In this document: one piece after another, positions 1 to 64,000 of the stretch
How the letters are laid out: each line of letters opens with the position of its first letter
How positions within the stretch are numbered: the first letter of the stretch is position 1
Source of the DNA: a virus
Lineage: Duplodnaviria > Caudoviricetes
IMG/VR virus record: IMGVR_UViG_3300043442_000931
Coordinates: 5,574-69,573 of that record
Strand: one strand, 5' to 3'
Length of the DNA stretch: 64,000 nucleotides
Translations under genes and position numbers: made by a program
The notes under the pieces: generated by a model
Database searches by the model: none
What the model was told of the DNA's origin: nothing
The model's input: the letters and a program-made list of their open reading frames with translations, nothing else

Positions 1-1832
1 TTGAACGTGGAACTCAATGTTGCCGCTCCAATATTGATACCTGGGGCATACACAAAAACGCTCTGGAATCCAGATGAACCTAGGACAGTTGTTCCCACAT
101 TCGAGTTTGATGTTGCCGTCTGTGTCAGTGTTGGCGTCGCTCGCATCGGTGCAGGTAGCGTCACACTGACACCAAGAGAGCCGCCGCTTGCAATGTAGCC
201 CAATTGATAGGCCAGCAGACCGACAGCAGCGTACCGCTGGCACAGCATCAGCTCCAGCCCATAACTCCTCCGCTCAAACGGAGTCGCCACGGTCCCAGCC
301 TCCAGTTGCACATCACCAATCGTCCAAGTGCCCGAGGTCTGAGCACCGACTGACAGCACAATCTCAATGCCGGTCGTGGCAGCAGCAGGAACAGCAATCT
401 GTGCGCTGTACCGCGTCACCGTGCTGTTGACGGTCCACGTTCCAGTAGCGATTTGTGTCCGAGTGGGACTAGCTAGAGTGCCGAAGGTGTCTGCCGTGTC
501 GGCATAGTAGGCAGTCCATGTGACCGTGGTCAGCAGGCTATTAGCAAGGTCTGCCGATAGGGTAGCGGTTGTGCCTGCCAAATCGGCACTGTTCAGTTGC
601 TCGATGCGCTGGGCGAAGGCGATGGCTGTGACGCTGGCAGCACCTGTGAAACGGTAGCGAAACGTCCCCGTTACAGCCCCCGTGACCCGCTGCCCGGCGA
701 CGTTTGCCCCGGTGCAGTAGGCGTACCAGCGGTCAACGGTGTAGGCGAGGGCTGCCCCGGCGGTGATGGTCTGGGCAGCACCGGCATTGCGCTGGTCGAT
801 CATCATCGAGCCATTGATGATGCGATTGCGGGTGCCTGCAATGGAACCACTATTGACCGAGACGAGGGCACCCCAAGCAGTTCCATAACCCTCAAATTGG
901 TTCAGTGTGCTGTTGTACCGAATCATCCCAGCACTGGGACTACCGGGCCTTTGCGCTGTGGTGCCTGCTGCTAATTTGATGGCGTCTGTGCTGGTCACGT
1001 CCAGGCGGCAGGATGGACTCGCTGTGCCAATCCCCACATTCCCGTTAGCAACCACCGTGAGTCGTTGAGATCCCCCCGTAGCTATGGAAAGTTGGTCAGC
1101 ACCAGGTGAATAGATGCCAGTATTGAGGTCTCCCGTCAGCGTTAGGGTCGGTGCGGCGGCTGTACCTAGAGAACCTAGGATGATTTGACCGTTAGCATCC
1201 AGCCGGAGTCGCTCTGTGGGAGTGCTGGCACCATCTGCCGTGGTGGAGAACACCAACCTCCCCGGCATATCATCCGCACCGGGGGTCGTGTCAACAACGA
1301 CACTAATTGAAGCCGCCTCAACAAATTGAGTGCCATCAGATCCCTGGAATGAAATTGACCCTAGGGAATCGCCGGACTGGACAACGGTAGTGGCACCAAC
1401 CGCCGTGCCTCGGGTTTTACCTAATACCAGGGCACCCCCGCCGGTGTCGTTTGAGTTACGGAACAGAGCCCCAATTGAGGTGCTGGTGGTTGTCCCCTCC
1501 ACCTGTAGAGCGGCAGTTGTAGAGGTGTTATACAGGTTGGCGCGGGCGTCGGTGCCCCCAACCAATACACGCCCAGAGCCATCGACCAGAGCGCGGTGAA
1601 CCCCTCCCGTGGAGAGACCGAGGGTGTTATCGGCTACGCGATAGAAACCAGTGTCAGGGTCCGTATCAAACGCCAGACCGGGTGCTGCTGCCGTTCCAGA
1701 GGAGGCATTTTTAAGGAGTACCCCCACCTCAATCTTTTTGGTTGCTGTGTTGGCGACATCAACAATCGGCAACACATCCGTCGGTGCGGGATCTGTGTAG
1801 GACGTAAGTGCCGTGATTTTAGTTCCAGTCAT
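1..1832 (-). CDS. Tail fibre / receptor-binding protein (partial, runs off the window edge; absent from the ORF track)
   Basis: Manual translation from ATG at 1832: MTGTKITALTSYTDPAPTDVLPIVDVANTATKKIEV..., GRLVFSTTADG...ERLRLDANG, TTAQRPGSPSAGMIRYN, NRIINGSMMIDQRN and VQLEPGPVATPFERR, all typical of cyanophage fibres; directly downstream of J. Confidence 0.8.
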   Translation of the reverse strand, partial: MTGTKITALTSYTDPAPTDVLPIVDVANTATKKIEVGVLLKNASSGTAAAPGLAFDTDPDTGFYRVADNTLGLSTGGVHRALVDGSGRVLVGGTDARANLYNTSTTAALQVEGTTTSTSIGALFRNSNDTGGGALVLGKTRGTAVGATTVVQSGDSLGSISFQGSDGTQFVEAASISVVVDTTPGADDMPGRLVFSTTADGASTPTERLRLDANGQIILGSLGTAAAPTLTLTGDLNTGIYSPGADQLSIATGGSQRLTVVANGNVGIGTASPSCRLDVTSTDAIKLAAGTTAQRPGSPSAGMIRYNSTLNQFEGYGTAWGALVSVNSGSIAGTRNRIINGSMMIDQRNAGAAQTITAGAALAYTVDRWYAYCTGANVAGQRVTGAVTGTFRYRFTGAASVTAIAFAQRIEQLNSADLAGTTATLSADLANSLLTTVTWTAYYADTADTFGTLASPTRTQIATGTWTVNSTVTRYSAQIAVPAAATTGIEIVLSVGAQTSGTWTIGDVQLEAGTVATPFERRSYGLELMLCQRYAAVGLLAYQLGYIASGGSLGVSVTLPAPMRATPTLTQTATSNSNVGTTVLGSSGFQSVFVYAPGINIGAATLSSTF

Positions 1833-1834
1833 TT

Positions 1835-4800
1835 TTAATACCCCTGAACCGTCACATCAACTGAACCCGCCACGCCTGTTCCGGCGGCATTCAAAACCTG
1901 AACCGTTACATAGGTGGTGGTCTTCGCTAGCACTTTCGCACTAACAGCTTCTGTCCCAATATCCTGAATAGTAACCTGTACGGACTTGATTGTGTGGAAG
2001 GTCTTTGTTAAGGGAATTTGTGTCCCAGCGGCGACAACCGACACATCGTTGAAATTCTCCAGTACATCTGGATAGTCCAACGTATAGGAGACGGCACTTA
2101 TCTCGCCCGGTGTTGTTCCGTCGGTTGATCGCACCAGCGTCTGCACCCCATAAATATCCTCGGTTAACTCCTCGCCCGACGAATATGGGTGGAATACCGA
2201 AGCTGCCAGCTTGCTAACCTCGATGGCCGAGTAGTCAAGATCCGTCTTGTTGAGGGAATCACCGGCCTCGGTCTGGAGTTCGTTGCCGCTTTCGTCGGCT
2301 AGTGCCACCTCCACCCCCGTCAGGGCTGCGATCCGGTGTTGCGTGGTAGCCGTGGCTGTCGTGGTTATTGTCAGTTGGCTCTTGATGTAATCGTTATCAA
2401 GCCGCCAATACACATAGGCGTCCTGGGCGGGGTCCACTTGCTTGAGGTATTTGGTGACGGTGTGCTGAAGGACGTTGGAATCCTCCGTTAGCAGATCCGC
2501 ACCCGTCTCGGTTCTAAGATCCGCGACATCTGTGACTTCGCAGTTTATGTATTCGTTGGTGCTTGCATCCAGATTCCAGGCGACGGTATTTACAACGTTT
2601 GCCGTTAGCTTGTCTACTAGATGGACGGTGATGAACACGACCTTGTCTGAGACCCAGCCCGTCTGATCAGAAGCCCTCAGCAGGATTGTGTTCTCCCCAG
2701 ATGTGGCGAATAGCGTTGTCTCAAACCATGTCCGAGTGCCCGATACGCTATCCAAGGCAATAGCCTGATCCCACGCCTTCAGGAGTGCAGCATCCGTTGC
2801 ACTCTCCAGGTCGGTATTGATATACCGCAGCACATAGGACTTGATGTCAGAGACAATATTGTCCTTCCATGTCGTGTATGTTGACTTGGGTAGCTGCCAG
2901 GAGAATCGCTTTGTTCTGTTGTCGCTATTCAGAATAACAGTGAAGTTTGTTGGGGTGGGGGGTGCTATCTCCGCCCTCTCAATTTTGTCGGTTATGTATT
3001 TTGTGAATGTCTCACCAGAAATGTTGGAGGTAAAGTTAACTCTCACATCATAGGTAGACAGGGCCTTGAATTCAATATTGTATTCTCCGGTGAGTGTTAC
3101 GGAGTCGGAGAGTAGATACCAGCCGTCTTTGTCTGGTTTAGTATCACCTGGGATCGTTACACCGGCCTCTGGTTTTACCCAAACGGCATAGCCCTTTATG
3201 CGTTCAATGACGGGGGCAGTGCCTCGATCAATCTTCAGCTTGTGGCGACCATCCGAAAGGTTCTCGTGGGTAAGTTTTGCCTTGTAGGTACTGCTGGACA
3301 GATCCGCGACAGCGTCAAAGCCGTCCACCGTCACCTGAGCCCAATTGGACTGCTGTCCCAGACGATTTCTGGACGCAGCCCGAAACTCATAAGTGGTGCC
3401 CAGGGTGTAACTGGGAAGACTCACATCCCCATAGGTGTAGAGGGTATCCCCAATGCGCTGCCAAGCATTCGAGTCTTTGACTCGGTACTCCAGCCGGTAT
3501 TCGGCGATTTGGGGATCATCGATCCCGTTGACCTGGGGGGCTGTCCATGTTGCATATATGCGAGTGCGCCCGTTTTTGTAATCCAATTTCGCGGACAGGT
3601 TGCTCGGAGCGTCAACGTCTCGGATGAGGAAGCGGTCCTTGGGGACCGTCACAACGCTGTCCTTGTCGATGTAGTCGTAGGACGAGGCATTGTATTGCAG
3701 TGCCTCGATCTGAAATACCATTGGCTCAACTTCAGAGAGCCCCAGGATCCGATATAGCCGGGCCTGCATATCGGTCCATTCCAGCACCCAGATCGAGCCT
3801 GCCACCCCTGAGACCGCTGCGCTGCATGTAAGGGTGGTTCGACCGCTGCTGTCCGTAGAGAAGCTGCTAACCGTGCGCTCTTGCAGTTGAGGTCGTACTG
3901 AGGTGGTGCTATCGCCGTTGGTGACGGTTTCCCCATCGGGGACAACCACCGTCACGGTATAGGTCGTATTTGAATTCAGAGAGAGTGTGGCATCCAGGGT
4001 TATGGTTTTGTCGCTGACACTGACAATGCGACCTCCAAGACGCTGCCCCTGGCGCACCGGATCGGCAATCTGAATAATGTCACCGATGCCTGATGCAAGA
4101 CCCTCAGCCCCCACCTTAAATGTAACCTTGTCCGTCAGGTAGCGGTTTGCAAATAAGGCAAATTTAGCCGCACGGAGTGCTTGTCCCCGAGAAGTGACAC
4201 CCAGCAATCTCAGGTCCGTTGGATTGTAGCCGTAGCGTCGGAGTAGTTCATCATCCTGCAAGTACTCCGAAACAGCATTGTAGTTTTGATCAGGATCGTC
4301 CCAGGAGGCAATCACTACCGATTTGCGTGCTGTTCTGGACGAACCTTGGTAGACAAAAGGTGGAGCTGTTATGTTGCCATTATCATCGGTCTCTTGGATT
4401 ACGTTGGCTTCCGTGAATTGCTGAACGGGGGTGCCGGGCTTGTCCTGACTCAAGAAAAGCTTGCCTTGGGAGTAGTAAATCAGCCCTCGGAAGCACGATG
4501 CCAACGCATTCAGAACCTCAAATACGCTCCCTTCGTTCTGTAGGTAAACGTTGCAGCGGAAGCGAGGCTCAGTTCCCCCTTTGCCGTTCGATACGCTTTC
4601 GTCGCAATATTTGGCAATTTCCAGCAGCTTCCACTTGTCCACATCTGCGGTGGATAGATAACGCTTTACCCCAAATATCGGGTTGACTACAATGTCTCTG
4701 AAAATCCAAGCCGGATTATCTGTCCAGGCTGTTTTCCAAGTACCGTCCCAGGTGCCATCGTAGGTGCGCTTGGTGGGATCATAGTTTTTCGGGACTTGTA

Positions 4801-6022
4801 TGCGGCGACCCTTGAGGCGAACCTGTACGCTGGGGATACTGGAAAATTGCCGAGAATCTACTTTGATCCCCAACACGGCTGAGTTGGGATATGACAGCTT
4901 TTCATCAATGATCTCTGTGTAGGCTTGCCAAATAATTGAGTTTGAGAGATAAGTTGATGTACTGTCTGCGGTGAGCCTTTCGACTTTGATGTCCCAGGGG
5001 GCACTACCTGTTAGCTCAAATTCATAGGCTCTCTGGAACTGACCGGAAGACTTACCCTCGACTTTGGGTGTGGATTTTGTAGAGTAAGCGCCCCCGTTGG
5101 CAGAGACGCTGATGCGATATTCCACCGCAGTTGCATTGATGTCACCCTTGTCGGGACTGATGCTCTGTAGAGCCGGATGCTGGATAATAACCCGCACCTT
5201 CTCCACATCAGGATCTGTTACCCGTCTTATGACAGGGCCAATGTCCTTGGAGACTTCGACGCCAACGCTGATGGTGTTGTCTGCTTGAACGAAACCCTTT
5301 AATGGGTCTTGCGTATCAGTGCCACTCTTATACTCAATGGTTACGTCTTTGAAATTGTAGGTATTTCCATCAGACCGCTGTATAGGCGTACCATCGAGCA
5401 GAATGTCGCGCTCGGCACTAGTGGGAAACCCTTCAACTTCTCCCTCAGACAACAGGAATACTGTTTTCGCAAACGCAACGGAAAACAGATTGTTCGCCGC
5501 CTCGACGGGTGTGCGGGAAGCACCACCGCCGCCCTTTCCGCCCCCGTCTCCACCAGCCCCTGTAATGGGGCCTGCCAGACCGGCATTATGGACTCGGAAA
5601 CCACCCGCAATAAAGGTGTGCTGCTGCTGGACGGTCAGGTTGTAGACCGTGGTGGGCTCCAAGGTTTCGCGAGACAGGATGGGCCGTAGGTGCCCTCGGT
5701 CATCCACCAGACAGTCATCCGGCCCCAGCGTCCCAATTGCCACAAAGGCATTGAACTGGTTGAGTACCCAGTGGTTGTCGGTGATGTCGAGAGCGCCTCC
5801 ACCCCAGATGTGGTAGCGGCTGACGGGATGGTTTTCGTGGACGTGGACGGCCAGCACCGTGGCATGGTGGAACTGGCCTTGGTCATCAAACGAGACCACC
5901 AGATCGCCGGGCTGGAGAGTGCCTATTGGCACGGACCCAGATGGAGTGAGGACGGGTACATGGCAGGGGAAGCAACCATCACCACCAGCCCCCTGAATCT
6001 CCTGCCCTTCGATATAGTCCAC
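1835..6022 (-). CDS. Tail tip / host specificity protein J with N-terminal Hint domain and FN3-like repeats
   Basis: Lambda J-like motifs (LLSEGEVEG, YPNSAVLG, WTDNPAWIFRD, EPRFRCNVY); last gene of an M-L-K-I-J module. Confidence 0.9.
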   Translation of the reverse strand: MDYIEGQEIQGAGGDGCFPCHVPVLTPSGSVPIGTLQPGDLVVSFDDQGQFHHATVLAVHVHENHPVSRYHIWGGGALDITDNHWVLNQFNAFVAIGTLGPDDCLVDDRGHLRPILSRETLEPTTVYNLTVQQQHTFIAGGFRVHNAGLAGPITGAGGDGGGKGGGGASRTPVEAANNLFSVAFAKTVFLLSEGEVEGFPTSAERDILLDGTPIQRSDGNTYNFKDVTIEYKSGTDTQDPLKGFVQADNTISVGVEVSKDIGPVIRRVTDPDVEKVRVIIQHPALQSISPDKGDINATAVEYRISVSANGGAYSTKSTPKVEGKSSGQFQRAYEFELTGSAPWDIKVERLTADSTSTYLSNSIIWQAYTEIIDEKLSYPNSAVLGIKVDSRQFSSIPSVQVRLKGRRIQVPKNYDPTKRTYDGTWDGTWKTAWTDNPAWIFRDIVVNPIFGVKRYLSTADVDKWKLLEIAKYCDESVSNGKGGTEPRFRCNVYLQNEGSVFEVLNALASCFRGLIYYSQGKLFLSQDKPGTPVQQFTEANVIQETDDNGNITAPPFVYQGSSRTARKSVVIASWDDPDQNYNAVSEYLQDDELLRRYGYNPTDLRLLGVTSRGQALRAAKFALFANRYLTDKVTFKVGAEGLASGIGDIIQIADPVRQGQRLGGRIVSVSDKTITLDATLSLNSNTTYTVTVVVPDGETVTNGDSTTSVRPQLQERTVSSFSTDSSGRTTLTCSAAVSGVAGSIWVLEWTDMQARLYRILGLSEVEPMVFQIEALQYNASSYDYIDKDSVVTVPKDRFLIRDVDAPSNLSAKLDYKNGRTRIYATWTAPQVNGIDDPQIAEYRLEYRVKDSNAWQRIGDTLYTYGDVSLPSYTLGTTYEFRAASRNRLGQQSNWAQVTVDGFDAVADLSSSTYKAKLTHENLSDGRHKLKIDRGTAPVIERIKGYAVWVKPEAGVTIPGDTKPDKDGWYLLSDSVTLTGEYNIEFKALSTYDVRVNFTSNISGETFTKYITDKIERAEIAPPTPTNFTVILNSDNRTKRFSWQLPKSTYTTWKDNIVSDIKSYVLRYINTDLESATDAALLKAWDQAIALDSVSGTRTWFETTLFATSGENTILLRASDQTGWVSDKVVFITVHLVDKLTANVVNTVAWNLDASTNEYINCEVTDVADLRTETGADLLTEDSNVLQHTVTKYLKQVDPAQDAYVYWRLDNDYIKSQLTITTTATATTQHRIAALTGVEVALADESGNELQTEAGDSLNKTDLDYSAIEVSKLAASVFHPYSSGEELTEDIYGVQTLVRSTDGTTPGEISAVSYTLDYPDVLENFNDVSVVAAGTQIPLTKTFHTIKSVQVTIQDIGTEAVSAKVLAKTTTYVTVQVLNAAGTGVAGSVDVTVQGY
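5585..5974 (-). other. Mini-intein / bacterial intein-like (Hint) domain, 130 aa, no endonuclease
   Basis: Starts CFPCHVPVLTP, has block B (TDNHWV), ends VYNLTV...FIAGGFRVHN; the +1 residue is Ala. Confidence 0.85.
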
Positions 6023-6034
6023 CGTCGCGTCTCC

Positions 6035-6604
6035 CTACAGGCTGTTTTTGAGTTCAATGCCGAAGCTAAGGACCGGCATATTGCCAATAATCCGTTCTCC
6101 GTAAAGCACGGGAATCACCCCTCCTTGTTGGGTGTTCACGTTGGAGCGGTCGAACGTAAAACTGTTTTTCTGGTTATCGTTTCGAGTGGGAGTTATGGGT
6201 GTCGGGGTGATGAGTTGGGCGATGCCACCAAAAATCATGCCAACCCCCGCCAGGACGAACGGAGTACCGCCACCCACCGTCCCGAACGAAACCAATGCCC
6301 CCACCGCAATCAGGGCAGCCCCCCCCAGAATCCGCCCTACGGCCCCTCGCCCGGCAGGCTGCGGAGCAATCACCAGCCGTTGACTACAGGGCCAGTGCAG
6401 CCCTTCTTCATCCAGCCCTTGGGAATCTTCCGTAACTACTCGCCAGACAATGCCTGCTTCGTGCGAGTCACGAATGTACTCGCGCAGACCGGGGATCTGG
6501 CTCATGAGTGCCCGCAGCCCCTCGGCAGCAGTTTGGATATCCAAACGAAATTCGCGCCCGAATCGACGCCCCAGTTCACCCAGCAGCTTGACGGTCGTCA
6601 GCAT
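6035..6604 (-). CDS. Tail assembly protein I (ubiquitin-like fold)
   Basis: VKLLGELGRRFGREF...TAAEGLRAL and C-terminal QGGVIPVLYGE; ATG at 6604 preferred. Confidence 0.85.
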   Translation of the reverse strand: MLTTVKLLGELGRRFGREFRLDIQTAAEGLRALMSQIPGLREYIRDSHEAGIVWRVVTEDSQGLDEEGLHWPCSQRLVIAPQPAGRGAVGRILGGAALIAVGALVSFGTVGGGTPFVLAGVGMIFGGIAQLITPTPITPTRNDNQKNSFTFDRSNVNTQQGGVIPVLYGERIIGNMPVLSFGIELKNSL

Positions 6605-7326
6605 AGTTGTGTGTGCCTCACAGCCATATAAGTGCTCTCGCGAAGCCAATGAGAATATAACCCCAGTTCAGCCATCCTATTGACCATGTGATGAAATAGC
6701 AGCCCGGCCCCCGGATCTTCCACAATTGCCACATGGTTACAGGTGGAATCGTTTCGGATACGAAAGAACAGCACGTCGCCGCGCTGTAATTCATCCAGCC
6801 CCACTTCAATACCACCTTCTCGGCGGAAATTGTCTTCAAAATGGGTGAACATTGCGCTATGCCACTCCCCTTCAGCTTTGCGGGGATAGTCCCCCAGCGC
6901 AATGTTTTTTTCCTGCCAGAACCAATCGCGCACTGCTGCATAACAATCGTGGACACCATAGGTCCAGGGTCTGCCCACCAATCCGGCACTTTGGCGAGGG
7001 TCTAACCAGTAACTCACTGAGGACGAACAGTCCCACATAGCGAAGGGAAGCCCCAACGCTTTGCAGGATCGAATATCCGCCTCAGAGAACCGTGGATAGT
7101 TGGCATGGGTGTGCCAAACAGCAGCGATTTCCTCGTCATACCGCGCATAATCCTGGGAGCTGATTACGAACTGATCGGGAATGGTGCTACGATTATCCAG
7201 CTCTATCAGCTCTCCCGAATTGAGGATGAAACCGCACGCTTCATTGGGGTGGGCACGTTCTGCGGCAGTGCGCAAAAAATGCTGCTGAGAACCCGCCAGA
7301 GGATTTGTGTACGAGGAGAGTACCAT
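6598..7326 (-). CDS. Tail assembly protein K (JAB/MPN plus NlpC/P60)
   Basis: HPNEACG, WHTH...FSEAD (JAB); HDCYAAVRD and NHVAI (NlpC/P60). Confidence 0.9.
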   Translation of the reverse strand: MVLSSYTNPLAGSQQHFLRTAAERAHPNEACGFILNSGELIELDNRSTIPDQFVISSQDYARYDEEIAAVWHTHANYPRFSEADIRSCKALGLPFAMWDCSSSVSYWLDPRQSAGLVGRPWTYGVHDCYAAVRDWFWQEKNIALGDYPRKAEGEWHSAMFTHFEDNFRREGGIEVGLDELQRGDVLFFRIRNDSTCNHVAIVEDPGAGLLFHHMVNRMAELGLYSHWLRESTYMAVRHTQLC

Positions 7327-7327
7327 G

Positions 7328-8035
7328 CTAGCCTTGCCTATCTACTAGCCCCGGAAATCCGCCAAACGGCAATCGGGTTGCTGACCCAAATCGTAACTTA
7401 CAGGACGCCAAACGTTTACCACAAACGTCCTTTGCCGAGTCTGTCACTGAGGTGTCGTTCACGTCCCAGTAACTCGTTCCGGTGTACCCGCATCCCGTCG
7501 CACTCTTGTAGGTCCATTGGCACTGTTCGCGCAGCAATCGCCGAGCTGGTAGTGTCTGACCCTCCAGGTCAAAGGGAACTGCAAGCTGCCATGTGGTCAT
7601 GATTTTGTCCTCTCGAACCCGTTGTTCGACCACATAAATATCCGGTCCGAAGTAGGCATCGGGATCAGCCTTATCAGCCCCATCCAGATAACAGGTCAGG
7701 GTTCGCAGCCGCTCCACCGTCGCTCCCACCAGATCCCCATGAGTGTTGATCAGGCTGGTGATGCCTAGTCCCACGTTCGCTAGCGTGATCGTCGGTCTGG
7801 CTAATTGTTGACTGCCGCCAGTCTCAAACCCAGACGCTTCCAGCGGAATCGCCGTATAGGTGATTGTCTTGTAGACCACATCCTGACCGTTGGTGGTGGT
7901 CCAGTTACAGAAGTAGTAAATCTTCTGAGCAGTGGTGTCTGTGGGTAGGATCGCTGTCAAATCAACCTTGAACAAATCTATTGGTTGAGATATGCTTCGC
8001 TTTGTTAGTTCAGCGAGAAAAGGTTTCTGAGCCAT
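7328..8035 (-). CDS. Minor tail protein L
   Basis: RPTITLANV, Cys cluster CQWTYKS...CGY...DVCGKRLASCKLRFG, LPFGGFPG. Confidence 0.92.
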   Translation of the reverse strand: MAQKPFLAELTKRSISQPIDLFKVDLTAILPTDTTAQKIYYFCNWTTTNGQDVVYKTITYTAIPLEASGFETGGSQQLARPTITLANVGLGITSLINTHGDLVGATVERLRTLTCYLDGADKADPDAYFGPDIYVVEQRVREDKIMTTWQLAVPFDLEGQTLPARRLLREQCQWTYKSATGCGYTGTSYWDVNDTSVTDSAKDVCGKRLASCKLRFGSATRLPFGGFPGLVDRQG

Positions 8036-8037
8036 GA

Positions 8038-8589
8038 CTAAACGTAAACTCGCTTGATTTCAAATGACATCACATAGGTGGAACCAGAAAGCTGAGAGAT
8101 GGTCCATTCATTCTGAAGCTGGTAACTTCGAGCAGCAAGCGTAACGGTCGCGGTTACGTTGGTATCTTTCGGGACATCGACTCGCGTCAATACCCCTGTA
8201 TTCAGATTAACGGTGTAGTTGGTGGGGCTGGTGTAGTCCGCTAGTGAAACCGAGGCCAGATTCCGATAGCCGAGGGTATAAGAGTCCGTCGTGAAACGGA
8301 TCGGAAATTTCTTTGTGGCGTCTGGGGGTGTCCATGAAAAGGGTGCGCCGCGTGTACGCATTAGCCAGGATTCCAGCCCGTTAGTTTCCTCTTGGGACAT
8401 GGGAGCTGTGCGAATGGACCACCGCTCAATATCGGAGTTGGGGCCGTCGATCTGGGTCTGGTTATACCCGTCACCAAAGGAAATCGTTTTGACGCGCATG
8501 GCGCGGCTGACCGTCGCCTCAATGGTAAGGCGTAGGTTGTCAACCTCGAAGTAGGCCGATTTGGCCTCCTGATAGGTCTTGAGTGCCAC
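8038..8589 (-). CDS. Minor tail / distal tail protein M
   Basis: ISFGDGYNQ...GPN, PFSWTPP; position after the tape measure gene. Confidence 0.85.
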   Translation of the reverse strand: MALKTYQEAKSAYFEVDNLRLTIEATVSRAMRVKTISFGDGYNQTQIDGPNSDIERWSIRTAPMSQEETNGLESWLMRTRGAPFSWTPPDATKKFPIRFTTDSYTLGYRNLASVSLADYTSPTNYTVNLNTGVLTRVDVPKDTNVTATVTLAARSYQLQNEWTISQLSGSTYVMSFEIKRVYV

Positions 8590-11500
8590 TAGCGGAAACC
8601 TCCTTGGCGCAGAACGCCACCTGAGCGGGTCTGGCGGACGATCTCCTCAACGGCGATGGCTCTCGCTTGGTTGGCGATCGAGCGTTGGGCCTCGACGGAG
8701 AGGGTCTCGCCCGTGTTCTGGACCGAGATGTTGACGGATCCGATCTGGACGCCACCAGCCCCACCTCCGGCGAGTTGGACGGGGATGGATTTGCCGTCGG
8801 GGAGCGGGACCACGGCCTCGTTGTAGCGGCCCTCGCCCACCAGCCCCAGAGTGGGGGTGTTGACGATGCCGCCAGTGGCGAATGCCTTGAAACCGCCACG
8901 GGCGATGCCGCCGTTGGCGAAGCCCAGCGCGGGGTTGAAGGAAAGCCCTGACGCTCCCCAACTGAGATCGGTCGCCGCTCCTAGGAATCCACTTCCCGCA
9001 GACCCGAAAGCGCCACCAGCACCTCCCAACAGGTCAAACAGCCCAAACCCACCGCCTGCACTAACGCCGCCACCCGGAACCAACCCAGGAATCACCTTGC
9101 CCAGGAAGCCAAGAATCCCATCGCCCGCCTGTTTGGCCGACAGGTCCAGCAGGTACTTGCCCAGGCTGTTGAAGAAGTTGCCTGCTGCCTGACGGATGGC
9201 GTCCCAGAAGCTGGTGCCTGCCTGGGCGGCTTGGTCAAAGCCAGAGATGACATCAGTAAACAAGTTGCTGAATCCACCCCGCAGTTGCTCAACCAGTTGG
9301 ACCTGTTGCTGGAGGGCAGCACCCTCACGCAGAGCGGCGGCGTACTTCTCGCGAACTTCGGGACTGAATACAGCACCACTCTGGATTTCCTGCTGGCGGA
9401 TTTGGGCTTCCTCGGGACTGATTTGACCCAGGGCCGCTTGCAACTGGACACGGCTAGACAGATTGGTTTTGTCCTGATTGGCTAGGTTCTGAGCCAGTTG
9501 CAACTGTTTGGTAGAGTCTGCCGCCTTGATCAGTGTCTCCGCTAACTGCTCCAGCAGCTCACTCAGCGTCTTGGCACCCTTGCCGGATTGCTCTAGAGCG
9601 GTAGTCAGCAGCTTTTCCTGATCTGCGGTCAGGACGCCTTCTGCCGCAAAGCGTTTGATCTCCTGTATTGAAACGGCTTGGTCTCCAATCCCTGCCAGGG
9701 AAGTGCGAATAGCCGCCAACTGGTCAGCACCACCTACCGCATCCATTAGCGGCTTCTGCTTCAGATACTGCTCATAGGCTTGAGGGCCTTGCAGGATTGC
9801 CTGGATTTCAGCATCGTTGGCTGTCATCTCGGCTAACGTTTGCGGGATATTCGCCAGGGCTGTTGCGGTGCGCTTGAGCACAGCCTGGAGTGTGACTACC
9901 TTGCGGGCCGCATTTGCCAGCTCTACGGCTCCCAGGTCGGTGGCTGAATAGCCTTGCGGAAATAGCGTTTTGAATGCCTGCTCGACTTCTTCCTTGATGG
10001 AGCTGACTGTGCCACCCAGCCCAGCTTTGTAATTGGCAATTTCCTGGGTGACTGCCTCTAGGTCGTCAGCCAGCTTAGTACCACTCTCGGTGAATACATC
10101 GCTCTTTAGGGCTTTCTGGATTTGGGCATTAGCTTCTCTCAGGAAGCTGGGATCATATAGTCGTCTTTTGCCCTCTTCTAGAATTTTTATCAGCTTGAAT
10201 AGCTCGTCAACCAGTCCTTGTTCGCCTTGAGCATATAGCTGGCTAACCAATGCATTGAATTGGCTGATGGTGGTGCTGAAACGCTCTCTAGCTCGGCCAT
10301 AGGCTTCGTATTCACGTAGTTCTCGGGCTGCGTTGTAGCGTTCCTGGGGGGTGCGGGCTGTGGATACTGCCAAACGTTTGGCGTTTTCGCTGCCTTTGTC
10401 GTTGGCTGTGTTCTGTAGCCCAAACAGAATGCGCTGGGCGTAACGGGCTCCTGGGCTGGGGGAGCGGGATACCACAGCCAGGGCTTGCTGGAGAGCCCCA
10501 CGTAGTGTGCCTTGGGCCTGTTGTTCCGATTGCAGGGCTGTCCCCTCCAGCTTCAAGCCACGAAGGGGATCGACCTGGGCCAGGGCTTTCAGGCTGGGGT
10601 CAGAATCAGCGATTGCTACGGGGTTCAGCTTTTGACGGGCTAGTTGCTTGCGCTGCGCCAGACTCAGGTAAGGGGTGGAATACTGGTCCCGATACAAATC
10701 CTGAAAGTAGCTGAATGCCAGATTTGAAAACTGCTTGGCTTTTGCAGCATCTTTTGTAGACGCCGCTCCCACCAGATCAAGCACAGCCTTAGGTTCTTTG
10801 CCTGCAAATATACCCTCAGTCTGTAAATAGGCTTCGATGCCTTTCAACTGTAGGGCGGGATTGCTGGCAAGCTCTCTGTAGTTTATGCCCTGGCCGGTAT
10901 ACTGCTTGTACTGGTCTGCGGTAAGTGTCAAGCCTGCGGATCGGAGGGCTTTGGCCAGCAGCTTAATGTCTGTTGCAGGCTTAAGCCCCGGCAGCTCAAT
11001 GCCCTCCAGAATCGCTTGAATAATACGGGCTTGGCGCACCTGATTCAGCCAGGATTTGCGTTGGATTTCGGCGATGTCTTCCTGGGATTTGCGAATCTGA
11101 CGCTGTAAGTCCAGTTCGCGGTCCCGTTTCTCATCTGCTAAACCCAACAGTTGGGATGATTCCTCGTTGATGCCCTCGATGCGTTTCTGTAGTTCGGTCT
11201 TGATGGAGTTGCGTCGAATATCGGCAGCTTCGACCTCGGCTTCCTTCACCTTGCGGGCGGCATCAGCCTGGACCTGGGAGGCTTCGGTGAACTTATCTAG
11301 GACGGACTTGCCTGCGTCCTGGGCGAGGTTTCTGGCCAGCTCCACTGCTCGGAGCTGCTCTTGGAAGTCGGGAGCCGTGGGCGAGGATGCACGGAGCCTT
11401 TCCTGTAGCTTCTGGACGATTTCCTCGATTTTTGCGCTGGTGGCTTCGACGGTGCCTGTGAAGATGCCTGCGAGGTCACGCTTGGCGTCCTGGCCTTGTC

Positions 11501-14500
11501 GGTCGGTTTTGATAGCCTGTTGCTTCTTTTGTTCGGCATCGATTAGTGCATTAAGCTGGTTCTGTTGAGCAATAATACCGCCTAAGATTTTTCCTTCATC
11601 TTTCTTAAGCGCGTTTATTTGTGTCTGAAGTTCTTTTCTTTTTAGCTCCTTTGCCTCTCCCAGAGTTATCCCATTTAGAGACGTAATAAAAGCTAACTGT
11701 AGGCGTTGCCCAAAGTCTAACGAGTCATCTTTCAGACCTTTAACGTATTTTTGAGCTTCCTCACGCTGCTTAACTGTTTCGTCAAACTGCGTATTTAGCT
11801 GCGATAATCCTCGTTCTAGACCCTTGATATATGCGGTTCGCTCCACCTCCGACAGCTTCAGAACTTCAGCAATTGTCAGCTTGCGGTATTCCAGTTGCTT
11901 CCGAATCAGTGCTGCTTCTGCTTCTAACTGCTTTAGGCGTTGAGGCGCAGTCTTGGTTAACTGATCAGCTAGTTCATTGGCACGTTTCTGCCCATCAACC
12001 GAGGGGTCTCGATTGATGTCTTGCTTGCGCTGATTTTCAATCTGATTGATCCGCCGTGCCAGATTCGCACGCTCGGTGAGGATGTCTTTTTGAATACGTT
12101 CCTGGCGTTGTAACTGCAAGATGCGCTGCGAAACATCCCCTACAAAACCTGGGGTATTGGCAATCGCCAGAGCTTTATTGCGCCGGTCAGTCCTGGCCAG
12201 CTCTTCGTTATAACGGCTGAACGCTGCAACAACCAAACCCAGCGCCAACTCCAGCCCAATAAAAGCCGCCTGGAAGGTCAGGAACTGGGCAATGACACCT
12301 CTCTGGGCGCGTTTGAAGCCTTCCTGTACTGTTTGCAGGGTCAGTAGCTCGTCTTTGTACTTCTTGATTTCTTCAGCGGTATACCCCAGGTTGCGGCCCA
12401 CATTGTCCACAACCCGACTGAAGACATCCCCAGCCAGAGCCGCCAAACGTTGGTTTGCTGTGAGCTGGCCTATGGCGGCCCCAACTTCTGCGCCTTTACT
12501 GCCTGCTGTATCGGCCAACTGTTTGCTGGCGGACTGGGTTGTGGCGGCAATCGCATCCTGGGCTGCTTTCTGGTATTGATTCAGCGCAGGGACGGTGCCC
12601 GTCAGCTTGCTTGAGAGTTTTTCGGCTTGGTTTGCTACAACCCCCAAGCTGTTGCCCAGGGCGGGAGCAACCTTCAAGGCTCCCTCAAAGCCCATCTTGA
12701 AGGCTTCAAACGTTTTGCGAATCTGGCCGTTGCCTAGATTCTTGAAAACCAGGGCAATCCCGGTGACAAATTTCAGGTTATCAACGAAGTCCGATAGCCC
12801 CACCAGCTTGGTGGCGATTCGCACCTCGTTGAAGAATCGTACAAGCGGCAGATCCAGAAACGCAGATAGCGTCTTGAAGAAGCTGGATGCCAGATTAGCG
12901 GCCCCCAGAAACGCACTACCGAATTGCAGAATGACTTCAGTCGTAATTCGAATAGTGTCGCCAAACTCGCGGATCTTGAATTTGGCGAAGGCTGTACCCA
13001 GTTGCAGAATAGCCCCACCCAGCTCTTGGATGGTGCTGCGCACTGTGTCGTATTGCCTGTTGATTTCGGGGTCCAGCACAAATAGCGAAGCTATTTTCTG
13101 GACGGATTGGATGGCGTTTGTAGCGCCACCTCGCTGGTCCGTCAACAACTTGGCCAGCGGCCCAGCAGCCGACTGCGCGGCTAATGTAATCTCGTTTCTC
13201 AGATCTCGAAAGACTTTGACCACCGGCAATAGCTGGGCGGACACAATCTTTTCGGGTTCCGCCGACAGCAATGCAGCCTTAATCAGGTTGCCAACTGATT
13301 TGCCTTGTTCTTCCTGGGCGTTACGGTCGGCGTATTGCTGGGAGAACGCCCGATAGGTGTCGCGCAGCTCCCGCACAAAGCTGGAGGAGGCCACTTGACT
13401 GAACAGGGTGGTGAAGCCACTTAGCAGCACTTCGCTGACCGACTCAGCCGTATCCAGAAACAGCCCCTTCAGCCGATACAGATTGTCAAAGATGGCGTTG
13501 AGTCCCGCCAGCAGCGGGGTCAGCAACGGCTTGCCTGCCGCTTGCCCCACCAACTCAAACAGTTCTCTGAAGTTCGAGGTAACCCCACTCAAGGTCGTCG
13601 CCAGGATGGCTTGCCCGGCAACCGCCGTCTTCAGCTTGGTCTGGATATAGCCGACCACACCATCTGTGGTGTTGCGGGCTTTCTGGATGTCCGCATTGGT
13701 GATGCCCAAACGTTGGGCCAGCAGCGAATCCTGATTGACGGTCCCCGTCAGGATGGAGCTGATTTCCTGCTGGGCCTGGAAGAGGGGAATGCCCAGCGTC
13801 CCCAGACCCGCCGTAAAGCTGATGGCTAGGTCTTCGGCGTCCTTGATGGTGCCCCCAATGGCACCAATATTGGTGGCGACCGTCTGGAAGATGTTGATGA
13901 CTTCCGCCGAGGTCACTCCAGCCAGCTTCAGAGAACGGCGGCGGATGTTCTCGATGGCGGTATTGACCGGACCCTCCAAAGCCAGGATCTTCTGGAGGGG
14001 GTCTGTAATCTCAGTTCCACTTTGGGAGACCTTGGTGGTACTGGCCAGGACCGTCTGGGTGGATAGGATGGTTTCCTGTAGACGGGCGTTCTGGCCGATC
14101 AGATAGTCAAAAGCACCACCAAAGATAGCCTGGAGTGCGTTGGCAATCTCAAACAGACCCTGGAAGGCCAAGCCCAGCCGAGCCAGATCATTGATGGCTG
14201 TGTCAATGTTCTCGCTCAGTTGTCCCAGGAAGTTCCCATACAGAATCTGCTTGCCGGTCTGGATGGCGATGCCCTGGACTTTGGCAGCAACACCAACAAC
14301 AATCTCACCCAGTTCCTCATACAGCCCCACCGTAAACTTCTCGGGGGCCAGGACCGCAAAGGCGGCAACCAGTGCCTTGCGGAATTGCCCAACACCCTCG
14401 GCCAGCCGTGGACCAAATCCCGGCACTTTTTCCAGCGTGTTATAGGTCCGCTGTACGTCCTGATAGACGCGACTGAAGACGTTAGGTAGTTGCAGCAGTT

Positions 14501-14846
14501 GCATCGAAAAGGCCGACAACTGCTTCAGCGCATAGGCGACCGTATTGATCGAGCTGGCCAACACCTGTGTGGTGGTGCCAATCAGCGTGGCTGATTTCTG
14601 GATTGAGGTATCGACATTCCGAAACGTCACCTTGGCCAGGGTGTCGCTACGTTGTATGGTTTCGTCCAGTTGCTCGTTTAGCTTCTTGGCGCTGGCGGTT
14701 ACCGCTGCGAAGTTGGCCTTGACGTTGACGGTTGGTGTTCGGCTGGCGAGTTGGGTGACCTGTTTGTCTACCGCTGCCAGATTGCGCGTGGCTGAGGTCG
14801 TATTCGCCGACAGAAATAGGGTCAGCTCCCCTGCCGAGACTGCCAT
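8589..14846 (-). CDS. Tape measure protein
   Basis: 2085 aa Ala/Leu-rich helical protein; C-terminal FANGG...FATGGIVNTPTLGLVGEG...EAVVPL. Confidence 0.92.
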   Translation of the reverse strand: MAVSAGELTLFLSANTTSATRNLAAVDKQVTQLASRTPTVNVKANFAAVTASAKKLNEQLDETIQRSDTLAKVTFRNVDTSIQKSATLIGTTTQVLASSINTVAYALKQLSAFSMQLLQLPNVFSRVYQDVQRTYNTLEKVPGFGPRLAEGVGQFRKALVAAFAVLAPEKFTVGLYEELGEIVVGVAAKVQGIAIQTGKQILYGNFLGQLSENIDTAINDLARLGLAFQGLFEIANALQAIFGGAFDYLIGQNARLQETILSTQTVLASTTKVSQSGTEITDPLQKILALEGPVNTAIENIRRRSLKLAGVTSAEVINIFQTVATNIGAIGGTIKDAEDLAISFTAGLGTLGIPLFQAQQEISSILTGTVNQDSLLAQRLGITNADIQKARNTTDGVVGYIQTKLKTAVAGQAILATTLSGVTSNFRELFELVGQAAGKPLLTPLLAGLNAIFDNLYRLKGLFLDTAESVSEVLLSGFTTLFSQVASSSFVRELRDTYRAFSQQYADRNAQEEQGKSVGNLIKAALLSAEPEKIVSAQLLPVVKVFRDLRNEITLAAQSAAGPLAKLLTDQRGGATNAIQSVQKIASLFVLDPEINRQYDTVRSTIQELGGAILQLGTAFAKFKIREFGDTIRITTEVILQFGSAFLGAANLASSFFKTLSAFLDLPLVRFFNEVRIATKLVGLSDFVDNLKFVTGIALVFKNLGNGQIRKTFEAFKMGFEGALKVAPALGNSLGVVANQAEKLSSKLTGTVPALNQYQKAAQDAIAATTQSASKQLADTAGSKGAEVGAAIGQLTANQRLAALAGDVFSRVVDNVGRNLGYTAEEIKKYKDELLTLQTVQEGFKRAQRGVIAQFLTFQAAFIGLELALGLVVAAFSRYNEELARTDRRNKALAIANTPGFVGDVSQRILQLQRQERIQKDILTERANLARRINQIENQRKQDINRDPSVDGQKRANELADQLTKTAPQRLKQLEAEAALIRKQLEYRKLTIAEVLKLSEVERTAYIKGLERGLSQLNTQFDETVKQREEAQKYVKGLKDDSLDFGQRLQLAFITSLNGITLGEAKELKRKELQTQINALKKDEGKILGGIIAQQNQLNALIDAEQKKQQAIKTDRQGQDAKRDLAGIFTGTVEATSAKIEEIVQKLQERLRASSPTAPDFQEQLRAVELARNLAQDAGKSVLDKFTEASQVQADAARKVKEAEVEAADIRRNSIKTELQKRIEGINEESSQLLGLADEKRDRELDLQRQIRKSQEDIAEIQRKSWLNQVRQARIIQAILEGIELPGLKPATDIKLLAKALRSAGLTLTADQYKQYTGQGINYRELASNPALQLKGIEAYLQTEGIFAGKEPKAVLDLVGAASTKDAAKAKQFSNLAFSYFQDLYRDQYSTPYLSLAQRKQLARQKLNPVAIADSDPSLKALAQVDPLRGLKLEGTALQSEQQAQGTLRGALQQALAVVSRSPSPGARYAQRILFGLQNTANDKGSENAKRLAVSTARTPQERYNAARELREYEAYGRARERFSTTISQFNALVSQLYAQGEQGLVDELFKLIKILEEGKRRLYDPSFLREANAQIQKALKSDVFTESGTKLADDLEAVTQEIANYKAGLGGTVSSIKEEVEQAFKTLFPQGYSATDLGAVELANAARKVVTLQAVLKRTATALANIPQTLAEMTANDAEIQAILQGPQAYEQYLKQKPLMDAVGGADQLAAIRTSLAGIGDQAVSIQEIKRFAAEGVLTADQEKLLTTALEQSGKGAKTLSELLEQLAETLIKAADSTKQLQLAQNLANQDKTNLSSRVQLQAALGQISPEEAQIRQQEIQSGAVFSPEVREKYAAALREGAALQQQVQLVEQLRGGFSNLFTDVISGFDQAAQAGTSFWDAIRQAAGNFFNSLGKYLLDLSAKQAGDGILGFLGKVIPGLVPGGGVSAGGGFGLFDLLGGAGGAFGSAGSGFLGAATDLSWGASGLSFNPALGFANGGIARGGFKAFATGGIVNTPTLGLVGEGRYNEAVVPLPDGKSIPVQLAGGGAGGVQIGSVNISVQNTGETLSVEAQRSIANQARAIAVEEIVRQTRSGGVLRQGGFR

Positions 14847-14857
14847 GACGCAACCAG

Positions 14858-15319
14858 TTAGCTTCTCTTATATACTGCCGCGAAAATTGGCATTGGGATA
14901 ACTCTTTTCGCTAACAGTTGTTCCAGAACAAACCGAGTTTCCTCACTCAAGGTTTGACGTTCGTCCGCATAACTCAAATTCGGATAGGGCAGGAAGTCAC
15001 GGAGTTGGATTTTGGGCTGTTTCTTGGAGCCGCCGAAGCCCATCGCCACCTGAATGACGATACCGGCCAGCTTTGCGGTGGTGATGCTGGCGGCATTGTG
15101 CTGGGCTTGGTCGTAGCGGTCCAATTCGCGCAACATCGCCCGCACCCGAGAGACGGGGGTACGGGCAAATGCTGCGGGGGTTAAAGCACCACCTAGAGGA
15201 CTCAGCGCCAGTCGGTAATACAGCCGCTCATAGTCCGTACGGGGCTGTCTCAGGAGGCTTTCGCAACCTCGGAGGACGGCTTCCGGCGACTGGTCGTCTT
15301 GAGTTCCACTCCGTTTCCC
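14858..15319 (-). CDS. Tail assembly chaperone GT, C-terminal part reached by -1 frameshift
   Basis: The -1 frame is open from the slippery site G GGA AAC (15313-15319) through LRQPRTDYERLYYRLALSP into ORF 14858..15145. Confidence 0.75.
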   Translation of the reverse strand, partial: GKRSGTQDDQSPEAVLRGCESLLRQPRTDYERLYYRLALSPLGGALTPAAFARTPVSRVRAMLRELDRYDQAQHNAASITTAKLAGIVIQVAMGFGGSKKQPKIQLRDFLPYPNLSYADERQTLSEETRFVLEQLLAKRVIPMPIFAAVYKRS

Positions 15320-15810
15320 ACCGGCTCCTCGGTGGGCCAGCCGTCACGCTCCCAGCGCAGCAGCTCGAAGACCCGATCCACCATCGTGGAGGGCATAGCG
15401 TGGGTGTCATCCATCGTCCAGTCCGCCAGTTGCTCCCAGGTGCCGCTGGCATTCTGGGCTTCGGCGCGGAGCTGCATGAACATGGTGACGATTTCGTGCG
15501 TCGTGGCCCGAGGATTGGCCAGGGCCGCATTGATATCGTTCACCTCCTCCAGATACCGATACAGCAGATCCTGCTTGTCGGTATTGGGGTTGGACAGCAC
15601 CTCCAGAGCTTCTTGGATGGTGATGCCGTTATCCTGGCTGATACGCTGGGCTAACCGCAGCATCCGATAGGTCTGCTTGGCCTCGCGCCGATTCATCTCT
15701 TCCAGAAATTCTGCTTCGCCCCCTACCAGCTCGTGATAAACCGGAAAACGGAACGGCTCGATGGTGTGGTATTCCTGCGGCGCAAAGAACCGCTTCGCAT
15801 ATTTAGACAT
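15250..15810 (-). CDS. Tail assembly chaperone G
   Basis: Between tail tube and tape measure; in-frame slippery heptamer near the 3' end; ATG MSKYAK at 15810. Confidence 0.75.
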   Translation of the reverse strand: MSKYAKRFFAPQEYHTIEPFRFPVYHELVGGEAEFLEEMNRREAKQTYRMLRLAQRISQDNGITIQEALEVLSNPNTDKQDLLYRYLEEVNDINAALANPRATTHEIVTMFMQLRAEAQNASGTWEQLADWTMDDTHAMPSTMVDRVFELLRWERDGWPTEEPVGNGVELKTTSRRKPSSEVAKAS

Positions 15811-16039
15811 TTCGGATGACGATATCCATGTTGTATGCCACCAGCGGAGTTGCTGCATTTAGCGCCTCGCTGGGTAGCTCTATCATAATTTGGTTTCTAG
15901 CTTCATCAAGTACCACTATTTCGGTGGTGCTGACCCCGCTATCCACCCAGATAGCACCAACGTGCAGCAGATCCGAATCGACCTGCTGCACGTTGATCAA
16001 CCAGATCCTATGGTGGGAATCGGTTAGCCAGTCCATCAA
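15803..16039 (-). CDS. Hypothetical protein
   Basis: 78 aa ORF filling the gap between tail tube and chaperone, co-oriented. Confidence 0.5.
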   Translation of the reverse strand: MMDWLTDSHHRIWLINVQQVDSDLLHVGAIWVDSGVSTTEIVVLDEARNQIMIELPSEALNAATPLVAYNMDIVIRNV

Positions 16040-16930
16040 TTACTGAACGGAAGAAACGCTCAGTTGGGTGGAACTCAGATAGCGACCGAAAACCGGCCTA
16101 CCACGGCTCATCACATCGAAGCTGACCTCCACCAGATTTTCGGCAGAGTTGCTTTCGTTGTAGTTCATGATGCAGCCATTGAAGCCCGCAAAATCATAAG
16201 CGTACTTCGCTGCATCAGCAGAGCCATCATTGAGTTGGCCCAGCTCCTTAAGGAACTCAAAATAAATTTCAAAGCTCTTGTCGTAGCGGGCGCGTTCAAT
16301 CATGGCAAAGGCTTCGTCATACCCACCTAGGAAAATGGGACCAGCCGAGAGCCGAGCCGCCGCCACCGTCAGGCTGAAGCTGGTTCCAGCTCCACCCAGA
16401 TTGGTGTTGCTGGCCGACAGGGTATCGGCATTGGCATAGCCGGAACCCCCGTTGACAATCACCACAGCAGTGACAGCACCACCAGACACGGTGATGTTGG
16501 CGGTTGCGCCCGTACCGGACCCGGAGGTGGTCAGCGGCACGTTGCTATAGGAGCCGTTGGTGTAGCCGGAACCGCCCGTGATGGTTCCACCCCACGTACC
16601 CGTGATCAGCGAAGTGGCATTGGCGTCGATATCCTTCTGGAAGTAGGCAGTCACAGAGGATTGGACCGACGAACCCGTGATGACACTGTCAGACCAGCCG
16701 TCATCGCCCAGGAGCCGAAACTCTTGGTTGTTGTCGTTGACCTGGAAGGATGCCTGGGTAACACCCTGGAAGTTGACGTAGCTGCCACTGTTGGGAAGCG
16801 TGGGCAGGGTAATCAGCCCAGTGACTCCGTTACGTGTGGCGAACAGCCGGGTAGCGTTGGAGAGCGCATAACCCCGAACCACAGTGCGATTTGCCTTGAC
16901 AAAGGCATTCCCGATTTGAAAGTCAGCCAT
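16040..16930 (-). CDS. Major tail tube protein with an inserted Gly/Ser/Thr-rich domain
   Basis: EFRLLGDDGWSDSVITG and ENLVEVSFDVMSRG core; position in the tail module. Confidence 0.8.
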   Translation of the reverse strand: MADFQIGNAFVKANRTVVRGYALSNATRLFATRNGVTGLITLPTLPNSGSYVNFQGVTQASFQVNDNNQEFRLLGDDGWSDSVITGSSVQSSVTAYFQKDIDANATSLITGTWGGTITGGSGYTNGSYSNVPLTTSGSGTGATANITVSGGAVTAVVIVNGGSGYANADTLSASNTNLGGAGTSFSLTVAAARLSAGPIFLGGYDEAFAMIERARYDKSFEIYFEFLKELGQLNDGSADAAKYAYDFAGFNGCIMNYNESNSAENLVEVSFDVMSRGRPVFGRYLSSTQLSVSSVQ

Positions 16931-16938
16931 GATGCGAC

Positions 16939-17352
16939 CTATGCGAGGTTGGACATGAAGACCGGATCGGAGATCCGCAGCGTCAATTGCTCGTAGGTTT
17001 CATCGGTGGGCGACAAGTAAGTTGCCTGAACCCACGTGGGAAACGAACGCATGAACTTTTCCTGAATTGGATAAAGCGTGACAGCGTGCGAGTAATTGAC
17101 AAAGGTCACGACCCAGGTGCGGGTCATATAGATGGACCCCACGGCAGGCTGGGTGCGGGTAAGCGGCGCTTCCTGAATGGAGCACTCGATCCCGGTTACC
17201 TGCCAGTTGGATGGCACCATCTGGCGACCCACAACGTAGATCGCCGGGGTTGTGGTTCCATCCGGGCGTGTGTACACGCCCAATTGGTCCCCAACCAGGG
17301 TGGTGACAAGCGACCGAACGTCCTTGACCGTGGCCGGTAGGGCGCTAGTCAC
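16939..17352 (-). CDS. Putative tail terminator / completion protein
   Basis: Size and position between the gp10-like gene and tail tube; GTG start at 17352. Confidence 0.55.
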   Translation of the reverse strand: MTSALPATVKDVRSLVTTLVGDQLGVYTRPDGTTTPAIYVVGRQMVPSNWQVTGIECSIQEAPLTRTQPAVGSIYMTRTWVVTFVNYSHAVTLYPIQEKFMRSFPTWVQATYLSPTDETYEQLTLRISDPVFMSNLA

Positions 17353-17719
17353 GGGCCACCTCCTCCAGGGCTCGGCGAAACTGTTGGTCGAACAGTTGTT
17401 GAGCCCCACTCATGGGTTCCTGGGTCCAGGGACGCGCAGGTAACTCCATGCCGTTGCGCCACTTGCCCCCTTCGTGGACCTGGGCGGAATAGTTGGTTCC
17501 CCAGCTCCAGCGGATGCCTTCGGCGGTATCGGTGCGGGTCTGGGATGCCCGCAGGCGACCCGTATCCACAATGTCCCGAGGCGAGGGCTGGCGGGGCCAG
17601 TTCCACTTCGGGTCCGATATTTCCGACGTGAACTGGACATCCAGCACGTCGGCAGTCCGCTTCAGCGCCACCTGGGCGGCTTGACGGCATAGCTGGGTCA
17701 GTGGAATCCGCTTAGACAT
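17345..17719 (-). CDS. HK97 gp10-like tail completion protein
   Basis: IVDTGRLRAS...YSAQVHEG...PARPW motifs. Confidence 0.75.
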   Translation of the reverse strand: MSKRIPLTQLCRQAAQVALKRTADVLDVQFTSEISDPKWNWPRQPSPRDIVDTGRLRASQTRTDTAEGIRWSWGTNYSAQVHEGGKWRNGMELPARPWTQEPMSGAQQLFDQQFRRALEEVARD

Positions 17720-18098
17720 TGGCAGTGCTCCCCCGGCCAATGGCCTGGAAGGTGCCTACCAAGCGTTGGTGCAGATCCTTCTGGTAGGCGCTTTGGAGCG
17801 CCAACTCCAGCCGTAGCTGGAAGCTGCCCTGGACCCCATTCAGGGTGCATTTCGCGACTGCACCGTTGGCGACACGAGCATCCAGCGTCGAAGGAGCCAA
17901 CAGACGACCCTCGCACAGATAGCTGGTTTCGTCGGCACCAACCAGGGCTTTCCATTGCGGGTTCTGGGGCTTCAGATAGGCCGAATAGGTGACTGACTCG
18001 GTGGTCTCGACCACGTTCCCCGTGTCGGGGTCGGTGGTGTAATCCTCGTTCAAGTCGAACACCAGCGAGGCGTTTGCAAAGGGAACCCACGCACTCAT
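17712..18098 (-). CDS. Putative head closure / head-tail joining protein
   Basis: Position after the adaptor; size 128 aa. Confidence 0.55.
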   Translation of the reverse strand: MSAWVPFANASLVFDLNEDYTTDPDTGNVVETTESVTYSAYLKPQNPQWKALVGADETSYLCEGRLLAPSTLDARVANGAVAKCTLNGVQGSFQLRLELALQSAYQKDLHQRLVGTFQAIGRGSTANV

Positions 18099-18412
18099 AC
18101 AGCACCACCCCAGGTGAACCCGCTGATGGGCAGTGAGTCACGCAGACGCAGATACTCCTGGCCATACAGCGTGGCCTGATAGCCAGTGCCGGATGCCTGG
18201 GAGCCCGCGCCAATCTGGAGCCCCATCTGAGTCAGACGGGTCGCCAGATTGTGAGCTGCCAAATGTTTGATGCCTGCGGTCTGCCAGTCACCCCAAACGC
18301 TTGATGGAACAACCAGCTCCACCTCTGCCAGGGCTGCCTCGATAACGGCTGTGGCCACATTGGTGAACTCAGGAAACCGAGTCAGGAATTGAGTGGCAGA
18401 CACAACAGCCAT
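18095..18412 (-). CDS. Head-tail adaptor (DUF4054-like)
   Basis: FLTRFPEF, HLAAH, TLYGQEYLRL motifs. Confidence 0.85.
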   Translation of the reverse strand: MAVVSATQFLTRFPEFTNVATAVIEAALAEVELVVPSSVWGDWQTAGIKHLAAHNLATRLTQMGLQIGAGSQASGTGYQATLYGQEYLRLRDSLPISGFTWGGAV

Positions 18413-18828
18413 CAGCCATTACCTTCCTTGATCTGGTTCAGGCGGCGGTTGATTGCGTTCTTGACCCGAATCCGCTGGTCCTGGGCTTCCCAGGCTTGCA
18501 GCAGAGCTACGTCGAAGCATCCCGCCAGTACATCCAGTGCCTCACCCAGATGCAGGTCAGCCAGTGTTTGCGGGAGTTCCTGGGTAGGGGTGACGGTGGG
18601 TGACTCCTCGACAACAGTCAGGGCACCCAGCTTCATCAGCCGCTGGATTTCACCGAAGTGCAGCAGCTTATCCCAGGTTTCGGCGTCGATATCCCGATTC
18701 AGCCCACCTCGGATCTGGACGAACCGGGTCTGCGTTCCCTCGGCAGGAGTACCAATCAGCGAAAAGCCAACAGTGGTATCCGGTTCCTTGGGCGGGTTAT
18801 CGAGTTCGGGTTTGAAGGAAATCAACAT
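18412..18828 (-). CDS. Hypothetical virion-associated protein
   Basis: Between MCP and adaptor; C-terminal RIRVKNAINRRL helical module. Confidence 0.55.
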   Translation of the reverse strand: MLISFKPELDNPPKEPDTTVGFSLIGTPAEGTQTRFVQIRGGLNRDIDAETWDKLLHFGEIQRLMKLGALTVVEESPTVTPTQELPQTLADLHLGEALDVLAGCFDVALLQAWEAQDQRIRVKNAINRRLNQIKEGNG

Positions 18829-18864
18829 AGCTGGTAAACCAGTTCAGAATTTGGTTAGTCAACT

Positions 18865-19788
18865 CTAGGCTTTTTCAACCACGAGGACGCTCTTGGGATA
18901 GTAGAGCGCCACTCCACCGATGCGGGCGTGAGCTGCAACGGTGAACTCAAGGTTGTTGCGCAGGGGCGGCAGGAACTCCAGGGGCTGCGGCAGATGCAGT
19001 TGGAGTTTGTCGGGGTTCCGGTCATAACAGATGATCCGGTCCTTCGACAGAGCACCACCAGATTTAGCGGCTTCAAGCTCGTTAATCGGCTCGATGGCCC
19101 TAATCATGGGGCTGGTGCGCAGGAAAAATTCCATGACCGTCGTGTCCGAGGTCGAGGAACGGGGAGTGGTGCTGATAACGCGATACACGTCATAGGGCAC
19201 CAGCATGGTGTTCGGCACTTCCTTCATGTTGGAGTTCTGGACGAGGCGGGTCGGGGCCTCATTCAGCAGCGCCAGCATTTCGTCGGGGGTAACACTGCTG
19301 GTGGTAAACCACTTGTCAGGGACAATCTTGTCAACTTGGTCGTTGTTGAAGAAGCCCTTCATGGAGGTGCTGGAGTCGCCGTAATAGGCAATCTGCTGCA
19401 CCTTCTCCTCATAGGCACGACGAACAGCGTTGGCGCGACGCTGCTCCAGATTCATGCCGGGGACCATCGCCGCAGCGCGGGTCTCTTGAATGGTATAGCT
19501 GAAGCTGCCACCCAGAGAGCGGACCGGGTGAGTGACTTCCCGACGCAGCACATCGGTGCGGGGCAGATCACTAGCCTTGTCGGTGATGATCTTCATCGAA
19601 CCCTGGCTGTCGAACACCCGATAGGTGAACGAGTCAGCGCCATTCCCGACCTCGGTGGAAATGGGAAGCACCTGGGCGTACTTGATGTCCGCATAGGTTA
19701 CTTCAAAGGTCCGAGCCAGGATCGTCTCCAGCTCACGCGCCAGAAAGATCCCAACATCGTCATTACGGATCTGATCAGACATAACCAT
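18865..19788 (-). CDS. Major capsid protein (DUF2184 / linocin M18-like)
   Basis: FLARELE, YSIQE-like YTIQETRAA, RIGGVALYYP signature. Confidence 0.9.
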   Translation of the reverse strand: MVMSDQIRNDDVGIFLARELETILARTFEVTYADIKYAQVLPISTEVGNGADSFTYRVFDSQGSMKIITDKASDLPRTDVLRREVTHPVRSLGGSFSYTIQETRAAAMVPGMNLEQRRANAVRRAYEEKVQQIAYYGDSSTSMKGFFNNDQVDKIVPDKWFTTSSVTPDEMLALLNEAPTRLVQNSNMKEVPNTMLVPYDVYRVISTTPRSSTSDTTVMEFFLRTSPMIRAIEPINELEAAKSGGALSKDRIICYDRNPDKLQLHLPQPLEFLPPLRNNLEFTVAAHARIGGVALYYPKSVLVVEKA

Positions 19789-19805
19789 GATTAGTTACCT
19801 CCCTA

Positions 19806-20399
19806 CTAGGCGGCGTCAGCGGTAACAGTGATGCTGGGAATATCAATTTCCAGCAGAGCCAGCCCAGCACCACTTGTGGTGGACAGCCAGCGGGCACCGG
19901 CAGTTACCTTGACGGTCTTGCCTGCATCCGCTGAAACGTCGAAGCGACCGGCGTACTTGGAACTGGCAGTGGTGTGACGAATACGAACATCGCTGTTCAG
20001 CTCGGGCACCGCTTCGTTCACATACACCCAGATAACGCCTTTGCTCAGGACGTTAATGGGCTGCTTGTCTGGGTAACCAATCAGATTGTTGGCATCCTTG
20101 GAAGCCAGCGTATAGATGGAACCAGCGCTGTTTTCGAAAACGTGGGTGTCGGTGGCGATACCCATGATGGTGTCGGTAGCACCGGAAATCTTCTTGACAG
20201 ACAGTTGGGTGCCGCTGGTGTTCAGCACCACCACGGAACCAAATGCCACGACTGCGCCGGACTCGTTATAGCCGGTACGCACCACATAGCTTTGGAGATC
20301 GGCAATCATGCCTTCGTGGCCCGCAGTCAGCGTCCGCGAATAGGTGCCTTGAACCCCAGTGGGATTCGAGACCGTGGTCGAAGTGAAAGAGACAGCCAT
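19806..20399 (-). CDS. Capsid decoration / cement protein
   Basis: Between DUF2213 and MCP; beta-rich with INVLSKGVIWV motif. Confidence 0.7.
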   Translation of the reverse strand: MAVSFTSTTVSNPTGVQGTYSRTLTAGHEGMIADLQSYVVRTGYNESGAVVAFGSVVVLNTSGTQLSVKKISGATDTIMGIATDTHVFENSAGSIYTLASKDANNLIGYPDKQPINVLSKGVIWVYVNEAVPELNSDVRIRHTTASSKYAGRFDVSADAGKTVKVTAGARWLSTTSGAGLALLEIDIPSITVTADAA

Positions 20400-20409
20400 T
20401 GGTCTGCTC

Positions 20410-21648
20410 CTAGCGGTTTGCAGTCAGGGGTTGCTTCCAGGCATCCATCAGCGTTTGCCGATAGGAGGACACCGGGCTGGTGGCGGACTGGGAGGAAACG
20501 TTGGACAGCACAGCCTTCAGAGAGTCGGTGCTGTCGGCACGGGGCTCTTCGTCTGCCTGGGTGGGTTCGTTGGTGGTGTGGAGCGCAATAGCACCATCCA
20601 CCAGACCCTTCAGGTAGTCGTCAGCCATGTCGGTCGTTTCACGACCCTCAAACAGTTGCTGGAACGCTGCCTCATAGATTTCGCGCTCCGACAGACCGTC
20701 GAATTTGAATTCGTCGCCCACAACCGGCCAGACGTGCTGCATCAGCGCAATGCGCCGATTCACTGCCTCATCCAGAGAGGCTGCGTCAGTGCGCCCCTCC
20801 TCCAGATCGCGGACCTTCTGCTCCAGCTCGGCGATGTACTCGGACATCGCGTCGTTGCGACCGTTGGCGCTGTCGCGCTCGGTGGTCGTTTCGGCCAGCT
20901 CGGCTTGCAGGCTGTCGGTGCGGCCTTGCAGGGTTTGGATTTGGGATTCCAGCTCAGCGGAGCGGCGCTTGATGTCCATGAGATGGGACTGAACAGCGCC
21001 TGCAACGTCAGCGGGAAGCTCCACCTCCAGCCCATCCAGTTTGATGGTTGCCATCGGTTTAACCTCGTTCGGGGTTGCAATGTCAGAACCGCCCCATGCC
21101 ACGGCATCGGAGGCGTCCATACGATCCAGCAGCAGCCGTACCTCGGGGCCAGCACGACCCTGGGGGACGATGGCGATGTGGTTGACCCGGATATTCCGCT
21201 GGACCCCGTCATAGGCTTCACCCTGGGGGGTGACACCGGGAGTGGGGTCAAAGTCAACCCGATAACCAGCCGAGACCTCGGTGGCATCACGTCGCTCGAT
21301 GCGGCTGATGGCGGTTTCGTCGGTGATGGTCAGCGCCACCTCGACAAAACCATCTGTGTAGCGAACTTGGCTACCGCTATAGCCCACCTGAAACTGTTTG
21401 GTGTTCTTGGCATCCAGCAGGACGGGAGGGTGAGTCCACGTCACCGGCTTCATGCCAAAGGTTCCAAGCGAGTCGGGGCTGGCTACCTCGTCCTCGGGTC
21501 GATATTCGCGGACCTGGGTGCCGTCGGAGCGTCGATACACTTGCGTGCCGACCCGTGCCGCCCTGCACCAGACGCGCAGATAGCCCTCGTCAGTTTTTTC
21601 GAAACTGGCGATGGGCGAAAAATCGTACCGAAGCACAGATGAATCCAT
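20410..21648 (-). CDS. DUF2213 prohead protease / scaffold protein
   Basis: EGYL, ARVGTQVY, PVTWTHP, EVSAGY, QRNIRVNHIAIVPQGRAGPEVRL followed by a coiled-coil scaffold. Confidence 0.9.
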   Translation of the reverse strand: MDSSVLRYDFSPIASFEKTDEGYLRVWCRAARVGTQVYRRSDGTQVREYRPEDEVASPDSLGTFGMKPVTWTHPPVLLDAKNTKQFQVGYSGSQVRYTDGFVEVALTITDETAISRIERRDATEVSAGYRVDFDPTPGVTPQGEAYDGVQRNIRVNHIAIVPQGRAGPEVRLLLDRMDASDAVAWGGSDIATPNEVKPMATIKLDGLEVELPADVAGAVQSHLMDIKRRSAELESQIQTLQGRTDSLQAELAETTTERDSANGRNDAMSEYIAELEQKVRDLEEGRTDAASLDEAVNRRIALMQHVWPVVGDEFKFDGLSEREIYEAAFQQLFEGRETTDMADDYLKGLVDGAIALHTTNEPTQADEEPRADSTDSLKAVLSNVSSQSATSPVSSYRQTLMDAWKQPLTANR

Positions 21649-21715
21649 GCTTTCAAGTTATCAATTCAGCCCGCCAGAATTACTATTTAGCTAGGCGATG
21701 TGACTAGGTGGTCAG

Positions 21716-21931
21716 GTGATCTACGAAAGGCTTATGATAGCCAGCCGTCTGCGCGAGGCCCGACTCCGTCGAGGCTTTACCCAGACAGAGGTTGCGGGAC
21801 GTTGTTATATCTGCCCGCGCCAACTGATTCGCATCGAAAAAGGCCAGCGAGATGTACCCGCCAGCCTGCTGCTGGGTTTATGTAGGTTGTATGGTATAGC
21901 CCCCAACGAGATGCTGGATTGGGGAACCTAG
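21716..21931 (+). CDS. XRE-family HTH regulator, antisense to the late operon
   Basis: RLREARLRRGFTQTEVA...LIRIEKGQRDVP...LCRLYGI. Confidence 0.85.
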   Translation: MIYERLMIASRLREARLRRGFTQTEVAGRCYICPRQLIRIEKGQRDVPASLLLGLCRLYGIAPNEMLDWGT

Positions 21932-22260
21932 CCGTTGCGGTGGCCGTCGTCGCCCTGGACAGTTACATCCAGCTCATTGCGGATATAGCTGTTGGCGATG
22001 CTGATGGCTTCGAAGTTGGTGAAGTTGGCCTCGTCCGCCAGGAATTCGATGGGGGTGGTGCCCTGGTCGGTATCCTCCAGCAGGATGGCGGGGGCGACCT
22101 GTTGGCCGATCACCATCTGGCCTTCTGCGTCGTAGACAATGGTGAAACTGAGCCCCCAGGCGTCGTAACCGCGATGCTGACACCGCGCCAGGGTCTTCAG
22201 GGCTTTGTGGACATCCTCAGAGCCTGGGAGGACCAGGGTATCGTCATCTTCATTTGTCAT
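21928..22260 (-). CDS. Hypothetical acidic protein (candidate ART immunity)
   Basis: ATG MTNEDD at 22260 overlaps the upstream small ORF; lies downstream of the ART gene. Confidence 0.6.
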   Translation of the reverse strand: MTNEDDDTLVLPGSEDVHKALKTLARCQHRGYDAWGLSFTIVYDAEGQMVIGQQVAPAILLEDTDQGTTPIEFLADEANFTNFEAISIANSYIRNELDVTVQGDDGHRNG

Positions 22261-22408
22261 CTTTTGCCTGCCGGGGTCGCTTTGCGCGGAGCTTTGATGG
22301 CTGAAGGTCATCTGATTGGATGATATCCGCCACCTCGCCGTTTTCGTCCAGTATTTCGAAGTACAACGAACCCATGCGCTTCTGTAGGGGGGTGCTGGGC
22401 TGGCGCAT
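22250..22408 (-). CDS. Small hypothetical protein (52 aa, not in the ORF track)
   Basis: MRQPSTPLQKRMGSLYFEILDENGEVADIIQSDDLQPSKLRAKRPRQAKDDK; starts 2 nt after the ART stop. Confidence 0.45.
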   Translation of the reverse strand: MRQPSTPLQKRMGSLYFEILDENGEVADIIQSDDLQPSKLRAKRPRQAKDDK

Positions 22409-22410
22409 GA

Positions 22411-23448
22411 TTAAGCATCCTCCAGGGAAATTGTGAATAGTCTGTGGCCGTCCTCTCTGGAGATATCAATCGACGTAATACGTTGCTTAGTCCCGCGTGG
22501 CAATATTCTTTCTGCTTCAGTATCACCAAAGACAGAGTATTTCGTAACATCCGTTAACTTAGGGCTTCGTGTACGGAAACGTACAAGAACATCATTCGGA
22601 CTATCAACTAACTCTTTACCCGAAAATACTTTGGCGACTGATTCTTTGGCGCTATACGAGCTGTAAGCGGGATCTCGCAAAACTGTACCTACTTTTAATT
22701 TATCCAAAGACTGGGCAAAGGGTGAATCTGCTGGAAATATAGCACCACGCCAGTGTTCATCCTGCTGAGTATTCTTCGGCAGTAGCGCCAGGGCACGGTC
22801 TATGCCGTCAACATATTTTGCAACTTGTTTCTTATTGCACCGCTCACTATAATTTTTGCGCAAGCAGCCATTTATCATTTCGTACTTAGCAAGTGTATAG
22901 GTCAGCAGAGCTTCGGTTGTTTCTTTGTCCTGAAGAATCTCAGACCTAGCCAAACGTTCTTGAACCTTTTTGTTGGTTAAATCCTCATATTGCTGGCTGG
23001 CTTGCTTCAGCATGATGGCAACTGCTTCTTGAGCTGATTGCTCCTTGGCTTTAAACTGCTGCGACAAGGTGGCGCGTTCACCTTCGCGCTCTCTAATCCG
23101 GGCTTCCAGCTCGCGTGCTTGATTCCGATAGGTCTGTCTGACCGATCTGACACCTTGAACGCCTCCAGCCAGTAGCCCTACACCTAAAGCCCCAGCAGCC
23201 AAGGCAGCTTTCTTTTGAAAAGTGCCACTTTTTGATGTAAGTCCTACGATGCCCGCAGTCCCAAGCAGCGCAACTCCAGCCACACCGGCTTTAAGTGAGT
23301 TTTCTAACTTGCCGGTAAGACAATCTTTTTCATTGGGTATGCAAGCACCCCCGCAAGGCTTATTGCCGGGGTTGCATTTCGGCTTCTTACTATCCAACTT
23401 AACAAGTTGGGGTTGGAAGCCTTGAGCCCAAACGTTAGTTGCTTGCAT
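22411..23448 (-). CDS. ADP-ribosyltransferase (VIP2/ExoS-like R-S-E clade) with N-terminal WAQGF and Cys-rich tag
   Basis: Catalytic motifs HWRGAI (R), AYSSYS (S), TEAERILPRG (ExE); YT...Y..INGCLR subdomain. Confidence 0.85.
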   Translation of the reverse strand: MQATNVWAQGFQPQLVKLDSKKPKCNPGNKPCGGACIPNEKDCLTGKLENSLKAGVAGVALLGTAGIVGLTSKSGTFQKKAALAAGALGVGLLAGGVQGVRSVRQTYRNQARELEARIREREGERATLSQQFKAKEQSAQEAVAIMLKQASQQYEDLTNKKVQERLARSEILQDKETTEALLTYTLAKYEMINGCLRKNYSERCNKKQVAKYVDGIDRALALLPKNTQQDEHWRGAIFPADSPFAQSLDKLKVGTVLRDPAYSSYSAKESVAKVFSGKELVDSPNDVLVRFRTRSPKLTDVTKYSVFGDTEAERILPRGTKQRITSIDISREDGHRLFTISLEDA

Positions 23449-23451
23449 ATG

Positions 23452-23958
23452 TCAACCCCGCAGCGCTTGGTTGACCAGCGCACCTGTACCCATAACACTG
23501 TTTTGCGAGGCGCGTTGGAACCGGGTTCTACGCAGTTTTCCTTCAGGAGTGCGTCGCGTCAGATTCTTGCGCCCCTCTTGTAGCCCCATCCCAAACGCCA
23601 CTCCAGGCAGCACGTCGGGATAGCCCAGCGCACTCTTGACCTGGGAGCCTGCTTCGCGAGATTGACCCGCAGACAGCCCGAGATTGTATGATCCTCGCGC
23701 CATCAAGCCGGTCCCAGCCACCCCCAGAGCGGCTGCGCCCAGGGTGTTGCCCTTTGATAGTTGGTGGATAGCTCCACCAACAGCAGCGACCCCTAACGCC
23801 TTCTGGGCGAGGCCGACCTTGCCACGCCCGATATAGCACTTCATGTGGTTGGCGATGCAGCGGCGACCGCAGGGTTTATTTCCTGGGCCGCACTTGGGGG
23901 CGCTTTTGGGAAAGGGTTTGGGGTCGAAGCCGTCTGCCCAAATCTGGGGGGTTTGCAT
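23452..23958 (-). CDS. Motif-tagged putative head cargo / ejection protein
   Basis: IWADGFDP, KCGPGNKPCGRRCIANHMKC, Gly/Ala hydrophobic segments; paralogous to the upstream gene; start approximate. Confidence 0.65.
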   Translation of the reverse strand: MQTPQIWADGFDPKPFPKSAPKCGPGNKPCGRRCIANHMKCYIGRGKVGLAQKALGVAAVGGAIHQLSKGNTLGAAALGVAGTGLMARGSYNLGLSAGQSREAGSQVKSALGYPDVLPGVAFGMGLQEGRKNLTRRTPEGKLRRTRFQRASQNSVMGTGALVNQALRG

Positions 23959-23974
23959 AGTGCCACTTCCAGTC

Positions 23975-24649
23975 TTAGTACGCTTGGGGTTTGATGCGTC
24001 CATTAACGAGGCGCGGATCAATTAGCCCTGCTTCAGCCCAGCCCTGACGTTTTCTTAGAACTGCACCCATTTTGGCGCGATATGCGGGATCTCCCTTGCG
24101 CCGACGACTGGATGCCAGAGTTGCTGTTGGTGGTTGTTTGGCATTCTCATAGGCAGTTCCAGCAACCGCTTGCTTGTAGGATTCGTCGGGGTATGGCAGA
24201 CGAGGACCAGCAACGGCAGCGGGTCTGATTGTTTTGCGTGCATTGGCTTCACCCAGCGCATAGGCACCAATATGAGCCATTGCGCTGGAGTTATTTTCGG
24301 GCAGCATACCCGTGCCCAGCATTGCTTTAGCAACGTAGCCTTTGCCAACACTGTGCCCGGCAGAGCGGCCCAGGTTGTACTGACCTCTCAGGTTCAAGCC
24401 CAACCCAGCCGCTGCCAGCCCCAAGCCCAACGCAGTGTTGCCCTTGTAGGCAGCGTAAGCACCACCCAGTAGAGCTGCATTACCCGCAACAGCTTGAGCT
24501 AGGCCAACTTTGCCTTTACCGATGTGGCACTCAGCATTCTGGGCAATGCAAATCTTGCCGCAGTTCTTGGTGCCGGGGCCGCATTGCGCTGCGGCGCGAT
24601 CCGTGCGGGGCTCAAACCCCTGTGCCCAGAAGCTCATTGCCAGTGCCAC
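23975..24649 (-). CDS. Motif-tagged putative head cargo / ejection protein
   Basis: FWAQGFEPRTD, QCGPGTKNCGKICIAQNAEC, GKGKVGLAQ shared with the neighbouring gene. Confidence 0.65.
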   Translation of the reverse strand: MALAMSFWAQGFEPRTDRAAAQCGPGTKNCGKICIAQNAECHIGKGKVGLAQAVAGNAALLGGAYAAYKGNTALGLGLAAAGLGLNLRGQYNLGRSAGHSVGKGYVAKAMLGTGMLPENNSSAMAHIGAYALGEANARKTIRPAAVAGPRLPYPDESYKQAVAGTAYENAKQPPTATLASSRRRKGDPAYRAKMGAVLRKRQGWAEAGLIDPRLVNGRIKPQAY

Positions 24650-24796
24650 CTAGTAGGGTTTGAAGCCGTCGGCCCAGATGCTGTCGTCGCGGTCCGGTTC
24701 CTGACAGCTACAACCGCCCGCTTTGTCCATCATCTTGCAGTTGCCTGACTTGTCCATGTGCTTACAGCCGTCGCACTTTTTGTTGGGCTTTTTCAT
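24650..24796 (-). CDS. 48 aa Cys-rich peptide ending in WADGF (not in the ORF track)
   Basis: MKKPNKKCDGCKHMDKSGNCKMMDKAGGCSCQEPDRDDSIWADGFKPY. Confidence 0.65.
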   Translation of the reverse strand: MKKPNKKCDGCKHMDKSGNCKMMDKAGGCSCQEPDRDDSIWADGFKPY

Positions 24797-24822
24797 ATCG
24801 CCAGCTCCATTCCAAATCAAGT

Positions 24823-25692
24823 CTAGTTCGGGTCAATCGGTATCGGAACCTGTTGTTCGAAGGGGGCGGGTCCGGTTTCGGCAGCTTGCCCCGTCGCACT
24901 AAACGCAGATTGGGTTTGGCGGCGATGTTTCGCCCGCAAGCTGTCCAATTGGTCACTCATATCTGGGTTGTAGGGGGCCAGATAACAGCGGCAATTCGGG
25001 TGGATGGGGACGATGATGTCGGCCCGGCGATACAATCGACCCGCTCGGGGCGCACAGAACGCACAGGTTCGATCATCCACCGTCGCATAATAGATGACCG
25101 TGTCGATCCCGTTCTGGCGATAGAACTCGTCGGCAGCAGCGTTGGATGCCTTCAGGGACTCGGTGCGGGCAATAGTGGCAGCTCGGGCTTTGGGAATCGC
25201 CAACGCTTTGCGTAGGTCGCTGGTCATCTCGGGGATGGACTTGCCCTGGGCCAAACCGTTTTGCAGGATGAAGCTGGCGGCGGATGCAAAGGCTTCGCCG
25301 TGCTTCGCCAAATATTTGCGGGCATCCCGCGCAGCCATATAGACCGACTCCAGCGGCACCGACGCCAGCTTGGTCTGGAGGCGGGCTTCCTGGGCGGTTT
25401 CCTGGGCTAGCTCCACTCCCATCTCGCTGGAATAGGTCAGCAGGGAGCGGTACATGCGCTCGTACTTGTCCTGTTTGGCGGGGACGATGGCAGGCAGCAG
25501 CGTCCTGAGTTCTGCCAGTAGCTGCCCCTGAACCAGGGCGGAGCTGAACGCGCCCCTGCCCAGCTTGCGACGGACGCGCCCCATCAGTTCGATGAACGCC
25601 ACCTCCAGGGCGCGATTCATCTGTTGGATGGTGGTGTCCTCGCGGCGGCGCAGGAGCGCGTTGTACCGCTCTACCAGGGAATCAAGCGACAT
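24823..25692 (-). CDS. MuF / SPP1 gp7-like minor head protein (short form, no fused toxin)
   Basis: ARAATIARTE, DDRTCAFC, PIHPNCRC. Confidence 0.92.
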   Translation of the reverse strand: MSLDSLVERYNALLRRREDTTIQQMNRALEVAFIELMGRVRRKLGRGAFSSALVQGQLLAELRTLLPAIVPAKQDKYERMYRSLLTYSSEMGVELAQETAQEARLQTKLASVPLESVYMAARDARKYLAKHGEAFASAASFILQNGLAQGKSIPEMTSDLRKALAIPKARAATIARTESLKASNAAADEFYRQNGIDTVIYYATVDDRTCAFCAPRAGRLYRRADIIVPIHPNCRCYLAPYNPDMSDQLDSLRAKHRRQTQSAFSATGQAAETGPAPFEQQVPIPIDPN

Positions 25693-28600
25693 GCGCCCAA
25701 GTCCGTTTCAGGTCCACCGAGTCCTTACGTCCATACCCCAAGGCAACCCCCAGGCGCTGGGATTCTGTACTGGACAGAACGCGAGGCTTGCCTCCGACGT
25801 TTATTGCCCACATCCTTCCTGATGGGTCATTTTCCAAAGTGCCAAAGCCAAACTTTTCATAGATACGGGCACGAGTGGCACCCTTGCCGTCATCCTTGAA
25901 AGGGGTGTTGGTTACCAGAGCGCCATCCGGTAATTCGCTCATCTGCTGATCAAACAGCTTGTTTACCTGTTTGGCGATTTGCAGTGTTTCCTTGCGATTA
26001 GCGCCCCCGGATTTGGAGGCATCTACCGTATGGTTAACGCTGAACAGCATTTCATAAGCTGGATGATTCAGCCGCTTTTGCATGCTCTCGTCGGGACGGC
26101 TACCAAAAACCACCACTTTGGTTCCGACCGAAGTCATCCCCACCATGCTGCCGTCCTGCATCTTATAGGTGAACAGGTTATTCTCGGCATCGACCTTAAC
26201 GCTGTCAATAGGGACCGCATCCATCGCGAGCGCCCACCGAGTGAGTGCCACTTTGCTTTTACCTACCAGATTTCGGGCTTGCTCCCGCATCCCCTCGGGC
26301 AATTTATTGTCTATCAGTTGATTTAGCTGTTGGTCGTTTTCGGCTGCCTTGGTATTTAATTCCTGCAATCGTGTAACCATGAACTCGCGAAACTTTGGGT
26401 CTTGGATTTTGTCCGCTGCCCATGCAGCACCTCCAACCGCCAGACCAATTGAAGCCACGACAGCTCCAGTTTTGAAGATGGTGGAAGCATTGTTGGATTC
26501 GGTTTCCGGTTTGGCCTGGGCAGGCGTGGGTTCAGAGTCCTTCGGGGGTTTTGTGTTGGTTTCGGTTTCCTTGGAGCACTTGGCATTGTCGGGGATGCCG
26601 GAGTTGCCGCACTTCTTGTCGGTACGCTGCTGGCTGTCTCCCCGCTGTTTAGGTAGCTGGGCATGCCGCTCCTTCAGGAACCCATAGGCCGCTGCGGCAG
26701 TTCCACCCTGATAGCCACGGGCGCGGGCCAACGCCAGGATGACCCGCTCCCGCTGCTGGCCTTCGGCTTGGCGGTTGGCGCGAGGGGCTTTCGGGTCCAG
26801 CGAGGTCAGCCCCTGGATGAAACGGTTCAGCCCGGCCAGCTCGGCCTTAGCGCCGGTATTAGCCTGGGTGAGCTGGTTCTCCAGCTCCTGGCGACGCTGG
26901 GAAGCGGGGCGGCGTCCGATCTGATAGCGGTTGTACATGGATAGCGCCACCGCTTTACGGAACACATCGTTGGTGCGCTCCTCGATGGTGTTGGTCCTGG
27001 GGTTGAATCGCTCCAACGTTTTGCGGGGGACCAGTGCCTCGAAATCAGATAATTTCAGGGCATCGGGGTCTTTCCCCAGACGGGCCATCCGAGATCCCAG
27101 GTCGTCAGCGAAGCCGCGAGTTGCCCGATCAGCAATATCAATCAACGACTCTTTCGACAGGTCGGCGTGTTTGATGTCGCCTGCGTATTCGCGGGCGAAG
27201 CGCCGCTGGCCCAGCGACTCACTGGCGACGGTGCTGGGATTGGTCGCCAGGATTGCGGACTGCTTCAGCCAGCCACCGAAGTCGTTGGCATAGTCGTTAT
27301 CGACCGCACGCTGGCGCTGGGCGTACCACTTGGTGTTCTCGTTGGACGCCAGAGCACCACCGACCGTTGCAACCGACCGCAGACCGGGGCCGCGCAGCCC
27401 CGCTGTGGCCTGCTGGGCCATGCCACCCAGTTGGGAGCGCACTTGGCTTTCCTGGCGGGCCATGCGGGCCTCAAAGGGGTCCGTCAGGGGCCGCAGGGCT
27501 GCACCTGCCATCTTCTGGATGCCTGAGAAAGCGTCCTGCTCGGCCACATCCAGTGCCCGCTTGAAGCCGGGGTTGATAGCACCACCGGCATTCTTGAATG
27601 CCGCCCAGGCAGCGACCACCCCAGAGCCGATCACGGACGCTCGGACCATGAAGTTGGTGGCCTTGGCCATGCCTTGCCACACCCCCTCACCCAGAAAGGG
27701 CAGGGCTTGGCGGGACTGGGCTTCGAAGGCAGCGGCGGCATTGGCCATTGCCATTGGCTTTTTGGGATCGGTCACCGGCAGGCCCAGCGCCTGCCCCAGG
27801 GCCTCGGCGTTCTTCAGTGCCTGGGGTACAGCCTCCAGTTGGGCAGTCACCCGCTCCAGCTTCTTGGCCCCTTCGTGGCACTCGTGGTCTTTGGGGATGC
27901 AAGTGCCACCGCAGAGCTTGGAGACCGCTGGGTTGCACTCGACTTTGCGTTGGGAGTATTGGCGGGGTTGGGCGACCATCTGGCCGCTGCTGCCCATCGC
28001 AGGACGTTGGCTCTGACTGGGCTGTTGGGTAGCTCCACTCAGGGAGGGGCCTGCGCGTAGCTGGCGAACCTTTGCCAAGTTGGCTGACACCTGCTGACGG
28101 AGCTGCGGGTCCACCGAAGACAGCGACGCTTCGATTTCACCCTCGGTGATGCGGGGCGGCAGAGACGGGTTGTTGGACTCGCGACGGCGACGGTTGGCGT
28201 ACTCGCCAATGGCCTGATGGTCCGAGCCCATCCGTTGAAGCTCCTCGGGGTTGGGTCGGGTCCGATAGTTCTGTTGGGAGGTGGGGCTGGATTGGGGTTG
28301 AGTCGGTGCCAGACCACGACGGCGCTGGTCGTGTTCCTTGAAGTAGCGATCGCCACCATCGGCATCCAGCAAGCCTTTGGCATCCTCATCCCAGGCTTTC
28401 TGGGCAGCAGCGTGACCCTGGAGCTGACGCAGCCGATTCAGATAGGAGGTCGTCTGGTCGGCATTCAGTGACTCATTACCAGCCAGCTTCTGGCGATAGC
28501 GATTGACCTGTTCTTCGGCTTTGGCCCGCTTGGCATCATCCAGCGGTTCGGGGGCGTCCGCCGGACTGACGGTACTGGGTTGACTGAGCTTGGGGGCAGC

Positions 28601-29041
28601 AGAGGAGATCGTCAAACCGCTACGCAACGGAATCGTGGTGACCGGCTTCTTGGTTTCGGTTGCGGCAATGGCAGCGTTGACATCGTTTGGATTGGTAGAA
28701 ACACCAAAAGGGTCACGCGCCAGATTGGAGGGTTTCTTGCCGACCCGCAGACGATCAACGTTATTCGAGATCGCCTCCTCGATGGTGTCATCTAGGTCAT
28801 CCGGCTCCCATTGGGGGCTTTCAAAGATTTCGTTGTTGCGCTTCTTGGCCCGGCGGTACACTTCATCCCGTAACTGCTGGAGTTCATCGGAACCCAAACG
28901 GATCTTCTCTTCTCGGAGATAGTCGTCGATCCAACCGTCCACGTAGTCACGAAGCTCGGCTTCGCTCTCAAAGAAGTCCAGTCGCAGCGTCCCTGCAATG
29001 CGCAGTGCCTGGAGTGCAATGTCTTTCGTAATCGCCTGCAT
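25682..29041 (-). CDS. Large multidomain hypothetical protein (putative ejection / polyvalent protein) with two Cys-rich tags
   Basis: 1119 aa between portal and MuF; ECNPAVSKLCGGTCIPKDHEC and RTDKKCGNSGIPDNAKC; hydrophobic Gly/Ala helices. Confidence 0.65.
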   Translation of the reverse strand: MQAITKDIALQALRIAGTLRLDFFESEAELRDYVDGWIDDYLREEKIRLGSDELQQLRDEVYRRAKKRNNEIFESPQWEPDDLDDTIEEAISNNVDRLRVGKKPSNLARDPFGVSTNPNDVNAAIAATETKKPVTTIPLRSGLTISSAAPKLSQPSTVSPADAPEPLDDAKRAKAEEQVNRYRQKLAGNESLNADQTTSYLNRLRQLQGHAAAQKAWDEDAKGLLDADGGDRYFKEHDQRRRGLAPTQPQSSPTSQQNYRTRPNPEELQRMGSDHQAIGEYANRRRRESNNPSLPPRITEGEIEASLSSVDPQLRQQVSANLAKVRQLRAGPSLSGATQQPSQSQRPAMGSSGQMVAQPRQYSQRKVECNPAVSKLCGGTCIPKDHECHEGAKKLERVTAQLEAVPQALKNAEALGQALGLPVTDPKKPMAMANAAAAFEAQSRQALPFLGEGVWQGMAKATNFMVRASVIGSGVVAAWAAFKNAGGAINPGFKRALDVAEQDAFSGIQKMAGAALRPLTDPFEARMARQESQVRSQLGGMAQQATAGLRGPGLRSVATVGGALASNENTKWYAQRQRAVDNDYANDFGGWLKQSAILATNPSTVASESLGQRRFAREYAGDIKHADLSKESLIDIADRATRGFADDLGSRMARLGKDPDALKLSDFEALVPRKTLERFNPRTNTIEERTNDVFRKAVALSMYNRYQIGRRPASQRRQELENQLTQANTGAKAELAGLNRFIQGLTSLDPKAPRANRQAEGQQRERVILALARARGYQGGTAAAAYGFLKERHAQLPKQRGDSQQRTDKKCGNSGIPDNAKCSKETETNTKPPKDSEPTPAQAKPETESNNASTIFKTGAVVASIGLAVGGAAWAADKIQDPKFREFMVTRLQELNTKAAENDQQLNQLIDNKLPEGMREQARNLVGKSKVALTRWALAMDAVPIDSVKVDAENNLFTYKMQDGSMVGMTSVGTKVVVFGSRPDESMQKRLNHPAYEMLFSVNHTVDASKSGGANRKETLQIAKQVNKLFDQQMSELPDGALVTNTPFKDDGKGATRARIYEKFGFGTLENDPSGRMWAINVGGKPRVLSSTESQRLGVALGYGRKDSVDLKRTWAHVA

Positions 29042-30936
29042 CAGATAGTCCCCCGCAGAATCGCCCGGTCCAGTTCACTCAACAGCTCCACTCCCGTACA
29101 GCCCTGTAGGGTGGCCTGGGCGGCGCTACGCGCCCCGCGCAGATTGCCGAACCCAACCAGCAGTGCTGCTTCGGTGGGACGCCCCGCTTCGTCGGTCCGC
29201 ACAGCCTTGTACAGCTTGGTGCTGTCGCTGCCACCCAGCACCACCCGGTCGTAGCCGTTGCGGGCTGGGTGCCCATACCGATCCACCAGATAGCCGTGGC
29301 CGGGCGTTCGCCCGCTAGTGCGTTGGGTGACCGCAACCGTCAGACCATCAACGCGAATCAACTCCACAGGGTCAGCCGCATCCATCTTCATACCCAGCTC
29401 GGCCAGATAACGGTTGAACTCCTCGTCGCTCATCTGGGTCAGGTCGGGGGCGGTATCGCCCCCTGCGTTGGGGTCATTTCCTGCTGGTTGGTCTGGTTGG
29501 ATGGGGTCCGTGCCCGGCGGGGTTTGGGCGTTCGGATCGGCACCCGGCATTCCCTGCTGGCCAGGAACCATTCCCGGCTGGGGTTGTTGGCTGGGATCCA
29601 ACGACTCATCCAGCACCACTTCAATCGAATAGTCGGTGCCGCCGAAGCGGGACTCGCGGATTTCCTTCGCGGCCACCGCACCCATCTGCACATAGGTGTT
29701 GTCGGCCTGGGCCATCTGGACTCGGAGTGCCACTTCCTCCTCTTCGGTGCGCGAGAAGATGGGCGGGAACACCACCTGCCATTCCTGGGGTTCGCGGCCT
29801 TTGGTCGGACCCTCCTGGCTCAGGAAGATCAGACGGCACAGTTCGCGGAACGGCTTTTCGATGTGCGAACTCTGCCAGTTCCCAACCAGTTGCGCCCAGG
29901 CCCGCTCTTCGTATCGGCCTTCCTTGCCCAGCCCGCCGGGCGACTCACCCATCAACAAGGTGCGGGGAATGCCGGTCGCCGCCTGGAGGTCCATCGTGAT
30001 GCGGTCCATGACCCCATCCGTCCCCGTCAGGTTGCGGTTGATGAACGCCACTTCCTCGCCCTGGTCGATCACCATCCCCCCATACAGGGAACGGGCCAGG
30101 GTATTCGCTTCCAGCCGCCGCTTGAGTGCGCTCTCCTGGCCTGCCGCCACCTTCTGGGCCAGACCGGGGAGCGTATGCACAAACAGGTCACTCTCCAGCA
30201 GCATGTTCCCCAACGCTTGAACGCAGGAGCCGTAGTTTTTATAGCTCTGCCATAAGAGCTGTAAAACCGATAAGCCCCACCCGTTATTGCGCTGCCGCAA
30301 ATCCCAGGGCAGATACATGCCGTCGAACCTCAAGACCCTGGACCTATGCACCAACTCATAGGTCATCCCCAGGTTGGTTTCCTGCCCCTGGAGGGGGACG
30401 GGCTTACTGGTTGAGATGCGATAGTAATCGGGATTCTCGTAGTTCCAGATGGACGTTGTTCCGTCCGGGTGGATTTGATAACGCGATAGTGGCACTACAC
30501 CCCGGACGGCGCGAATGCGTTTTTCATTGATAGGCTTGTCATGATTCTGGCCATCGTCAACCAGAATCAGCAGAACAGCACCACCGTAAAGTCGCTGTAG
30601 CTTTATCACTTCCACTAGCTTGTGGAAGAAGCGCATATCACCCAACAGCATCTCCAGGCTGGAGATGACTTTGGTATCGGTGGTATCGCCACCCAGTTGG
30701 ATGGTGGGATGCTCCCGAACGCATTCATCCGCAATCAGGTCCACGACCCGACGTGGGATCGGGTCCATATACAACGCTTCCAGCTCACTCTGACTCAGAT
30801 AGGGCTGCTGGATGATCGCTGTATAGGCAGACTTGTCCTTGCTGGTTCCCAGACCGCTAACAGCGTTAATCAGCGCCCCATCCAGCCGCGCATCATCCAC
30901 CAGGGACACTGATTCGTCTGGCATACCCGCAAACAC
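29041..30936 (-). CDS. Portal protein (DUF1073 / anti-CBASS Acb1-like family) with C-terminal extension
   Basis: RLDGALINAVSGLGTSKDKS, RLYGGA, HRSRVLRF, TGIPRTLLMGESPGGL. Confidence 0.9.
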   Translation of the reverse strand: MFAGMPDESVSLVDDARLDGALINAVSGLGTSKDKSAYTAIIQQPYLSQSELEALYMDPIPRRVVDLIADECVREHPTIQLGGDTTDTKVISSLEMLLGDMRFFHKLVEVIKLQRLYGGAVLLILVDDGQNHDKPINEKRIRAVRGVVPLSRYQIHPDGTTSIWNYENPDYYRISTSKPVPLQGQETNLGMTYELVHRSRVLRFDGMYLPWDLRQRNNGWGLSVLQLLWQSYKNYGSCVQALGNMLLESDLFVHTLPGLAQKVAAGQESALKRRLEANTLARSLYGGMVIDQGEEVAFINRNLTGTDGVMDRITMDLQAATGIPRTLLMGESPGGLGKEGRYEERAWAQLVGNWQSSHIEKPFRELCRLIFLSQEGPTKGREPQEWQVVFPPIFSRTEEEEVALRVQMAQADNTYVQMGAVAAKEIRESRFGGTDYSIEVVLDESLDPSQQPQPGMVPGQQGMPGADPNAQTPPGTDPIQPDQPAGNDPNAGGDTAPDLTQMSDEEFNRYLAELGMKMDAADPVELIRVDGLTVAVTQRTSGRTPGHGYLVDRYGHPARNGYDRVVLGGSDSTKLYKAVRTDEAGRPTEAALLVGFGNLRGARSAAQATLQGCTGVELLSELDRAILRGTI

Positions 30937-31008
30937 AATTACCCCTGCCTATCAGGTTAGGAGGGGTTCGGCAAAACTGGTCGGGTTTTGTATGACCAAG
31001 TGGTCGGT

Positions 31009-32400
31009 TCAGATCAAGTCCCACCAATAGCTGGAGGTTTTGGTCTCGTTCTCGTGATAGGTCGCCAAACAGTGGGCCAGTGCCATCACCATGTCATCCC
31101 GATAGCCGGGGGCGGCTTCACGCTTGCGACCATCATCGGACTGGCGGAACCGCTTCAGCTCCTCCACCAGGGGGCAGTCGGCGGGGAACGTCAGATGATT
31201 TCGCTCCAACATCAGACGTATGCGGTCGGTGTTGGCAATCTTGCGGGGTTGGGTGGTCAGCACGGGCTCAAACGGAATGCCCAGGTACTTCTTTTGCAGG
31301 GCTTCCATGACGATCACACCACCCCCATTGGCCTCGACCGACACCAAGGACGGGTTATAGCCATCAATCAGCTCGGCCACCTGATGCAGGCTGTATTCGG
31401 TGGTGCGACCCGCTTCGTAGTACCACCCAACCACCGCATAGGGCGGCTTCGTCATATCCAGCACGATGGCCGCAAAGCAGTCGCTACCGCTGAAGTTGGG
31501 GTCCACCCCAATCCAATAGTTGCGCCCCACCAGACCCTCCTGACGTTCGCCCTGGGTGGCCCGCTCAATCAGCTCCCGGCTGTAGAGTTCGCTGTCTGAG
31601 GCGGCGAAGTCGATTTCGTATTCGACCCGCCATTGCAGATCCGTCAGCTTACGCTTGGCCTTGGTCTTTTCGGCCCATTCAGGATCCGCCGCATAGACGG
31701 GGTGCTGGCTGTAGTGGAGCGTGACTCGGTTCCAATCGTCATCAGCACCATCCCACAGATCCCAATAGAAGCCGCTGCGCCCGTTCGGCGTCGAATTCAG
31801 AACGATCCGACCTCGGTCCCCCAACATGGACAGGGTGGGAGCCGCACTCTGGTACAGGGCGTCGATGTTGGGGATGTACGCCGCCTCGTCAAAAATCAGC
31901 ACCGAGACAGAGGGCAGACCCCGCGAGGCACTGGAGGTGGCAGGCAGGAAATGGATACCACCACGTCCCTCAAAGCTGATAGCGGTGTTGCTCTCGGTTA
32001 GAAATGCGGGACATAGCTCACCCAACGAGTTGGCCATCAAGCGAATACGCTTCCCCAGTTCGCTGGAGTCGTTCTGGGTTTTGCTGAAGACGGCGGCTGA
32101 AAACCCAGGTTCTCGCAGCACTCGCCACAGCAGATAACTGCATAGCGTTTCACTAATCCCTAGCTGGCGGGACTTGGCGATGATGGTGTTCGGGTGGTGC
32201 TCGATGGCATCAACCAGCTCCACCTGAAAGGGGTATGGGTTGAACTTGGAGACCTTGCCGCTGGTGCGGATAGTCGTCAGCTTGGCAAACTCGGCCCAGG
32301 TGTCAGGGATGTCGGTGTGGACTTCAACGTCATCCTGGCGGCGGGCCTGGATCTTGCGCTCCAGCATCTCCGTCCGACGCTTCAAGGCTGTCAGTGCCAC
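31009..32400 (-). CDS. Terminase large subunit
   Basis: IAKSRQLGIS (Walker A), LIFDEAA (Walker B), STPNG, GVDP and DDMVMALA nuclease motifs. Confidence 0.93.
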   Translation of the reverse strand: MALTALKRRTEMLERKIQARRQDDVEVHTDIPDTWAEFAKLTTIRTSGKVSKFNPYPFQVELVDAIEHHPNTIIAKSRQLGISETLCSYLLWRVLREPGFSAAVFSKTQNDSSELGKRIRLMANSLGELCPAFLTESNTAISFEGRGGIHFLPATSSASRGLPSVSVLIFDEAAYIPNIDALYQSAAPTLSMLGDRGRIVLNSTPNGRSGFYWDLWDGADDDWNRVTLHYSQHPVYAADPEWAEKTKAKRKLTDLQWRVEYEIDFAASDSELYSRELIERATQGERQEGLVGRNYWIGVDPNFSGSDCFAAIVLDMTKPPYAVVGWYYEAGRTTEYSLHQVAELIDGYNPSLVSVEANGGGVIVMEALQKKYLGIPFEPVLTTQPRKIANTDRIRLMLERNHLTFPADCPLVEELKRFRQSDDGRKREAAPGYRDDMVMALAHCLATYHENETKTSSYWWDLI

Positions 32401-32773
32401 TCGCTGTATCCTCCAGGCTGGACAGCCGCTTCTCTAGGTGGTGGGTTTCGTACCCGGCGCGGGCCACATCAATCAGCAGTCTGGCAGCGGCCAGACGGTC
32501 AGCGTTGCGGGCATTGCCGTCCTGCATGATGGCGCGGATCGTCTCCACCGCTTCATCATTCGTCTTGAGAGCCCTCAAATAGGTCTGCTCAAACATATAG
32601 GCCCGAACTTCTTCGACAGCCTTCAGGAAGTGGGGGTTCTTCTTGCGCCACTGCCAGATCGCCTGATAGGTACACTGGGCCTTCTCGGCAGCGTCGAAGG
32701 GACGATACCCGTTGGCCAGCGCCTCAGCGGCAACCTGTTGCTGTTTGGTCAGATGCGGATAGTGCTTGTCCAT
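32330..32773 (-). CDS. Terminase small subunit (HTH)
   Basis: LTKQQQVAAEALANG...AAEKAQ...IWQWRK HTH; ADRLAAARLLID; directly upstream of terL. Confidence 0.75.
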   Translation of the reverse strand: MDKHYPHLTKQQQVAAEALANGYRPFDAAEKAQCTYQAIWQWRKKNPHFLKAVEEVRAYMFEQTYLRALKTNDEAVETIRAIMQDGNARNADRLAAARLLIDVARAGYETHHLEKRLSSLEDTASGTDSLEASDGDAGAQDPGPPPG

Positions 32774-32791
32774 GACCAAAAGATAGCCAAT

Positions 32792-32833
32792 AAAAAAGCC
32801 CCACACCCAACCGATTGGCTGGATGCAGGGCTT
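32792..32833 (-). terminator. Possible intrinsic terminator ending the early operon
   Basis: AAGCCC/GGGCTT stem followed on the minus strand by a U6 run, just after the DUF932 stop. Confidence 0.45.
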
Positions 32834-32838
32834 TTGGG

Positions 32839-33861
32839 TTAGCGGGAAACCATCTCGAACGCCACCTTGGTGGCATTGTCGATGACGGACTGACCAGTGC
32901 CGAACCAGATACGGTTCAGACGCTTGGCCGCACGTTCCGTCTCGTCGGTATTGCGACCCTGTTGGTGGGTCTCGTACTCGGTGACGGCTTGGTAGGCACC
33001 CCAGAAGGTGCCACGGTATCCGGGGATTTGATACCCCGTCCCAGCCTCAAAGTTGTTCATCAACTTCTCATAGTGCTGGAGCTTGTCGGGAGCTTCCATC
33101 GTTTTGGTCTCCCGGTTATAGAGCTGCTTGGCGTATACCTTTTGCAGGTACTGCCGGAACAGCTCTGTTGTGCAACTGGTGCGTTGCAGCAGGCCGAAGT
33201 TTTCGACCCCTTCCTTGAATTGCCTGCGCTTCAGGTCAATGAAGTCAGGCATATCGCTGATGCGATCCACCACGTTTTTGGTGTGGCGCAGCTTCAAACC
33301 TTTGCGGTTTGCAGTGACGTACACGTCGCCCGTGTATTGGGCGCGTTCCCGACCGAACACAGCGTTGTGTGCCCAGCCGAGTGTGTTTGCGCACACGACC
33401 CTGGTGTTTGTAAACATCCCGCCGAAGGCGGTTGTTCCATCGTGGCTGTTGAAGACCACTAGGAATGCCTCGCAAGGGTCAGTACCACCTACGTCGGCGA
33501 TACCATCCTTGATGCGGGCAGTGATGGCAATCTTGCGACCACCATCCAACGAAACGGCTGCGTCTAGTTGCAGATCCCCGTCCTGAAGGAGCGGGTCCAG
33601 CATCTGGAAACAGGTCTGGTTCTGAATGACCCCATACGTGTCTCTCACGATGGAGAGGGCCGCTTTGGTGTCGCTTCTGCGAAGCACCTTATAGCCTTCG
33701 ATGGAGCCGTGTTCGTCCTGGGGGTCGTAGTATTCAACCACCCAGTCCATACCCGCCAGCTTCAGGGCTTCAGCGGAATTGGGAGCGTCCGCGACCACCG
33801 TCCCCAGACGGTGCCAAGCGGGCTCTTTGACGAACATTCCAGAGTCGAATTGATGAGCCAT
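32839..33861 (-). CDS. DUF932 phage/plasmid-like protein (anti-defence associated)
   Basis: PAWHRLG, AGMDWVVE, YGVIQNQ, NSHDGT, RVVCANTL, TFWGAYQAVTEY. Confidence 0.9.
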   Translation of the reverse strand: MAHQFDSGMFVKEPAWHRLGTVVADAPNSAEALKLAGMDWVVEYYDPQDEHGSIEGYKVLRRSDTKAALSIVRDTYGVIQNQTCFQMLDPLLQDGDLQLDAAVSLDGGRKIAITARIKDGIADVGGTDPCEAFLVVFNSHDGTTAFGGMFTNTRVVCANTLGWAHNAVFGRERAQYTGDVYVTANRKGLKLRHTKNVVDRISDMPDFIDLKRRQFKEGVENFGLLQRTSCTTELFRQYLQKVYAKQLYNRETKTMEAPDKLQHYEKLMNNFEAGTGYQIPGYRGTFWGAYQAVTEYETHQQGRNTDETERAAKRLNRIWFGTGQSVIDNATKVAFEMVSR

Positions 33862-33891
33862 GATCGTGATCGTGTTCCGTTGTTATGGACT

Positions 33892-33947
33892 GACGGCACT
33901 TAGTTGGTTATCCAGCAGCCCCACGTGGAGGGGTCCGTCCTGCTGCC
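33892..33947 (-). ncRNA. Minimal HDV-like ribozyme #1
   Basis: P1 GGCAGC/GCUGCU, P2 GACGG/CCGUC, P3 CCC/GGG, L3 UCCACGU, P1.1 GG, J4/2 CUAA; predicted cleavage 5' of G33947. Confidence 0.85.
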
Positions 33948-34025
33948 GGGGCCAGGGAGCCAGCTAGCTCCACTTGCCCAGTTCATGATTTGGTTAGCTG
34001 GAGTTATACCAGCTCAAGTGAAATT

Positions 34026-34055
34026 ATTTTATTTCAGGTAGTTGAATCGTGTCAA
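34026..34055 (-). promoter_or_regulatory. Sigma70-type promoter
   Basis: TTGACA-N18-TAAAAT on the minus strand upstream of DUF932. Confidence 0.6.
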
Positions 34056-34056
34056 C

Positions 34057-34380
34057 CTATTCTGGATAAACTCGGATCCGTCCAGACCAGTTGCCCCCCA
34101 CGCCCAGGCGCGAGGCCAAACCTCCAGACATATCCAGCTCACATGTGCCAGAACAGGTATCCGTGACCGGCACGTTATAGACGCAGCGGTCTTTGCGGCA
34201 AACAGTAACGCGCCGCCCAAACCATTGATCTGAGGCGGCGCTAACAGCGGTATGCCAATAGATTTTGCCGCTGGCGGTTGGTCTCCCGTGAAAATCGGGA
34301 TGATAGACCGTACCGTGTGTGGCCATAGCCGGGGCGGCGCTAGTGGCCAGGATTGCCAAACTAGAGAGTAGTTTCTTCAA
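34057..34380 (-). CDS. RlpA-like double-psi beta-barrel protein with signal peptide
   Basis: TTG start KKLLSSLAILATSAAPAMA; FHGRPTASG, VTDTC...LDMSGG. Confidence 0.75.
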   Translation of the reverse strand: MKKLLSSLAILATSAAPAMATHGTVYHPDFHGRPTASGKIYWHTAVSAASDQWFGRRVTVCRKDRCVYNVPVTDTCSGTCELDMSGGLASRLGVGGNWSGRIRVYPE

Positions 34381-34400
34381 ACGTTTTCGCTGAGTTCGAC

Positions 34401-34455
34401 GCCTGTGTTGGTTGGTTATCCAGCTCCACCACGGGGAGGTCACAGGCTGGGAGCC
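34401..34455 (-). ncRNA. Minimal HDV-like ribozyme #2
   Basis: P1 GGCUCC/GGAGCU, P2 GCCUGUG/CACAGGC, P3 ACC/GGU, L3 UCCCCGU, J4/2 CCAA. Confidence 0.88.
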
Positions 34456-34478
34456 GTTGGGGGCCGAAGCCCCACATT

Positions 34479-35303
34479 CTAGATTTCGGTCAGCAGCTCC
34501 AGGCAATAGGCTTTGGAGCCTACGGGGTGGACGCTAGCGATAGCGCCCTCTGCCGAATAGAGTTCGCGGACTTCGTCCGCATTGGAGGTGGTGGTCAGCA
34601 GCACCTGGGCAGGACGCCCGTCGGTGTACCGGACACACACCACATAGGTCCGCTTGGGTGCCAGGGCACCTTCAGCGGGAGCTTCACTGGAGGAGCGCCG
34701 CTTGCGGGCGACCGCTTTCTCCTGTTTGACCACCTCCAGAGCTTTGGATTGGTGGTCAATCGAGCCCTGGGCGGATCGGGTGATCTGGAGGGCGTCGTTG
34801 ATTGAAATCATCTTGGTTTGGACTGCTTCCAGCACCTCGGGGGATGCTGCAATCAGATCCAGACGGTTTCGGATTGTTTGGACAGACTTGCCCAAACGTT
34901 TGGCAATCTCCACCTCGGTGTGGCCCCAGTTCAGGAGCCGTTGGATGGACTTCGCCTCTTCCAGAGGTGTTAGCTGCTCACCCGTATTGGTGAGCATGGC
35001 TATATAGAGCCTGTCGATGTCCGACATGTTCTTCTGGACCCGGATTACCGGGACTTTGAGTTCGGTAAGCCCTTCCTGCATGAGTTGCAGGCAGGCCCGC
35101 AAACGCCGTTCGCCATCTACCAAGTGGGTTTCGCCATTGACGAACCGCACTTGCAGCGGCGTGATGACCCCCTGTTCGCGGATCGAGTTCTTCAACTCGT
35201 CCAGCTTGTGGGGGTCGAAGTGTTCGCGAGGGTTCCACCCCTCGTCGATAATGATGTCCGCAGGGGACATAACGTAGAAATCTTTGCGCGTGAAATCGGC
35301 CAT
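34479..35303 (-). CDS. ParB/Srx N-terminal domain protein with HTH (RepB/Spo0J-like)
   Basis: WNPREHF, LKNSIREQGVITPL, LVDGERRLRA, LTPLEEA...IAKRLGKS. Confidence 0.88.
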   Translation of the reverse strand: MADFTRKDFYVMSPADIIIDEGWNPREHFDPHKLDELKNSIREQGVITPLQVRFVNGETHLVDGERRLRACLQLMQEGLTELKVPVIRVQKNMSDIDRLYIAMLTNTGEQLTPLEEAKSIQRLLNWGHTEVEIAKRLGKSVQTIRNRLDLIAASPEVLEAVQTKMISINDALQITRSAQGSIDHQSKALEVVKQEKAVARKRRSSSEAPAEGALAPKRTYVVCVRYTDGRPAQVLLTTTSNADEVRELYSAEGAIASVHPVGSKAYCLELLTEI

Positions 35304-35327
35304 GTGATTCTTCCGTTGTTATGGAGT

Positions 35328-35380
35328 TGATCCAATTAGCAAAACCAGCACCACCGCGTGGAGGTTTGGATCACGGTGCC
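35328..35380 (-). ncRNA. Minimal HDV-like ribozyme #3
   Basis: P1 GGCACC/GGUGCU, P2 UGAUCCAA/UUGGAUCA, L3 UCCACGC, J4/2 GCUAA. Confidence 0.9.
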
Positions 35381-35402
35381 ACGGGGCTTGAGCCCCCAAA
35401 CG

Positions 35403-35696
35403 TTATTTGAAATTTGCAAATGCCTGATCAGGATCTACCTCAAGGACTGGAACGCGCATATAGACGCCCTCCGCATGAAGCTCCAAGCAGGCTTTTAGCC
35501 GCAGATAACCATCTACCAATTCAGGAACCCCCAAAGCCCCGCCAATGCGCCGGATACGCAAGGGCTTGAGGACACCATTACGTCGAATGGATTCTTTCAG
35601 CTCTGTAACTTGCTCCTGAGTGTAGGTGTTCGGGTGACAGGCTGGTAGAACCTTGATAAGCCGGGGTTGAATCATGTACACGTCATTGCGAGGCAT
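35403..35696 (-). CDS. Stand-alone ParB N-terminal domain protein
   Basis: ELKESIRRNGVLKPL, LVDGYLRLKAC; ATG MPRNDV at 35696. Confidence 0.75.
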   Translation of the reverse strand: MPRNDVYMIQPRLIKVLPACHPNTYTQEQVTELKESIRRNGVLKPLRIRRIGGALGVPELVDGYLRLKACLELHAEGVYMRVPVLEVDPDQAFANFK

Positions 35697-35721
35697 TATC
35701 GTATCCCGTTGTTGTTTAGGA

Positions 35722-35773
35722 GATCCAATCAGCGAAATCAGCACCACCACGCGAAGGTTTGGATCACGGTGCC
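35722..35773 (-). ncRNA. Minimal HDV-like ribozyme #4
   Basis: P2 GAUCCAA/UUGGAUC, L3 UUCGCGU with compensatory P1.1 partner GA, J4/2 GCUGA. Confidence 0.9.
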
Positions 35774-35805
35774 ACGGGGGCAGTGCCCCCAAAAATGTTT
35801 ACATC

Positions 35806-36147
35806 TTAAGAAATTGCCACTGCACAGAGAATATCATTTCTGACAGTGTCGAGTTCCTGCGTATGATCCAAGCCCAGTGCTTGGGCAAAGGAGCGAATCT
35901 GGGCTTCGGATGCTGCCGCAACGGGCAGCTCTTCCGCCAACAGCTTGTCAATCTGGTCCAGGGCCAGCTTCAGTTTGATAATCATCGCTTCGGGCTTTCC
36001 AGCCACGAATTCGAGGATCGTCTTAGCTAGCTGCCAAACCCAGTGCATGAGCTGCTGGGTTACGGCTTGGACGCCGAGTACCACTCGCTGGATAACGATT
36101 CGCGCCTTGTGAATCAGAGAACGCAGTGCGCTTTTCAGGTCGGTCAT
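35806..36147 (-). CDS. Hypothetical protein
   Basis: ATG MTDLKS preceded by the A/C-rich leader. Confidence 0.65.
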   Translation of the reverse strand: MTDLKSALRSLIHKARIVIQRVVLGVQAVTQQLMHWVWQLAKTILEFVAGKPEAMIIKLKLALDQIDKLLAEELPVAAASEAQIRSFAQALGLDHTQELDTVRNDILCAVAIS

Positions 36148-36478
36148 TTGTGGTTCCTTTGTGTTGTTTGGTTTGGCCGATATTTGTATGCGCCTCGGAA
36201 CCGGGCGCAGCATCCAAAGCCGCAGCGACTTTCAGTCGCAAGCTGTCCGTGGACATACGGCTGTAGTTGCGGATTCTCAAACGTTTGGCGAGAACCAACA
36301 GGTCACGCCGGTTATCTGGAATTGCACTAGGGGCGGGTGGTTCGGGGTGGGTTGGGGGTGGAGCTTCCGCCAAACGTTTGGCAGCAAACAGCTCCACCAG
36401 CCAATCCACAAGCGCCCAAACCAGCGCAGCAAACAGCACCACCGGATAGGCCGGATGGTTACGGTCAATCGTGTTCAT
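36023..36478 (-). CDS. Hypothetical protein with Rho-N-like helical motif (C-terminus overlaps the next gene)
   Basis: RRDLLVLAKRLRIRNYSRMSTDSL; N-terminal hydrophobic segment. Confidence 0.55.
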   Translation of the reverse strand: MNTIDRNHPAYPVVLFAALVWALVDWLVELFAAKRLAEAPPPTHPEPPAPSAIPDNRRDLLVLAKRLRIRNYSRMSTDSLRLKVAAALDAAPGSEAHTNIGQTKQHKGTTNDRPEKRTAFSDSQGANRYPASGTRRPSRNPAAHALGLAAS

Positions 36479-36535
36479 TTGTTTTTCCTAATGCTGGTAG
36501 CGCCACCGTGTAGAGAGTGGGGCGCTAGTTGTTGA

Positions 36536-36544
36536 ATTATACCA
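36536..36544 (-). promoter_or_regulatory. Extended -10 promoter
   Basis: TGgTATAAT on the minus strand just 3' of twister #1. Confidence 0.5.
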
Positions 36545-36558
36545 CGATAAGCGTGGTT

Positions 36559-36610
36559 GCTCCCTCTGCGTTTGAACCCCGGCTTGGGACGGGCGTAGGC
36601 CGCATTAAGC
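36559..36610 (-). ncRNA. Twister ribozyme (type P1) #1
   Basis: GCU UAA UGCG GCC UAC GCCCG UCCCAAGC CGGG GUUCAAA CGCA GAGGG AGC; P1, P2, P4, T1 (CCC/GGG) and T2 (GC/GC) intact; U^A cleavage at 36607/36606. Confidence 0.9.
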
Positions 36611-36633
36611 GTGGGGCCGAAGCCCCACTATGG

Positions 36634-37191
36634 TTAGCAGAAGATGTGGCTCTGATCGCCGTATCGGATCTCGTAGAAGTCGCCGGTTTCCAGCTCCTCC
36701 CACGCACCTTTGTAGTCGATGTTGTGCCGGATCAGATCCGGCAGCGAGTCCACATCCACGCTCTCGTGGATGAATTCATAGGCGAATTCCCAGGCATAGT
36801 CATAGGTGCCTCGGTACGCCTCGGCGAACTCCTCGACGCACCCCCACCGCATGTGGTGGTAGGTACAAGAGTTCCACTTCAGATACAGCTCCCATTCCAG
36901 CTTACGGGCTTCGATTTCTTCGAAGTCCTCGGCAATCTGGCCCAGGTCAGCCAGGGTGGCGAATTCGCCGAGCTGGCCGCCGCATCGTTCGGAGTCGTGG
37001 ATGGCCCACTCCTCGGCGATGTCGCCGGTCTTGCGGGCGTAGGGGGATTGGGCCAGCATGGCCTGGATGGCCTGCTCATGGTCCGTAACCCCATCCAGCT
37101 CCAGCCAGCACCCGTGTAGGATGCCAGCGTTGTAGTCGCTCAAGCTGGCAATGTATACCGCTGGAGCATTTTGAGTTAGAGTGATGGTCAT
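36634..37191 (-). CDS. ardA: Antirestriction protein ArdA
   Basis: VYIASLSDYNAGILHGCWL, EEWAIHDSE, acidic C-terminus with YIDY-like NIDYKG. Confidence 0.9.
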   Translation of the reverse strand: MTITLTQNAPAVYIASLSDYNAGILHGCWLELDGVTDHEQAIQAMLAQSPYARKTGDIAEEWAIHDSERCGGQLGEFATLADLGQIAEDFEEIEARKLEWELYLKWNSCTYHHMRWGCVEEFAEAYRGTYDYAWEFAYEFIHESVDVDSLPDLIRHNIDYKGAWEELETGDFYEIRYGDQSHIFC

Positions 37192-37223
37192 GGAATTTGT
37201 GATTCCGTTGTTTGGTTTACGAC

Positions 37224-37258
37224 CCCTGGGACAGAGAAGTCGCCCAGGGGTTTTTTTT
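37224..37258 (+). terminator. Strong hairpin with T8 run (terminator on + strand; 5' leader hairpin of ardA on - strand)
   Basis: CCCCTGGG-N14-CCCAGGGG-TTTTTTTT. Confidence 0.55.
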
Positions 37259-37293
37259 GCGTGAAACGTGAAATTATCCAATTTCGGAACTGG

Positions 37294-37494
37294 TTAGCGC
37301 CACAGCTTCTCCTCACAGATTCGTGTGGGCTGGCCAACCAAAAGCTGATAGCGTTTGGCGGAAGCCAGACTGTCGAAGTATCGTTCTGCCCACCAGTGGT
37401 GGGTATTGGAGTCATAACGCTCCACCACATATAGCGTCGTCCACTTCGGCACTACCGAGTCGAAGACGATATCGCGTAAGTCGAACGTACTCAT
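37294..37494 (-). CDS. Hypothetical protein
   Basis: 66 aa, start overlaps the upstream stop. Confidence 0.55.
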   Translation of the reverse strand: MSTFDLRDIVFDSVVPKWTTLYVVERYDSNTHHWWAERYFDSLASAKRYQLLVGQPTRICEEKLWR

Positions 37495-37736
37495 TCACAC
37501 GACCCATCAGCTAGAAAGGTGGTGCAACCGTTGGGCAGTCGCCCAATCAGGTGGCCGTTCCACCGCAGCATTGCGGGGCTGTGGGTGGGAGCTATGTCGA
37601 ACCGTAGCTCCCGCAGAATCTCTGTGGGGTGTAGCCCGTAGTCACGACACCACCTATTGAGTAGGTGTCGCTGGGGCTCACTCAGACGCCGCAGGGTTGG
37701 TCCCTGCTCATATGCCTCGTAGGAAGAGAGGATCAT
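37491..37736 (-). CDS. Hypothetical protein
   Basis: 81 aa following ribozyme #5 and its leader. Confidence 0.6.
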   Translation of the reverse strand: MILSSYEAYEQGPTLRRLSEPQRHLLNRWCRDYGLHPTEILRELRFDIAPTHSPAMLRWNGHLIGRLPNGCTTFLADGSCE

Positions 37737-37761
37737 GTTTTGATTCCGATGTTTGGTTAGT

Positions 37762-37814
37762 CACTCGTTGGTTGGTTATCCAGCACCACCGCGAGGAGGT
37801 CGAGTGTTGGTGCC
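37762..37814 (-). ncRNA. Minimal HDV-like ribozyme #5
   Basis: P2 CACUCG/CGAGUG, L3 UCCUCGC (same as the HDV genomic loop), J4/2 CCAA. Confidence 0.9.
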
Positions 37815-37837
37815 ACGGGGCTCGGAGCCCCAGTCCG

Positions 37838-38488
37838 CTAGTCGCGGAGCAGTACCGGCATCAGATGACAGTACAGTCGAACGCCATCCTCCAGCTTGGC
37901 GCTGAAGTGCAGCATCGAACGGTTGGTCTTGCCCCATTGCAGGGACACAACCGTTCTCGGACACAGAGCCACTACCACCCCCAGGAAGTCCTGGGCGAGG
38001 CGGGCATCGAAGTTCAGCGACTCCACCCCCTGGGACTCGGTTCCCTCAATCAGGGAATCAAGGTCGGGGAATGTATACCCCGCATGGGCGGTGGAAATCT
38101 TCTTGTAGTCGAGGTGCATATTCGCACCCTTTTTCCGATTCAGAACATGCGCGATGTCCGAATCGAGAATATCGGCTCGGTGAGCCGAGCCCAGCCGACC
38201 CTTGGCGCGAAACTCGGCCACATTCAGGATGAGTTCGTCATCCCGCATATAGCCGCATGTTATAGCCTTGTCGGCTGTTATGTCGTAAATCTCGGCAGGA
38301 ACTGCCGGGATCTCGATTCGGAACATCCGCCAGCCATCCGTGGCATCCAGCAACAGCTTCGTGCCGTTCTGGACTTTGCGAATTCGTACAACGTTGCTGA
38401 TGGGCAGCTTCGTTGCGTCTTGGCTGGAGAACTGGACTGCTGCCCACAGAATACGGGGCGGCAGGATTGCGAGAAGTTCGCCGTTCAT
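37838..38488 (-). CDS. DNA sliding clamp (beta subunit)-like protein
   Basis: LDATDGWRMFRI resembles ATDGHRL; YTFPDLDSLI, NFDARL, and C-terminal HLMPV resemble DnaN repeats. Confidence 0.5.
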   Translation of the reverse strand: MNGELLAILPPRILWAAVQFSSQDATKLPISNVVRIRKVQNGTKLLLDATDGWRMFRIEIPAVPAEIYDITADKAITCGYMRDDELILNVAEFRAKGRLGSAHRADILDSDIAHVLNRKKGANMHLDYKKISTAHAGYTFPDLDSLIEGTESQGVESLNFDARLAQDFLGVVVALCPRTVVSLQWGKTNRSMLHFSAKLEDGVRLYCHLMPVLLRD

Positions 38489-38522
38489 GGTTGGTTCCGT
38501 TGTGTTTCAGTTGTTTGGTTGG

Positions 38523-38578
38523 TAGCACCACTCAGTCGAAGTCAACACCACCACGTGAAGGTGGGTGCTATTGGTGTC
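38523..38578 (-). ncRNA. Minimal HDV-like ribozyme #6
   Basis: P1 GACACC/GGUGUU, P2 UAGCACC/GGUGCUA, L3 UUCACGU (same as CPEB3) with P1.1 GA, J4/2 CUGA. Confidence 0.9.
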
Positions 38579-38599
38579 GTGGGGCCGAAGCCCCTAGGG

Positions 38600-39028
38600 T
38601 TAGGCGACCATCTGATTCAGGCGACGATATTCGTCCTGGGTGTATTCGTATAGTTCTGCGATACCCACCGGACAGAATGCCTCGTGGATTGCCGGAATCA
38701 GACTGACGGACATTGAGGCGTATAAGTCCCCATTTATACAGTCTGCATTAGGCAACTCAAAAACGTCGTGAGCATGCCCGGTTTGACACAAACCACAAGG
38801 CAGATGCAGCTCAACCCGCAGCTTCATAGCTGCAAGGCTTGTTATTGCTTTTGGGGTGTAGGGAGACTCATACATAACTACATTGACTTGCATAAACATG
38901 TACCGAACCAGTAACAGTTCAGTAGTTCCATTCAAACGCTCCGGGGTCTCCCAAAGTTTTTGAATGAATAGTGGGTTAACGCTAGCCAATGCAAGCTGCT
39001 TCATGTCATACAGATTTTTGAAGTTCAT
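38600..39028 (-). CDS. Hypothetical protein
   Basis: ATG MNFKN after ribozyme #7 leader. Confidence 0.6.
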   Translation of the reverse strand: MNFKNLYDMKQLALASVNPLFIQKLWETPERLNGTTELLLVRYMFMQVNVVMYESPYTPKAITSLAAMKLRVELHLPCGLCQTGHAHDVFELPNADCINGDLYASMSVSLIPAIHEAFCPVGIAELYEYTQDEYRRLNQMVA

Positions 39029-39051
39029 TGTGATTTCGTTGTTTGGTTGGT

Positions 39052-39103
39052 TGCTCGTTGGTTGGTTATCCAGCACCACCACGGGGAGGTGAGCATTGGT
39101 GCC
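39052..39103 (-). ncRNA. Minimal HDV-like ribozyme #7
   Basis: P2 UGCUC/GAGCA, L3 UCCCCGU, J4/2 CCAAC. Confidence 0.8.
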
Positions 39104-39127
39104 ACGGAGCCCACAGGCTCCGCATCC

Positions 39128-39235
39128 TTACAGGGTCATCAGTTGGTAAAGGCAGTAGAGAATGATTATCAGTCCCACTATCAGAATGAATAGTGCGCCT
39201 TTTGGGTTAAGCGCAACGAACAACAAGCTGCTCAT
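39128..39235 (-). CDS. Small membrane peptide (35 aa)
   Basis: MSSLLFVALNPKGALFILIVGLIIILYCLYQLMTL; GGAGA upstream. Confidence 0.5.
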   Translation of the reverse strand: MSSLLFVALNPKGALFILIVGLIIILYCLYQLMTL

Positions 39236-39353
39236 GGCTTTTCTCCTGGGTATTGGTTGATTGAAACACGGGCAGTTTCGGACCCTGGTCGATTAGTTCC
39301 AAGGAACGATAGCGACGGCGCAGATGCGCCTCGCGGTTGATTGTGTGAAACAT
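39207..39353 (-). CDS. Small hypothetical protein (48 aa)
   Basis: MFHTINREAHLRRRYRSLELIDQ... directly after ribozyme #8 leader. Confidence 0.5.
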   Translation of the reverse strand: MFHTINREAHLRRRYRSLELIDQGPKLPVFQSTNTQEKSHEQLVVRCA

Positions 39354-39374
39354 GTTGTGATCCGTTGTTTGGTT

Positions 39375-39427
39375 GATCAGTTGGTTGGTTATCCAGCACC
39401 ACCACGGGGAGGTCTGATCGGGGTGCC
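39375..39427 (-). ncRNA. Minimal HDV-like ribozyme #8
   Basis: P2 GAUCAG/CUGAUC, L3 UCCCCGU, J4/2 CCAA. Confidence 0.9.
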
Positions 39428-39449
39428 ACGGGGCTCTAGGCCCCTGCTG

Positions 39450-39896
39450 CTAGGGCAGCACTTGAACGGGAAGAACGTAGCTACGGGCATTGCAGGTTTC
39501 GCCGTAAAGATCGAGGATGCGATCTCGCTCAACATCAGCGGCTGCCTGTGCGGATTCTTCCGTTGTGTGGATAGTCAACGGATTGAAGTCGGTGCCACCC
39601 TCATATACGTCGTACCAAGACACGTAACCCTGAAACAGGGTTACAACTGCGGGGGCTGCAAAAACCTCGTCTTCGGTGATAGCGATTTTGTCCCGATCAG
39701 GGGGGACAATCAGCTCCTCCAAAGAGGAGATTCTGGTTTTTGGCACGTCAGCACCTTCGCAGAACTCCAGGGGGTCGTACCCAGCCTGGAAAGCACCCTC
39801 CAGGGATGCTTGTGCGGCGCTCAAGTCACCATCTACTTCCATGTAGATGGTGTAGTTGTTGCTGTAGACAACTACAGCCTTGTAGTAGCGAGTCAT
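39450..39896 (-). CDS. Hypothetical acidic protein
   Basis: 148 aa after ribozyme #9 leader. Confidence 0.65.
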   Translation of the reverse strand: MTRYYKAVVVYSNNYTIYMEVDGDLSAAQASLEGAFQAGYDPLEFCEGADVPKTRISSLEELIVPPDRDKIAITEDEVFAAPAVVTLFQGYVSWYDVYEGGTDFNPLTIHTTEESAQAAADVERDRILDLYGETCNARSYVLPVQVLP

Positions 39897-39919
39897 GGTT
39901 TATTCCGTTGTTGTTTGAT

Positions 39920-39972
39920 TGCTCGTTGGTTGGTTATCCAGCACCACCACGTGGAGGTTGAGCATTGGTGCC
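39920..39972 (-). ncRNA. Minimal HDV-like ribozyme #9
   Basis: P2 UGCUC/GAGCA, L3 UCCACGU, J4/2 CCAA. Confidence 0.85.
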
Positions 39973-40015
39973 ATAGCGGACCAACCGCGAGTGCGGCTGG
40001 TCCAGTTCAAACGCT

Positions 40016-40429
40016 TTAGACGATTTGGATGTCGTAGTACAACTGACAGCCCCGCTCCGCGAGGAAATTCAGTATCTGCTGCTGGAGTACATCCGCAGGA
40101 TTACGATCCTGGGATGCGAGTTCCGCACAGGTGACGCTCCGAGGAGCGTCGGGATTCTCAGCCACATGCAGCTCCAGGGCCTTCAGGGGGACACCGCGCT
40201 TGGCTTCGACGGCTGTCATATAGGCAGCGCAGAGGTTGTACAGCTCCACATCGCGTTGCGGCGTTACGGGCGTGACCTCGTCCGTATGGACATCCAGACG
40301 GGCCACGACCCGAATGGTTTCAATCTCGACTTGGGGTTGAGGTTGATAGTTGAAGTGACGCTTACTGACTGCGGTATAGGTGCCGAAGGCAGTTTGCTGG
40401 GTCTTCTTGTTAGAGAAAAGTCCGAACAT
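40016..40429 (-). CDS. Hypothetical protein
   Basis: ATG MFGLF after ribozyme #10 leader. Confidence 0.6.
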   Translation of the reverse strand: MFGLFSNKKTQQTAFGTYTAVSKRHFNYQPQPQVEIETIRVVARLDVHTDEVTPVTPQRDVELYNLCAAYMTAVEAKRGVPLKALELHVAENPDAPRSVTCAELASQDRNPADVLQQQILNFLAERGCQLYYDIQIV

Positions 40430-40457
40430 TTTTTGTTGATTCCGTTGTTGTTTGGTT

Positions 40458-40511
40458 GCATCACTTGGTTGGTTATCCAACACCACCACGGGGAGGTGGA
40501 TGCGTGGTGTC
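40458..40511 (-). ncRNA. Minimal HDV-like ribozyme #10
   Basis: P1 GACACC/GGUGUU, P2 GCAUC/GAUGC, L3 UCCCCGU. Confidence 0.85.
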
Positions 40512-40532
40512 ATTGGGGCCGAAGCCCCAAAA

Positions 40533-40817
40533 TTAAACCCAATCATCAGGTAGTTCTGCTTCGCAATCTATAGCGAACAGATCACCATCCTGATACAGGT
40601 AGTATTCGACTGAAGAATTATCGAACTTAAGACGTGCTTTAGCTAGGACTTCGTCCCAGCAATCCCAGTAATTTTCTGCGTCTGGTCCTGCAAGAAGCAC
40701 ATCTAAGTCTTCTTGCATAATACCTAACAAAGCGGAGGTATTACCGTATTTTTCAGCAAATCTTTTGGGGACATAGACGCCAAAACAGCCGTCTACTATA
40801 AGCATTACTGAGTCCAT
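40533..40817 (-). CDS. Hypothetical acidic protein
   Basis: 94 aa; G.YVP..FA and YYLYQDGDLFA motifs familiar from phage early proteins. Confidence 0.7.
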   Translation of the reverse strand: MDSVMLIVDGCFGVYVPKRFAEKYGNTSALLGIMQEDLDVLLAGPDAENYWDCWDEVLAKARLKFDNSSVEYYLYQDGDLFAIDCEAELPDDWV

Positions 40818-40841
40818 TTGCTATTCCTTTGTTGTTTGGTT

Positions 40842-40895
40842 GCATCACTTGGTTGGTTATCCAACACCACCACGGGGAGGTGGATGCGTGGTGTC
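40842..40895 (-). ncRNA. Minimal HDV-like ribozyme #11 (identical to #10)
   Basis: Same sequence as 40458..40511. Confidence 0.85.
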
Positions 40896-40917
40896 ATCGG
40901 GGCCGAAGCCCCAGCGT

Positions 40918-41331
40918 TCACAGGACAGCATCGAACCACGAGTGCAGGTCGCGCACTAATGTGCGAACTTGCCAGTAGTATTCGTCCTGATAGTTTTTGT
41001 CTAAAGTGCCGCTCTTGAACTCCTGCTGGAGGTAATCCAGATGGAGCTTTAAGTAAAAGAAGGCGTTATCGACTGCTTGAATTTTCATCATGTACTGAGT
41101 CGCTGGTAAAACCAGATTCAGTTCAGGCGCTACGTTTGTAAATTCGTAGTGCCAGCAATCCAGATACACCATATGGTATTTAATGATTTGCACCGCAACC
41201 CCTAGTTGTTGAGGGGTCATCGGACCATACACATATAGCTGCTCTACGTCATTGAGTAACCTGTGTATAGCCTTGATTTTGGTGTTAAGGATTTGCAGAT
41301 TCGCTTCAGCTTGCGAGATTTCGGTAGTCAT
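40918..41331 (-). CDS. Hypothetical protein
   Basis: ATG MTTEI after ribozyme #12 leader. Confidence 0.6.
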   Translation of the reverse strand: MTTEISQAEANLQILNTKIKAIHRLLNDVEQLYVYGPMTPQQLGVAVQIIKYHMVYLDCWHYEFTNVAPELNLVLPATQYMMKIQAVDNAFFYLKLHLDYLQQEFKSGTLDKNYQDEYYWQVRTLVRDLHSWFDAVL

Positions 41332-41356
41332 TGATTTGTGATTCCGTTGTTTGGTT

Positions 41357-41410
41357 AAGTCAATTAGTTGGTTATCCAGCACCACCACGAGGAGGTTTGA
41401 CTTTGGTGCC
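41357..41410 (-). ncRNA. Minimal HDV-like ribozyme #12
   Basis: P2 AAGUCAA/UUGACUU, L3 UCCUCGU, J4/2 CUAA. Confidence 0.9.
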
Positions 41411-41432
41411 ATCGGGGCCGAAGCCCCAGAGC

Positions 41433-41672
41433 TTACAGAACGTCCGCCAGCCAGTTTTCGTAGGCTTCGCAGGCGTTTGTAATGATCTCGATTTCTTCGT
41501 CCAGTTCCGCCTGAGTGAGACGGCCAGCGAGGTAATCCTTTTCCAGCTTGTTCAGCTTGGCCATCTGACGGTCGAACCCGTCTTGGATGGCTCGGATTTG
41601 GTCTTCCCGCGTGATGCGGGAAGCTTGTTGGCTGCGCTCGATGCGACGGACCAGGGTATTGAAGTTGGACAT
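41433..41672 (-). CDS. Hypothetical coiled-coil protein
   Basis: ATG MSNFNT after ribozyme #13 leader. Confidence 0.65.
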   Translation of the reverse strand: MSNFNTLVRRIERSQQASRITREDQIRAIQDGFDRQMAKLNKLEKDYLAGRLTQAELDEEIEIITNACEAYENWLADVL

Positions 41673-41698
41673 TGTTTGTTCCGTTGTTGTTTGGTTGT

Positions 41699-41751
41699 TA
41701 CTTGTTAGTTGGTTATCCAGCACCGGCGCGGGGAGCCCAAGTAGTGGTGCC
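41699..41751 (-). ncRNA. Minimal HDV-like ribozyme #13
   Basis: P3 GGC/GCC (covaried), P2 UACUUG/CAAGUA, L3 UCCCCGC, J4/2 CUAA. Confidence 0.9.
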
Positions 41752-41772
41752 ACGGGGCTTGCGCCCCAAACG

Positions 41773-42036
41773 TTATGCAAGTGCCTGACAGGCTGAAACC
41801 GCCTCATCCAGCGAGTCGAACCCGCACATGACGCGGCAATCATCCGCCAGACTGAGCGTCCATCCCTGGTCAGTTTCGTACTGACACAGGAAGCCATCAG
41901 CCCGGCTGACGCTGAAACCAATTGGTTTTTCGTCATCGCCTAGACACGAGATAACACGGAAACGACCGTCGAACTTGATTCCGGGGAAACAGGTTTCGAC
42001 GGTATCAGCGAACTGGTCAAAGCTCAGGAAAGTCAT
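41773..42036 (-). CDS. Hypothetical protein (first gene of the leftward early operon)
   Basis: 87 aa after twister #2 and the A/C-rich leader. Confidence 0.65.
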   Translation of the reverse strand: MTFLSFDQFADTVETCFPGIKFDGRFRVISCLGDDEKPIGFSVSRADGFLCQYETDQGWTLSLADDCRVMCGFDSLDEAVSACQALA

Positions 42037-42060
42037 CGGTTGTTCCGTTGTTGTTTGGTT

Positions 42061-42130
42061 GTGCCCCTCTGCGTTTACCGGACTTGGGACCGGCCAACCA
42101 ATTCAGAAACTGGTTGGGTCGCATTAGCAC
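42061..42130 (-). ncRNA. Twister ribozyme (type P1, with P3 stem) #2
   Basis: GUGC UAA UGCG ACC CAACCA-N10-UGGUUG GCCGG UCCCAAGU CCGG UAAA CGCA GAGGG GCAC; T2 covaried to AC/GU; cleavage 42126/42125. Confidence 0.92.
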
Positions 42131-42416
42131 CACTCCAGCAAACGTTTGGCGAGGGCCGCACGTGCTGGCGTGTTGCTTCTGGTTGGGACGTACCGCACCC
42201 ACTCGGTGGACTAAACCGTGTCGTCTTCTCCCGTTTCGCGGACCAGATCCGCGCCTCTGTCACCCCGAGGAAGGGCCTTTTATTCAATTGGTCCGTTCAA
42301 ATTGCTACTTCAGGGAACGAGCGCGGTCCGCTTCCGCCGGTTTGTTCTTTTTGTGACGGATCACCTTGAACCGTCCTGCGTTATTTGATTTGAGCTTTCC
42401 CTTTCGGTATGTACCT

Positions 42417-42445
42417 ATTATAGCGCAACTCAACTTATAGTGCAA
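42417..42445 (-). promoter_or_regulatory. Strong sigma70-type leftward early promoter
   Basis: TTGCAC-N17-TATAAT. Confidence 0.75.
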
Positions 42446-42530
42446 CAAATAATTTGGAGAATTCCGGGTTATTTTCTTGGAAAAGCCCAGATTTTGACGC
42501 TATAACGGTACTTATAGTAAGAGAAACATC

Positions 42531-42764
42531 ATGTCTGAGCACAATCCTGGGCTTCGCTTGCAGTTCCACCGCAAACTCCAGGGGCTGGAGCAGCGCGATC
42601 TGGCTGAGTGCCTGGGCGTATCCTCCCAGGCGATCTCGAACTGGGAGGGGAATCGGGCGACACCCCGCCTCAAGCCCCACCAGTACGCGACACTGCTGCG
42701 GATGCTGAAGCTGGAGCCTGACCAGCTAGCGGAGATTTATGCGACCAGCTCCACCTCGATGTGA
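42531..42764 (+). CDS. XRE/Cro-like HTH regulator
   Basis: LEQRDLAECLGVSSQAISNWEGNRATP. Confidence 0.88.
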   Translation: MSEHNPGLRLQFHRKLQGLEQRDLAECLGVSSQAISNWEGNRATPRLKPHQYATLLRMLKLEPDQLAEIYATSSTSM

Positions 42765-43087
42765 CCCTCGCCTGCGGGGTCACGCGCCCAATCCACCTCC
42801 AGGCGCGGGATGACTGCGACATGGTCATTCACCAGCACCCCAGCCTGGACCAGGGCATCCATGACGCTTCCCGCTAGGTTGTCGGTGTCGCCCCGCGCCA
42901 CCGTCCCATACAGGTGGATTCGCAGGCAATCGATACGCTCTATAGGGGCTGCGTGGTACTGCTGCTGGAAGGAGGCAATGGCAGCGTCCTTCCACTGGCG
43001 ATAGTTCGCAGGCATAAAAGCGTGACCGTTCTGGAAACGGGGGCGCGGCTTGCTCATCGGAGGTAGCGCCAAGCTCAACCGCAGCAT
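42737..43087 (-). CDS. rusA: RusA-like Holliday junction resolvase
   Basis: PMSKPRPRF, GDTDNLAGSVMDAL, NDHVAV. Confidence 0.85.
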   Translation of the reverse strand: MLRLSLALPPMSKPRPRFQNGHAFMPANYRQWKDAAIASFQQQYHAAPIERIDCLRIHLYGTVARGDTDNLAGSVMDALVQAGVLVNDHVAVIPRLEVDWARDPAGEGHIEVELVA

Positions 43088-43119
43088 AAACTTTATCCAG
43101 ATTTGGTCATATCTCGATT

Positions 43120-43869
43120 ATGACACTGGAGAGGCAAATGGACTCGCGGATGGCTGTGACGGTGTTGGCACAGACGCCAAACCCTCAGATGCTGGCGTGG
43201 ATGGCAGCTCATCAGGACTACAGCGAGAACGCCGTCTTCCATGAGTTCTGTAAGGGCGAAGTTCCATCCGAAGAAGAGTGCGGACGGCGTGTCGTCAAAC
43301 ATTTGCTGGCAGGAGGACGGGGCCACTTCGGCCCGCTGGAGCATGCGTCAATCACATTCAACGTGATTGGATTTCCCCACGACGTACTCGTCCAGGCCAG
43401 AACCCATCGCATTTCCTCATTCGATGCCCAGAGCCAACGTTATACAGGCCAACGGGTCTGTAAGGTTGCGAAGGGAGAGTTGGATGTCGAGGATGTCTTT
43501 TATCTGCGCCCCGGACTGACCAATTACCGGGACCGAAGTGGCGCAACTTACTATTACAGCACCACCGAGGTTGCGTATCACCGGGTGGAGATATTGGCTG
43601 CGGCCAAACGTTATAACGAACTACTGGAGATGGGGTGGGCGGAAGAACACGCCCGCCAGTTGCTGCCACAGTGCATCCGCCAGCATTTTGTCGCCAGCTT
43701 CAATATGCGCAGCCTGATGCACTTTCTAACCATCCGAGGTAAGGCAGACGCACAGTTTGAGATTCGTCTGATGACACAGTTGATGCTGCCCCACTTTGAA
43801 GCCTGGGCACCCCAAATCTATGGGTGGTTCCAGTCCAACCAGTGGCAAAAGGGGCGACTCGCCCCCTAG
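43120..43869 (+). CDS. thyX: FAD-dependent thymidylate synthase
   Basis: HFGPLEH, ARTHRISSFDAQSQRY, EHARQLLP, NMRSLMHFL..R. Confidence 0.95.
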   Translation: MTLERQMDSRMAVTVLAQTPNPQMLAWMAAHQDYSENAVFHEFCKGEVPSEEECGRRVVKHLLAGGRGHFGPLEHASITFNVIGFPHDVLVQARTHRISSFDAQSQRYTGQRVCKVAKGELDVEDVFYLRPGLTNYRDRSGATYYYSTTEVAYHRVEILAAAKRYNELLEMGWAEEHARQLLPQCIRQHFVASFNMRSLMHFLTIRGKADAQFEIRLMTQLMLPHFEAWAPQIYGWFQSNQWQKGRLAP

Positions 43870-43912
43870 ACTGAGGCCAGTCCTGTCTCTCCAATTGGAT
43901 ACAGAGGAGCCG

Positions 43913-44587
43913 CTAGCCGTGAGAGCTGGCGGCTTTTTTCTGGTTGTACTCGTCCAAGCGTTCCATGAAACGGATTTCCTGAAGCATCAGCTCTGCCGCA
44001 TCCAGTCGCACTACCTGGGCTTCTTCCAAATTCAGGGCAATCACACAATAGGCAGTGTCAATCCGCAGCCCCTGCTCCTGATACACGTGGTGCGCCGCCC
44101 TGCGATAGGCAGCCAACTGGCACATGTAATCCTCCAGATGCTGGGGCTTCTTGGGTCGCAGTGCATTCTTCCAGTCACACAGCACCACTTCGCCGTCCAC
44201 CTCGCAGATGGCATCCAGCGTTCCGCTGAAGCCTAGCGGACTATAGACGGGGGCCTCCAGCACCAGGGGCTGGCCGACGTGGTTGGAGATCCACTGGTGG
44301 GCCGAGTTCCACCACCCCTGCCACACCCAGTGATAGGTGGGCAGCTCACCCCACTCCAGATACCGCTCAATACAGCCGTGCAGCCACTCACCTCGGGCGC
44401 AAGCGTCGGTGCGGATGCGTTCGGCTTCCTCAGCGCCGATGCGCTTGCGCCACGCCTCCAGACCCGCCACGTCCTTGGTTGCCGACAGAATCGCAGTCAC
44501 AGACGGAAACACCCCTTGCGGGGTGCGGTAGTGGCGCGTTGGGCCATCGACCCGTTCGTAGCTGTAGCGGGGCAGGGTTACTCGCAT
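43913..44587 (-). CDS. PD-(D/E)XK exonuclease
   Basis: FPSVTAILS, RGEWLH, FSGTLD...CDWK, YMCQLAAY. Confidence 0.88.
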   Translation of the reverse strand: MRVTLPRYSYERVDGPTRHYRTPQGVFPSVTAILSATKDVAGLEAWRKRIGAEEAERIRTDACARGEWLHGCIERYLEWGELPTYHWVWQGWWNSAHQWISNHVGQPLVLEAPVYSPLGFSGTLDAICEVDGEVVLCDWKNALRPKKPQHLEDYMCQLAAYRRAAHHVYQEQGLRIDTAYCVIALNLEEAQVVRLDAAELMLQEIRFMERLDEYNQKKAASSHG

Positions 44588-44805
44588 GTGATCAGCAGTT
44601 GGTTAGGGGTAACGTCTAGTGCCGCTGCCAGCGACAGCAGCAGCTCCTGGGTGTAGGTGGTTCGGGTGCCGGAACGCAGCCGACGCAGTTGCTGCGTCGA
44701 GATACCCGTCATCTGGGCTAGATCATTCACGCTCAGACCCTTCTTAGTCATCAGAATTTGCAGATTCCACGCCAGACTGTTGGTTGTCATCGCAGATTTG
44801 AGCAA
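44578..44805 (-). CDS. XRE-family HTH regulator
   Basis: LSVNDLAQMTGISTQQLRRL...LAAALDVTPNQL. Confidence 0.85.
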   Translation of the reverse strand: MLKSAMTTNSLAWNLQILMTKKGLSVNDLAQMTGISTQQLRRLRSGTRTTYTQELLLSLAAALDVTPNQLLITCE

Positions 44806-45115
44806 TCAGGTATTGAGCATATTCTGTACCACGTTTAGTCAGGATCCACACTTGGCGAGTGCGTTGTGTTGTTGCATCGTAGCGGCGGTAAGACGCCTTT
44901 TGGATATACCCATTACGGGCCAATTCGGCAAACCGGGGTGTCACACTCTGGAGACCCAGTCCCCAATGCACACCATACAACTCCCAAGCTGCTTCAGATG
45001 AGGTAATGCCAAACTCACCCCTGGGATGTAGCAGTCGGATGATCTGGCGTTGCAGCGAGAATATAACGCCGTTGGCCTTGGCTTCCTTGAGGGCTTGAAT
45101 GCTGGTGATGGACAT
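44744..45115 (-). CDS. Hypothetical winged-helix protein
   Basis: GITSSEAA...QSVTPRFAELARNGYI. Confidence 0.55.
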   Translation of the reverse strand: MSITSIQALKEAKANGVIFSLQRQIIRLLHPRGEFGITSSEAAWELYGVHWGLGLQSVTPRFAELARNGYIQKASYRRYDATTQRTRQVWILTKRGTEYAQYLIAQICDDNQQSGVESANSDD

Positions 45116-45188
45116 AGCTAGCTCCACCTGACAAATCAAAAAAAAAGCGGGCACCCCCGCATTGGGGATACCCGCCGGTCTGTCATTG

Positions 45189-45755
45189 CTAGAAAGGCAT
45201 GGTTTCGTTCACATCCGAGGTGAACGGGTCACCATTATCAAACAGTTTGCTCATGTCACAGAAGAACTCTGCGTAGGCTTTTTCGATGTCAGCCGCCAGC
45301 TTCTTGTGGGGCTTGGCTATCAGGGTGTATTTGGTCTCGCGACCAGTACCAGCCCGAGAAAGCTCCAGATCGTACTGGTTGGGATGACCCCAATCAGGGT
45401 CTTCACAATAGCTCTGAAGCGCCGCCAGAATCTGCTTCTGGACGAATTGCGCAATCTGGAACATCTGGAGATCGTAATTCCAGATGACGAAGCACATGAA
45501 ACGCTTTACATCGGGAGAACCGTTGTCGCGCCTCTTGATATTGGCGGGGAAATCCTCACCCTTGGGGCACAGCGGCCACCGGATGGGCTTGTTTTCCTCC
45601 GTCCAACCTTCCCACCCATCTAGGGCGGACTGGCTCATGATGCGGAATCGCACAGATTCCCCATCGGCAACCTTGAGATAGCGCCCCTGAGAGCTGCTGG
45701 CCGCACTGTCCAGATAGGACTTGAAGTCGGCACTCATGAAGGAAGCTGTAGCCAT
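45189..45755 (-). CDS. Putative single-stranded DNA-binding protein
   Basis: RYLKVADGESVRFRI, GWEGW, FVIWNYD, YDLELSRAG...TKY, acidic/aromatic tail ETMPF. Confidence 0.65.
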   Translation of the reverse strand: MATASFMSADFKSYLDSAASSSQGRYLKVADGESVRFRIMSQSALDGWEGWTEENKPIRWPLCPKGEDFPANIKRRDNGSPDVKRFMCFVIWNYDLQMFQIAQFVQKQILAALQSYCEDPDWGHPNQYDLELSRAGTGRETKYTLIAKPHKKLAADIEKAYAEFFCDMSKLFDNGDPFTSDVNETMPF

Positions 45756-45876
45756 TTGTTTAACCTATTCGTGATTTGGACATTGGACAACACACACAGC
45801 GCATGGACAAAAAGGTCTGGGCCTGTGTGCATCGACTTCGGTCGATGGGTGGAACCATCTCTAGTTCCACCCTGTT

Positions 45877-45905
45877 ATTCTAATTTGGTCGTGTCCTTTT
45901 GTCAA
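45877..45905 (-). promoter_or_regulatory. Sigma70-type promoter upstream of SSB
   Basis: TTGACA-N17-TAGAAT. Confidence 0.7.
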
Positions 45906-45921
45906 TGTTTGAATAATTTGG

Positions 45922-46686
45922 TTATCGGGTACTGAGTGCCTTATGCACCAGATCCTCGGTGCTGATCTCCATACCCAGAGCGGTCAGCACCTGGGCGAAG
46001 CGGGCAGCCTGTTCGCGAACCTCGTCAGGTGTATAGGAGGCGTTGCCCCACAGCACCCGAGTCAGGCGGCGCTCCACCTCGGGGCTTTCAGCTTGATACA
46101 GATCGGTGAACAGCTCGATGTCGTCCACCAGATCCTTTTGGTTGTCGATGAACCAAGCACGCACGACCTTGGCCATCCCACGGGTGATACGAGCCGCCTC
46201 CTCGGGGTTATAGGAGTCCACCTCGGGGCGCTCGGTGATACCCACAAAAACATTCAGCAGGTCGTTGAAGTCCATGACGGTCCCATCCGGGTTTCGCATG
46301 GCCTTGGTCCCCTTAAACAGGGTCATGTTGGCATGGCTGGGGGCCTCGCCTGCCTCGATGCGGGCAATCAGCTTGTTGACCTCGGCCAGAGCGATAAAGA
46401 TGCGTGGCCCCGGCCCCGTCAGCTTCCCACTGACCAGTCCCGCGATCTGGGAGCTATGAAGCCAGCTTTGCTGGGTAGCAATCTCGGTTGCTCTAACCAG
46501 TCGGGGATGAGACCATCCACACTCTTCCATCCACCTCCTGAACATGATTGAGAAGGCTTTGGTGCCTTTCTCAAACCGATAGAGCAAGGACGTGGTTGGC
46601 ACAGGGACGCTATCCATAGGCAGACTCCGAGCCGCACCAGTCTTATAGGCTTTGACCGGGGCAGGCTTTTCCAGAATGGTCAACAT
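45922..46686 (-). CDS. Hypothetical protein (possible HTH repressor-like), divergent from the primase gene
   Basis: GWSHPRL...WLHSSQIAGL..GKL helical segment. Confidence 0.5.
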   Translation of the reverse strand: MLTILEKPAPVKAYKTGAARSLPMDSVPVPTTSLLYRFEKGTKAFSIMFRRWMEECGWSHPRLVRATEIATQQSWLHSSQIAGLVSGKLTGPGPRIFIALAEVNKLIARIEAGEAPSHANMTLFKGTKAMRNPDGTVMDFNDLLNVFVGITERPEVDSYNPEEAARITRGMAKVVRAWFIDNQKDLVDDIELFTDLYQAESPEVERRLTRVLWGNASYTPDEVREQAARFAQVLTALGMEISTEDLVHKALSTR

Positions 46687-46835
46687 ATGAACAAATCTCG
46701 CGACAGGACACAAAGTCTTAATAAGAAAAGTACCACCTAACCAAGGGCTTACGTAACCAAATCCGAATGCTAGGCTGGTGAGGCACAGAAAAAAGCGGTC
46801 CCGCACAGAGGAACCGCCTTTATGGAGCTATACAA

Positions 46836-49166
46836 ATGCTTCACCAGACTATAGCAGAGTTCATTTCAATCCTGCCTGAAGAATGGTCATATCTGGTCAT
46901 ACCCAAGAAAGGCACGGTATTGATAGGCCGGGATGGGAAGCGCCACACCTATTGCGGGAAGCGGGCATGGGGAGGCACTACGAACTCCTATTGCAAGAGC
47001 GAATTGCTGGCAGAGCTGGCCCGCCTGGACTACGTGGAGGCTGTCGGCTTCAAGCCCGGCCCCCAGTCGGATGGGGTGGTGGTACTGGACATCGATTTGG
47101 CGGGTGCCCGCGACAAGCTCATCGAAACCTATGGGGAGTTGCCCGAAACATTCGAGGTACGCTCCACCAAAGGTGGGGGCTGCGGCAAGCTGCTATACCG
47201 CATCGAGGACCACTGGTTCAACAAGATCAAGGGGCGGCAGTTACGCAACGACCTGGGGTACGAAATCCTGTGGGGTCGGGCCTCGAACGCTGTGATCGTG
47301 GGTGAGTACCCCGGCAAACCCGAGCGCAACATCCCCGCAGGCACCTATGAGTGGTTGGGCACCCCCGACCAGATCGCCCCGGCTCCCCAGTGGTTGATCG
47401 ATGAGATGCGCCGGGAGTTCCAGAAAGACAATCGTTTGACGGATGACGGTAGCCGCTTCCTGCCCAAGGACTGGGACACCAGCTATCGGACGGAAGCGCA
47501 GCTCGTCGAGGTGATCCGGCTGGCGTTGAGCGTGATCCCAAACGGTGGTCAGCACTCTGAAGACCAGTGGTCCCGCATCGGCTCGGCCATCTATAGCGTG
47601 TTGCCGAATGAGCGGGGGCTAGCCCTGTGGGAGGAGTGGTCCCGCCAGGACCGCGACTATCAGGAGGAGTGGGAGAACGGCAACCCCTGTGCGGATCGCT
47701 GGGCCAAGGGCTTCGTTGGCACCGTGAAGCTGGGGTCGCTGGTGCGGATGGCAGCGAGTGAACTGGCGGGGTCCGACAACGACGAGCAGGCGATCCGCTA
47801 TTGGATCAGGAAGCACTTCGGCTCCCACGCTGAAGCCAACCAGCGGGTCGAGGTGCTGACCCCTGAGGACTTCCAACTGCCAAACGATTTGGCGGAACGC
47901 TACCTGAAGGCGACCCAGAACAAGGTCGGGTACGAGCTGCTGCTGACCGTCAACAACTTCTGTCGGTCCTACAAGATCCGGCACGACAAGCTGGAAAAGC
48001 TGGTGCGGACGTGGCGCACCGAGCAACGCCAGCAGAGCAACCCCTATCGGGAGTGCGCCACTCTGCGCGAAATGCTGGAGATATACAACCGGCGGGTGCC
48101 GGGCGAAGACTTCCTGATTCCTGGGCTGCTACCGATGGGTGCGGTGGTGATGCTGTATGCGGACGGGGGTTCCGGCAAGACGCTGCTGGCCAACTATCTG
48201 GCGGCACTGGTAGGCAATGCCATCGATCAGGCGCAGTCCTGGGGCAAGCTCCACATTCAGGGTGGTAGGGTGCTGTACCTGCAATCCGACCAGGGGGCCG
48301 AACGCGCTCTGTTTCAGGTGAGCGGTCTGCTTCAGGACCACCCCCTGATGGCGGGTAGCGACAACGTTCGCATGAAGTTCGGCTGGGACGCCAGCCGCCT
48401 GCTGGAGCTGATCGATTGGATCGAGGAGTGGGAGCCGAAGCTGTTGGTGGTGGACTCGCTGTTCCACATCAACCGCACGTCGATGGCCGAGGAGAAGGAC
48501 GCAGCCTATGCGCATGTGCTGGATGACCTGCGCGAACTGGCTGAGACGTATGGGCTGGCGGTGTTGGTGATCCACCACGTCAATCATGGGGGCGCGATGC
48601 GCGGCAGCAAGAAGCTGCGCGACAACTGCGACGAGGTGTGGGCGCTCAAGCGCCTGGAGGGGGCCTCGATGGTGGACCGTCGCCGCCATCTGCATGTGGA
48701 TAAGACGCGAACCGGGGTGCCGCGCACCCTGGCGCTGACCCTACAGGAAGACCTGACGTGGGTCATGGAAGGCGAGGTGATTGACCCCGACGACGCTAAC
48801 AAGCCAGTACCACTCACCGACCGGCTGCTGACGTACTACGAAGGCCGCAAAACCAGTGACTGGGTCAGCCTGAGCAAGCTACGAACGAACATTATGTTCG
48901 AAAGCGAAGATAGGCGTCGCATGAACGAGGCTCTGATGCGATTAGCCAACCGGGGCCATCTGGAATGCCAGGACACCTCAGAGGGCAGGGCTTACCGTCA
49001 TGTGCGCTGGAAGGGCCAGGAAGCCGTCGCAGCACCCTCCAGCAGCTTCATGCCAGGGGACGCGCCACCCGCCCCGTCAGCGGGCGCAGAGCCTGCACAG
49101 CGCGAGTCTCTGAGTGACTGGTTGCAGCGTCATGTCCGGTTCCCGCAGAGCCCGGACAGCCCCTAG
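46836..49166 (+). CDS. Bifunctional primase-polymerase / PriCT-2 / AAA_25 (RepA-type) helicase
   Basis: VVVLDID and YPG prim-pol motifs; WSRIGSAI...WEEWS (PriCT-2); YADGGSGKT, LLVVDSL, VIHH, RGS helicase motifs. Confidence 0.88.
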   Translation: MLHQTIAEFISILPEEWSYLVIPKKGTVLIGRDGKRHTYCGKRAWGGTTNSYCKSELLAELARLDYVEAVGFKPGPQSDGVVVLDIDLAGARDKLIETYGELPETFEVRSTKGGGCGKLLYRIEDHWFNKIKGRQLRNDLGYEILWGRASNAVIVGEYPGKPERNIPAGTYEWLGTPDQIAPAPQWLIDEMRREFQKDNRLTDDGSRFLPKDWDTSYRTEAQLVEVIRLALSVIPNGGQHSEDQWSRIGSAIYSVLPNERGLALWEEWSRQDRDYQEEWENGNPCADRWAKGFVGTVKLGSLVRMAASELAGSDNDEQAIRYWIRKHFGSHAEANQRVEVLTPEDFQLPNDLAERYLKATQNKVGYELLLTVNNFCRSYKIRHDKLEKLVRTWRTEQRQQSNPYRECATLREMLEIYNRRVPGEDFLIPGLLPMGAVVMLYADGGSGKTLLANYLAALVGNAIDQAQSWGKLHIQGGRVLYLQSDQGAERALFQVSGLLQDHPLMAGSDNVRMKFGWDASRLLELIDWIEEWEPKLLVVDSLFHINRTSMAEEKDAAYAHVLDDLRELAETYGLAVLVIHHVNHGGAMRGSKKLRDNCDEVWALKRLEGASMVDRRRHLHVDKTRTGVPRTLALTLQEDLTWVMEGEVIDPDDANKPVPLTDRLLTYYEGRKTSDWVSLSKLRTNIMFESEDRRRMNEALMRLANRGHLECQDTSEGRAYRHVRWKGQEAVAAPSSSFMPGDAPPAPSAGAEPAQRESLSDWLQRHVRFPQSPDSP

Positions 49167-49187
49167 CGGGTGAGATTCTGCTGAGAC

Positions 49188-49220
49188 AAAAAACCCCACC
49201 TCACCAGGGTGGGGTTTTTT
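49188..49220. terminator. Bidirectional intrinsic terminator
   Basis: A6-CCCCACC-N6-GGTGGGG-T6. Confidence 0.75.
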
Positions 49221-49255
49221 ATTACCTGGAAATTTCGCGTCTATGTTTTGCAGCC

Positions 49256-49625
49256 TGCGGACGCTAGGGCCAAAACCCAGTCCCACACTAGGTTTTAGCC
49301 CGTCCGCACCCCCGTCCGCAGGGGGCGTCCGCACCCCCTCCTGCGGACGTTAGTCAAAGAAAAATACAGTACAGATATACAATATAGAATCCCTCTCTAG
49401 TGTTTAACGTGTATTACACACACTGTACTATAGAACACTTGTATGGGGGTGGAGCTTTGGTTTTTGGGGTTTTTGCGTCCGCACCACCCCTGCGGACGGG
49501 GGGTGCGGACGGGGGTGCGGACGCCCGCAAATCCTGTCCCTGCAAGGCTTTTAGCTCTAGCGTCCGCAGATTGACACGTACGCGGGATGGGACTGTGACC
49601 GTATGGTCACCCCACCCCGTCCGCA
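49256..49625. repeat. Iteron array with AT-rich core (putative replication origin)
   Basis: 11 copies of CGTCCGCA/TGCGGACG (49256, 49301, 49313, 49326, 49342, 49476, 49491, 49504, 49516, 49561, 49618) around an AT-rich stretch at about 49350-49445. Confidence 0.75.
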
Positions 49626-49755
49626 TCGAATTTGTACTATATTTTTGAGTCTCACTGAGACAGACTCAATGTCAGGAAAGCTTAAATGAGTGTGAAATGT
49701 TCAACTGTGCATCAAAAGTCACATAGGCTGAAAAGACAAATATTGATTATTATCA

Positions 49756-49980
49756 ATGTCACGATCCGCGCATCTGAATCTCGATGAGTCTGGGTTTTCT
49801 GCGGGAGTGGAGCTCTCTGAGAACACACATTTGCTGCTGCATAGCACCACCCCGGAACTGACTACGCTGTCATTGATACAAGGCGTAGAGACTGCGTGGG
49901 AGCTGGATCTCGATACAATATCCGTACGCAAGCTGACGACGATATTCAATGCGATGTCGTTGCACTTGGATCGAAGTTAG
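49756..49980 (+). CDS. Hypothetical protein
   Basis: 74 aa upstream of polA. Confidence 0.45.
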   Translation: MSRSAHLNLDESGFSAGVELSENTHLLLHSTTPELTTLSLIQGVETAWELDLDTISVRKLTTIFNAMSLHLDRS

Positions 49981-51838
49981 GGACAACCCCTTGATACATT
50001 TCATTACCCAGCCAGGGCAAATCCCCGAAGCCCTGGCAGCTCTGAAAGAGCCGTTGAACGGGGCCTATGCACTCGATACGGAAACCACGGGTCTGGACCC
50101 CCTCCAGGCTCGTGTGCGTCTGTTGCAAATAAGCAATGGCACAAACGTTGTGGTGGTTGACGTATGGGCGTTCGACCACACCATCCCAGCCCCCTTCCAG
50201 ACCCTGCTTGAGGGACCGGAAACGAAGATCCTCCAGAATGCCGGGTTCGATTGGCGGTTTCTGCGGGCGAACTTTGGAGTGGTGCTGGGCGGTTCCATTT
50301 GGGATACGGCATTGGCCGAGCGGGTTCTGACTGTAGGTTCCACTCCCGCCGGAAAGAGTCGCTACGCATCGCTCAAACGTTTGGCGATGCGGTATCTCAA
50401 TCGTGAATTGGACAAGAGCCTCCAGACCAGTGACTGGTCCCAACCCAATCTGTCGATGGACCAGATCCGCTACAGCGCAGAGGACGTACTGGTCCTGCAC
50501 CCCATCCAAGAGCTTCAACAGAGCAAGCTGGTCGAGGCGGACCTGATGCAGGCGTTCCTGATGGAGTGCGGGTGCGTGGCTCCCGTCAACGATTTGAACC
50601 TGGGGGGCATCTGCGTGGATGTGTCTGCGGCCCATCGCCTCCAGGCCGACATCGAGGACGAGGCAGACCGCGCCCTGTTGGATTTCTGTGAGTCACTGGA
50701 TGCGGCGCTACCCGACGACCAGAAGCTACCCAGACTGGCGGATGGGACTCTGAATCTGAATGCAAAAGCGTCGGGGCGCGGTGCCTCCAGGGTGCCTGCC
50801 GGGTTCAACCCCAACAGCTCCACCCAGATGGCCACCAAATTTTTGGCGCTAGGTTATCCAATTCCGAAAAAGGATGACGGTAACCCCACTCTGGACCAGA
50901 ACCTGTTGGCCGAGCTGCGGGCGGACTATCCCCTGATTGGCCAGTATCTGGACATGAAGGGCAAGCGCACAGCCCAGGCAGGCATCGAGGAGAAGATCCT
51001 CAAGAAGCTGCATCCGGTAACCAATCGTTTGCATGCCGAGTACGACCAGTACGGGGCCGACTCGGGGCGCTTCACCTGTAGTAAACCGAACATGCAGCAA
51101 ATCCCCCGAGAGGCGCGGTTCCGCAAACTGTTTGTTCCTGACCCTGGGTGTGTGTTCCTGATTGCGGACTATTCCCAAATCGAGCTGCGAATTGCGGCGG
51201 CGATTGCGGGCGAACAGCGGATGATCGACGCCTATCGGGAGGGGAAGGATCTGCATACCCTGACGGCAGCACTGGTCAATGAGATTGATGAATCTCAGGT
51301 GACGAAAGGACAACGCTCGGAAGCAAAGGCGCTGAACTTCGGGCTGTTGTACGGGTGTGGTGCTGCCAAGCTGCGCGAACAGGCCATCGCAGCCTATGGG
51401 GTGGACATGAGCCTGGAGCAGGCCACCGACCTACGCAACAGATTCTTCCAGGCGTATCCGAAGCTGCGGGCATGGCATCGACGCTGTAGCGAGGACCGCA
51501 ATCCCTATGTGTATACGGTGGGAGGCCATCGGCGGTTGCTGGTGGGGCCTAATGACACGATGACACGCAGATGCAACACACCCGTCCAGGGCACGGGTAG
51601 CGAGCTGCTGAAGCTGGCACTGATTGCGCTGTGGTCTGAAATCCAGCACCACTCCAATCAGGCACGGCTGGCAGCGGTCGTCCACGACGAAATCGTGCTG
51701 TCCGTGCAGCAGGACCACGCCCAGGCGTGGGCAACTCGGCTGCGGGATTGCATGGAGTCCGCAGGCAATCTGCTGCTCCAGGGGCTGGTGCCCGTGGTTG
51801 CAGAAGTAGGAATAGGAACCGACTGGAGTGCAAAATGA
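49949..51838 (+). CDS. polA: Family A DNA polymerase with 3'-5' exonuclease
   Basis: LDTETTG, DTALAE, YSAEDV (exonuclease); SGRFTCSKPNMQQIPR, ADYSQIELR, AKALNFGLLYG (F762 type), VQGTG, VHDEI; start codon uncertain. Confidence 0.95.
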   Translation: MRCRCTWIEVRDNPLIHFITQPGQIPEALAALKEPLNGAYALDTETTGLDPLQARVRLLQISNGTNVVVVDVWAFDHTIPAPFQTLLEGPETKILQNAGFDWRFLRANFGVVLGGSIWDTALAERVLTVGSTPAGKSRYASLKRLAMRYLNRELDKSLQTSDWSQPNLSMDQIRYSAEDVLVLHPIQELQQSKLVEADLMQAFLMECGCVAPVNDLNLGGICVDVSAAHRLQADIEDEADRALLDFCESLDAALPDDQKLPRLADGTLNLNAKASGRGASRVPAGFNPNSSTQMATKFLALGYPIPKKDDGNPTLDQNLLAELRADYPLIGQYLDMKGKRTAQAGIEEKILKKLHPVTNRLHAEYDQYGADSGRFTCSKPNMQQIPREARFRKLFVPDPGCVFLIADYSQIELRIAAAIAGEQRMIDAYREGKDLHTLTAALVNEIDESQVTKGQRSEAKALNFGLLYGCGAAKLREQAIAAYGVDMSLEQATDLRNRFFQAYPKLRAWHRRCSEDRNPYVYTVGGHRRLLVGPNDTMTRRCNTPVQGTGSELLKLALIALWSEIQHHSNQARLAAVVHDEIVLSVQQDHAQAWATRLRDCMESAGNLLLQGLVPVVAEVGIGTDWSAK

Positions 51839-52341
51839 CGCTGAACGACAAACAGATTCGTGAGCTGTGTGAACAGGGACTGGTCGAACCCTATGCACCT
51901 GAGCTGGTTAATCCAGCATCGCTGGATGTGCGGGTCGGTAATTATCTGATGGAAGAGACCGAAGACGGCTCCCTATACAGAGTGTCGTTGGGCGATGTCT
52001 TCAGCCAAACCCAACCCTATCGGGTGTTGCCGGGGCAAAGCCTGCTGGTGGAGACGCTGGAGGTGTTTCATATGCCAGATGACGTTGCCGCCCAGGTGGT
52101 GCTCAAGTCGTCGAGGGTGCGCGAAGGCTGGAGTCTGGGGTTAGGGGGCTGGGTTGATCCTGGGTTCAATAACTCGGTTCTGACGCTACGATTACGCAAT
52201 GACTGTCAGTATCGTAGTCTGACTATTTGGTCAGGTATGAAGCTGGCACAATTGTGTTTTAGCCGAATGGAACTACCCGAAGTTTCCTATCGGCAAGTAG
52301 GAAACTATAACAATGCCAGAACAGTTACCCCATCCCGCTAA
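51835..52341 (+). CDS. dcd: dCTP deaminase
   Basis: VNPASLDVRVG, LKSSRVREG, GWVDPGF, AQLCF; ATG at 51835 overlaps the polA stop. Confidence 0.9.
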   Translation: MTLNDKQIRELCEQGLVEPYAPELVNPASLDVRVGNYLMEETEDGSLYRVSLGDVFSQTQPYRVLPGQSLLVETLEVFHMPDDVAAQVVLKSSRVREGWSLGLGGWVDPGFNNSVLTLRLRNDCQYRSLTIWSGMKLAQLCFSRMELPEVSYRQVGNYNNARTVTPSR

Positions 52342-52552
52342 AAAACGCTACATCAGAATGCGCGTTACTGGTGACCGTCAGACGCTGAACGAACTGCATC
52401 CGATGTTACGAACCCAGGCTGAAGCGTTGGGCTATAAGTTGGGATTCTTTTGGCTAGCTCCACTCTCGAATAATGAGAGTGTGTGGGAATTAAAAACCGG
52501 CTACAAGCAAGTGAGGGACTATGGAGTACGTACTGACAACAAATCGTCGTGA
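52313..52552 (+). CDS. Hypothetical protein
   Basis: 79 aa overlapping its neighbours in the operon. Confidence 0.45.
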   Translation: MPEQLPHPAKKRYIRMRVTGDRQTLNELHPMLRTQAEALGYKLGFFWLAPLSNNESVWELKTGYKQVRDYGVRTDNKSS

Positions 52553-52778
52553 CGGAGCCCAGAACTGTCTGGTTCAGGTTCGTGATGGTGGCTTTAAGGC
52601 TATCGCTGAATATACGCCCGAACAAATGTACAGAGGGTTAGTATTCACGAATCGCGAGGATGCCGAACACGTAGCTCGGCATCTTAGGATGCAATGGCGT
52701 CGTCCAGTACGGGTGTATTCGGCCCCCCAGGTTGAGCGACTATTACAAAATCCTCGCCCTGGAAAGCCCCACCGCTAG
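52521..52778 (+). CDS. Hypothetical protein
   Basis: 85 aa in the operon. Confidence 0.5.
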   Translation: MEYVLTTNRRDGAQNCLVQVRDGGFKAIAEYTPEQMYRGLVFTNREDAEHVARHLRMQWRRPVRVYSAPQVERLLQNPRPGKPHR

Positions 52779-52842
52779 ACTGGTGAAACCACAAATTTGG
52801 TCCCCTGTCGCTAGGCGGGGGACTATTAGCGAGAACTTCTTT

Positions 52843-55341
52843 ATGGACATCCCTGCGTCCCTGGCCGTGACGGGTCGGGTGAGGAGCTGGCTGGAGAATC
52901 CGAGCAGCCGCTTACCCGTCAGTTGCACGGTTTTTGTTGTTGATGACGACATGGAAAGCCCGGAGGGCATCGAAGCCTCCTGGGCTTTTACGTCGAAAGC
53001 CCTGCGCAATGCAGCCGGGGTAGCTGTTCACCTGAGCAAGCTGCGCCCGAAGGGCACCGACAACGGCAAGGGGCTGGTGGCATCCGGTCCGGTCAGCTTC
53101 GCCCGGCTGTATAGCGCCCTGAACGAGGTGCTGCGGCGCGGAGGAACCTATAAGAATGGGGCTGTGACGCTGCATCTGGACTATGACCACCCGGATGCGC
53201 TGGAGTTCGTCACCACGGGGCGTGAGGTGCTGCCCTGGGCGAAGCGTGCGCTGAACGTGGATGACCAATTCCTGAATTGGCCCCATCTGGAGTTGGCAAT
53301 GCGGGCAATGCAGCGGGGTGATCTGTGGTTGGTCAAGAAAGTGTACGACACCCAGGGGCAACGGGTGTATCACAACGTTTGTGTCTCAGGTGACACCCTG
53401 GTCCTGACCGACCAGGGGCCTAAGGCTGCTCGGGATCTGGTGGGTAGGCCCTTCACGGCAATCGTGAATGGGACTGCGCACCCGTCCACCCAGGCAGGCT
53501 TCTGGTCGAACGGGTTTCGCCAAGTCGTTGAGGTCAGCACTCGCGAAGGCTATTCAGTGCGAGTCACCCCAGACCACAAGCTGCTGACGGCCTCTGGGTG
53601 GAAACAAGCAGATGAGCTGGTTCAGGGTGAGAAGCTGTTGCTGAATGAGCATCGCACCGCTGAAGCACTAGCGTGGGGCGGCATAGGTGACTTCGACCAG
53701 GGCTGGCTTCTGGGATGGCTGTTGGGGGATGGCACTTACGCCTCGGCTGACCAAGCCAAACTGGACTTTTATGGTTCCAAGGCTGTGTTGCTGAATGATG
53801 CCTTGCAGCGCATCCAAACCCTGGACCACATGCTGCAAGGACATGGCCACTACAGCGAGATACGAACGGGTCACTCCAGCAAGACCGTAGATCGCAAATC
53901 CGTAGGATCGGTCGCCTTAGCCAAGCTGGCCGAACAGTTCGCCATCACTCGTGACAACAAGACAGCGACTGAACTGCTCGATCAAACGTCGTCTGAGTTC
54001 CACCAGGGCTTCATCCAGGCGTATTTCGATGCAGATGGCACTGTCAATCGGGGTCAAGCAAGTGGTGCTGGTCGATGCCTATCCGTGACGAGTGTGAATC
54101 TGTGCAATCTGGAGCTGCTGCAACGGATGCTGCTACGGTTTGGAATTCGAGCCCGCATTTGGAAGAATCGCTACAACGGCGACAAAAAAATGATGCCGGA
54201 TGGCAAGGGAGGCAAACGTCTATACCAGACCCAACTGGCTTCCCGACTGGATATCTCCAGCCAGATCGACCTTCGCCGCTTCCATGACCTGATCGGATTC
54301 TCGCTGCCTGAAAAGCAGGAGAAACTGGAACAACTGCTGGCCAGCTATGGGCGAAGGGCGGCGTATTACAAACCCTTTGAGGCGACGGTTCAAGCCGTAA
54401 CTGCTTGTGGGGTGGAAGAAGTTTTTGACTGCACCATCCCAGGCGTCCACGAATTTGACGCCAATGGCCTACGCGCCCACAACTGTTTGGAGGTGAACTT
54501 ACCTCACAAAGGCACGTGTCTCTTAAGCCACGTGAATCTGGGGGCGGTAACGGTCGCGGAAATCCCCCAGGCGTTCACCGAAGGGATGCAATTCCTGTGC
54601 CAGCTCCATTCCAAAACAGGTGTTGGTGATTCGGGCATTTATCTGAGCCCCGAACAGGACAAACAGGTGGGGCTGGGTGTGCTGGGTCTGGCGAATCTGC
54701 TGGCAGCGGAGGGCGTCTCCTACAAGGAGTTCGTCGAGGCATTGGAAGGATCGAATACCAACGAGGTGGCTGTGGGACTGCGTAGTGCGCTCAAGGCAGG
54801 GTTCGCGTCGGCAGCAGCGGTCGCTAAGGCCCACGGCATGGAACGGGCATTCGCCATCGCGCCTACTGCCACATGCTCCTACCAGTACAAGGACCGTCGC
54901 GGCTATACGACCTGTCCCGAGATTTCGCCGCCGATTGGCCGCAGCGTGGACCGCGATAGCACCACCTTTGGTGTGGCCTCCTATGACTATCCACCAAATG
55001 TGGAGGTCGCCGAGGAGGTGGGCTGGGATGTGTACTTCCGGCTGCAATGTGAGTTCCAACGTTTGATGGATGAAACAGGGCTGGCCCATGCCATGTCCAC
55101 CAACTGGTGGAGCGACATGGTCCAGTGCGACCGCGACTTCATCAAACGTTTTCTGGATAGCCCGCTTAAGTCCCTGTACTACTCCCTACAGGTCATGCAG
55201 GGCACCCAGGACAAAAGTGAGCTGCTGGGTGGCGACGAGATCGATTACTCGATTCTGGGGCTGGATGTGTTCCCGCCCATCGGTCAGTCGCTGCCGGATG
55301 CAACCGATTTCAGCGCACCCTGTGTGGGTTGCGCCGAATAG
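52843..55341 (+). CDS. Ribonucleotide reductase large subunit (cyanophage type) interrupted by an intein
   Basis: AGVAVHLSKLRPKG, ASGPVSF, LRRGGTYKNGAV, NV/CLE finger loop, IAPTATCS, KSLYY, C-terminal CVGCAE. Confidence 0.92.
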   Translation: MDIPASLAVTGRVRSWLENPSSRLPVSCTVFVVDDDMESPEGIEASWAFTSKALRNAAGVAVHLSKLRPKGTDNGKGLVASGPVSFARLYSALNEVLRRGGTYKNGAVTLHLDYDHPDALEFVTTGREVLPWAKRALNVDDQFLNWPHLELAMRAMQRGDLWLVKKVYDTQGQRVYHNVCVSGDTLVLTDQGPKAARDLVGRPFTAIVNGTAHPSTQAGFWSNGFRQVVEVSTREGYSVRVTPDHKLLTASGWKQADELVQGEKLLLNEHRTAEALAWGGIGDFDQGWLLGWLLGDGTYASADQAKLDFYGSKAVLLNDALQRIQTLDHMLQGHGHYSEIRTGHSSKTVDRKSVGSVALAKLAEQFAITRDNKTATELLDQTSSEFHQGFIQAYFDADGTVNRGQASGAGRCLSVTSVNLCNLELLQRMLLRFGIRARIWKNRYNGDKKMMPDGKGGKRLYQTQLASRLDISSQIDLRRFHDLIGFSLPEKQEKLEQLLASYGRRAAYYKPFEATVQAVTACGVEEVFDCTIPGVHEFDANGLRAHNCLEVNLPHKGTCLLSHVNLGAVTVAEIPQAFTEGMQFLCQLHSKTGVGDSGIYLSPEQDKQVGLGVLGLANLLAAEGVSYKEFVEALEGSNTNEVAVGLRSALKAGFASAAAVAKAHGMERAFAIAPTATCSYQYKDRRGYTTCPEISPPIGRSVDRDSTTFGVASYDYPPNVEVAEEVGWDVYFRLQCEFQRLMDETGLAHAMSTNWWSDMVQCDRDFIKRFLDSPLKSLYYSLQVMQGTQDKSELLGGDEIDYSILGLDVFPPIGQSLPDATDFSAPCVGCAE
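53380..54483 (+). mobile_element. Intein with LAGLIDADG homing endonuclease (368 aa)
   Basis: CVSGDT...TPDHKLL...VFDCTIPGVHEFDANGLRAHN then +1 Cys; LGWLLGDGT and AYFDADGTV motifs. Confidence 0.93.
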
Positions 55342-55374
55342 CCCCACTTCTCACCCAATACAGGAGATTGAACG

Positions 55375-56106
55375 ATGCCTGCACAGTTCTACGAGAACCT
55401 GTTGGCCAAGAAACGCGCTTGGAGCCCCGTGGAGCCGGTGTATTCGCCGGTCGTGGATGGCGCTGAGGATGTGATCGCCCGCGCCCTGGCGTTGCGGGTG
55501 CTGGAGATTCCCGTCGGTGAGTTCATCACCGAAGCGACGCAGCGGGATCTGCCGCCGGGGGCGCGACCTCTGCTGGAATCGAACGTCCTCGACGAGGAAC
55601 GGCATGATCGTGCTCTGGAGCTGGTGGCGCAATCGTTTGGGGATCGCCTGCCGGATTACTCCGTAGAAGCGCAACGCATCCGTCAGGCGTGGCTGGATGA
55701 GGACGCGCATCCGGTACTGAAGGCTCTGGTGCTGGAGCGTAGTTTGTTTTTCGTGGTTTTGCCTTTGTTCCGATTCCTGGGGAACTCGGGCCTGAGAACC
55801 ACTTCGTCGGATATCTCCCGCGATGAGGTGATCCACACCGGGGGCCACTCGGCGGTTTGCGCCGAGCTGGGAGTGGGGCTGACCAAACGTTTGGACGCCA
55901 TGCGCAAGGCTACCGCCGCCTGGATGCTGGAAGGTCTGGATATCCGTGATGAACGGATCGGCCAGTATGGGGACCGTAACTTCTGGCTGCGTCAGAGCGA
56001 CCGGCTGCTGTACGAAGGCAGGGCTCCCGAATTGGTTGAGACCAAACGCGCACGGATGCCCGCCTTCTTCGAGATGGACGCCCGCGATCTGCCCGCCTAC
56101 GCTTAA
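55375..56106 (+). CDS. Ribonucleotide reductase small subunit (ferritin-like)
   Basis: RVLEIPVG, DEERH, VLERSLFF, DEVIH di-metal ligands; adjacent to the large subunit. Confidence 0.85.
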   Translation: MPAQFYENLLAKKRAWSPVEPVYSPVVDGAEDVIARALALRVLEIPVGEFITEATQRDLPPGARPLLESNVLDEERHDRALELVAQSFGDRLPDYSVEAQRIRQAWLDEDAHPVLKALVLERSLFFVVLPLFRFLGNSGLRTTSSDISRDEVIHTGGHSAVCAELGVGLTKRLDAMRKATAAWMLEGLDIRDERIGQYGDRNFWLRQSDRLLYEGRAPELVETKRARMPAFFEMDARDLPAYA

Positions 56107-56126
56107 GGCGATAACTCGCAACCAAT

Positions 56127-56153
56127 AGCCCCACCACAACGGTGGGGTTTTTT
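56127..56153 (+). terminator. Intrinsic terminator
   Basis: CCCCACC-ACAAC-GGTGGGG-T6. Confidence 0.8.
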
Positions 56154-56211
56154 CTTGCCCGCCGCTCAAGCGTGGTTATACTAGGTGCGTTGACTTTATT
56201 TGGTTACAACC

Positions 56212-56550
56212 ATGCTGATTGGCGCAGAGCTAATTGCCAAAATCAAGGATCTGAACAAGGCGGGCGTTTCCAACCCTCGCGAACAGGCTGTTGCGTGTGG
56301 TTATGTGACCAAACAGGGTCGTGTAAAGCTGCATGCGTTTTATCATGCTGCGCTGGAGGCGAAGGGTCTGCGGGGTGATCGATCCACGATGGGTCGCGCC
56401 CCGTCCTGGCAGACCAAAGTCCAGAGCACTGGCAACCTGCTGCTGGGTCGTAACTATGTGCTGCAAGCGGGTGCTCAACCCGGCACGAAGTTCGCCATTG
56501 AGGTATCGAAGGGTCGCATTGTGCTGACCCCCGAACTGGAGGCTAGCTGA
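56212..56550 (+). CDS. Cyanobacterial AbrB-like regulator (cyAbrB)
   Basis: ELIAKIKDL...ACGYV...FYHAALEAKG and TKVQSTGNLLLGRNY...AQPGTKFAIEVSKGRIVL. Confidence 0.85.
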   Translation: MLIGAELIAKIKDLNKAGVSNPREQAVACGYVTKQGRVKLHAFYHAALEAKGLRGDRSTMGRAPSWQTKVQSTGNLLLGRNYVLQAGAQPGTKFAIEVSKGRIVLTPELEAS

Positions 56551-56699
56551 TGCCCACCAAAGCCAAGAGCGGCATCAGCGGCAAGGTCATCCACGTCAGC
56601 CGCCCCAAGCGCAGCCGCCAGGGACGCAGCCCCAACACCAGTCTGAGTGCCACATCACGCAATGGTCGCCGCAAGGCGTATCGAGGACAAGGGTCATGA
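56550..56699 (+). CDS. Small basic protein of a type seen in cyanophages
   Basis: MPTKAK...KRSRQG...SATSRN...KAYRGQGS. Confidence 0.65.
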   Translation: MPTKAKSGISGKVIHVSRPKRSRQGRSPNTSLSATSRNGRRKAYRGQGS

Positions 56700-56825
56700 G
56701 GTTCCTGATGGCGCTGATGGGGCTGGTGTGGACGTGGGTGGTGCGGCCTACATGCCACTACCCTGATGCCGTCGAGCATCTGGAGCGGTGCTACATAAAG
56801 CCTGCGGTGATGGGGCGGGACAACC

Positions 56826-57296
56826 ATGCCCGCCCCTAGTGTGCCGGTCTGGAATCGGTCGCAGAGCCATGATTGGCGGACCCCGCCCGCCCTGTTTGAG
56901 GCACTGGATCGCCAGTACCACTTCACGGTCGATGCCGCTGCGGATGCAGACAATGCTCTCTGCTCCCACTACTGGACCGAGGCAGATAACGCCCTGGTCC
57001 AGTGCTGGGCGGGGGAGCGGGTTTTCTGCAATCCGCCCTATGGGCGGGTGATGCCCCAATTCGTGGAGAAAGCGTTTCACGAGTGGCAGCGGAACTACGT
57101 CACCAGCGTGCTGTTGATTCCGGCGCGAGTGGATACCCGAATCTGGCAGGAGGTGGTGCTGCCGAGTGCGTCCATCACCTTCCTGAAGGGACGCCTGCGG
57201 TTTCGCAACGCCCAAGGCCAAGAGGGCGATCCAGCACCATTTCCCTCGGCGGTAGTGGTTTTTGATGGTTGGAAATCGGCATGGAACAAACACTAG
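56826..57296 (+). CDS. Phage DNA N6-adenine methyltransferase (lambda Dam-like)
   Basis: WRTPPALF, FTVDAAA, FCNPPYG, LIPARVDT, FLKGRLRF, APFPS. Confidence 0.92.
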   Translation: MPAPSVPVWNRSQSHDWRTPPALFEALDRQYHFTVDAAADADNALCSHYWTEADNALVQCWAGERVFCNPPYGRVMPQFVEKAFHEWQRNYVTSVLLIPARVDTRIWQEVVLPSASITFLKGRLRFRNAQGQEGDPAPFPSAVVVFDGWKSAWNKH

Positions 57297-57637
57297 ATAA
57301 ATTCGAGGTCTGCCGCCAGGGGCACTATTTTTCGATCCGCTTCCAGTACAAAGGCCAGTCCCACCAGACGCATAAATGGCTCTCCCAGGAGCAGGCTGAA
57401 GCCCAGGCGCGACTGATGGCGCGTAGTCTGGGTGCGTCCGCCGCAGTATTTGAACAGACCCTGCCAGCCCAAAAGCCGCTGCTGGTTGAGGGATCAACCG
57501 ACCATATGCTGGTGACACAATTGCGGGCACTGGCACTGCGGTTCCGTATTCGGGGTGCCGGTCGCATGCGCCGCCATCAACTGGTTGAGGTGTTGAAGCC
57601 GTTGCTGGAGCAGACGCCCGTTGGAGAACTCGAATGA
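57269..57637 (+). CDS. Hypothetical protein with C-terminal Rho-N-like motif
   Basis: VTQLRALALRFRIRGAGRMRRHQLVEVL. Confidence 0.55.
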   Translation: MEIGMEQTLDKFEVCRQGHYFSIRFQYKGQSHQTHKWLSQEQAEAQARLMARSLGASAAVFEQTLPAQKPLLVEGSTDHMLVTQLRALALRFRIRGAGRMRRHQLVEVLKPLLEQTPVGELE

Positions 57638-57864
57638 CCGAGGAAGTTCTGCACGTCTTCGCCCAGTGGTGGAACACCCAGGGGCGCTATTTGCCGCCTG
57701 ACATTTCGGCCAATGAGGTGGCGATGCGGGCGTTTGCCGCCGGATGGTGGGAAGCGGTCCGCCAGGGTGTCGAGGATAAGCCCCATGCCTAATCTGGCGT
57801 TGATTGCGATGTTGGTGTTGGTTGCCAGCTTGCTTTGGATCTGGTGGTTGTGGGAGGAGCGATA

Positions 57865-58407
57865 GTGCGGATTGTAGGAATAGCCTCCTCTGTAGATGGG
57901 TGTGGCAAGAGCACCCTGGCTCATCATCTGGCGTCGTTGACGCTGCTCAATCCTGCGGTGGTTCCGTTTGCGCGGGCGCTGAAGGGAGAGCTGTACACGG
58001 CGCTCGTAAGGGATGCTATCGCCCACCAGCTCGATACCAGCCACATCCCCCAAGCCTTGCTGGAAAAGCCCACGCCGGAATGGGCGCGGGCGCTATTGCG
58101 GGCCTGGGGGGACTATAAGCGCCACCTTGAGCCTGACTACTGGGTGAAGCGATGGAACCAGCGAGTGGATGAGCTGGAGCCCCAGGTGGAGCTGGTTCTG
58201 GTCGATGACGTTCGTTACCGCAACGAGGCCGAAGCCATCCAGTCACGAGGTGGCACTCTGGTGTTTCTGGATGATTTGAGCGTTCCTGACCACCAGATGC
58301 GGCATGAGTTGGTGGATGTCCGCCAAATGGCGGATGTAGGATTCGTGGTTAATCGCGAAGGACGCTGGGCCAATCCCGTTGAGGTGATGGAGGTGCTGGG
58401 GCTGTGA
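57865..58407 (+). CDS. Deoxynucleoside monophosphate kinase
   Basis: GCGKSTLA P-loop, FARALK, RALLRAWG, YWV, VDDVRYRNEAEAI..RGG. Confidence 0.88.
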   Translation: MRIVGIASSVDGCGKSTLAHHLASLTLLNPAVVPFARALKGELYTALVRDAIAHQLDTSHIPQALLEKPTPEWARALLRAWGDYKRHLEPDYWVKRWNQRVDELEPQVELVLVDDVRYRNEAEAIQSRGGTLVFLDDLSVPDHQMRHELVDVRQMADVGFVVNREGRWANPVEVMEVLGL

Positions 58408-58546
58408 GGAAAGTCCCACTCTGGCAGTTGGCCTCCGAGGCACTGGACAACCTGATCGTGCGCCACGACTTTACCCAGATGGAGCTGGTGTTTGAGGTCC
58501 AAATCATTGCGGCTGCGCTGGAACGTCTGAAGGAGCTGGAGCAGCA

Positions 58547-59023
58547 ATGCCAAACAAGCTGATCCGCTACCTGGGCGAACTCCCCGAGGGCTCCTGGGAT
58601 CCAGCGATGTTCAGCCACCGTAGGCTCACATCGCTGGGGCGGCGGATGTTGCGCGAGAACGAGGTTTTCGACGTTGGAATGGATGATGGGGACTTCCCCC
58701 AGACGGCAGATGTAGCAGAGCAGGCCAGGGGGATGTTTGACACGGCCATGCCCCGCTGGCGGCATGCTCGGGAGACAGGAGGTGGTGTCCTGGCGGGTAA
58801 GGGGTCAGTCTCAGCCCATAACGACGGCACGCCGGGGTGGAGCGTCTTCACCCTGACTTGGCTGAAGGAACTGGAGTCTGCTTCCCTGCAAGTTGGAGCA
58901 GAGCATCTGCGACTGGAGCCAGGGAGCGTCATCGCGTTTCGGGCAGGGGTCGTACACTCCTGGGTGTGTCACTGCCCCTGGACGGCAGTGTTCATGGATT
59001 TGGATCCGGTGGTCACAGCCTGA
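58547..59023 (+). CDS. Putative 2OG-Fe(II) oxygenase / cupin-fold protein
   Basis: AHND...LEPGSVIAF...VHS (HxD...H pattern). Confidence 0.5.
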   Translation: MPNKLIRYLGELPEGSWDPAMFSHRRLTSLGRRMLRENEVFDVGMDDGDFPQTADVAEQARGMFDTAMPRWRHARETGGGVLAGKGSVSAHNDGTPGWSVFTLTWLKELESASLQVGAEHLRLEPGSVIAFRAGVVHSWVCHCPWTAVFMDLDPVVTA

Positions 59024-59072
59024 TCGAGGGGAGCTTGTCGGATCACCCGTTAGCGACAAGCTCGGTTGCGGC

Positions 59073-59285
59073 TCACGGCTGGCTTTCTTTCTTCAGTTCC
59101 GCTTCCTTCCATTTCGCTCCAGCCTCCCAGGCTCTCTGCGCCACTTCAATGTACGGCGGCGGATAACCCAGGAAGCAGTCGGTCGGCTCTTTCCAGCTTC
59201 GGACGTACTTGCTGTACCAACGGACGAAGGCGTGGGTTTGGGTCATCGGGGCTGATATGAGTGACCCGCCGGTTTGGGGATGCAA
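59073..59285 (-). CDS. Hypothetical protein
   Basis: 70 aa downstream of the parA partner gene. Confidence 0.4.
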   Translation of the reverse strand: MHPQTGGSLISAPMTQTHAFVRWYSKYVRSWKEPTDCFLGYPPPYIEVAQRAWEAGAKWKEAELKKESQP

Positions 59286-59328
59286 GCATAGCCCTGGCGG
59301 GTCTGTATGGACATTGTACGAACAATAT

Positions 59329-60045
59329 TCACACGTTCAAAACGGTTGCTGACACGTCAATAACGTCGCTCTCGTTTCTGTCCAACCACTCTTGCAGGGC
59401 CGCTAGAACCACCTTCTCAACCAGTTGGTTGTCACGTTGGGCTATTTGGGTGAGTCGCGCTAGCACGTCCGCCGGAACCGGAACGACAGTCTTGGGTGGG
59501 CGCGGAGGGCGTTCCGCCTTCGGGGGCAGTAGCTCCTGGCGTAGTTGCTCCACCTCGCGGCGCTTCATGGCGGGATTGATGCGACCCTGGGCGACGGCAA
59601 CCTCGAACTGGTCGGGGTGGGACTGATGCAGCACTGCCAGGGCATACAGGCAGTCAGTCTGGGGCGGCAGAATTCCGGTCTTACTAAGACCGGAATTTTC
59701 GTCGGTCTTGCCGAACGCCCCATAGATGGCCTTCATCTTGTCGGCGTGGCGTCGCGTAATCCCCAGGTTGTCCTGACACCACTGCTCCCAAGACCGGCCC
59801 CACCGCTGGGCATGGACGCTATAGGCGTCGTGGGCCTGCTGGATGCGGCGACCCCATTCCACAACCGCAGCAGCGGCCTGTCCTCGGGCCTGATTGCAGT
59901 AGTCGGCCCAAACCTGGGGGTCTGCGTCAGAGCGAGGCACGACTGTGGTTATCGTGCTGTCGTCGCGGATCTGTTCGGCTTGTCGTTGGGCGTCCTGGGG
60001 GCTGCGCTTGGCTCCCGCAGAGGGGACGAAGCTACGCTTGGCCAT
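59329..60045 (-). CDS. ParA partner / putative centromere-binding protein (helical domain plus C-terminal ribbon-helix-helix)
   Basis: Overlaps the parA 3' end; WEQWCQDNLGITRRHADKM; KTVVPVPADVLARLTQIA...VVLAALQEWL. Confidence 0.6.
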   Translation of the reverse strand: MAKRSFVPSAGAKRSPQDAQRQAEQIRDDSTITTVVPRSDADPQVWADYCNQARGQAAAAVVEWGRRIQQAHDAYSVHAQRWGRSWEQWCQDNLGITRRHADKMKAIYGAFGKTDENSGLSKTGILPPQTDCLYALAVLHQSHPDQFEVAVAQGRINPAMKRREVEQLRQELLPPKAERPPRPPKTVVPVPADVLARLTQIAQRDNQLVEKVVLAALQEWLDRNESDVIDVSATVLNV

Positions 60046-60616
60046 TCAACCAGCTCCACACTTGTTGGACTTCTGCGGCGGCTGCGCTGGAGGGGTCGAA
60101 TTCTATTGCGGTCTGGCCTTGTGCCCAGGCGTGGTAGTGGGCGGCGCGTTCCCGCATAACGATGGGGCATACTGTCGCCCCCAACAACTGGATGTATTCC
60201 TGTAGGGGGTTGGGGTCACTGGAGGGGTGGACTCGGTTGATCAGCACCACTATGGGGGTGCCACTCTGCCGGGCACTGTGCAAGCTGGCGGGTAGGGCAT
60301 CAATCTCGGGTTGGCGATCACCCGTCACCAGTACCACCAGATCCACAGCCTCCAGAGCCAGATGGACATTCCCAAGCAGCACACCGGGGGTGTCGATCAC
60401 AGCCCGTGCATGCTGTTCCAGCAGCACCGGCACCCGTCCCAGTTGGGCACTCACCACCTCGGGCGAAGCTTCCCGCCGATCTCCCCAGTCGGTCGCGGTC
60501 AGTTGCGGGTCACAATCCACCAGCACAGCTCCAGATAACTGGGCCAGCGCCGCCGACAGGGTGCTTTTACCCACCCCACCCTTGCCAGAAAACACGGCGA
60601 TATGACGTATGCTCAT
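60032..60616 (-). CDS. parA: ParA family partition ATPase (short type Ib)
   Basis: KGGVGKST, LVDCDPQ, VIDTPG, VLINRV. Confidence 0.92.
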   Translation of the reverse strand: MSIRHIAVFSGKGGVGKSTLSAALAQLSGAVLVDCDPQLTATDWGDRREASPEVVSAQLGRVPVLLEQHARAVIDTPGVLLGNVHLALEAVDLVVLVTGDRQPEIDALPASLHSARQSGTPIVVLINRVHPSSDPNPLQEYIQLLGATVCPIVMRERAAHYHAWAQGQTAIEFDPSSAAAAEVQQVWSWLNGQA

Positions 60617-61933
60617 GGAAAAACTCTCGGTAGTTTGGAAACCCCTGCTTTCAAGCGGGGGAGGAAAAACGCCTCGGCGGCTTTAGCCGCTGTCACACCT
60701 GGAGCGGTAGAATGTGAGGAATGGAACGCGCCTTCCGCTATCGCTTCTACCCGACACCCGAGCAGGACGTTCTCCTGCGGCGGACGATGGGTTGCGTGCG
60801 CCTCGTCTACAACAAGGCGTTGGCGTTGCGCACGGAAGCTTGGTACGAGCGGCAGGAGCGGGTGGACTACAAACAGACCTCCGCTGTTCTGACGGCGTGG
60901 AAGAAGGAAGAAGACCTGTCCTTCCTCAACGAGGTCAGTTGCGTTCCGCTCCAACAGACGTTGCGGCACCTCCAGAAAGCGTTCAGCAACTTCTGGGCCA
61001 AGCGGACCGGTTACCCAACCTTCAAGAAGAAGCGGAATGGGGGCTCGGCTGAGTTCACCAAGTCGGCTTTTTCCTGGCGAGATGGGCAACTGTTCCTGGC
61101 CAAGAGCAAGGAGCCGTTGGCGATCCGCTGGTCCCGCCAGTTGCCCAAGGGTGCAGAACCCTCGACGGTGACGGTGAAGCTGGACCCGGCAGGCCGCTGG
61201 TTTGTGTCCCTGCTGGTGGATGACCCGACGATTGAGCCGCTGCCGCCCACGGATAAGACCGTTGGGCTGGATGCGGGCATCACGAGTCTGATCACCACCA
61301 GTGACGGCGAGAAGGTCGTTAACCCTCGCCACCTGGGCCGCAGACTGAAGCGACTGCGACTGTTGCAGCAGTCCCTCAGCCGTAAGGTGAAGGGCAGCAA
61401 CAACCGCTATCGGGCTCGCCTGAAGGTCGCCCGATTGCAAGCCCGGATTGCGGACTCGCGCCGTGACCATCTGCACAAGCTGACCACCCGGCTGGTTCAG
61501 GAGAACCAACTGATCGCCGTGGAGACTCTGGCTGTGCGGAACATGGTGAAGAACCGCTCTCTGGCCCGCAGCATCTCCGACTGTGGATGGGGCGAACTCG
61601 TCCGCCAGTTGGAGTACAAGTGCGACTGGTATGGGCGAACCCTGGTCAAGATCGACCAGTGGTTTCCCAGCAGTAAGCGATGTGGCGACTGCGGGCACAT
61701 CGTCGAGCGTCTGCCGTTGAGTGTTCGGGAGTGGGCCTGTCCCCAGTGCGGGGCCAAGCACGACCGGGACATCAATGCAGCGCAGAACATTCTTGCCGCC
61801 GGGCTGGCGGTGAAAGCGTCTGGAGCGGGTGTAAGACCTGATAGGCATAGCCTTGAGGGCAGCTGCAATGAAGGACGAAACTCTTGGAAGTGATTCTGAG
61901 AATCCCCCGTGCTTCAGCCGGGGGAGAAGTCAA
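60617..61933 (+). mobile_element. IS200/IS605-family element (tnpB only, IS1341-like)
   Basis: Left-end hairpin GAAA-CCCCTGCTTTCAAGCGGGGG; right-end GAAT-CCCCCG...CGGGGG-AGAAG-TCAA; inserted 3' of TCAT; removing it restores the parA SD-ATG. Confidence 0.88.
60721..61893 (+). CDS. tnpB: RNA-guided endonuclease TnpB
   Basis: RYRFYPT HTH; RuvC D (VGLDAGI), E (IAVETL), D (HDRDINAA); zinc ribbon CGDCG...CPQCG. Confidence 0.95.
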   Translation: MERAFRYRFYPTPEQDVLLRRTMGCVRLVYNKALALRTEAWYERQERVDYKQTSAVLTAWKKEEDLSFLNEVSCVPLQQTLRHLQKAFSNFWAKRTGYPTFKKKRNGGSAEFTKSAFSWRDGQLFLAKSKEPLAIRWSRQLPKGAEPSTVTVKLDPAGRWFVSLLVDDPTIEPLPPTDKTVGLDAGITSLITTSDGEKVVNPRHLGRRLKRLRLLQQSLSRKVKGSNNRYRARLKVARLQARIADSRRDHLHKLTTRLVQENQLIAVETLAVRNMVKNRSLARSISDCGWGELVRQLEYKCDWYGRTLVKIDQWFPSSKRCGDCGHIVERLPLSVREWACPQCGAKHDRDINAAQNILAAGLAVKASGAGVRPDRHSLEGSCNEGRNSWK

Positions 61934-62007
61934 TGCGGCTCCTTTTTACAGCCCAAAGCCCTGGGGTGTGTGCAGCACCACCAGGGCACTCAATTGCATT
62001 TATTGTA

Positions 62008-62406
62008 TTAGAAGTTTGCCCGAATGGACTCTGCCAGCACGTCGGCTTGAGGCCCGGCTGTCGCCAGAGTGGCACTATCGCCCCGACACCAGACAACTGC
62101 CCCCGTTGCACCATACGTTGCCCGAACTGACTTGCCGTTGTCTTGGATCTGGGTAGCGTTTAACGAGTAAAACGCTTGCTTGGCCCGTTGCAGACAAGGC
62201 AGTACACCATAGGGTGTCGGCAGGTTCCACAACACGATTGGGGGTGCGGAACCCATCAGTTCGTTGGGGCTCAAACCGTTTGCCATCAGGTTGGGTTGTG
62301 CCGCGAAGTCAGTGGGTGGAGCTTCAAACGTTTTGGGCACAGGCTTCCCTGACAGCATCGTCGCCAGAACCATCGACAGAAAATCCATCCGACCAAACCA
62401 AACCAC
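62008..62406 (-). CDS. Hypothetical protein
   Basis: 132 aa ORF; start uncertain. Confidence 0.5.
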   Translation of the reverse strand: MVWFGRMDFLSMVLATMLSGKPVPKTFEAPPTDFAAQPNLMANGLSPNELMGSAPPIVLWNLPTPYGVLPCLQRAKQAFYSLNATQIQDNGKSVRATYGATGAVVWCRGDSATLATAGPQADVLAESIRANF

Positions 62407-62491
62407 ACCCTATAGGGTGCCTGTTCAGATGCGGTTGGCCACAAAAAAAAAGCCCCACCCCGTCAGGAGTGGAGCTTTTTGCTCTGTCAGC

Positions 62492-62809
62492 TCAGAGCAG
62501 ATTCGGCGAGTAGTAATACGCGACTCGATGGTTGTCGCCATCAGAGAACGCGAAGTGGATTCCTCGGAACTCATAGATTTCGGCGAACGGGTCTCCAACC
62601 AGTTCGCGGACGTGGGCGTCCTTGCGGTGCGGACAGTCGTAGCCCTGGGGGCACCAGACTGTCACGGGCACAGGCTCAGGACGGTAGTTGCCTAGGGCTC
62701 CGGGTTCGATCTGTTCGATGGCATGAATCCACCGTTTGGTCGGCTCCTCGATGAAGGTCAGATCCAGAACGGTGTAGCCACGGTCAAGTGCGACAGCAGT
62801 CATGGTCAT
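62492..62809 (-). CDS. Hypothetical protein
   Basis: 105 aa, GGAGA-like SD (CCGAGAA) upstream. Confidence 0.55.
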   Translation of the reverse strand: MTMTAVALDRGYTVLDLTFIEEPTKRWIHAIEQIEPGALGNYRPEPVPVTVWCPQGYDCPHRKDAHVRELVGDPFAEIYEFRGIHFAFSDGDNHRVAYYYSPNLL

Positions 62810-63050
62810 GTTCTCGGTGATTAACTAGTCTTCCGCCCAGGGCGTAGACCCATAAAAGCGGTCGTCCGGGTATTCGTCCTCGGGGCCGGGCCAGTAGTCG
62901 GCACAGTACAGCCGTGTCAACCGTTCGTGTTCCTCGCGACTGATGCAGTCGTACTCGGAAGCGGGAGGCTCCAGGCGAAGTTCCATTTTCGTACCGTTGT
63001 TTGGTTTTGCTGGTAAGCCCAGCAGCCGGGGGCTGACCCCGGTGGTGAGC

Positions 63051-63365
63051 TTATTGGCCGATAGTCCAATCCAGTAGCGTTTGCCCCTTGTGTTGGGCCA
63101 CCCGCAAAGAGGATTTGGTGTGGCAGTTCTCGCAGAACACAGTCATGGTTAACCCGTGCCGTCTGGCACTGGGGTTCCCCAGGAATCCGTCCGTCGAGGT
63201 CACCATCGTTTGCTCCAGGCAGTCGATGGATGCAACCAAGCCAGTCTGGGCATCTTCCTTGCGGTTATAAACAGTCACGTGTGTGACCGTCACATAACTG
63301 CTCTCGTTGCATGCAGGACACAGCAATACGTCTTGCGTGCCGAAGGGTTCAAGCTTGATTGCCAT
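63051..63365 (-). CDS. Hypothetical zinc-ribbon protein
   Basis: CPACN...CENCH; QHKGQTL. Confidence 0.65.
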   Translation of the reverse strand: MAIKLEPFGTQDVLLCPACNESSYVTVTHVTVYNRKEDAQTGLVASIDCLEQTMVTSTDGFLGNPSARRHGLTMTVFCENCHTKSSLRVAQHKGQTLLDWTIGQ

Positions 63366-63457
63366 AGCTAGACTCTACTTACTATAAGTAGAGTTTAACC
63401 GATTCTGGTTGGTTTAGCAATCCGTCAAACGTTTGGCGACCTACTGGAACGTGCCCC

Positions 63458-64000
63458 TCAAAACGGGATCAGGGCATCAAGGTCTTGCTGGGTGATGCCA
63501 CTGCGCTGGATAGCAGGACGCGCCAGCAGCTCCTCCGAAGAGTGGGGCTTGCCCTGGAACCAGAACTTCTCGTTTCGGTAAGTGATCTGGGACAGCATAC
63601 CCTTGCAGGTGTTTAACGTGTTTTCCACGTCTAACGCTTCCTCGGGGGCATTGTTAGCACCACTTTTATCTGTGGGCTCGACAGGTTCTGCATCCTCAAC
63701 CTGTGCCGTAGTCAGGTTGGGGTCGTTCGGGAACATCTGGGCTTCGGGTCGGGCATCTTTCGGGATAGCCCAATCCGCTGGGGTATGAACTGGGAGCGGG
63801 ACAGGTTCCGGGGTTCGGCTCGGTTCGGATCTGCGTCCAGCCCGTGCGGATCTGTATGTGACTGAAGATGTCTCTGCTTGTGCGACAGCAGTGTCGGACC
63901 CTCCAGACACCCTGTCGGACCCATCCGACAGCTTTACGTTTTTGACGGCCTCATTCCAGTTGGGGCCGGGCCTGTAGCAGTAGCAGGCAGCAGCTCCCAG
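63458..64000 (-). CDS. Hypothetical protein (partial; frame open to the window edge)
   Basis: No in-frame stop between 63910 and 64000. Confidence 0.5.
   Translation of the reverse strand: MGAAACYCYRPGPNWNEAVKNVKLSDGSDRVSGGSDTAVAQAETSSVTYRSARAGRRSEPSRTPEPVPLPVHTPADWAIPKDARPEAQMFPNDPNLTTAQVEDAEPVEPTDKSGANNAPEEALDVENTLNTCKGMLSQITYRNEKFWFQGKPHSSEELLARPAIQRSGITQQDLDALIPF

Follow-up and report, generated by a model that had tools for sequence, protein, structure and literature searches.

Self-cleaving ribozymes in the gene spacers of a probable early operon of an uncultured tailed phage

Fifteen self-cleaving motifs, 13 minimal HDV-like and two type-P1 twister ribozymes, were found within 8.2 kb (33892-42130, minus strand) of the window, the 64,000-nucleotide stretch analyzed here, which comes from an uncultured phage of ~70 kb whose sequence is 99% complete. 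All 15 are intergenic and all lie on the coding (minus) strand, among 19 ORFs; this inventory, first proposed in the earlier note, was borne out by descriptor search, covariance model, pair counts and Rfam E-values. The locus shows what marks a ribozyme-punctuated phage operon of the Perreault 2011 type, namely multiple same-strand ribozymes in the spacers around single genes or short blocks. We consider it likely that this tailed phage uses the region as its early operon, for anti-defence and takeover, and that the transcript is cut into separate mRNAs. The host of the phage is probably a cyanobacterium. The features of the locus are as follows.

42531 to 42764, plus strand: divergent XRE-family HTH regulator gene (Pfam HTH_31 31.4 bits, HTH_3 27 bits), adjoining the early promoter region
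42417 to 42445, minus strand: candidate early promoter read from sequence, perfect TATAAT -10 at about 42422-42417, weak -35; the 9-nt word ACTATAAGT is present twice nearby
42131 to 42412, minus strand: ~280-nt 5' leader upstream of the first twister's cut (fold z -0.56, no better than shuffles)
42061 to 42130, minus strand: U01, type-P1 twister (RF03160 55.8 bits, E 1.3e-10), predicted cleavage 42126/42125; 24-nt leader to g01
41773 to 42036, minus strand: g01, 87 aa, no family; 21 nt containing a GC hairpin separate its stop from U02
41699 to 41751, minus strand: U02, HDV-like (theta-type), 61.8 bits, G+1 at 41751
41433 to 41672, minus strand: g02, 79 aa, no family
41357 to 41410, minus strand: U03, HDV-like, 71.5 bits
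40918 to 41331, minus strand: g03, 137 aa, no family
40842 to 40895, minus strand: U04, HDV-like, 71.6 bits, P2 of 5 bp plus one pair beyond a bulge
40533 to 40817, minus strand: g04, 94 aa, phrog_21544 (unknown function)
40458 to 40511, minus strand: U05, HDV-like, same sequence as U04 (whole modules 89% identical)
40016 to 40429, minus strand: g05, 137 aa, no family
39920 to 39972, minus strand: U06, HDV-like, 68.3 bits, 12-bp hairpin upstream (-23 kcal/mol)
39450 to 39896, minus strand: g06, 148 aa, no family
39375 to 39427, minus strand: U07, HDV-like, 67.3 bits
39128 to 39353, minus strand: g07 (48 aa) and overlapping g07b (35 aa, hydrophobic, own AGGAG), no ribozyme in between
39052 to 39103, minus strand: U08, HDV-like, 63.6 bits
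38600 to 39028, minus strand: g08, 142 aa, no family
38523 to 38578, minus strand: U09, HDV-like variant type, 47.6 bits (L3 UUC, P1.1 G-A, short linker, J4/2 CUGA), a subtype also present in the theta ribozyme supplement
37838 to 38488, minus strand: g09, 216 aa, no family
37762 to 37814, minus strand: U10, HDV-like, 67 bits
36634 to 37736, minus strand: g10 (81 aa), g11 (66 aa) and g12 = ArdA (185 aa; PF07275, 75.5 bits), predicted tricistronic product; g10/g11 joined by an ATGA overlap, g11-ArdA spacer with hairpin and leader kept and ribozyme absent
36558 to 36611, minus strand: U11, type-P1 twister (RF03160 44.2 bits, E 2.9e-7), preceded by a GC hairpin, predicted cleavage 36607/36606
35806 to 36478, minus strand: g13 (151 aa) and g14 (113 aa), 125 nt overlap, no ribozyme in between
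35722 to 35773, minus strand: U12, HDV-like variant type, 48.4 bits (L3 UUC, P1.1 G-A)
35403 to 35696, minus strand: g15, 97 aa, ParB N-terminal domain (PF02195 27.5 bits), 37% identical to g16
35328 to 35380, minus strand: U13, HDV-like, short linker variant, 54.4 bits
34479 to 35303, minus strand: g16, 274 aa, ParB-like (ParB_N + HTH_ParB)
34401 to 34455, minus strand: U14, HDV-like (descriptor and covariance model), ortholog at 343-398 of L126, a related phage fragment
34057 to 34380, minus strand: g17, 107 aa, TTG start, DPBB (RlpA-like; PF03330 23.3 bits, below cut-off), signal-peptide-like N-terminus, L126 homologue 80% identical
34026 to 34055, minus strand: internal sigma-70-type promoter (TTGACA, 18 nt, TAAAAT), also in L126
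33892 to 33947, minus strand: U15, HDV-like, in the DUF932 5' UTR downstream of the internal promoter, 61.3 bits, L126 ortholog at 850-904
32839 to 33861, minus strand: g18, 340 aa, DUF932 (PF06067 150 bits)
32786 to 32835, minus strand: intrinsic terminator at the operon end, 19-bp hairpin then U-run (-37.2 kcal/mol, z -7.1), conserved in L126

The genes of the run are small and co-directional, and Pfam identified ArdA, two ParB-like proteins and DUF932 among them, in agreement with the gene set read earlier. The spacers follow a highly regular order of stop codon, GC hairpin, 1-3 nt, cleavage site, ribozyme, A/C-rich leader and ATG, so the layout described in the earlier note holds, and the distance from the upstream hairpin to the ribozyme is constant across spacers. 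This is the arrangement that would be required for messages finishing in a 3' hairpin and starting with a 5'-OH under a ribozyme cap, and it supports that reading. Punctuation is incomplete, since four gene junctions carry no ribozyme (g07/g07b, g10/g11, g11/ArdA and g13/g14).

The HDV-like units were searched for with a core descriptor requiring P1, P3, L3 (U-N-C-N-C-G-N) and P1.1. Applied to the 64-kb window, it returned exactly the 13 units, all on the minus strand and none on the plus strand, and gave one match in 50 shuffles. A stricter descriptor, to which P2 (no more than one mismatch, directly after J4/2) and the catalytic C were added, recovered 9 of the 13 units and gave zero matches when the catalytic C was swapped to A, G or U. 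A covariance model made from the units scored them at 47.6-71.6 bits, with the next match in the phage at 16 bits. By pair counts over the window units, P1, P3 and P1.1 were paired in 100% of cells and double changes occurred at 6 of 11 pairs, a result equalled in 0 of 500 shuffles; widening the set to 43 distinct sequences, taken from several phages, brought the pairs with double changes to 8 of the 11.

All 13 units parse as P1(6) / J1/2 / P2 / P3(3) / U-NC-NCGY / P3' / P1' / G-N / short linker / CYRA / P2', which is the row format of the theta ribozyme supplement, identical linker words included. Theta ribozymes have a P1 of 6-7 bp from G1 with a G-U (or G-C) pair closing at the cleavage site; here P1 is 6 bp with G1-U in 13/13 units, and pairs 2, 4 and 5 covary. 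The remaining theta elements are likewise present. P3 is 3 bp (ACC/GGU, GGC/GCC or CCC/GGG) around a 7-nt L3, U-[C/U/G]-C-N-C-G-Y, in every unit, and the P1.1 pseudoknot, in which two L3 bases pair with the two that follow P1, changes from C-G to U-A in 2 of 12 distinct units (U09 and U12, whose L3 reads UUC), a switch that accompanies the variant linker. P2 joins the post-P1 segment with the 3' end, crossing P1; its sequence differs unit by unit, with no more than one mismatch in 9/13 and an imperfect helix (5-6 bp, bulged or mismatched at its end) in U04, U05, U06 and U15. P4 is replaced by a linker of 5-8 nt, and the catalytic C stands first in J4/2 (C-Y-R-A) in all 13. Units are 52-56 nt long, with no aptamer-like extra domain. 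The tRNA-associated theta subgroup, which cleaves no more than 5 nt from the 3' end of a tRNA, is not represented, as a tRNA search of the window found none. Judged by these features the 13 motifs are real, genuine members of a self-cleaving ribozyme family, and belong to the 'isolated' class of Kienbeck 2024 theta ribozymes.

Rfam at gathering thresholds gave no match in the window. In E-value mode (10.5-kb search) both twister-P1 (RF03160) matches were significant (E 1.3e-10 and 2.9e-7), although neither reached the gathering cut-off of 67.2 bits (55.8 and 44.2); no HDV family matched the theta-type units in the window, E-value mode included. Rfam contains no model able to detect the HDV-like units. 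The RF03160 alignments matched the conserved nucleotides of the core as well as stems P1, P2 and P4; U11 has a P1 of 3 bp, and the part absent from it is an optional stem only.

The earlier note had proposed a single early transcript from a promoter at 42417-42445. That element has a perfect -10 and a poor -35, and as it was read from sequence and is not called by a consensus promoter scan it is treated here as a candidate only. The operon would not be strictly one transcript: the same scan calls a consensus promoter at 34055-34026, upstream of the last ribozyme U15, and this internal promoter is conserved in L126. No convincing minus-strand terminator was found inside the operon: three terminator-like sites were called, all within coding sequence, and the total called was no greater than in shuffles. 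A strong terminator closes the operon, and the two observations together lend indirect support to co-transcription of the genes. A ribozyme lies downstream of each of the two promoters, so 5' ends would be standardised in addition to the separation of cistrons. In synthetic systems, RiboJ insulators and ribozyme- or Csy4-processed operons have such an element ahead of the RBS, after the promoter or the preceding gene, and a RiboJ-type self-cleaving insulator removes upstream context and yields a standard 5' end. Like RiboJ, the ribozymes here also follow both promoters, but RiboJ and Csy4 arrangements are engineered whereas this system is natural and repeated.

The best reading of the locus, and on the sequence a probable one, is that one long message becomes mostly single-gene mRNAs with protected ends. 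Host RNA polymerase would initiate near 42420 at a repressor-controlled promoter and run to the strong terminator at about 32800, with the last gene additionally transcribed from 34055-34026. The 13 theta-type units and two twisters, by their family membership, would fold and cut themselves as the RNA emerges, so that the 15 motifs most likely chop the long early message into about 15 messages: 12 monocistronic, two bicistronic and one tricistronic are predicted, with the 280-nt 5' leader discarded. Because cleavage by HDV-like ribozymes falls at the 5' boundary of the ribozyme itself, the upstream product would end 1-3 nt past the GC-rich hairpin with a 2',3'-cyclic phosphate, while the downstream product would open with the folded double pseudoknot bearing a 5'-OH and continue with the unstructured A/C-rich leader and the start codon. 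Every gene might thereby gain an identical, insulated 5' UTR, and its mRNA ends would be attacked poorly by 3' exonucleases and by RNases that depend on a 5' monophosphate, which would make expression independent of operon position and of host processing enzymes. This presumed benefit of stability and insulation draws on E. coli-centred knowledge of RNases, which may not be the host's.

The arrangement is of a kind already known, and the earlier statement that no comparable mRNA-punctuating array was known was overstated. Perreault et al. 2011 (PMC3088659) described prophages in which multiple hammerheads surround single genes or short blocks, one of the genes being ardA, and suggested that long transcripts are processed into single-gene mRNAs. 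Cleavage in vitro was shown for clustered hammerheads of three bacterial genomes, among them the ardA-flanking triple of A. tumefaciens, a set that cleaved in E. coli too (PMC3088659). The present operon likewise has several self-cleaving ribozymes in coding-strand orientation between its genes, of which ardA is one. In contrast, the class here is HDV-like and the whole ribozyme stays on the downstream mRNA, the operon has 15 motifs where tandem or triple hammerheads were tested, and the module is fully regular and includes a 3' hairpin and a leader common to the units. The theta, or minimal HDV-like, ribozymes of Caudoviricetes were described by Kienbeck et al. 2024 (PMC10879173), building on Riccitelli et al. 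2014. The role assigned to them there is to process the 3' ends of phage tRNAs, mainly in phages of gut Bacteroidota; the paper reports the tRNA-associated members as active in vitro and leaves 526 non-tRNA matches with 'unknown biological functions'. The present units share with them the nested double pseudoknot, the short unpaired linker at P4 and the same L3, P1.1 and J4/2 words, and both linker subtypes of this operon can be read word for word among the 'isolated' theta ribozymes listed in the paper, but unlike the theta ribozymes by tRNAs they lie between protein genes. Bacterial twister and hammerhead ribozymes share gene neighbourhoods (review PMC6765202), and in line with such shared-neighbourhood classes (PMC6765202; Rfam RAGATH motifs) twisters occupy 2 of the 15 slots; passages of the review on co-occurring classes do not name HDV-like ribozymes. 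Overall, the earlier interpretation was partly supported.

The related fragment L126 (DUF932 protein identity 78%) keeps two ribozymes at matching slots, the orthologs of U14 and U15, with compensatory double changes in P2 and P3. More distant DUF932-bearing relatives (~44% identity) had no detectable ribozymes, which makes the array a lineage-specific habit not needed by these genes.

Three other explanations were weighed. The module of hairpin, ribozyme and leader could be mainly a portable cassette boundary, whose 50-110 nt of shared sequence allow duplication, deletion and exchange of single genes by homologous recombination, self-cleavage merely making cassettes expressible wherever they land. 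This is unlikely to be its main role. The modules are 48-89% identical to one another, one gene lies between the identical ribozymes U04 and U05, the paralogous ParB-like genes g15 and g16 come after U12 and U13 (75%), and array-flanked gene sets are wholly different between phages, as was likewise noted in Perreault 2011 (PMC3088659); most modules, however, have diverged far below the identity that efficient recombination requires, and compensatory changes point clearly to selection on RNA pairing, not DNA identity. A boundary role would in any case complement RNA processing and not replace it.

It is also quite improbable that the ribozymes are gene-specific decay or timing switches instead of uniform stabilisers, with units varying in cleavage rate or condition dependence and cleavage setting differing, mostly lower, expression. 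The variation in P2 quality and linker type, the two slots held by another ribozyme class, and expression changes that reviews report for ribozymes in bacterial UTRs would fit such switches, but the catalytic core is almost invariant, units of 52-56 nt leave no aptamer-like domain, and the protective hairpin retained 5' of every cut argues for product stability. Structured non-catalytic repeats, protein-binding or 5'-stabilising, that only resemble HDV-like ribozymes would agree with the lack of an Rfam HDV match; we regard this as very improbable, as the units have all the defining theta elements, the catalytic C, G1-U wobble and P1.1 pseudoknot among them, and members of the motif are reported to self-cleave in vitro (PMC10879173).

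With processing into separate mRNAs as the preferred reading, what is new is the HDV-like class as main punctuation element and the density of 15 in 8.2 kb, and plausibly a role for 'isolated' theta ribozymes; among the cases found, this operon is the densest and most regular of a known arrangement. More tentatively, and with considerable doubt, hairpin, HDV-like ribozyme and leader might together serve tailed phages generally as an 'mRNA end-maker' that does not depend on the host, in which case end-making would be the main function of hundreds of theta ribozymes away from tRNAs. Each early mRNA, promoter-proximal ones too, would then receive a pseudoknot-capped 5'-OH and a hairpin / cyclic-phosphate 3' end; anti-defence messages would be shielded from host RNases that depend on the 5' end (or from defences that target RNA), and genes would become freely exchangeable cassettes. 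Processing into separate mRNAs is also favoured by unrelated phage contigs, in which hairpin, ribozyme, RBS and ATG recur as the same module, 3-6 to an array; a hairpin and a downstream ORF were both present at 59% of 128 core matches versus 12% of random positions. Other arrays mix theta-type units with twister-P1 or RAGATH-4, -16 and -36 motifs, and in one contig (L135) ArdA lies between two type-II hammerheads.

Structured RNAs in the window were sought with Rfam models, a structural descriptor and a covariance model (R1) for the HDV-like units. Rfam yielded zero matches in the window at curated (gathering) thresholds, and even with E-value reporting no HDV family was matched. E-value reporting recovered both twisters:

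42130-42061, minus strand: type-P1 twister ribozyme U01 (55.8 bits, E 1.3e-10), predicted to cut at 42126/42125
36611-36558, minus strand: type-P1 twister ribozyme U11 (44.2 bits, E 2.9e-7), predicted to cut at 36607/36606

Weak Rfam matches to mir-1017, NsiR1 and CrcZ were dismissed as chance or plain hairpins. The HDV-like unit was recognized as a repeat by reading of the minus strand. An initial, looser descriptor gave hundreds of matches, was far too permissive and was superseded by a stricter core descriptor demanding P1 (6 bp from G1), P3 (3 bp), a 7-nt L3 and two P1.1 pairs, which returned exactly 13 units over the 64 kb, on the minus strand only; shuffles gave 1 match in 50. When P2 and the catalytic C were added, 9 of the 13 units were retained, those that failed (U04, U05, U06 and U15) having a P2 of 5-6 bp with a bulge or terminal mismatch, and swapping the catalytic C for A, G or U in the descriptor left zero matches. 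In the MAFFT alignment of the units (A1), standard pairs occupied 132 of 132 cells of P1, P3 and P1.1, with both-side changes in 6 of 11 pairs, a result which no shuffle or slid register came near. The P1.1 pair C-G is replaced by U-A in two of 12 distinct units, U09 and U12, where L3 reads UUC. R1 scored the 13 units at 47.6-71.6 bits, and no other site in the entire phage exceeded 16 bits. Descriptor, covariation and R1, together with the Rfam E-value matches, thus confirmed the earlier count of 13 HDV-like and 2 twister ribozymes, all on the coding strand.

The proposed layout of the intergenic gaps also held, one plan being common to the 12 HDV-like slots directly behind a gene and to twister U11. 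From 5' to 3' it comprises a stop codon; 5-9 nt (14 nt at U06); a GC-rich hairpin; 0-3 nt; the cleavage site; a 52-56-nt ribozyme; the leader; and the start codon. The hairpins mostly have a 5-6-bp stem and a UUCG-type loop (-10 to -23 kcal/mol), and the A/C-rich leader of 20-34 nt was seen in this operon only. U15 departs from the plan, lying 109 nt beyond the DPBB gene g17, and U01 follows, at a distance of approximately 280 nt, a candidate promoter whose -10 is perfect and which lies next to a divergent XRE-family regulator gene. The predicted fold of this 280-nt 5' leader was no better than that of shuffles, and a structured RNA there was rejected on that comparison. The remaining signals and the four junctions which carry no ribozyme are as follows:

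g17-U15 spacer, minus strand: consensus promoter (TTGACA, 18 nt, TAAAAT), kept in the related phage fragment L126
After the DUF932 gene, minus strand: terminator closing the operon, 19-bp hairpin and U-run (-37.2 kcal/mol, z -7.1), kept in L126
g07/g07b junction: no ribozyme; g07b has its own Shine-Dalgarno sequence
g10/g11 junction: no ribozyme; ATGA overlap
g11/ArdA junction: no ribozyme; hairpin and leader only
g13/g14 junction: no ribozyme; the ORFs overlap

Packaging genes lie beyond the closing terminator of this 9.6-kb operon. Three minus-strand terminator-like sites were also called by the terminator scan, each inside a coding region, and its overall number of calls did not exceed that in shuffles. 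Pfam and PHROGs provided essentially nothing on the function of g01-g11.

Several smaller features of the operon were observed. The interval from the XRE regulator gene to the candidate early promoter (42440-42520, minus strand) contains two copies of the 9-nt word ACTATAAGT, which may be operator sites. Directly 3' of twister U11 and upstream of g13, an extended -10 word, TGGTATAAT (36536-36544, minus strand), may be an additional internal promoter. The g13 ORF extends 125 nt into g14 through an A/C-rich leader with no preceding hairpin or ribozyme (36023-36147, minus strand); a punctuation module, and with it the original g13 stop, may have disappeared at this point. In the g11-ArdA spacer (~37256-37270, minus strand), GGATAA followed by an A/C-containing tail resembles a ribozyme 3' half and may be a decayed unit. 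The same spacer holds a perfect plus-strand intrinsic terminator (37208-37258; hairpin and U8, with a weak Rfam NsiR1 match), and approximately 1.35 kb upstream of it, on the same strand, lies a promoter-like site (CTGACA, 16 nt, TATGAT; 35840-35867). From this pair of signals an RNA antisense to g14, g13, the twister and ArdA could arise.

The 4.2-kb contig L126, whose DUF932 and DPBB proteins are 78% and 80% identical to those of the window, has the same gene order (ParB - DPBB - DUF932 - HTH/terS - TerL), and both orthologous slots (U14 and U15) are occupied by ribozymes scoring 62.3 bits each. P1 and the core are unchanged and P2 carries paired substitutions, while in the second ribozyme P3 reads ACC/GGU where U15 has CCC/GGG; these differences are compensatory changes between orthologs. 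In an alignment fitted to the covariance model, which drew 43 distinct sequences from L126, the window and contigs of unrelated phages or prophages, pairing was 100%, with double changes in 8 of 11 pairs. For close DNA relatives, megablast against 50,697 phage records produced no match; a ParB-based search of viral contigs produced no relative, and a pattern specific to this lineage (ribozyme 3' half plus leader) 0 matches in genome contigs; its sole metagenome-contig match was judged to be chance. An ArdA-based search produced distant relatives only, without theta units. DUF932 relatives at 44-49% identity (L127, L128, L140-L143) had no convincing ribozymes by Rfam or covariance model, the one weak match, in L127, reaching 20.6 bits, and the array is thus not tied to DUF932.

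With respect to class, Kienbeck et al. 2024 (PMC10879173) tabulate theta ribozymes as parsed strings in their supplement. Because its rows match the window units element by element, with identical element order, L3 and J4/2 words and both linker subtypes, the HDV-like units are members of the published minimal HDV-like or theta motif. Within it they belong to the 'isolated' (non-tRNA) class, whose function is given as unknown where that paper treats it. No tRNA genes were found in the window, and tRNA processing was rejected as a role on that ground. In another record (L035, IMGVR_UViG_3300026549_001121), several theta-type units lie among approximately 25 tRNA genes in an array, which is the published tRNA-processing context.

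A search with a strict pattern of the most frequent subtype yielded 77 stretches in IMG/VR, and a further 33 in contigs of bacterial genomes, for the most part Clostridia MAGs. Most held one unit, and some held arrays: 5 theta-type units in 2 kb in L059 (IMGVR_UViG_3300021431_000090), 5-6 in L005 and L012, 5 in L006, and 3 each plus a twister-P1 in L055 and L066. These arrays show the same module of hairpin, ribozyme, RBS and ATG; their leaders are ordinary Shine-Dalgarno leaders, and the flanked genes are unrelated from phage to phage. Among 128 core matches, a hairpin abutted upstream in 70% (23% at random positions) and an ORF followed in 80% (49% at random positions). No other sampled record comes near 15 motifs, and the density and regularity of the window array are the highest among the records sampled. 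The small-gene regions of L059, L066 and L055 that hold theta-type arrays also contain, intermixed with them, twister-P1 and the Rfam motifs RAGATH-4, RAGATH-16 and RAGATH-36.

The novelty that the earlier note suggested for this mRNA-punctuating array proved overstated. Perreault et al. 2011 (PMC3088659) described prophage single genes flanked by several hammerheads, singled out ardA, demonstrated cleavage in vitro and in E. coli, and proposed processing into single-gene mRNAs. We observed the same arrangement in L135, where two type-II hammerheads above the Rfam cut-off (9671-9736 and 10642-10708, plus strand) flank an ArdA homologue. In its treatment of bacterial ribozymes, a 2019 review (PMC6765202) notes that they cluster with one another and with certain genes, motif class being apparently unimportant, and that the roles of bacterial and phage self-cleaving ribozymes are largely elusive. 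Full-text searches of one literature library found no paper describing HDV-like ribozymes in such arrays; the features new here are the density of the array and the HDV-like (theta) class as its main punctuation element.

Cleavage of a long transcript into mostly single-gene mRNAs with protected ends is the best available reading of this arrangement. If the ribozymes are active, 15 cuts would give about 15 mRNAs (12 carrying one gene, 2 carrying two and 1 carrying three). From known ribozyme chemistry, every upstream product would end just past the hairpin with a 2',3'-cyclic phosphate, and the start of every downstream product would be a compact pseudoknot bearing a 5'-OH. Since ribozymes follow both promoters too, the system would do more than separate cistrons: promoter-derived 5' sequence would be removed, giving all messages one kind of 5' end. 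By analogy with general bacterial RNA biology, we infer that the products would be stabilized against 3' exonucleases and RNases that depend on a 5'-monophosphate, and that the modules would insulate the RBS. Re-ligation or circularization by phage enzymes was rejected, as neither RtcB nor an RNA ligase domain was detected in the phage and its own genes lend this no support. The clear operon limits, the near-complete modular punctuation and the ribozymes directly after both promoters favor, as the selected function, mRNA ends that are defined and protected, together with insulation of the 5' UTR. With a nearly complete phage genome and a ribozyme at almost every junction, this is an unusually readable case, and it offers a possible role for non-tRNA theta ribozymes. 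Being compact, at about 110 nt, and independent of proteins, the module could be reused as a natural insulator part.

The window comes from a single virus record of 69,573 bp rated 99% complete. Besides the large terminase (31009-32400, minus strand), it encodes RusA, ThyX, a PD-(D/E)XK nuclease, a primase-helicase, DNA polymerase A and a ribonucleotide reductase. As the closest terminases are those of Nodularia and Cylindrospermopsis phages (~31% identity) and a Spirulina MAG holds a DUF932 homologue, a cyanobacterial host is a reasonable guess, no more. An intein that carries a LAGLIDADG endonuclease domain interrupts the ribonucleotide reductase gene (52732-55341, plus strand).

Follow-up and report, generated by a model that had tools for sequence, protein, structure and literature searches.

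An array of 13 minimal HDV-like ribozymes, a putative means of message separation in a cyanophage-like virus

The phage genome and its ribozyme array

The window, which is the whole 64,000-nt stretch of DNA analysed here, belongs to a 69.6-kb phage genome rated 99% complete. The genome carries the portal, large terminase, tail protein J, PolA and primase-helicase genes of tailed phages (Caudoviricetes), and its closest kin are phages infecting cyanobacteria, so we refer to it as a cyanophage-like virus. No tRNA gene was found in the window by ARAGORN or across the whole record with RF00005. Between 33892 and 41751 lie 13 minimal HDV-like ribozymes, all on the minus strand and at the coordinates where the preliminary description had placed them, within an array of genes that includes ArdA, ParB_N (ParB-like) and DUF932. 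The elements are listed below with their G1, the nucleotide that opens helix P1, and their score against our covariance model R1; copy numbers follow plus-strand order.

33892-33947, minus strand: HDV-like minimal ribozyme, 5' of the DUF932 gene; G1 33947; P3 CCC/GGG; G-C at the fifth P1 pair and a one-base bulge in P2; 60.9 bits; a 109-nt spacer with a promoter-like site lies upstream
34401-34455, minus strand: HDV-like minimal ribozyme; G1 34455; U-A at the fourth P1 pair; 71.9 bits
35328-35380, minus strand: HDV-like minimal ribozyme; G1 35380; P2 of 8 bp, linker of 5 nt; 68.9 bits
35722-35773, minus strand: HDV-like minimal ribozyme, copy 4; G1 35773; L3 UUC/GA, linker of 5 nt; 64.7 bits
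36558-36611, minus strand: twister-P1-like ribozyme, not a family member; RF03160 44.2 bits, E 3e-7
37762-37814, minus strand: HDV-like minimal ribozyme, copy 5; G1 37814; L3 UCCUCGC; 85.0 bits
38523-38578, minus strand: HDV-like minimal ribozyme, copy 6; G1 38578; L3 UUC/GA; linker of 6 nt, J4/2 CUGA; 51.4 bits
39052-39103, minus strand: HDV-like minimal ribozyme; G1 39103; P2 of 5 bp; 83.3 bits
39375-39427, minus strand: HDV-like minimal ribozyme; G1 39427; 85.1 bits
39920-39972, minus strand: HDV-like minimal ribozyme; G1 39972; P2 of 5 bp, 12-bp hairpin on the 5' side; 79.3 bits
40458-40511, minus strand: HDV-like minimal ribozyme, nearly identical to the next; G1 40511; 80.2 bits
40842-40895, minus strand: HDV-like minimal ribozyme; G1 40895; A-U at the second P1 pair; 80.7 bits
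41357-41410, minus strand: HDV-like minimal ribozyme; G1 41410; P2 of 7 bp; 90.5 bits
41699-41751, minus strand: HDV-like minimal ribozyme, copy 13; G1 41751; P3 GGC/GCC; 84.8 bits; the hairpin ends 2 nt before G1 and the leader to the ATG is 26 nt
42061-42130, minus strand: twister-P1-like ribozyme, not a family member, occupying the slot 5' of the array's first gene; RF03160 55.8 bits

A 23-nt core pattern with up to 3 mismatches found 10 copies compared with none in 100 shuffles, and a structure descriptor recovered all 13. The covariance model gave exactly 13 matches (51-90 bits, the next-best match reaching 17 bits), with no further copy in the rest of the 69.6-kb record. A strict descriptor yielded 12 matches with C at the catalytic position, none with A, G or U, and none in 50 shuffles; the copy at 33892-33947 misses it solely on the P2 rule, because of its bulge. 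The other copies were assigned by R1 score, both descriptors and the reading of their flanks. Rfam returned no match at gathering thresholds, and no HDV family was matched by the window copies even at E values up to 10, as expected of Rfam HDV models, which contain P4 and have no means of representing pseudoknots. The twister-like element at 42061-42130 (E 1e-10) likewise scored below the gathering score of RF03160, 67.2 bits.

Fold and covariation of the elements

All 13 copies fit the nested double pseudoknot of HDV as predicted from their sequences, and every fold detail of the preliminary description that could be tested is supported. P1 consists of 6 bp, paired in each copy with two-sided changes at 3 pairs, and opens with a G1.U wobble at the predicted cleavage site that is invariant in 13/13. 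P3 (3 bp) is 100% paired, occurs in three pair sets and covaries at two of its three pairs. The 2-bp P1.1 is also 100% paired, changing from C-G to U-A only in copies 4 and 6, the very two that had been named. P2, described as variable but always paired, measures 5-8 bp, takes 10 distinct sequences across the 13 copies and covaries in all 6 counted columns. P4 is absent throughout, and a short unpaired linker of 5-8 nt takes its place, giving elements of the expected 52-56 nt. L3 has 7 nt in all copies; the strings quoted earlier for copies 5 and 6 are both present, and we take them to be identical to the L3 of HDV and of CPEB3, respectively. J4/2 opens with an invariant C (13/13).

Overall, 92.7% of the cells were paired compared with 75.5% in shuffles, a test that overstates significance somewhat because the copies share kinship. 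The pairing counts for the 13 copies did not differ between a MAFFT alignment made blind to structure and the model-fitted alignment. Pairing held for 95.7% of the cells in a wider set of 32 copies from 14 sources, with two-sided changes at 13 of 17 pairs. These counts bear on the possibility that the array is a dispersed intergenic repeat devoid of RNA function, whose helices stem from chance or common descent. The copies are indeed mutually related. However, the 10 different P2 helices are all paired, P1, P3 and P1.1 show no one-sided change among the 13 copies, sliding the partners lowers pairing to 21-53%, and a compensatory change in P1 sets apart corresponding copies in two similar arrays of other phages (L014 and L028). 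The inert repeat is thus strongly disfavoured, and we consider it extremely improbable.

The proposed 6-bp register of P1 was preferred over a 7-bp register by sequence comparison. The base at -1 (U or C) could pair with the first G after P1' in all 13 window copies, but this extension was rejected: the partner G is invariant, P1.1 in the shifted register breaks in 3/13 copies, and A stands at -1 in at least 2 relatives from other phages. A seventh pair on the inner side would consume the final P3' base and does not form in copies with C at position 7 or at the end of P3'; it was rejected as well.

Placement at gene junctions and proposed role

Each of the 13 sites revealed the same order: a stop codon, a GC hairpin, 1-4 nt, G1, the ribozyme, a leader of 20-34 nt and a start codon, the distance from G1 to the next start being 72-90 nt. 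The upstream hairpins have folding energies of -10 to -23 kcal/mol and are followed by no U tract, for which reason they were rejected as intrinsic terminators. The two twister-like ribozymes fill slots equivalent to those of the HDV-like copies, the one at 36558-36611 lying 3' of a stop codon and hairpin. Together the 15 ribozymes occupy 15 of about 19 array junctions; four junctions are without one, so the punctuation is incomplete. The same layout was found in other phages at L014 and L033, with unrelated hairpin and leader sequences. Scanning of the coding strand within the array detected one consensus promoter-like site and three terminator-like sites, each of the latter inside an ORF. 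In cyanobacteria the -35 box is often missing from promoters, and the scan may therefore have overlooked internal promoters.

As G1 lies 1-4 nt past a post-stop hairpin and is followed by a start codon after 72-90 nt, the role of the elements is most likely transcript chopping. We propose that they are cis-acting self-cleaving ribozymes, minimal and P4-less, which probably split one phage transcript into single-gene messages. In this mechanism, each RNA would fold as a nested double pseudoknot (P1 6 bp, P2 5-8 bp, P3 3 bp, P1.1 2 bp) and cut its own transcript immediately 5' of G1, the putative general acid being the invariant C that opens J4/2. Cleavage would leave a 2',3'-cyclic phosphate on the upstream product and a 5'-OH on the downstream one. 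One long transcript would thereby become single-gene messages, each having a protective hairpin at its 3' end and, at its 5' end, the compact fold of the ribozyme followed by an A/C-rich leader. The fold with its covariation, the invariant C, the placement and the recurrence of the layout in other phages are shown here, and we infer cleavage, polycistronic transcription and any effects on message stability or translation.

The ribozymes might instead be active in a role other than cistron separation. The unit of about 100 nt made up of hairpin, ribozyme and leader could be a portable boundary of gene cassettes, one that favours recombination and lets phages exchange small genes of accessory or anti-defence function, or cleavage could serve to trim 5' leaders. 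Between the units 40442-40515 and 40826-40899, the ribozyme and the first part of the leader hardly differ, and P2 is common to the members of two further pairs, a sign of local duplication or gene conversion. This linker and core also occur in phages of 36-62% GC, suggesting horizontal spread. In addition, the outermost element at each end of the array stands 3' of a promoter-like site, where it would strip a 5' leader. However, recombination needs neither a conserved pseudoknot nor an invariant catalytic C nor compensatory changes, P2 is unlike in most copies and so offers less homology, and the fixed distance of 1-4 nt between hairpin and cleavage site points to the definition of an RNA end. 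We therefore regard the cassette or trimming role as unlikely.

Rather improbable, in our view, is a third explanation, that the elements are non-cleaving pseudoknots that merely resemble HDV ribozymes and act as structured parts of the 5' UTR, such as enhancers of translation or sites for protein binding. For retrotransposon RNAs, an HDV-like fold at the 5' end is reported to help start translation (review PMC6765202), and the failure of all Rfam HDV models to detect the copies would agree with this explanation. By contrast, the features required for catalysis only, namely the G1.U wobble, the L3 consensus, P1.1 and the C at J4/2, are kept in 13/13 copies, and published ribozymes built from these segments cleave in vitro (PMC10879173). 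The occurrence of unrelated twister folds in equivalent slots also argues that the common property is cleavage.

Relation to known ribozymes and significance

The preliminary description implied a novel architecture, which does not hold, as P4-less HDV-like ribozymes and entries with a 6-bp P1 have already been published. Minimal P4-less ribozymes, drz-Mtgn-1 to -5, were described in 2014 (Riccitelli, Delwart, Luptak; as cited in PMC6326823), and the theta ribozymes of Caudoviricetes were catalogued by Kienbeck et al. 2024 (PMC10879173). In the tables of the latter, many theta entries show a 6-nt P1, a 3-bp P3, an L3 of U/CC/NCGY, GG, an identical 8-nt linker and a CCAA junction, and its text reports self-cleavage in vitro for theta and drz-Mtgn-1 type ribozymes. 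Some of the published minimal drz ribozymes are slow, drz-Mtgn-4 having a kobs of 0.002 per min, and activity of each array copy is not to be assumed.

A theta descriptor inferred here from the published segment tables (P1 of 6-7, J1/2, P2, P3 of 3, U, 2 nt, NCGY, P3', P1', 2 nt, linker of 5-17, C-led J4/2, P2') describes 13/13 copies. The array thus shares with theta and drz-Mtgn ribozymes a P1 of 6-7 bp starting from G, a short J1/2, P2, a 3-bp P3, an L3 of U plus 2 nt plus NCGY, a covarying 2-bp P1.1 (CC/GG, UC/GA), a linker of 5-17 nt for P4 and a C-led J4/2; like theta ribozymes, it is carried by a tailed phage. With HDV and CPEB3 it shares the nested double pseudoknot, the G1.U wobble, a 3-bp P3, a 7-nt L3 of the same consensus, a 2-bp P1.1 and the catalytic C in J4/2, whereas P1 has 6 bp compared with 7, P4, a helix of canonical members with which minimal ones can dispense, is absent, and the length is 52-56 nt compared with about 67-85 nt.

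According to the catalogue, 58% of theta ribozymes adjoin tRNAs, the published role being tRNA 3'-end processing; for the remaining 42%, termed isolated, the authors left the role open, and more than 80% of the examples come from gut phages (PMC10879173). The tRNA-linked subgroup cleaves within 5 nt of the tRNA 3' end, while the array copies have no tRNA partner and follow the 3' hairpin of an mRNA in a cyanophage-like virus. Among the table rows listed, theta ribozymes number one or two per record compared with 13 here, and none of the exact array sequences was found among the supplementary sequences listed. We conclude that these 13 are additional examples of the published minimal HDV-like/theta class, in its isolated part.

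Relatives in other phages revealed some variation. Short P4 hairpins occur at the P4 position of HDV in L014, L018, L028 and L033, and the P4-bearing relative L033:3085-3148 reached 37.6 bits on RF02682 (HDV-F-prausnitzii; gathering score 44). Synechococcus phage S-CBS4, the nearest named phage, contained no copy, and a search for relatives based on DUF932 returned one locus (L022) without a ribozyme. In prokaryote genomes a first pattern gave no match and a looser one more than 120 stretches; among 80 loci examined, 4 loci (5 matches) passed the covariance model, and the other matches were rejected as chance matches in GC-rich DNA.

Arrays of self-cleaving ribozymes flanking single genes are known from hammerheads, several of which flank single phage or prophage genes, ardA among them, in one polycistronic RNA (Perreault et al. 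2011, PMC3088659); an mRNA-processing role of clustered phage ribozymes has been proposed, not proven (PMC3088659; review PMC6765202). As in the hammerhead and twister clusters, ribozymes here bracket single genes including ardA in a putatively polycistronic phage RNA, and different classes occupy one kind of slot. The hammerhead clusters hold up to three ribozymes, whereas 13 HDV-like and two twister-like ones are found here, each with a dedicated 3' hairpin. In the literature searched, we found no description of HDV-like ribozymes in an operon-punctuating role in phages.

The value of the array lies in its setting. In structural terms the ribozymes bring nothing new, since the 6-bp P1 without P4 is already catalogued and relatives are active in vitro. 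Little has been learned so far about what self-cleaving ribozymes do in phages and bacteria (review PMC6765202). The 13 HDV-like and two twister-like ribozymes in a near-complete phage genome make a compact natural test case. With its gene boundaries, dedicated hairpins and ArdA operon, the array suits a test of ribozymes as punctuation in polycistronic messages, and the range of the class is widened from gut phages to a cyanophage-like virus. It is perhaps an even call whether hairpin, ribozyme and leader form a general RNA-punctuation device of phages, in which theta-type ribozymes set the 3' end of an upstream folded RNA. That RNA would be a tRNA in gut phages and an mRNA-protecting hairpin here, where 15 cuts would split an anti-restriction operon into separately stabilised and translated single-gene messages with 5'-OH ends. 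If this is true, it would supply the long-sought role for the non-tRNA ribozymes of phages.

The ribozyme repeats and their fold

The minus strand carries all 13 ribozyme repeats and codes for the whole gene block, with Pfam matches to ArdA, ParB_N and DUF932 on minus-strand ORFs. A 23-nt core pattern matched 10 copies and none in shuffles, and a hand-written structure descriptor recovered 13 copies in the window. The covariance model R1, trained on the same 13 window copies, gave exactly 13 matches in the window with scores of 51-90 bits, the next-best match scoring 17 bits. The R1 search found no further copies in the rest of the 69,573-bp source virus record, which is rated 99% complete. 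The span 33892-41751 in the preliminary description is exact for the 13 copies.

Each copy starts with a 6-nt P1 strand whose first base is G (G1), followed by a J1/2 of 1-2 nt, a P2 strand and a 3-nt P3 strand. The loop L3 consists of 7 nt in each copy, namely U, two pyrimidines, any base, C, G and a pyrimidine. In the 3' half, P3' and a P1' whose last base is U precede two purines, a linker of 5-8 nt, a C-N-R-A junction and P2'. The 13 G1 positions, all on the minus strand, are 41751, 41410, 40895, 40511, 39972, 39427, 39103, 38578, 37814, 35773, 35380, 34455 and 33947. Pairs were counted on two alignments of the 13 copies, a structure-blind MAFFT alignment and a model-fitted one, with identical numbers. 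P1, P3 and P1.1 are paired in 13/13 copies, and their changes are always two-sided and never one-sided. P2 varies from 5 to 8 bp with ten distinct sequences across the 13 copies, and all six counted columns covary. Covariation in every helix, as claimed from the first inspection, was therefore confirmed, including the tertiary P1.1 pair: L3 starts with UUC in two copies, and the same two have GA replacing GG after P1'. In total, 92.7% of the counted cells are paired; the corresponding values are 75.5% for shuffled controls and 21-53% when the partners are slid. A functionless repeat is strongly disfavoured, as the covariation of the helices argues against it. A strict descriptor with C as the first base of the junction yielded 12 matches, whereas A, G or U at this position yielded none, as did shuffled windows. 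The 13th copy was missed because of a one-base bulge in P2, its sole failure.

In the window, G1 is preceded by U in 10 copies and by C in three, and pairing of this base with the first G downstream of P1' is possible in all 13. However, a 7-bp P1 was rejected, as the extra pair lacks any two-sided change and the shifted P1.1 is broken in the three copies with other linkers. In at least two copies from other phages, G1 is preceded by A. The portions of the published theta ribozyme tables consulted (PMC10879173 supplement) divide this subtype with a 6-nt P1. Judged from sequence comparison, the 6-bp register appears to be the better one.

Relation to published minimal HDV-like ribozymes

P4-less 'minimal' HDV-like ribozymes from metagenomes were described by Riccitelli et al. 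2014, according to passages of the citing papers PMC6326823 and PMC10879173. Kienbeck et al. 2024 (PMC10879173) found tailed phages to be their source, introduced a refined motif, called the hits theta ribozymes and demonstrated self-cleavage of the HDV type in vitro for four. In the portions of their supplementary tables consulted, the segment division is the same as in the window copies, and many entries have the 6-nt P1, the GG, the identical 8-nt linker and the CCAA junction found here. The linker string occurs at least 173 times in one supplementary file and at least 78 times in another, and the drz-Mtgn-1 type, as divided there, has a 6-nt P1 and UC/GA in P1.1. The 6-bp P1 and the absent P4, regarded as departures in the preliminary description, are thus both already present in these published tables, although the 13 exact window sequences were not found in the portions searched. 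Therefore, the window ribozymes add members to an already published P4-less HDV-like class, and the architecture itself is not new.

The 8-nt linker replacing P4 (AUAACCAA) is almost invariant across phages of 36-62% GC (the window and the outside loci L015, L023-L029 and L033) and in the part of the published catalogue consulted. It is more conserved than a passive spacer requires.

Exact-pattern scans of IMG/VR yielded 23 further loci, many with model matches. When 32 copies drawn from 14 sources were compared, 95.7% of the cells were paired and two-sided changes occurred in 13 of 17 pairs. The phage loci L014 and L028 have similar arrays, and corresponding copies differ by a compensatory P1 change. 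Some relatives (L014, L018, L028 and L033) possess a short hairpin precisely at the position of P4 in HDV. One such P4-bearing relative matches Rfam HDV-F-prausnitzii with 37.6 bits, under threshold, which links the P4-less copies with HDV-like ribozymes without recourse to the descriptor. Whole-record copy numbers are 5, 4, 3 and 2 in four contigs, all fragmentary, and the 13 copies of the window phage are the highest number among the records examined; the nearest named phage has no copy. The motif is uncommon in prokaryote genomes, where 4 of 80 fetched pattern loci passed the model, in agreement with the published survey.

Other structured elements accompany these relatives. On the plus strand of L033, 2.5 kb of sequence contains a RAGATH-4-like RNA (78 bits against an Rfam cut-off of 104), a twister-like fold and a pair of HDV-like ribozymes, of which one has P4. 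These elements lie at 671-798, 1752-1804, 2310-2374 and 3080-3150, and a short motif, CGGGTTTTT, is repeated ahead of genes in this contig. A near-threshold match to manA RNA (RF01745, 51.2 bits, cut-off 55.2) was found at L014:7516-7685 (-), in a 350-nt non-coding gap of a related ribozyme array.

Gene junctions and transcription signals

The phage encodes a portal, a large terminase, a J-type tail protein, PolA, a primase-helicase and a ribonucleotide reductase with an intein (Pfam), and its genome has no tRNA genes. The portal is closest to Synechococcus phage S-CBS4 (38% identity) and to Aphanizomenon and Planktothrix phages. Therefore, a cyanobacterial host is likely. The array runs through about 19 small genes into DUF932, terminase and portal. 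Its products include ArdA, two ParB_N proteins and a secreted DPBB-like protein, while ten other array ORFs tested have no Pfam match. A 151-aa ORF at 36023-36478 (-) runs past the start of the next gene, 35806-36147 (-), and past its conserved leader; the two overlap by about 125 nt, and one or other gene model may be incorrect.

Features other than the HDV-like copies (window coordinates)
52732-55341, plus strand: intein-interrupted ribonucleotide reductase gene, with a LAGLIDADG domain in the intein (Pfam)
42061-42130, minus strand: twister-P1-like ribozyme (RF03160, 55.8 bits, E 1e-10, below the gathering score of 67.2), in an intergenic slot like those of the HDV-like copies
36558-36611, minus strand: twister-P1-like ribozyme (RF03160, 44.2 bits, E 3e-7, below 67.2), in a slot of the same type, preceded by a stop codon and then a hairpin with a tetraloop

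At 13/13 sites, a GC-rich hairpin (5-12 bp, lacking a U tract) lies downstream of the preceding stop codon, at a distance of 109 nt at the last site and of 5-9 nt elsewhere, and G1 comes 1-4 nt after this hairpin. Between the ribozyme and the start codon, all 13 have an A/C-rich leader, 20-34 nt long, in which GGA forms a weak Shine-Dalgarno-like motif. The stop-hairpin-ribozyme-leader plan is shared by L014 and L033, with unrelated hairpins and strong Shine-Dalgarno sites in the leaders. Ribozyme-free junctions of the array comprise overlapping or coupled genes and one spacer with a hairpin only. A structured leader that folds without cleaving is possible but unlikely, since features specific to catalysis are retained and unrelated twister folds occupy the same slots.

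The sole long array junction without a ribozyme, 37192-37293, has a strong hairpin between an A run and a T run, followed by the usual leader. The hairpin is terminator-like on the plus strand, and a weak NsiR1-like Rfam match lies on this strand at 37208-37258.

The units 40442-40515 and 40826-40899 (-) are nearly identical in ribozyme and leader start, with differences confined to the last part of the aligned leader, which suggests a recent duplication or gene conversion inside the array. Units kept mainly as portable cassette boundaries for recombination could account for near-identical neighbours and for the wide spread of the same core, but this would leave the invariant catalytic features and the compensatory changes unexplained.

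The array start is preceded by a promoter-like site near 42420-42460 (-) with a perfect TATAAT and a weak -35, recognised on visual inspection and not picked up by the consensus scan. It points away from a Cro/CI-like HTH repressor gene at 42531-42764 (+). The leader of about 285 nt after this site (region 42131-42460, -) has no Rfam match and would be removed by the first twister-like ribozyme (42061-42130). On the coding strand within the array, the consensus scan found only one promoter-like site, together with three terminator-like sites that all fall within ORFs, which fits one long transcript but is no proof of it. A near-consensus promoter (TTGACA, 18 nt, TAAAAT) lies at 34026-34055 (-), within the 109-nt spacer that precedes the last ribozyme (G1 33947). 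This ribozyme may in addition trim the leader from the 5' end of a transcript that starts at this promoter and continues into DUF932, terminase and portal.

Proposed role in the phage transcript

Hammerhead and twister ribozymes have been proposed, without proof, as processors of polycistronic phage RNAs (PMC3088659, PMC6765202), and our literature search found no paper describing HDV-like ribozyme arrays in this role. The role of the array would resemble the published tRNA role, with the 3' end of the folded RNA directly upstream being set by the ribozyme in each case.

By analogy with tested members, each element would cut 5' of G1 immediately on transcription. The upstream product would be a message ending in the hairpin, 1-4 nt and a cyclic phosphate, and the downstream product would have its 5'-OH end on a compact pseudoknot, with an unstructured leader behind it. 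In bacterial RNA decay, 3' exonucleases are slowed by 3' hairpins, and RNases that depend on the 5' end gain access only poorly at a 5'-OH. We propose that the ribozymes most likely cut a polycistronic phage transcript, and that the stability and translation of each cistron would become independent of those of the adjoining cistrons.

Follow-up and report, generated by a model that had tools for sequence, protein, structure and literature searches.

Type-P1 twister ribozymes in line with HDV-like units in a predicted early operon of an uncultured tailed phage

Organization of the operon

The window, the whole stretch of 64,000 nucleotides that was analysed (positions 5,574 to 69,573 of the virus record IMGVR_UViG_3300043442_000931), belongs to an uncultured phage of ~69.6 kb, the record of which is judged 99% complete. 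Its minus strand carries an operon of ~9 kb that appears to be of an early, anti-defence type, with small unknown genes, ardA, two ParB-like genes and DUF932; the terminase and portal genes are located downstream. The first gene of the operon (gene 1; 41773..42036, minus strand) encodes a protein of 87 aa without an assigned family, and ardA (36634..37191, minus strand) encodes an antirestriction protein of 185 aa (PF07275, E 9e-21). A divergent HTH gene (42531-42764) lies on the plus strand. Between it and the operon stands a promoter-like sequence, TTGCAC-17 nt-TATAAT (42417..42445, minus strand), a consensus match read from the alignment and absent from the promoter scan output. Transcription of the operon probably starts at a repressor-controlled promoter near 42445-42417, and the position of the site implies a leader of ~285 nt, which the first ribozyme would remove. 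Promoter- and terminator-like sites inside the operon were fewer than in shuffles, and its hairpins have no U tracts.

Fifteen predicted ribozymes (2 twister and 13 HDV-like) were found within 8.3 kb, all on the gene strand, which fits the layout of a ribozyme-punctuated phage operon of the type described by Perreault 2011, with several sense-strand ribozymes between co-directional genes of one transcription unit. Conjugative leading-region ssDNA promoters were ruled out as an identity of these elements by the terminase and portal genes of a tailed phage and by the strand specificity of the ribozyme folds.

HDV-like units

The HDV-like units lack P4, are 52–57 nt long, and are located on the minus strand between 33892 and 41751. 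The descriptor gave exactly these 13 matches, with none in 50 genome shuffles and none in 118 unrelated viral loci (1 Mb in total). Twelve of the units were recovered by the CM as well, namely those at 41699..41751 (P3 GGC/GCC), 41357..41410 (77.7 bits), 40842..40895 (P1 GACACC/GGUGUU), 40458..40511 (nearly identical to the preceding unit), 39920..39972, 39375..39427, 39052..39103, 37762..37814, 35722..35773 (variant linker, P1.1 UC/GA), 35328..35380 (variant linker), 34401..34455 (P1 GGCUCC/GGAGCU), and 33892..33947 (P1 GGCAGC/GCUGCU, P3 CCC/GGG). The unit at 38523..38578, also with a variant linker and P1.1 UC/GA, was missed by the CM at E<0.01.

Among 35 distinct sequences, 93.9% of cells were paired, vs 72.4% in shuffles, and compensatory changes on both sides occurred in 15 of the 18 pairs, spread over P1, P2, P3, and P1.1; none of 500 shuffles reached the observed values. 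P1, P3, and P1.1 were 100% paired and P2 83.6%, which supports the nested double pseudoknot P1/P1.1/P2/P3 typical of the HDV-like fold. The G1-U wobble at the cleavage site was present in 33/33 distinct sequences, and the first-position cytosine of J4/2 in 13/13 units, with CNRA ahead of P2'. Relatives of the units carry a P4 hairpin inserted exactly between P1.1 and J4/2. No Rfam HDV-type model matched the window at E<=10; a P4-bearing relative in the phage locus L022 matched RF02682 (E 0.0024). The array that the earlier note had placed around the twisters was therefore recovered, and covariation in silico backs the predicted folds of all 13 units.

Twister ribozymes

The same note had proposed type-P1 twisters after ardA and before the first gene. 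An E-value Rfam scan matched RF03160 (twister-P1) to both stretches on the minus strand. Twister 1 (42061..42130), located in the operon 5' UTR, scored 55.8 bits with E = 2e-10 in a 16-kb scan and 8e-10 over the whole window; for twister 2 (36558..36611) the score was 44.2 bits, with E = 4.4e-7 and 1.8e-6, respectively. The CM alignment and independent MFE folds agreed on the P1, P2, and P4 helices with an optional P3 and on ends in P1, as in type P1. The MFE fold of twister 1 reproduced P1, P2, P3, and P4, and that of twister 2, which has no P3, gave P1, P2, and P4. Both copies contain the core nucleotides, T1 (CCC of the P4 loop with GGG of GAGGG), and T2 (GC after P2 with GC of AAGC, or AC with GU in twister 1).

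The upper-case consensus positions were kept in both twisters with the sole exception of GCC>ACC in twister 1, which is matched by AAGC>AAGU at the other side of the T2 pair. Hence the covariation described earlier was visible in the alignment, both at T2 (AC/GU vs GC/GC) and at P4 (CCGG/CCGG vs CCCG/CGGG). T1 is also variable across phages: it is CCC/GGG here, CAC/GUG in L022, L024, and L029, and CUC/GAG in L017, so that the middle pair, C-G in this phage, becomes A-U or U-A in the four other phage twisters. Since the MAFFT alignment of the six twisters misaligned the P3-bearing copies, the T1 and T2 pairs were read by eye and not counted.

The RF03160 gathering score of 67.2 is reached by neither copy, which counts against the assignment, and a default Rfam scan at gathering thresholds consequently lists nothing. 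In addition, twister 2 has a short P1, lacks P3, and is no more stable than its shuffles (z -0.24). One or both matches could on these grounds be chance resemblances or decayed copies that have lost cleavage. We regard this as highly improbable, given the very low E-values, the kept or compensated core positions, and the correct strand, slot, and flanking modules; moreover, twister 1 is unchanged in the strain variant L267, in which the adjacent gene 1 has diverged to 74% identity. Twisters of related phages, at 43–57 bits, likewise fall under the gathering score. By sequence and covariation, both matches are genuine type-P1 twisters and thus predicted ribozymes. From known twister structures, the cut is predicted to lie between U42126 and A42125 in twister 1 and between U36607 and A36606 in twister 2.

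Slots and flanking modules

The elements that flank the ribozymes are repeated far beyond expectation. The sequence GGGGCTTCGGCCCC occurs in 6 copies vs 0.05 expected; every copy is on the minus strand, and one is located at 36626-36613. For AACCAAACAAC, allowing <=1 mismatch, there are 20 copies vs 1.1 expected. As the earlier note had stated, twister 2 follows ardA behind the common hairpin: one of six exact copies of GGGGCUUCGGCCCC (36613..36626, minus strand; -11.4 kcal/mol, no U tract) lies between the ardA stop and the ribozyme. Twister 1, likewise, is followed directly by a copy of AACCAAACAAC at 42060-42050, part of the A/C-rich leader AACCAAACAACAACGGAACAACCG (42037..42060, minus strand), which separates it from the ATG at 42036 and is common to most HDV-like units.

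Each twister has one of the shared modules, the leader for twister 1 and the hairpin for twister 2, and this counts against a full equivalence. Twister 1 has neither an upstream hairpin nor an upstream gene, and twister 2 continues into a different 80-nt leader, starting with AACCA and containing two hairpins, that leads to an ORF of 151 aa (36023..36478, minus strand). Two slots, one at 36173 and one ahead of ardA, carry the leader but lack a ribozyme, which means that not every gene requires a cut; the latter slot (37207..37258, minus strand) has a plain hairpin together with the shared leader, and its plus strand reads hairpin + T8. The earlier proposal that a twister replaces an HDV-like unit held as regards position and common flanking modules, which show in silico that the two predicted classes fill equivalent slots; a swap at an orthologous slot was not seen. 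In the comparison of orthologous slots, relatives of the twister-adjacent genes were strain variants only and kept the same twister, and the homologues of gene 1 and gene 2 were likewise strain variants with an unchanged layout. A contig joint 41675>42040 (run X3), which would put the twister straight before gene 2, was not counted, because it rested on 33 letters at a depth of 2.8.

Other joints among the strain variants fall exactly between units. The joint 35361>35755 drops the ParB_N gene, the joint 40444>40829 drops the gene at 40533-40817, and in one variant the divergence sets in precisely at G1 of the unit at 39427. The units might accordingly serve chiefly as DNA-level boundaries at which gene cassettes recombine, with the RNA folds secondary. 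This is very unlikely in our view: the covariation is strand-specific and extends to a G-U pair that never varies; a DNA site would not be expected to have a conserved catalytic C and two unrelated ribozyme folds filling the same slots; and 85-bp direct repeats recombine without any need for selection. A related and rather doubtful idea, compatible with cleavage, is that the hairpin-ribozyme-leader modules make up a system of cassettes, in which units of ribozyme, leader, gene, and 3' hairpin are added, deleted, and exchanged between phages by recombination at the ribozyme sequences. If so, self-cleavage would make a newcomer gene expression-competent whatever its neighbours, cassettes bearing twisters and HDV-like units would have different origins, and the system would be a rough RNA-level counterpart of integron or T4 promoter-stem-loop cassettes.

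Recurrence in other phages

Twister-P1 and HDV-like units stand in line on one strand in three other phage records. As L022 and L024 share one sample, these records stand for two or three lineages at most. In G001, the twister at 1752 is followed by HDV-like units at 2314, 3084, and 3324; in G002, the twister at 62220 lies between units at 61704 and 63388; and in G003, the twister at 48502 is followed by units at 48001 and 47148. A same-strand twister was found in 5 of ~19 HDV-like loci vs one unvalidated regex match in 118 control loci. The predicted pairing, which in silico recurs in other phages, is not general, since an HDV-like unit was absent from all 112 phage loci selected with a twister pattern. 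A RAGATH-4 RNA adjoins one of the related mixed arrays (L022).

The leader pattern had only chance matches in viral contigs, which served as a negative control, and the ribozyme-leader junction pattern had one low-complexity chance match in metagenome contigs. The sole DUF932 relative (L009, 31% identity) had no ribozyme match, and the closest ArdA relative (L036, 51% identity) had plain hairpins and no ribozyme. In one (L275) of the further ArdA contexts that were scanned, a type-II hammerhead is located upstream of the gene.

The order of the classes bears on a further reading, in which the cuts are regulatory and the two classes differ in role: kinetics or an ion dependence unlike those of the HDV-like units would account for twisters at the entry to the operon and at the boundary of ardA, where they would time or down-regulate expression instead of just insulating cistrons. 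In G000, G001, and G003, no ribozyme of the series lies upstream of the twister, and the leader of twister 2 is distinct, with its two hairpins and an extended -10-like TGGTATAAT. However, the G002 twister sits between two HDV-like units, the common hairpin and leader modules point to the same use of both classes, and no ligand-binding or switch element is visible, so this reading seems unlikely.

Proposed function

The best explanation, and probably the correct one, is that the two twisters and 13 HDV-like ribozymes cut the early transcript into mRNAs of gene size whose ends are uniform; such cutting is the most likely function that can be read from the sequence. Both classes are predicted to cut at their own 5' edge, so that their products would be equivalent and the long RNA would split during transcription into ~16 pieces. 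The upstream piece would end in a GC-rich hairpin and 2-6 nt with a 2',3'-cyclic phosphate, and the downstream piece would start with a 5'-OH and the folded ribozyme, followed mostly by the A/C-rich, G-poor leader and then the start codon. Because the products would be the same, either class could fill a slot. At two places, a ribozyme lies directly past a promoter-like site with no upstream gene to separate, namely twister 1 at 42130 and the HDV-like unit at 33947, ~80 nt past such a site and ahead of the DUF932 gene. Selection may therefore act on a defined 5' end, shielded from the upstream context, as well as on cistron separation. The processing would be of benefit through stability or through context-free translation. 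No phage-encoded RtcB or RNA ligase, as circular RNAs would call for, was found in the phage. The interpretation of the earlier note, that cleavage itself rather than a protein-binding repeat sequence is selected, is supported in silico.

Relation to known systems

Clustered hammerheads flank prophage genes, ardA included; their cleavage was demonstrated both in vitro and in E. coli, and the arrays were proposed to process transcripts into mRNAs of gene length (Perreault et al. 2011, PMC3088659). The present operon resembles them in having several ribozymes that flank single genes or short blocks, ardA among them, on long phage transcripts. Those arrays comprise two or three hammerheads, whereas this operon has no hammerhead, contains 2 twisters along with 13 HDV-like units within 8.3 kb, and sets its units in a fixed hairpin-ribozyme-leader module. 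Twister, hammerhead, and later ribozyme classes are described as sharing gene neighbourhoods (Roth 2014, Weinberg 2015, via PMC6765202), and HDV-like ribozymes are apparently not included in this set, as far as that literature shows. Beyond shared neighbour genes, the equivalence seen here extends to flanking modules that are identical inside a single operon. That the exact motif does not matter has already been argued for twister and hammerhead, and the roles of self-cleaving ribozymes in bacteria and phages are considered largely open (PMC6765202).

The HDV-like units are similar to the theta ribozymes of tailed-phage genomes in being short, P4-poor, and HDV-like (PMC10879173), and phage tRNA arrays (L010, L012, and L019) contain the same core, GGUGYUGGAUAACCAAC. 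Of the theta or minimal HDV-like ribozymes of Caudoviricetes, the tRNA-adjacent 58% are explained and the others have "unknown biological functions"; no twister, operon, or array is mentioned (Kienbeck et al. 2024, PMC10879173). Unlike the explained tRNA-adjacent ones, the units here punctuate protein-coding genes.

In synthetic RiboJ-type insulators, a self-cleaving ribozyme before the coding sequence removes upstream RNA and fixes the 5' end. Compared with these engineered parts, the operon would be a natural, operon-wide counterpart with two ribozyme classes.

The idea that phages need the cut and not a particular fold is already known and is extended here to a new class pair; the pairing of twisters with HDV-like units and their density (15 in 8.3 kb) appear undescribed in the PMC3088659/PMC6765202 literature. 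Since two unrelated predicted ribozyme classes share one transcript and flanking modules, the operon provides an unusually clear natural setting in which to tell whether the cut or the fold matters. HDV-like ribozymes would thereby join the classes that share these phage contexts, and mRNA punctuation may be offered as a function for many minimal HDV-like ("theta") ribozymes located away from tRNAs.

Twister ribozymes within the HDV-like array

Two ribozymes of the operon were identified as type-P1 twisters, at both places where the earlier note had put them. Both matched the Rfam model RF03160 (twister-P1) on the minus strand. Every feature of the array is on this strand, in the sense orientation of the local genes. 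The match in the 5′ untranslated region (twister 1, 42130–42061) scored 55.8 bits (E 8e-10), and the match after ardA (twister 2, 36611–36558) scored 44.2 bits (E 1.8e-6), with E-values taken from an Rfam scan of the whole window. A default Rfam scan, which applies the gathering threshold, reported nothing in the window because both scores are lower than the RF03160 gathering score of 67.2. The strongly conserved positions were retained throughout both alignments, with the exception of one change in twister 1. The covariation described earlier was also present: in the T2 pair, the change from GCC to ACC in twister 1 was offset by that from AAGC to AAGU, and P4 was CCGG/CCGG in one twister and CCCG/CGGG in the other. 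In four further phage twisters, the middle T1 pair covaried as well, being C-G in the window, A-U in loci L022, L024, and L029, and U-A in L017. With energy folding alone, twister 1 gave P1-P2-P3-P4; twister 2 gave P1-P2-P4, in a fold no more stable than those of shuffles (z -0.24).

The neighboring HDV-like units were defined by a strict minimal descriptor requiring a 6-bp P1 opening with a G-U pair, a 3-bp P3, an L3 of UYCNCGN, P1.1 pairing with L3, and CNRA followed by P2 of at least 5 bp. Thirteen units satisfied it, all on the minus strand between 33892 and 41751; there were no matches in 50 genome shuffles or in unrelated viral loci totaling 1 Mb. A covariance model trained on ten units recovered 12 of the 13 window units, together with relatives in other phage contigs. 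Across 35 distinct sequences, P1, P3, and P1.1 were 100% paired and P2 was 83.6% paired (P4-bearing rows being truncated at P2), with two-sided changes in 15 of 18 pairs. None of 500 shuffles matched these values, and slid controls were only 25–55% paired. In some relatives, a P4 hairpin was inserted exactly at the position predicted by the HDV-like topology. The same core was also present within phage tRNA arrays, linking this family with the minimal HDV-like ribozymes termed “theta” (Kienbeck et al., 2024, PMC10879173).

Equivalence of the ribozyme slots

The usual order at a gene boundary of the array was a stop codon, a GC hairpin, 2–4 nt, the predicted cleavage site (5′ of G1) with the HDV-like unit, a AACCAAACAAC...GGAA leader, and ATG. 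Twister 2 lies behind one of six exact copies of the hairpin, as the earlier note had described, and its predicted cut, at U36607/A36606, falls 6 nt past it; downstream are AACCA and then a non-canonical leader. Twister 1 is followed by the canonical leader, again as described, and is preceded by neither hairpin nor gene; its predicted cut is at U42126/A42125. The permutation of type-P1 twisters places the cut near the 5′ end, as in HDV-like ribozymes, so either class would leave the same kinds of ends.

Two slots, one before ardA and one at 36173, had a leader and no known ribozyme. In the slot before ardA (37207–37258), eight A residues precede the hairpin on the sense strand; the plus strand therefore reads as an intrinsic terminator facing the operon. 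The A/T run at this slot varied in length among strains. The canonical leader at 36173–36163 belongs to the ORF 35806–36147 (−) and sits within the ORF 36023–36478 (−), the two overlapping by about 125 nt, which casts doubt on one of the gene calls or starts. The slot of the DPBB (RlpA-like) gene at 34057–34380 (−), with a probable TTG start at 34380 and a signal-peptide-like N-terminus, had no AACCAAAC leader. An extended -10-like TGGTATAAT at 36535–36543 (−), just 3′ of twister 2 and within a hairpin, may be an internal promoter or a chance match.

Operon and promoter context

The array derives from one virus record of 69.6 kb, with completeness judged at 99%, from a phage that occurs at freshwater or marine sites; it comprises small genes of no known family, ardA, two ParB-like genes, and those of the DPBB protein and a DUF932 protein, with terminase and portal genes downstream. 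Upstream of the operon is a divergent HTH gene, and a promoter-like TTGCAC-17-TATAAT lies between the two at 42417–42445 (−); together they suggest a repressor-controlled early promoter. Repeated ACTATAAGT at 42460–42520, near this site, may be an operator. Twister 1 would cut off a leader of about 285 nt downstream of the promoter-like site. A near-consensus TTGACA-18-TAAAAT at 34026–34055 (−) precedes the last HDV-like unit (33947) and the DUF932 gene by about 80 nt. In both cases a ribozyme follows a promoter-like site, which points to trimming of the RNA to a defined 5′ end as part of the ribozyme function. Inside the array, promoter- and terminator-like sites were not more common than in shuffles, and the GGGGCUUCGGCCCC hairpins had no U tract, which fits transcription of the array as one long transcript. 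The palindrome CAAACGTTTG was found in eight copies against 0.07 expected (10371, 34893, 36278, 36371, 42139, 50374, 55884, and 63426), one of them 9 nt upstream of twister 1.

Strain variation

DNA contigs from other metagenomes covered the region at 90–99% identity, and in strain-variant contigs the joints lay exactly between repeated units. Exactly one gene was lost between two neighboring ribozyme units, in one case the ParB_N gene (deletion 35361–35755) and in another gene 40533–40817 (deletion 40444–40829), and one variant diverged exactly at G1 of the HDV-like unit 39427 (window 39428). Judged from these joints, the repeats behave as cassette boundaries. Twister 1 was unchanged in a variant in which gene 1 was only 74% identical; mosaic recombination and selection could equally account for this. 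Among the relatives compared, no orthologous slot carried a different ribozyme class.

Recurrence in other phages

Among loci of other phages fetched by the HDV-like core pattern, five (L017, L022, L024, L029, and L031) had a twister on the same strand no more than about 1.2 kb away. They represent two or three lineages at most, since L022 and L024 share one sample and L017, L029, and L031 are near-copies. The records of L022, L024, and L029 were scanned whole; the ribozyme order was twister 1752 and HDV-like 2314, 3084, and 3324 in G001; HDV-like 61704, twister 62220, and HDV-like 63388 in G002; and twister 48502 and HDV-like 48001 and 47148 in G003. In L029, the ribozymes flank noncoding RNA, not genes: between the twister and the HDV-like unit lie about 440 nt of noncoding sequence (minus strand, ~1411–1913). 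The association is one-sided: none of 112 loci fetched by their twister contained an HDV-like unit. Elsewhere, P4-bearing HDV-like units stood immediately before a ROOL RNA (L032:4845–5605), and RAGATH-4 (L022:671–798) and manA (L003:7516–7685) RNAs adjoined ribozyme arrays.

Relation to known ribozyme arrangements

Perreault et al. (2011, PMC3088659) described single prophage genes flanked by multiple hammerheads, ardA being singled out among these genes; they saw cleavage in vitro and in E. coli and proposed that the ribozymes cut long transcripts into gene-length mRNAs. In agreement with that link, an ardA homolog in another locus had a type-II hammerhead upstream of it (L275:1242–1311), whose score of 45.8 bits exceeds the gathering score. 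A search of the openly readable literature yielded no account of twister/HDV-like pairing or of equally ribozyme-dense operons. The observation that twisters fill two slots of the HDV-like array is correct, and selection for the predicted cleavage itself explains the evidence best. The operon is not a new kind of system; an arrangement and an argument that were already known are extended here to a new pair of ribozyme classes at unusual density.
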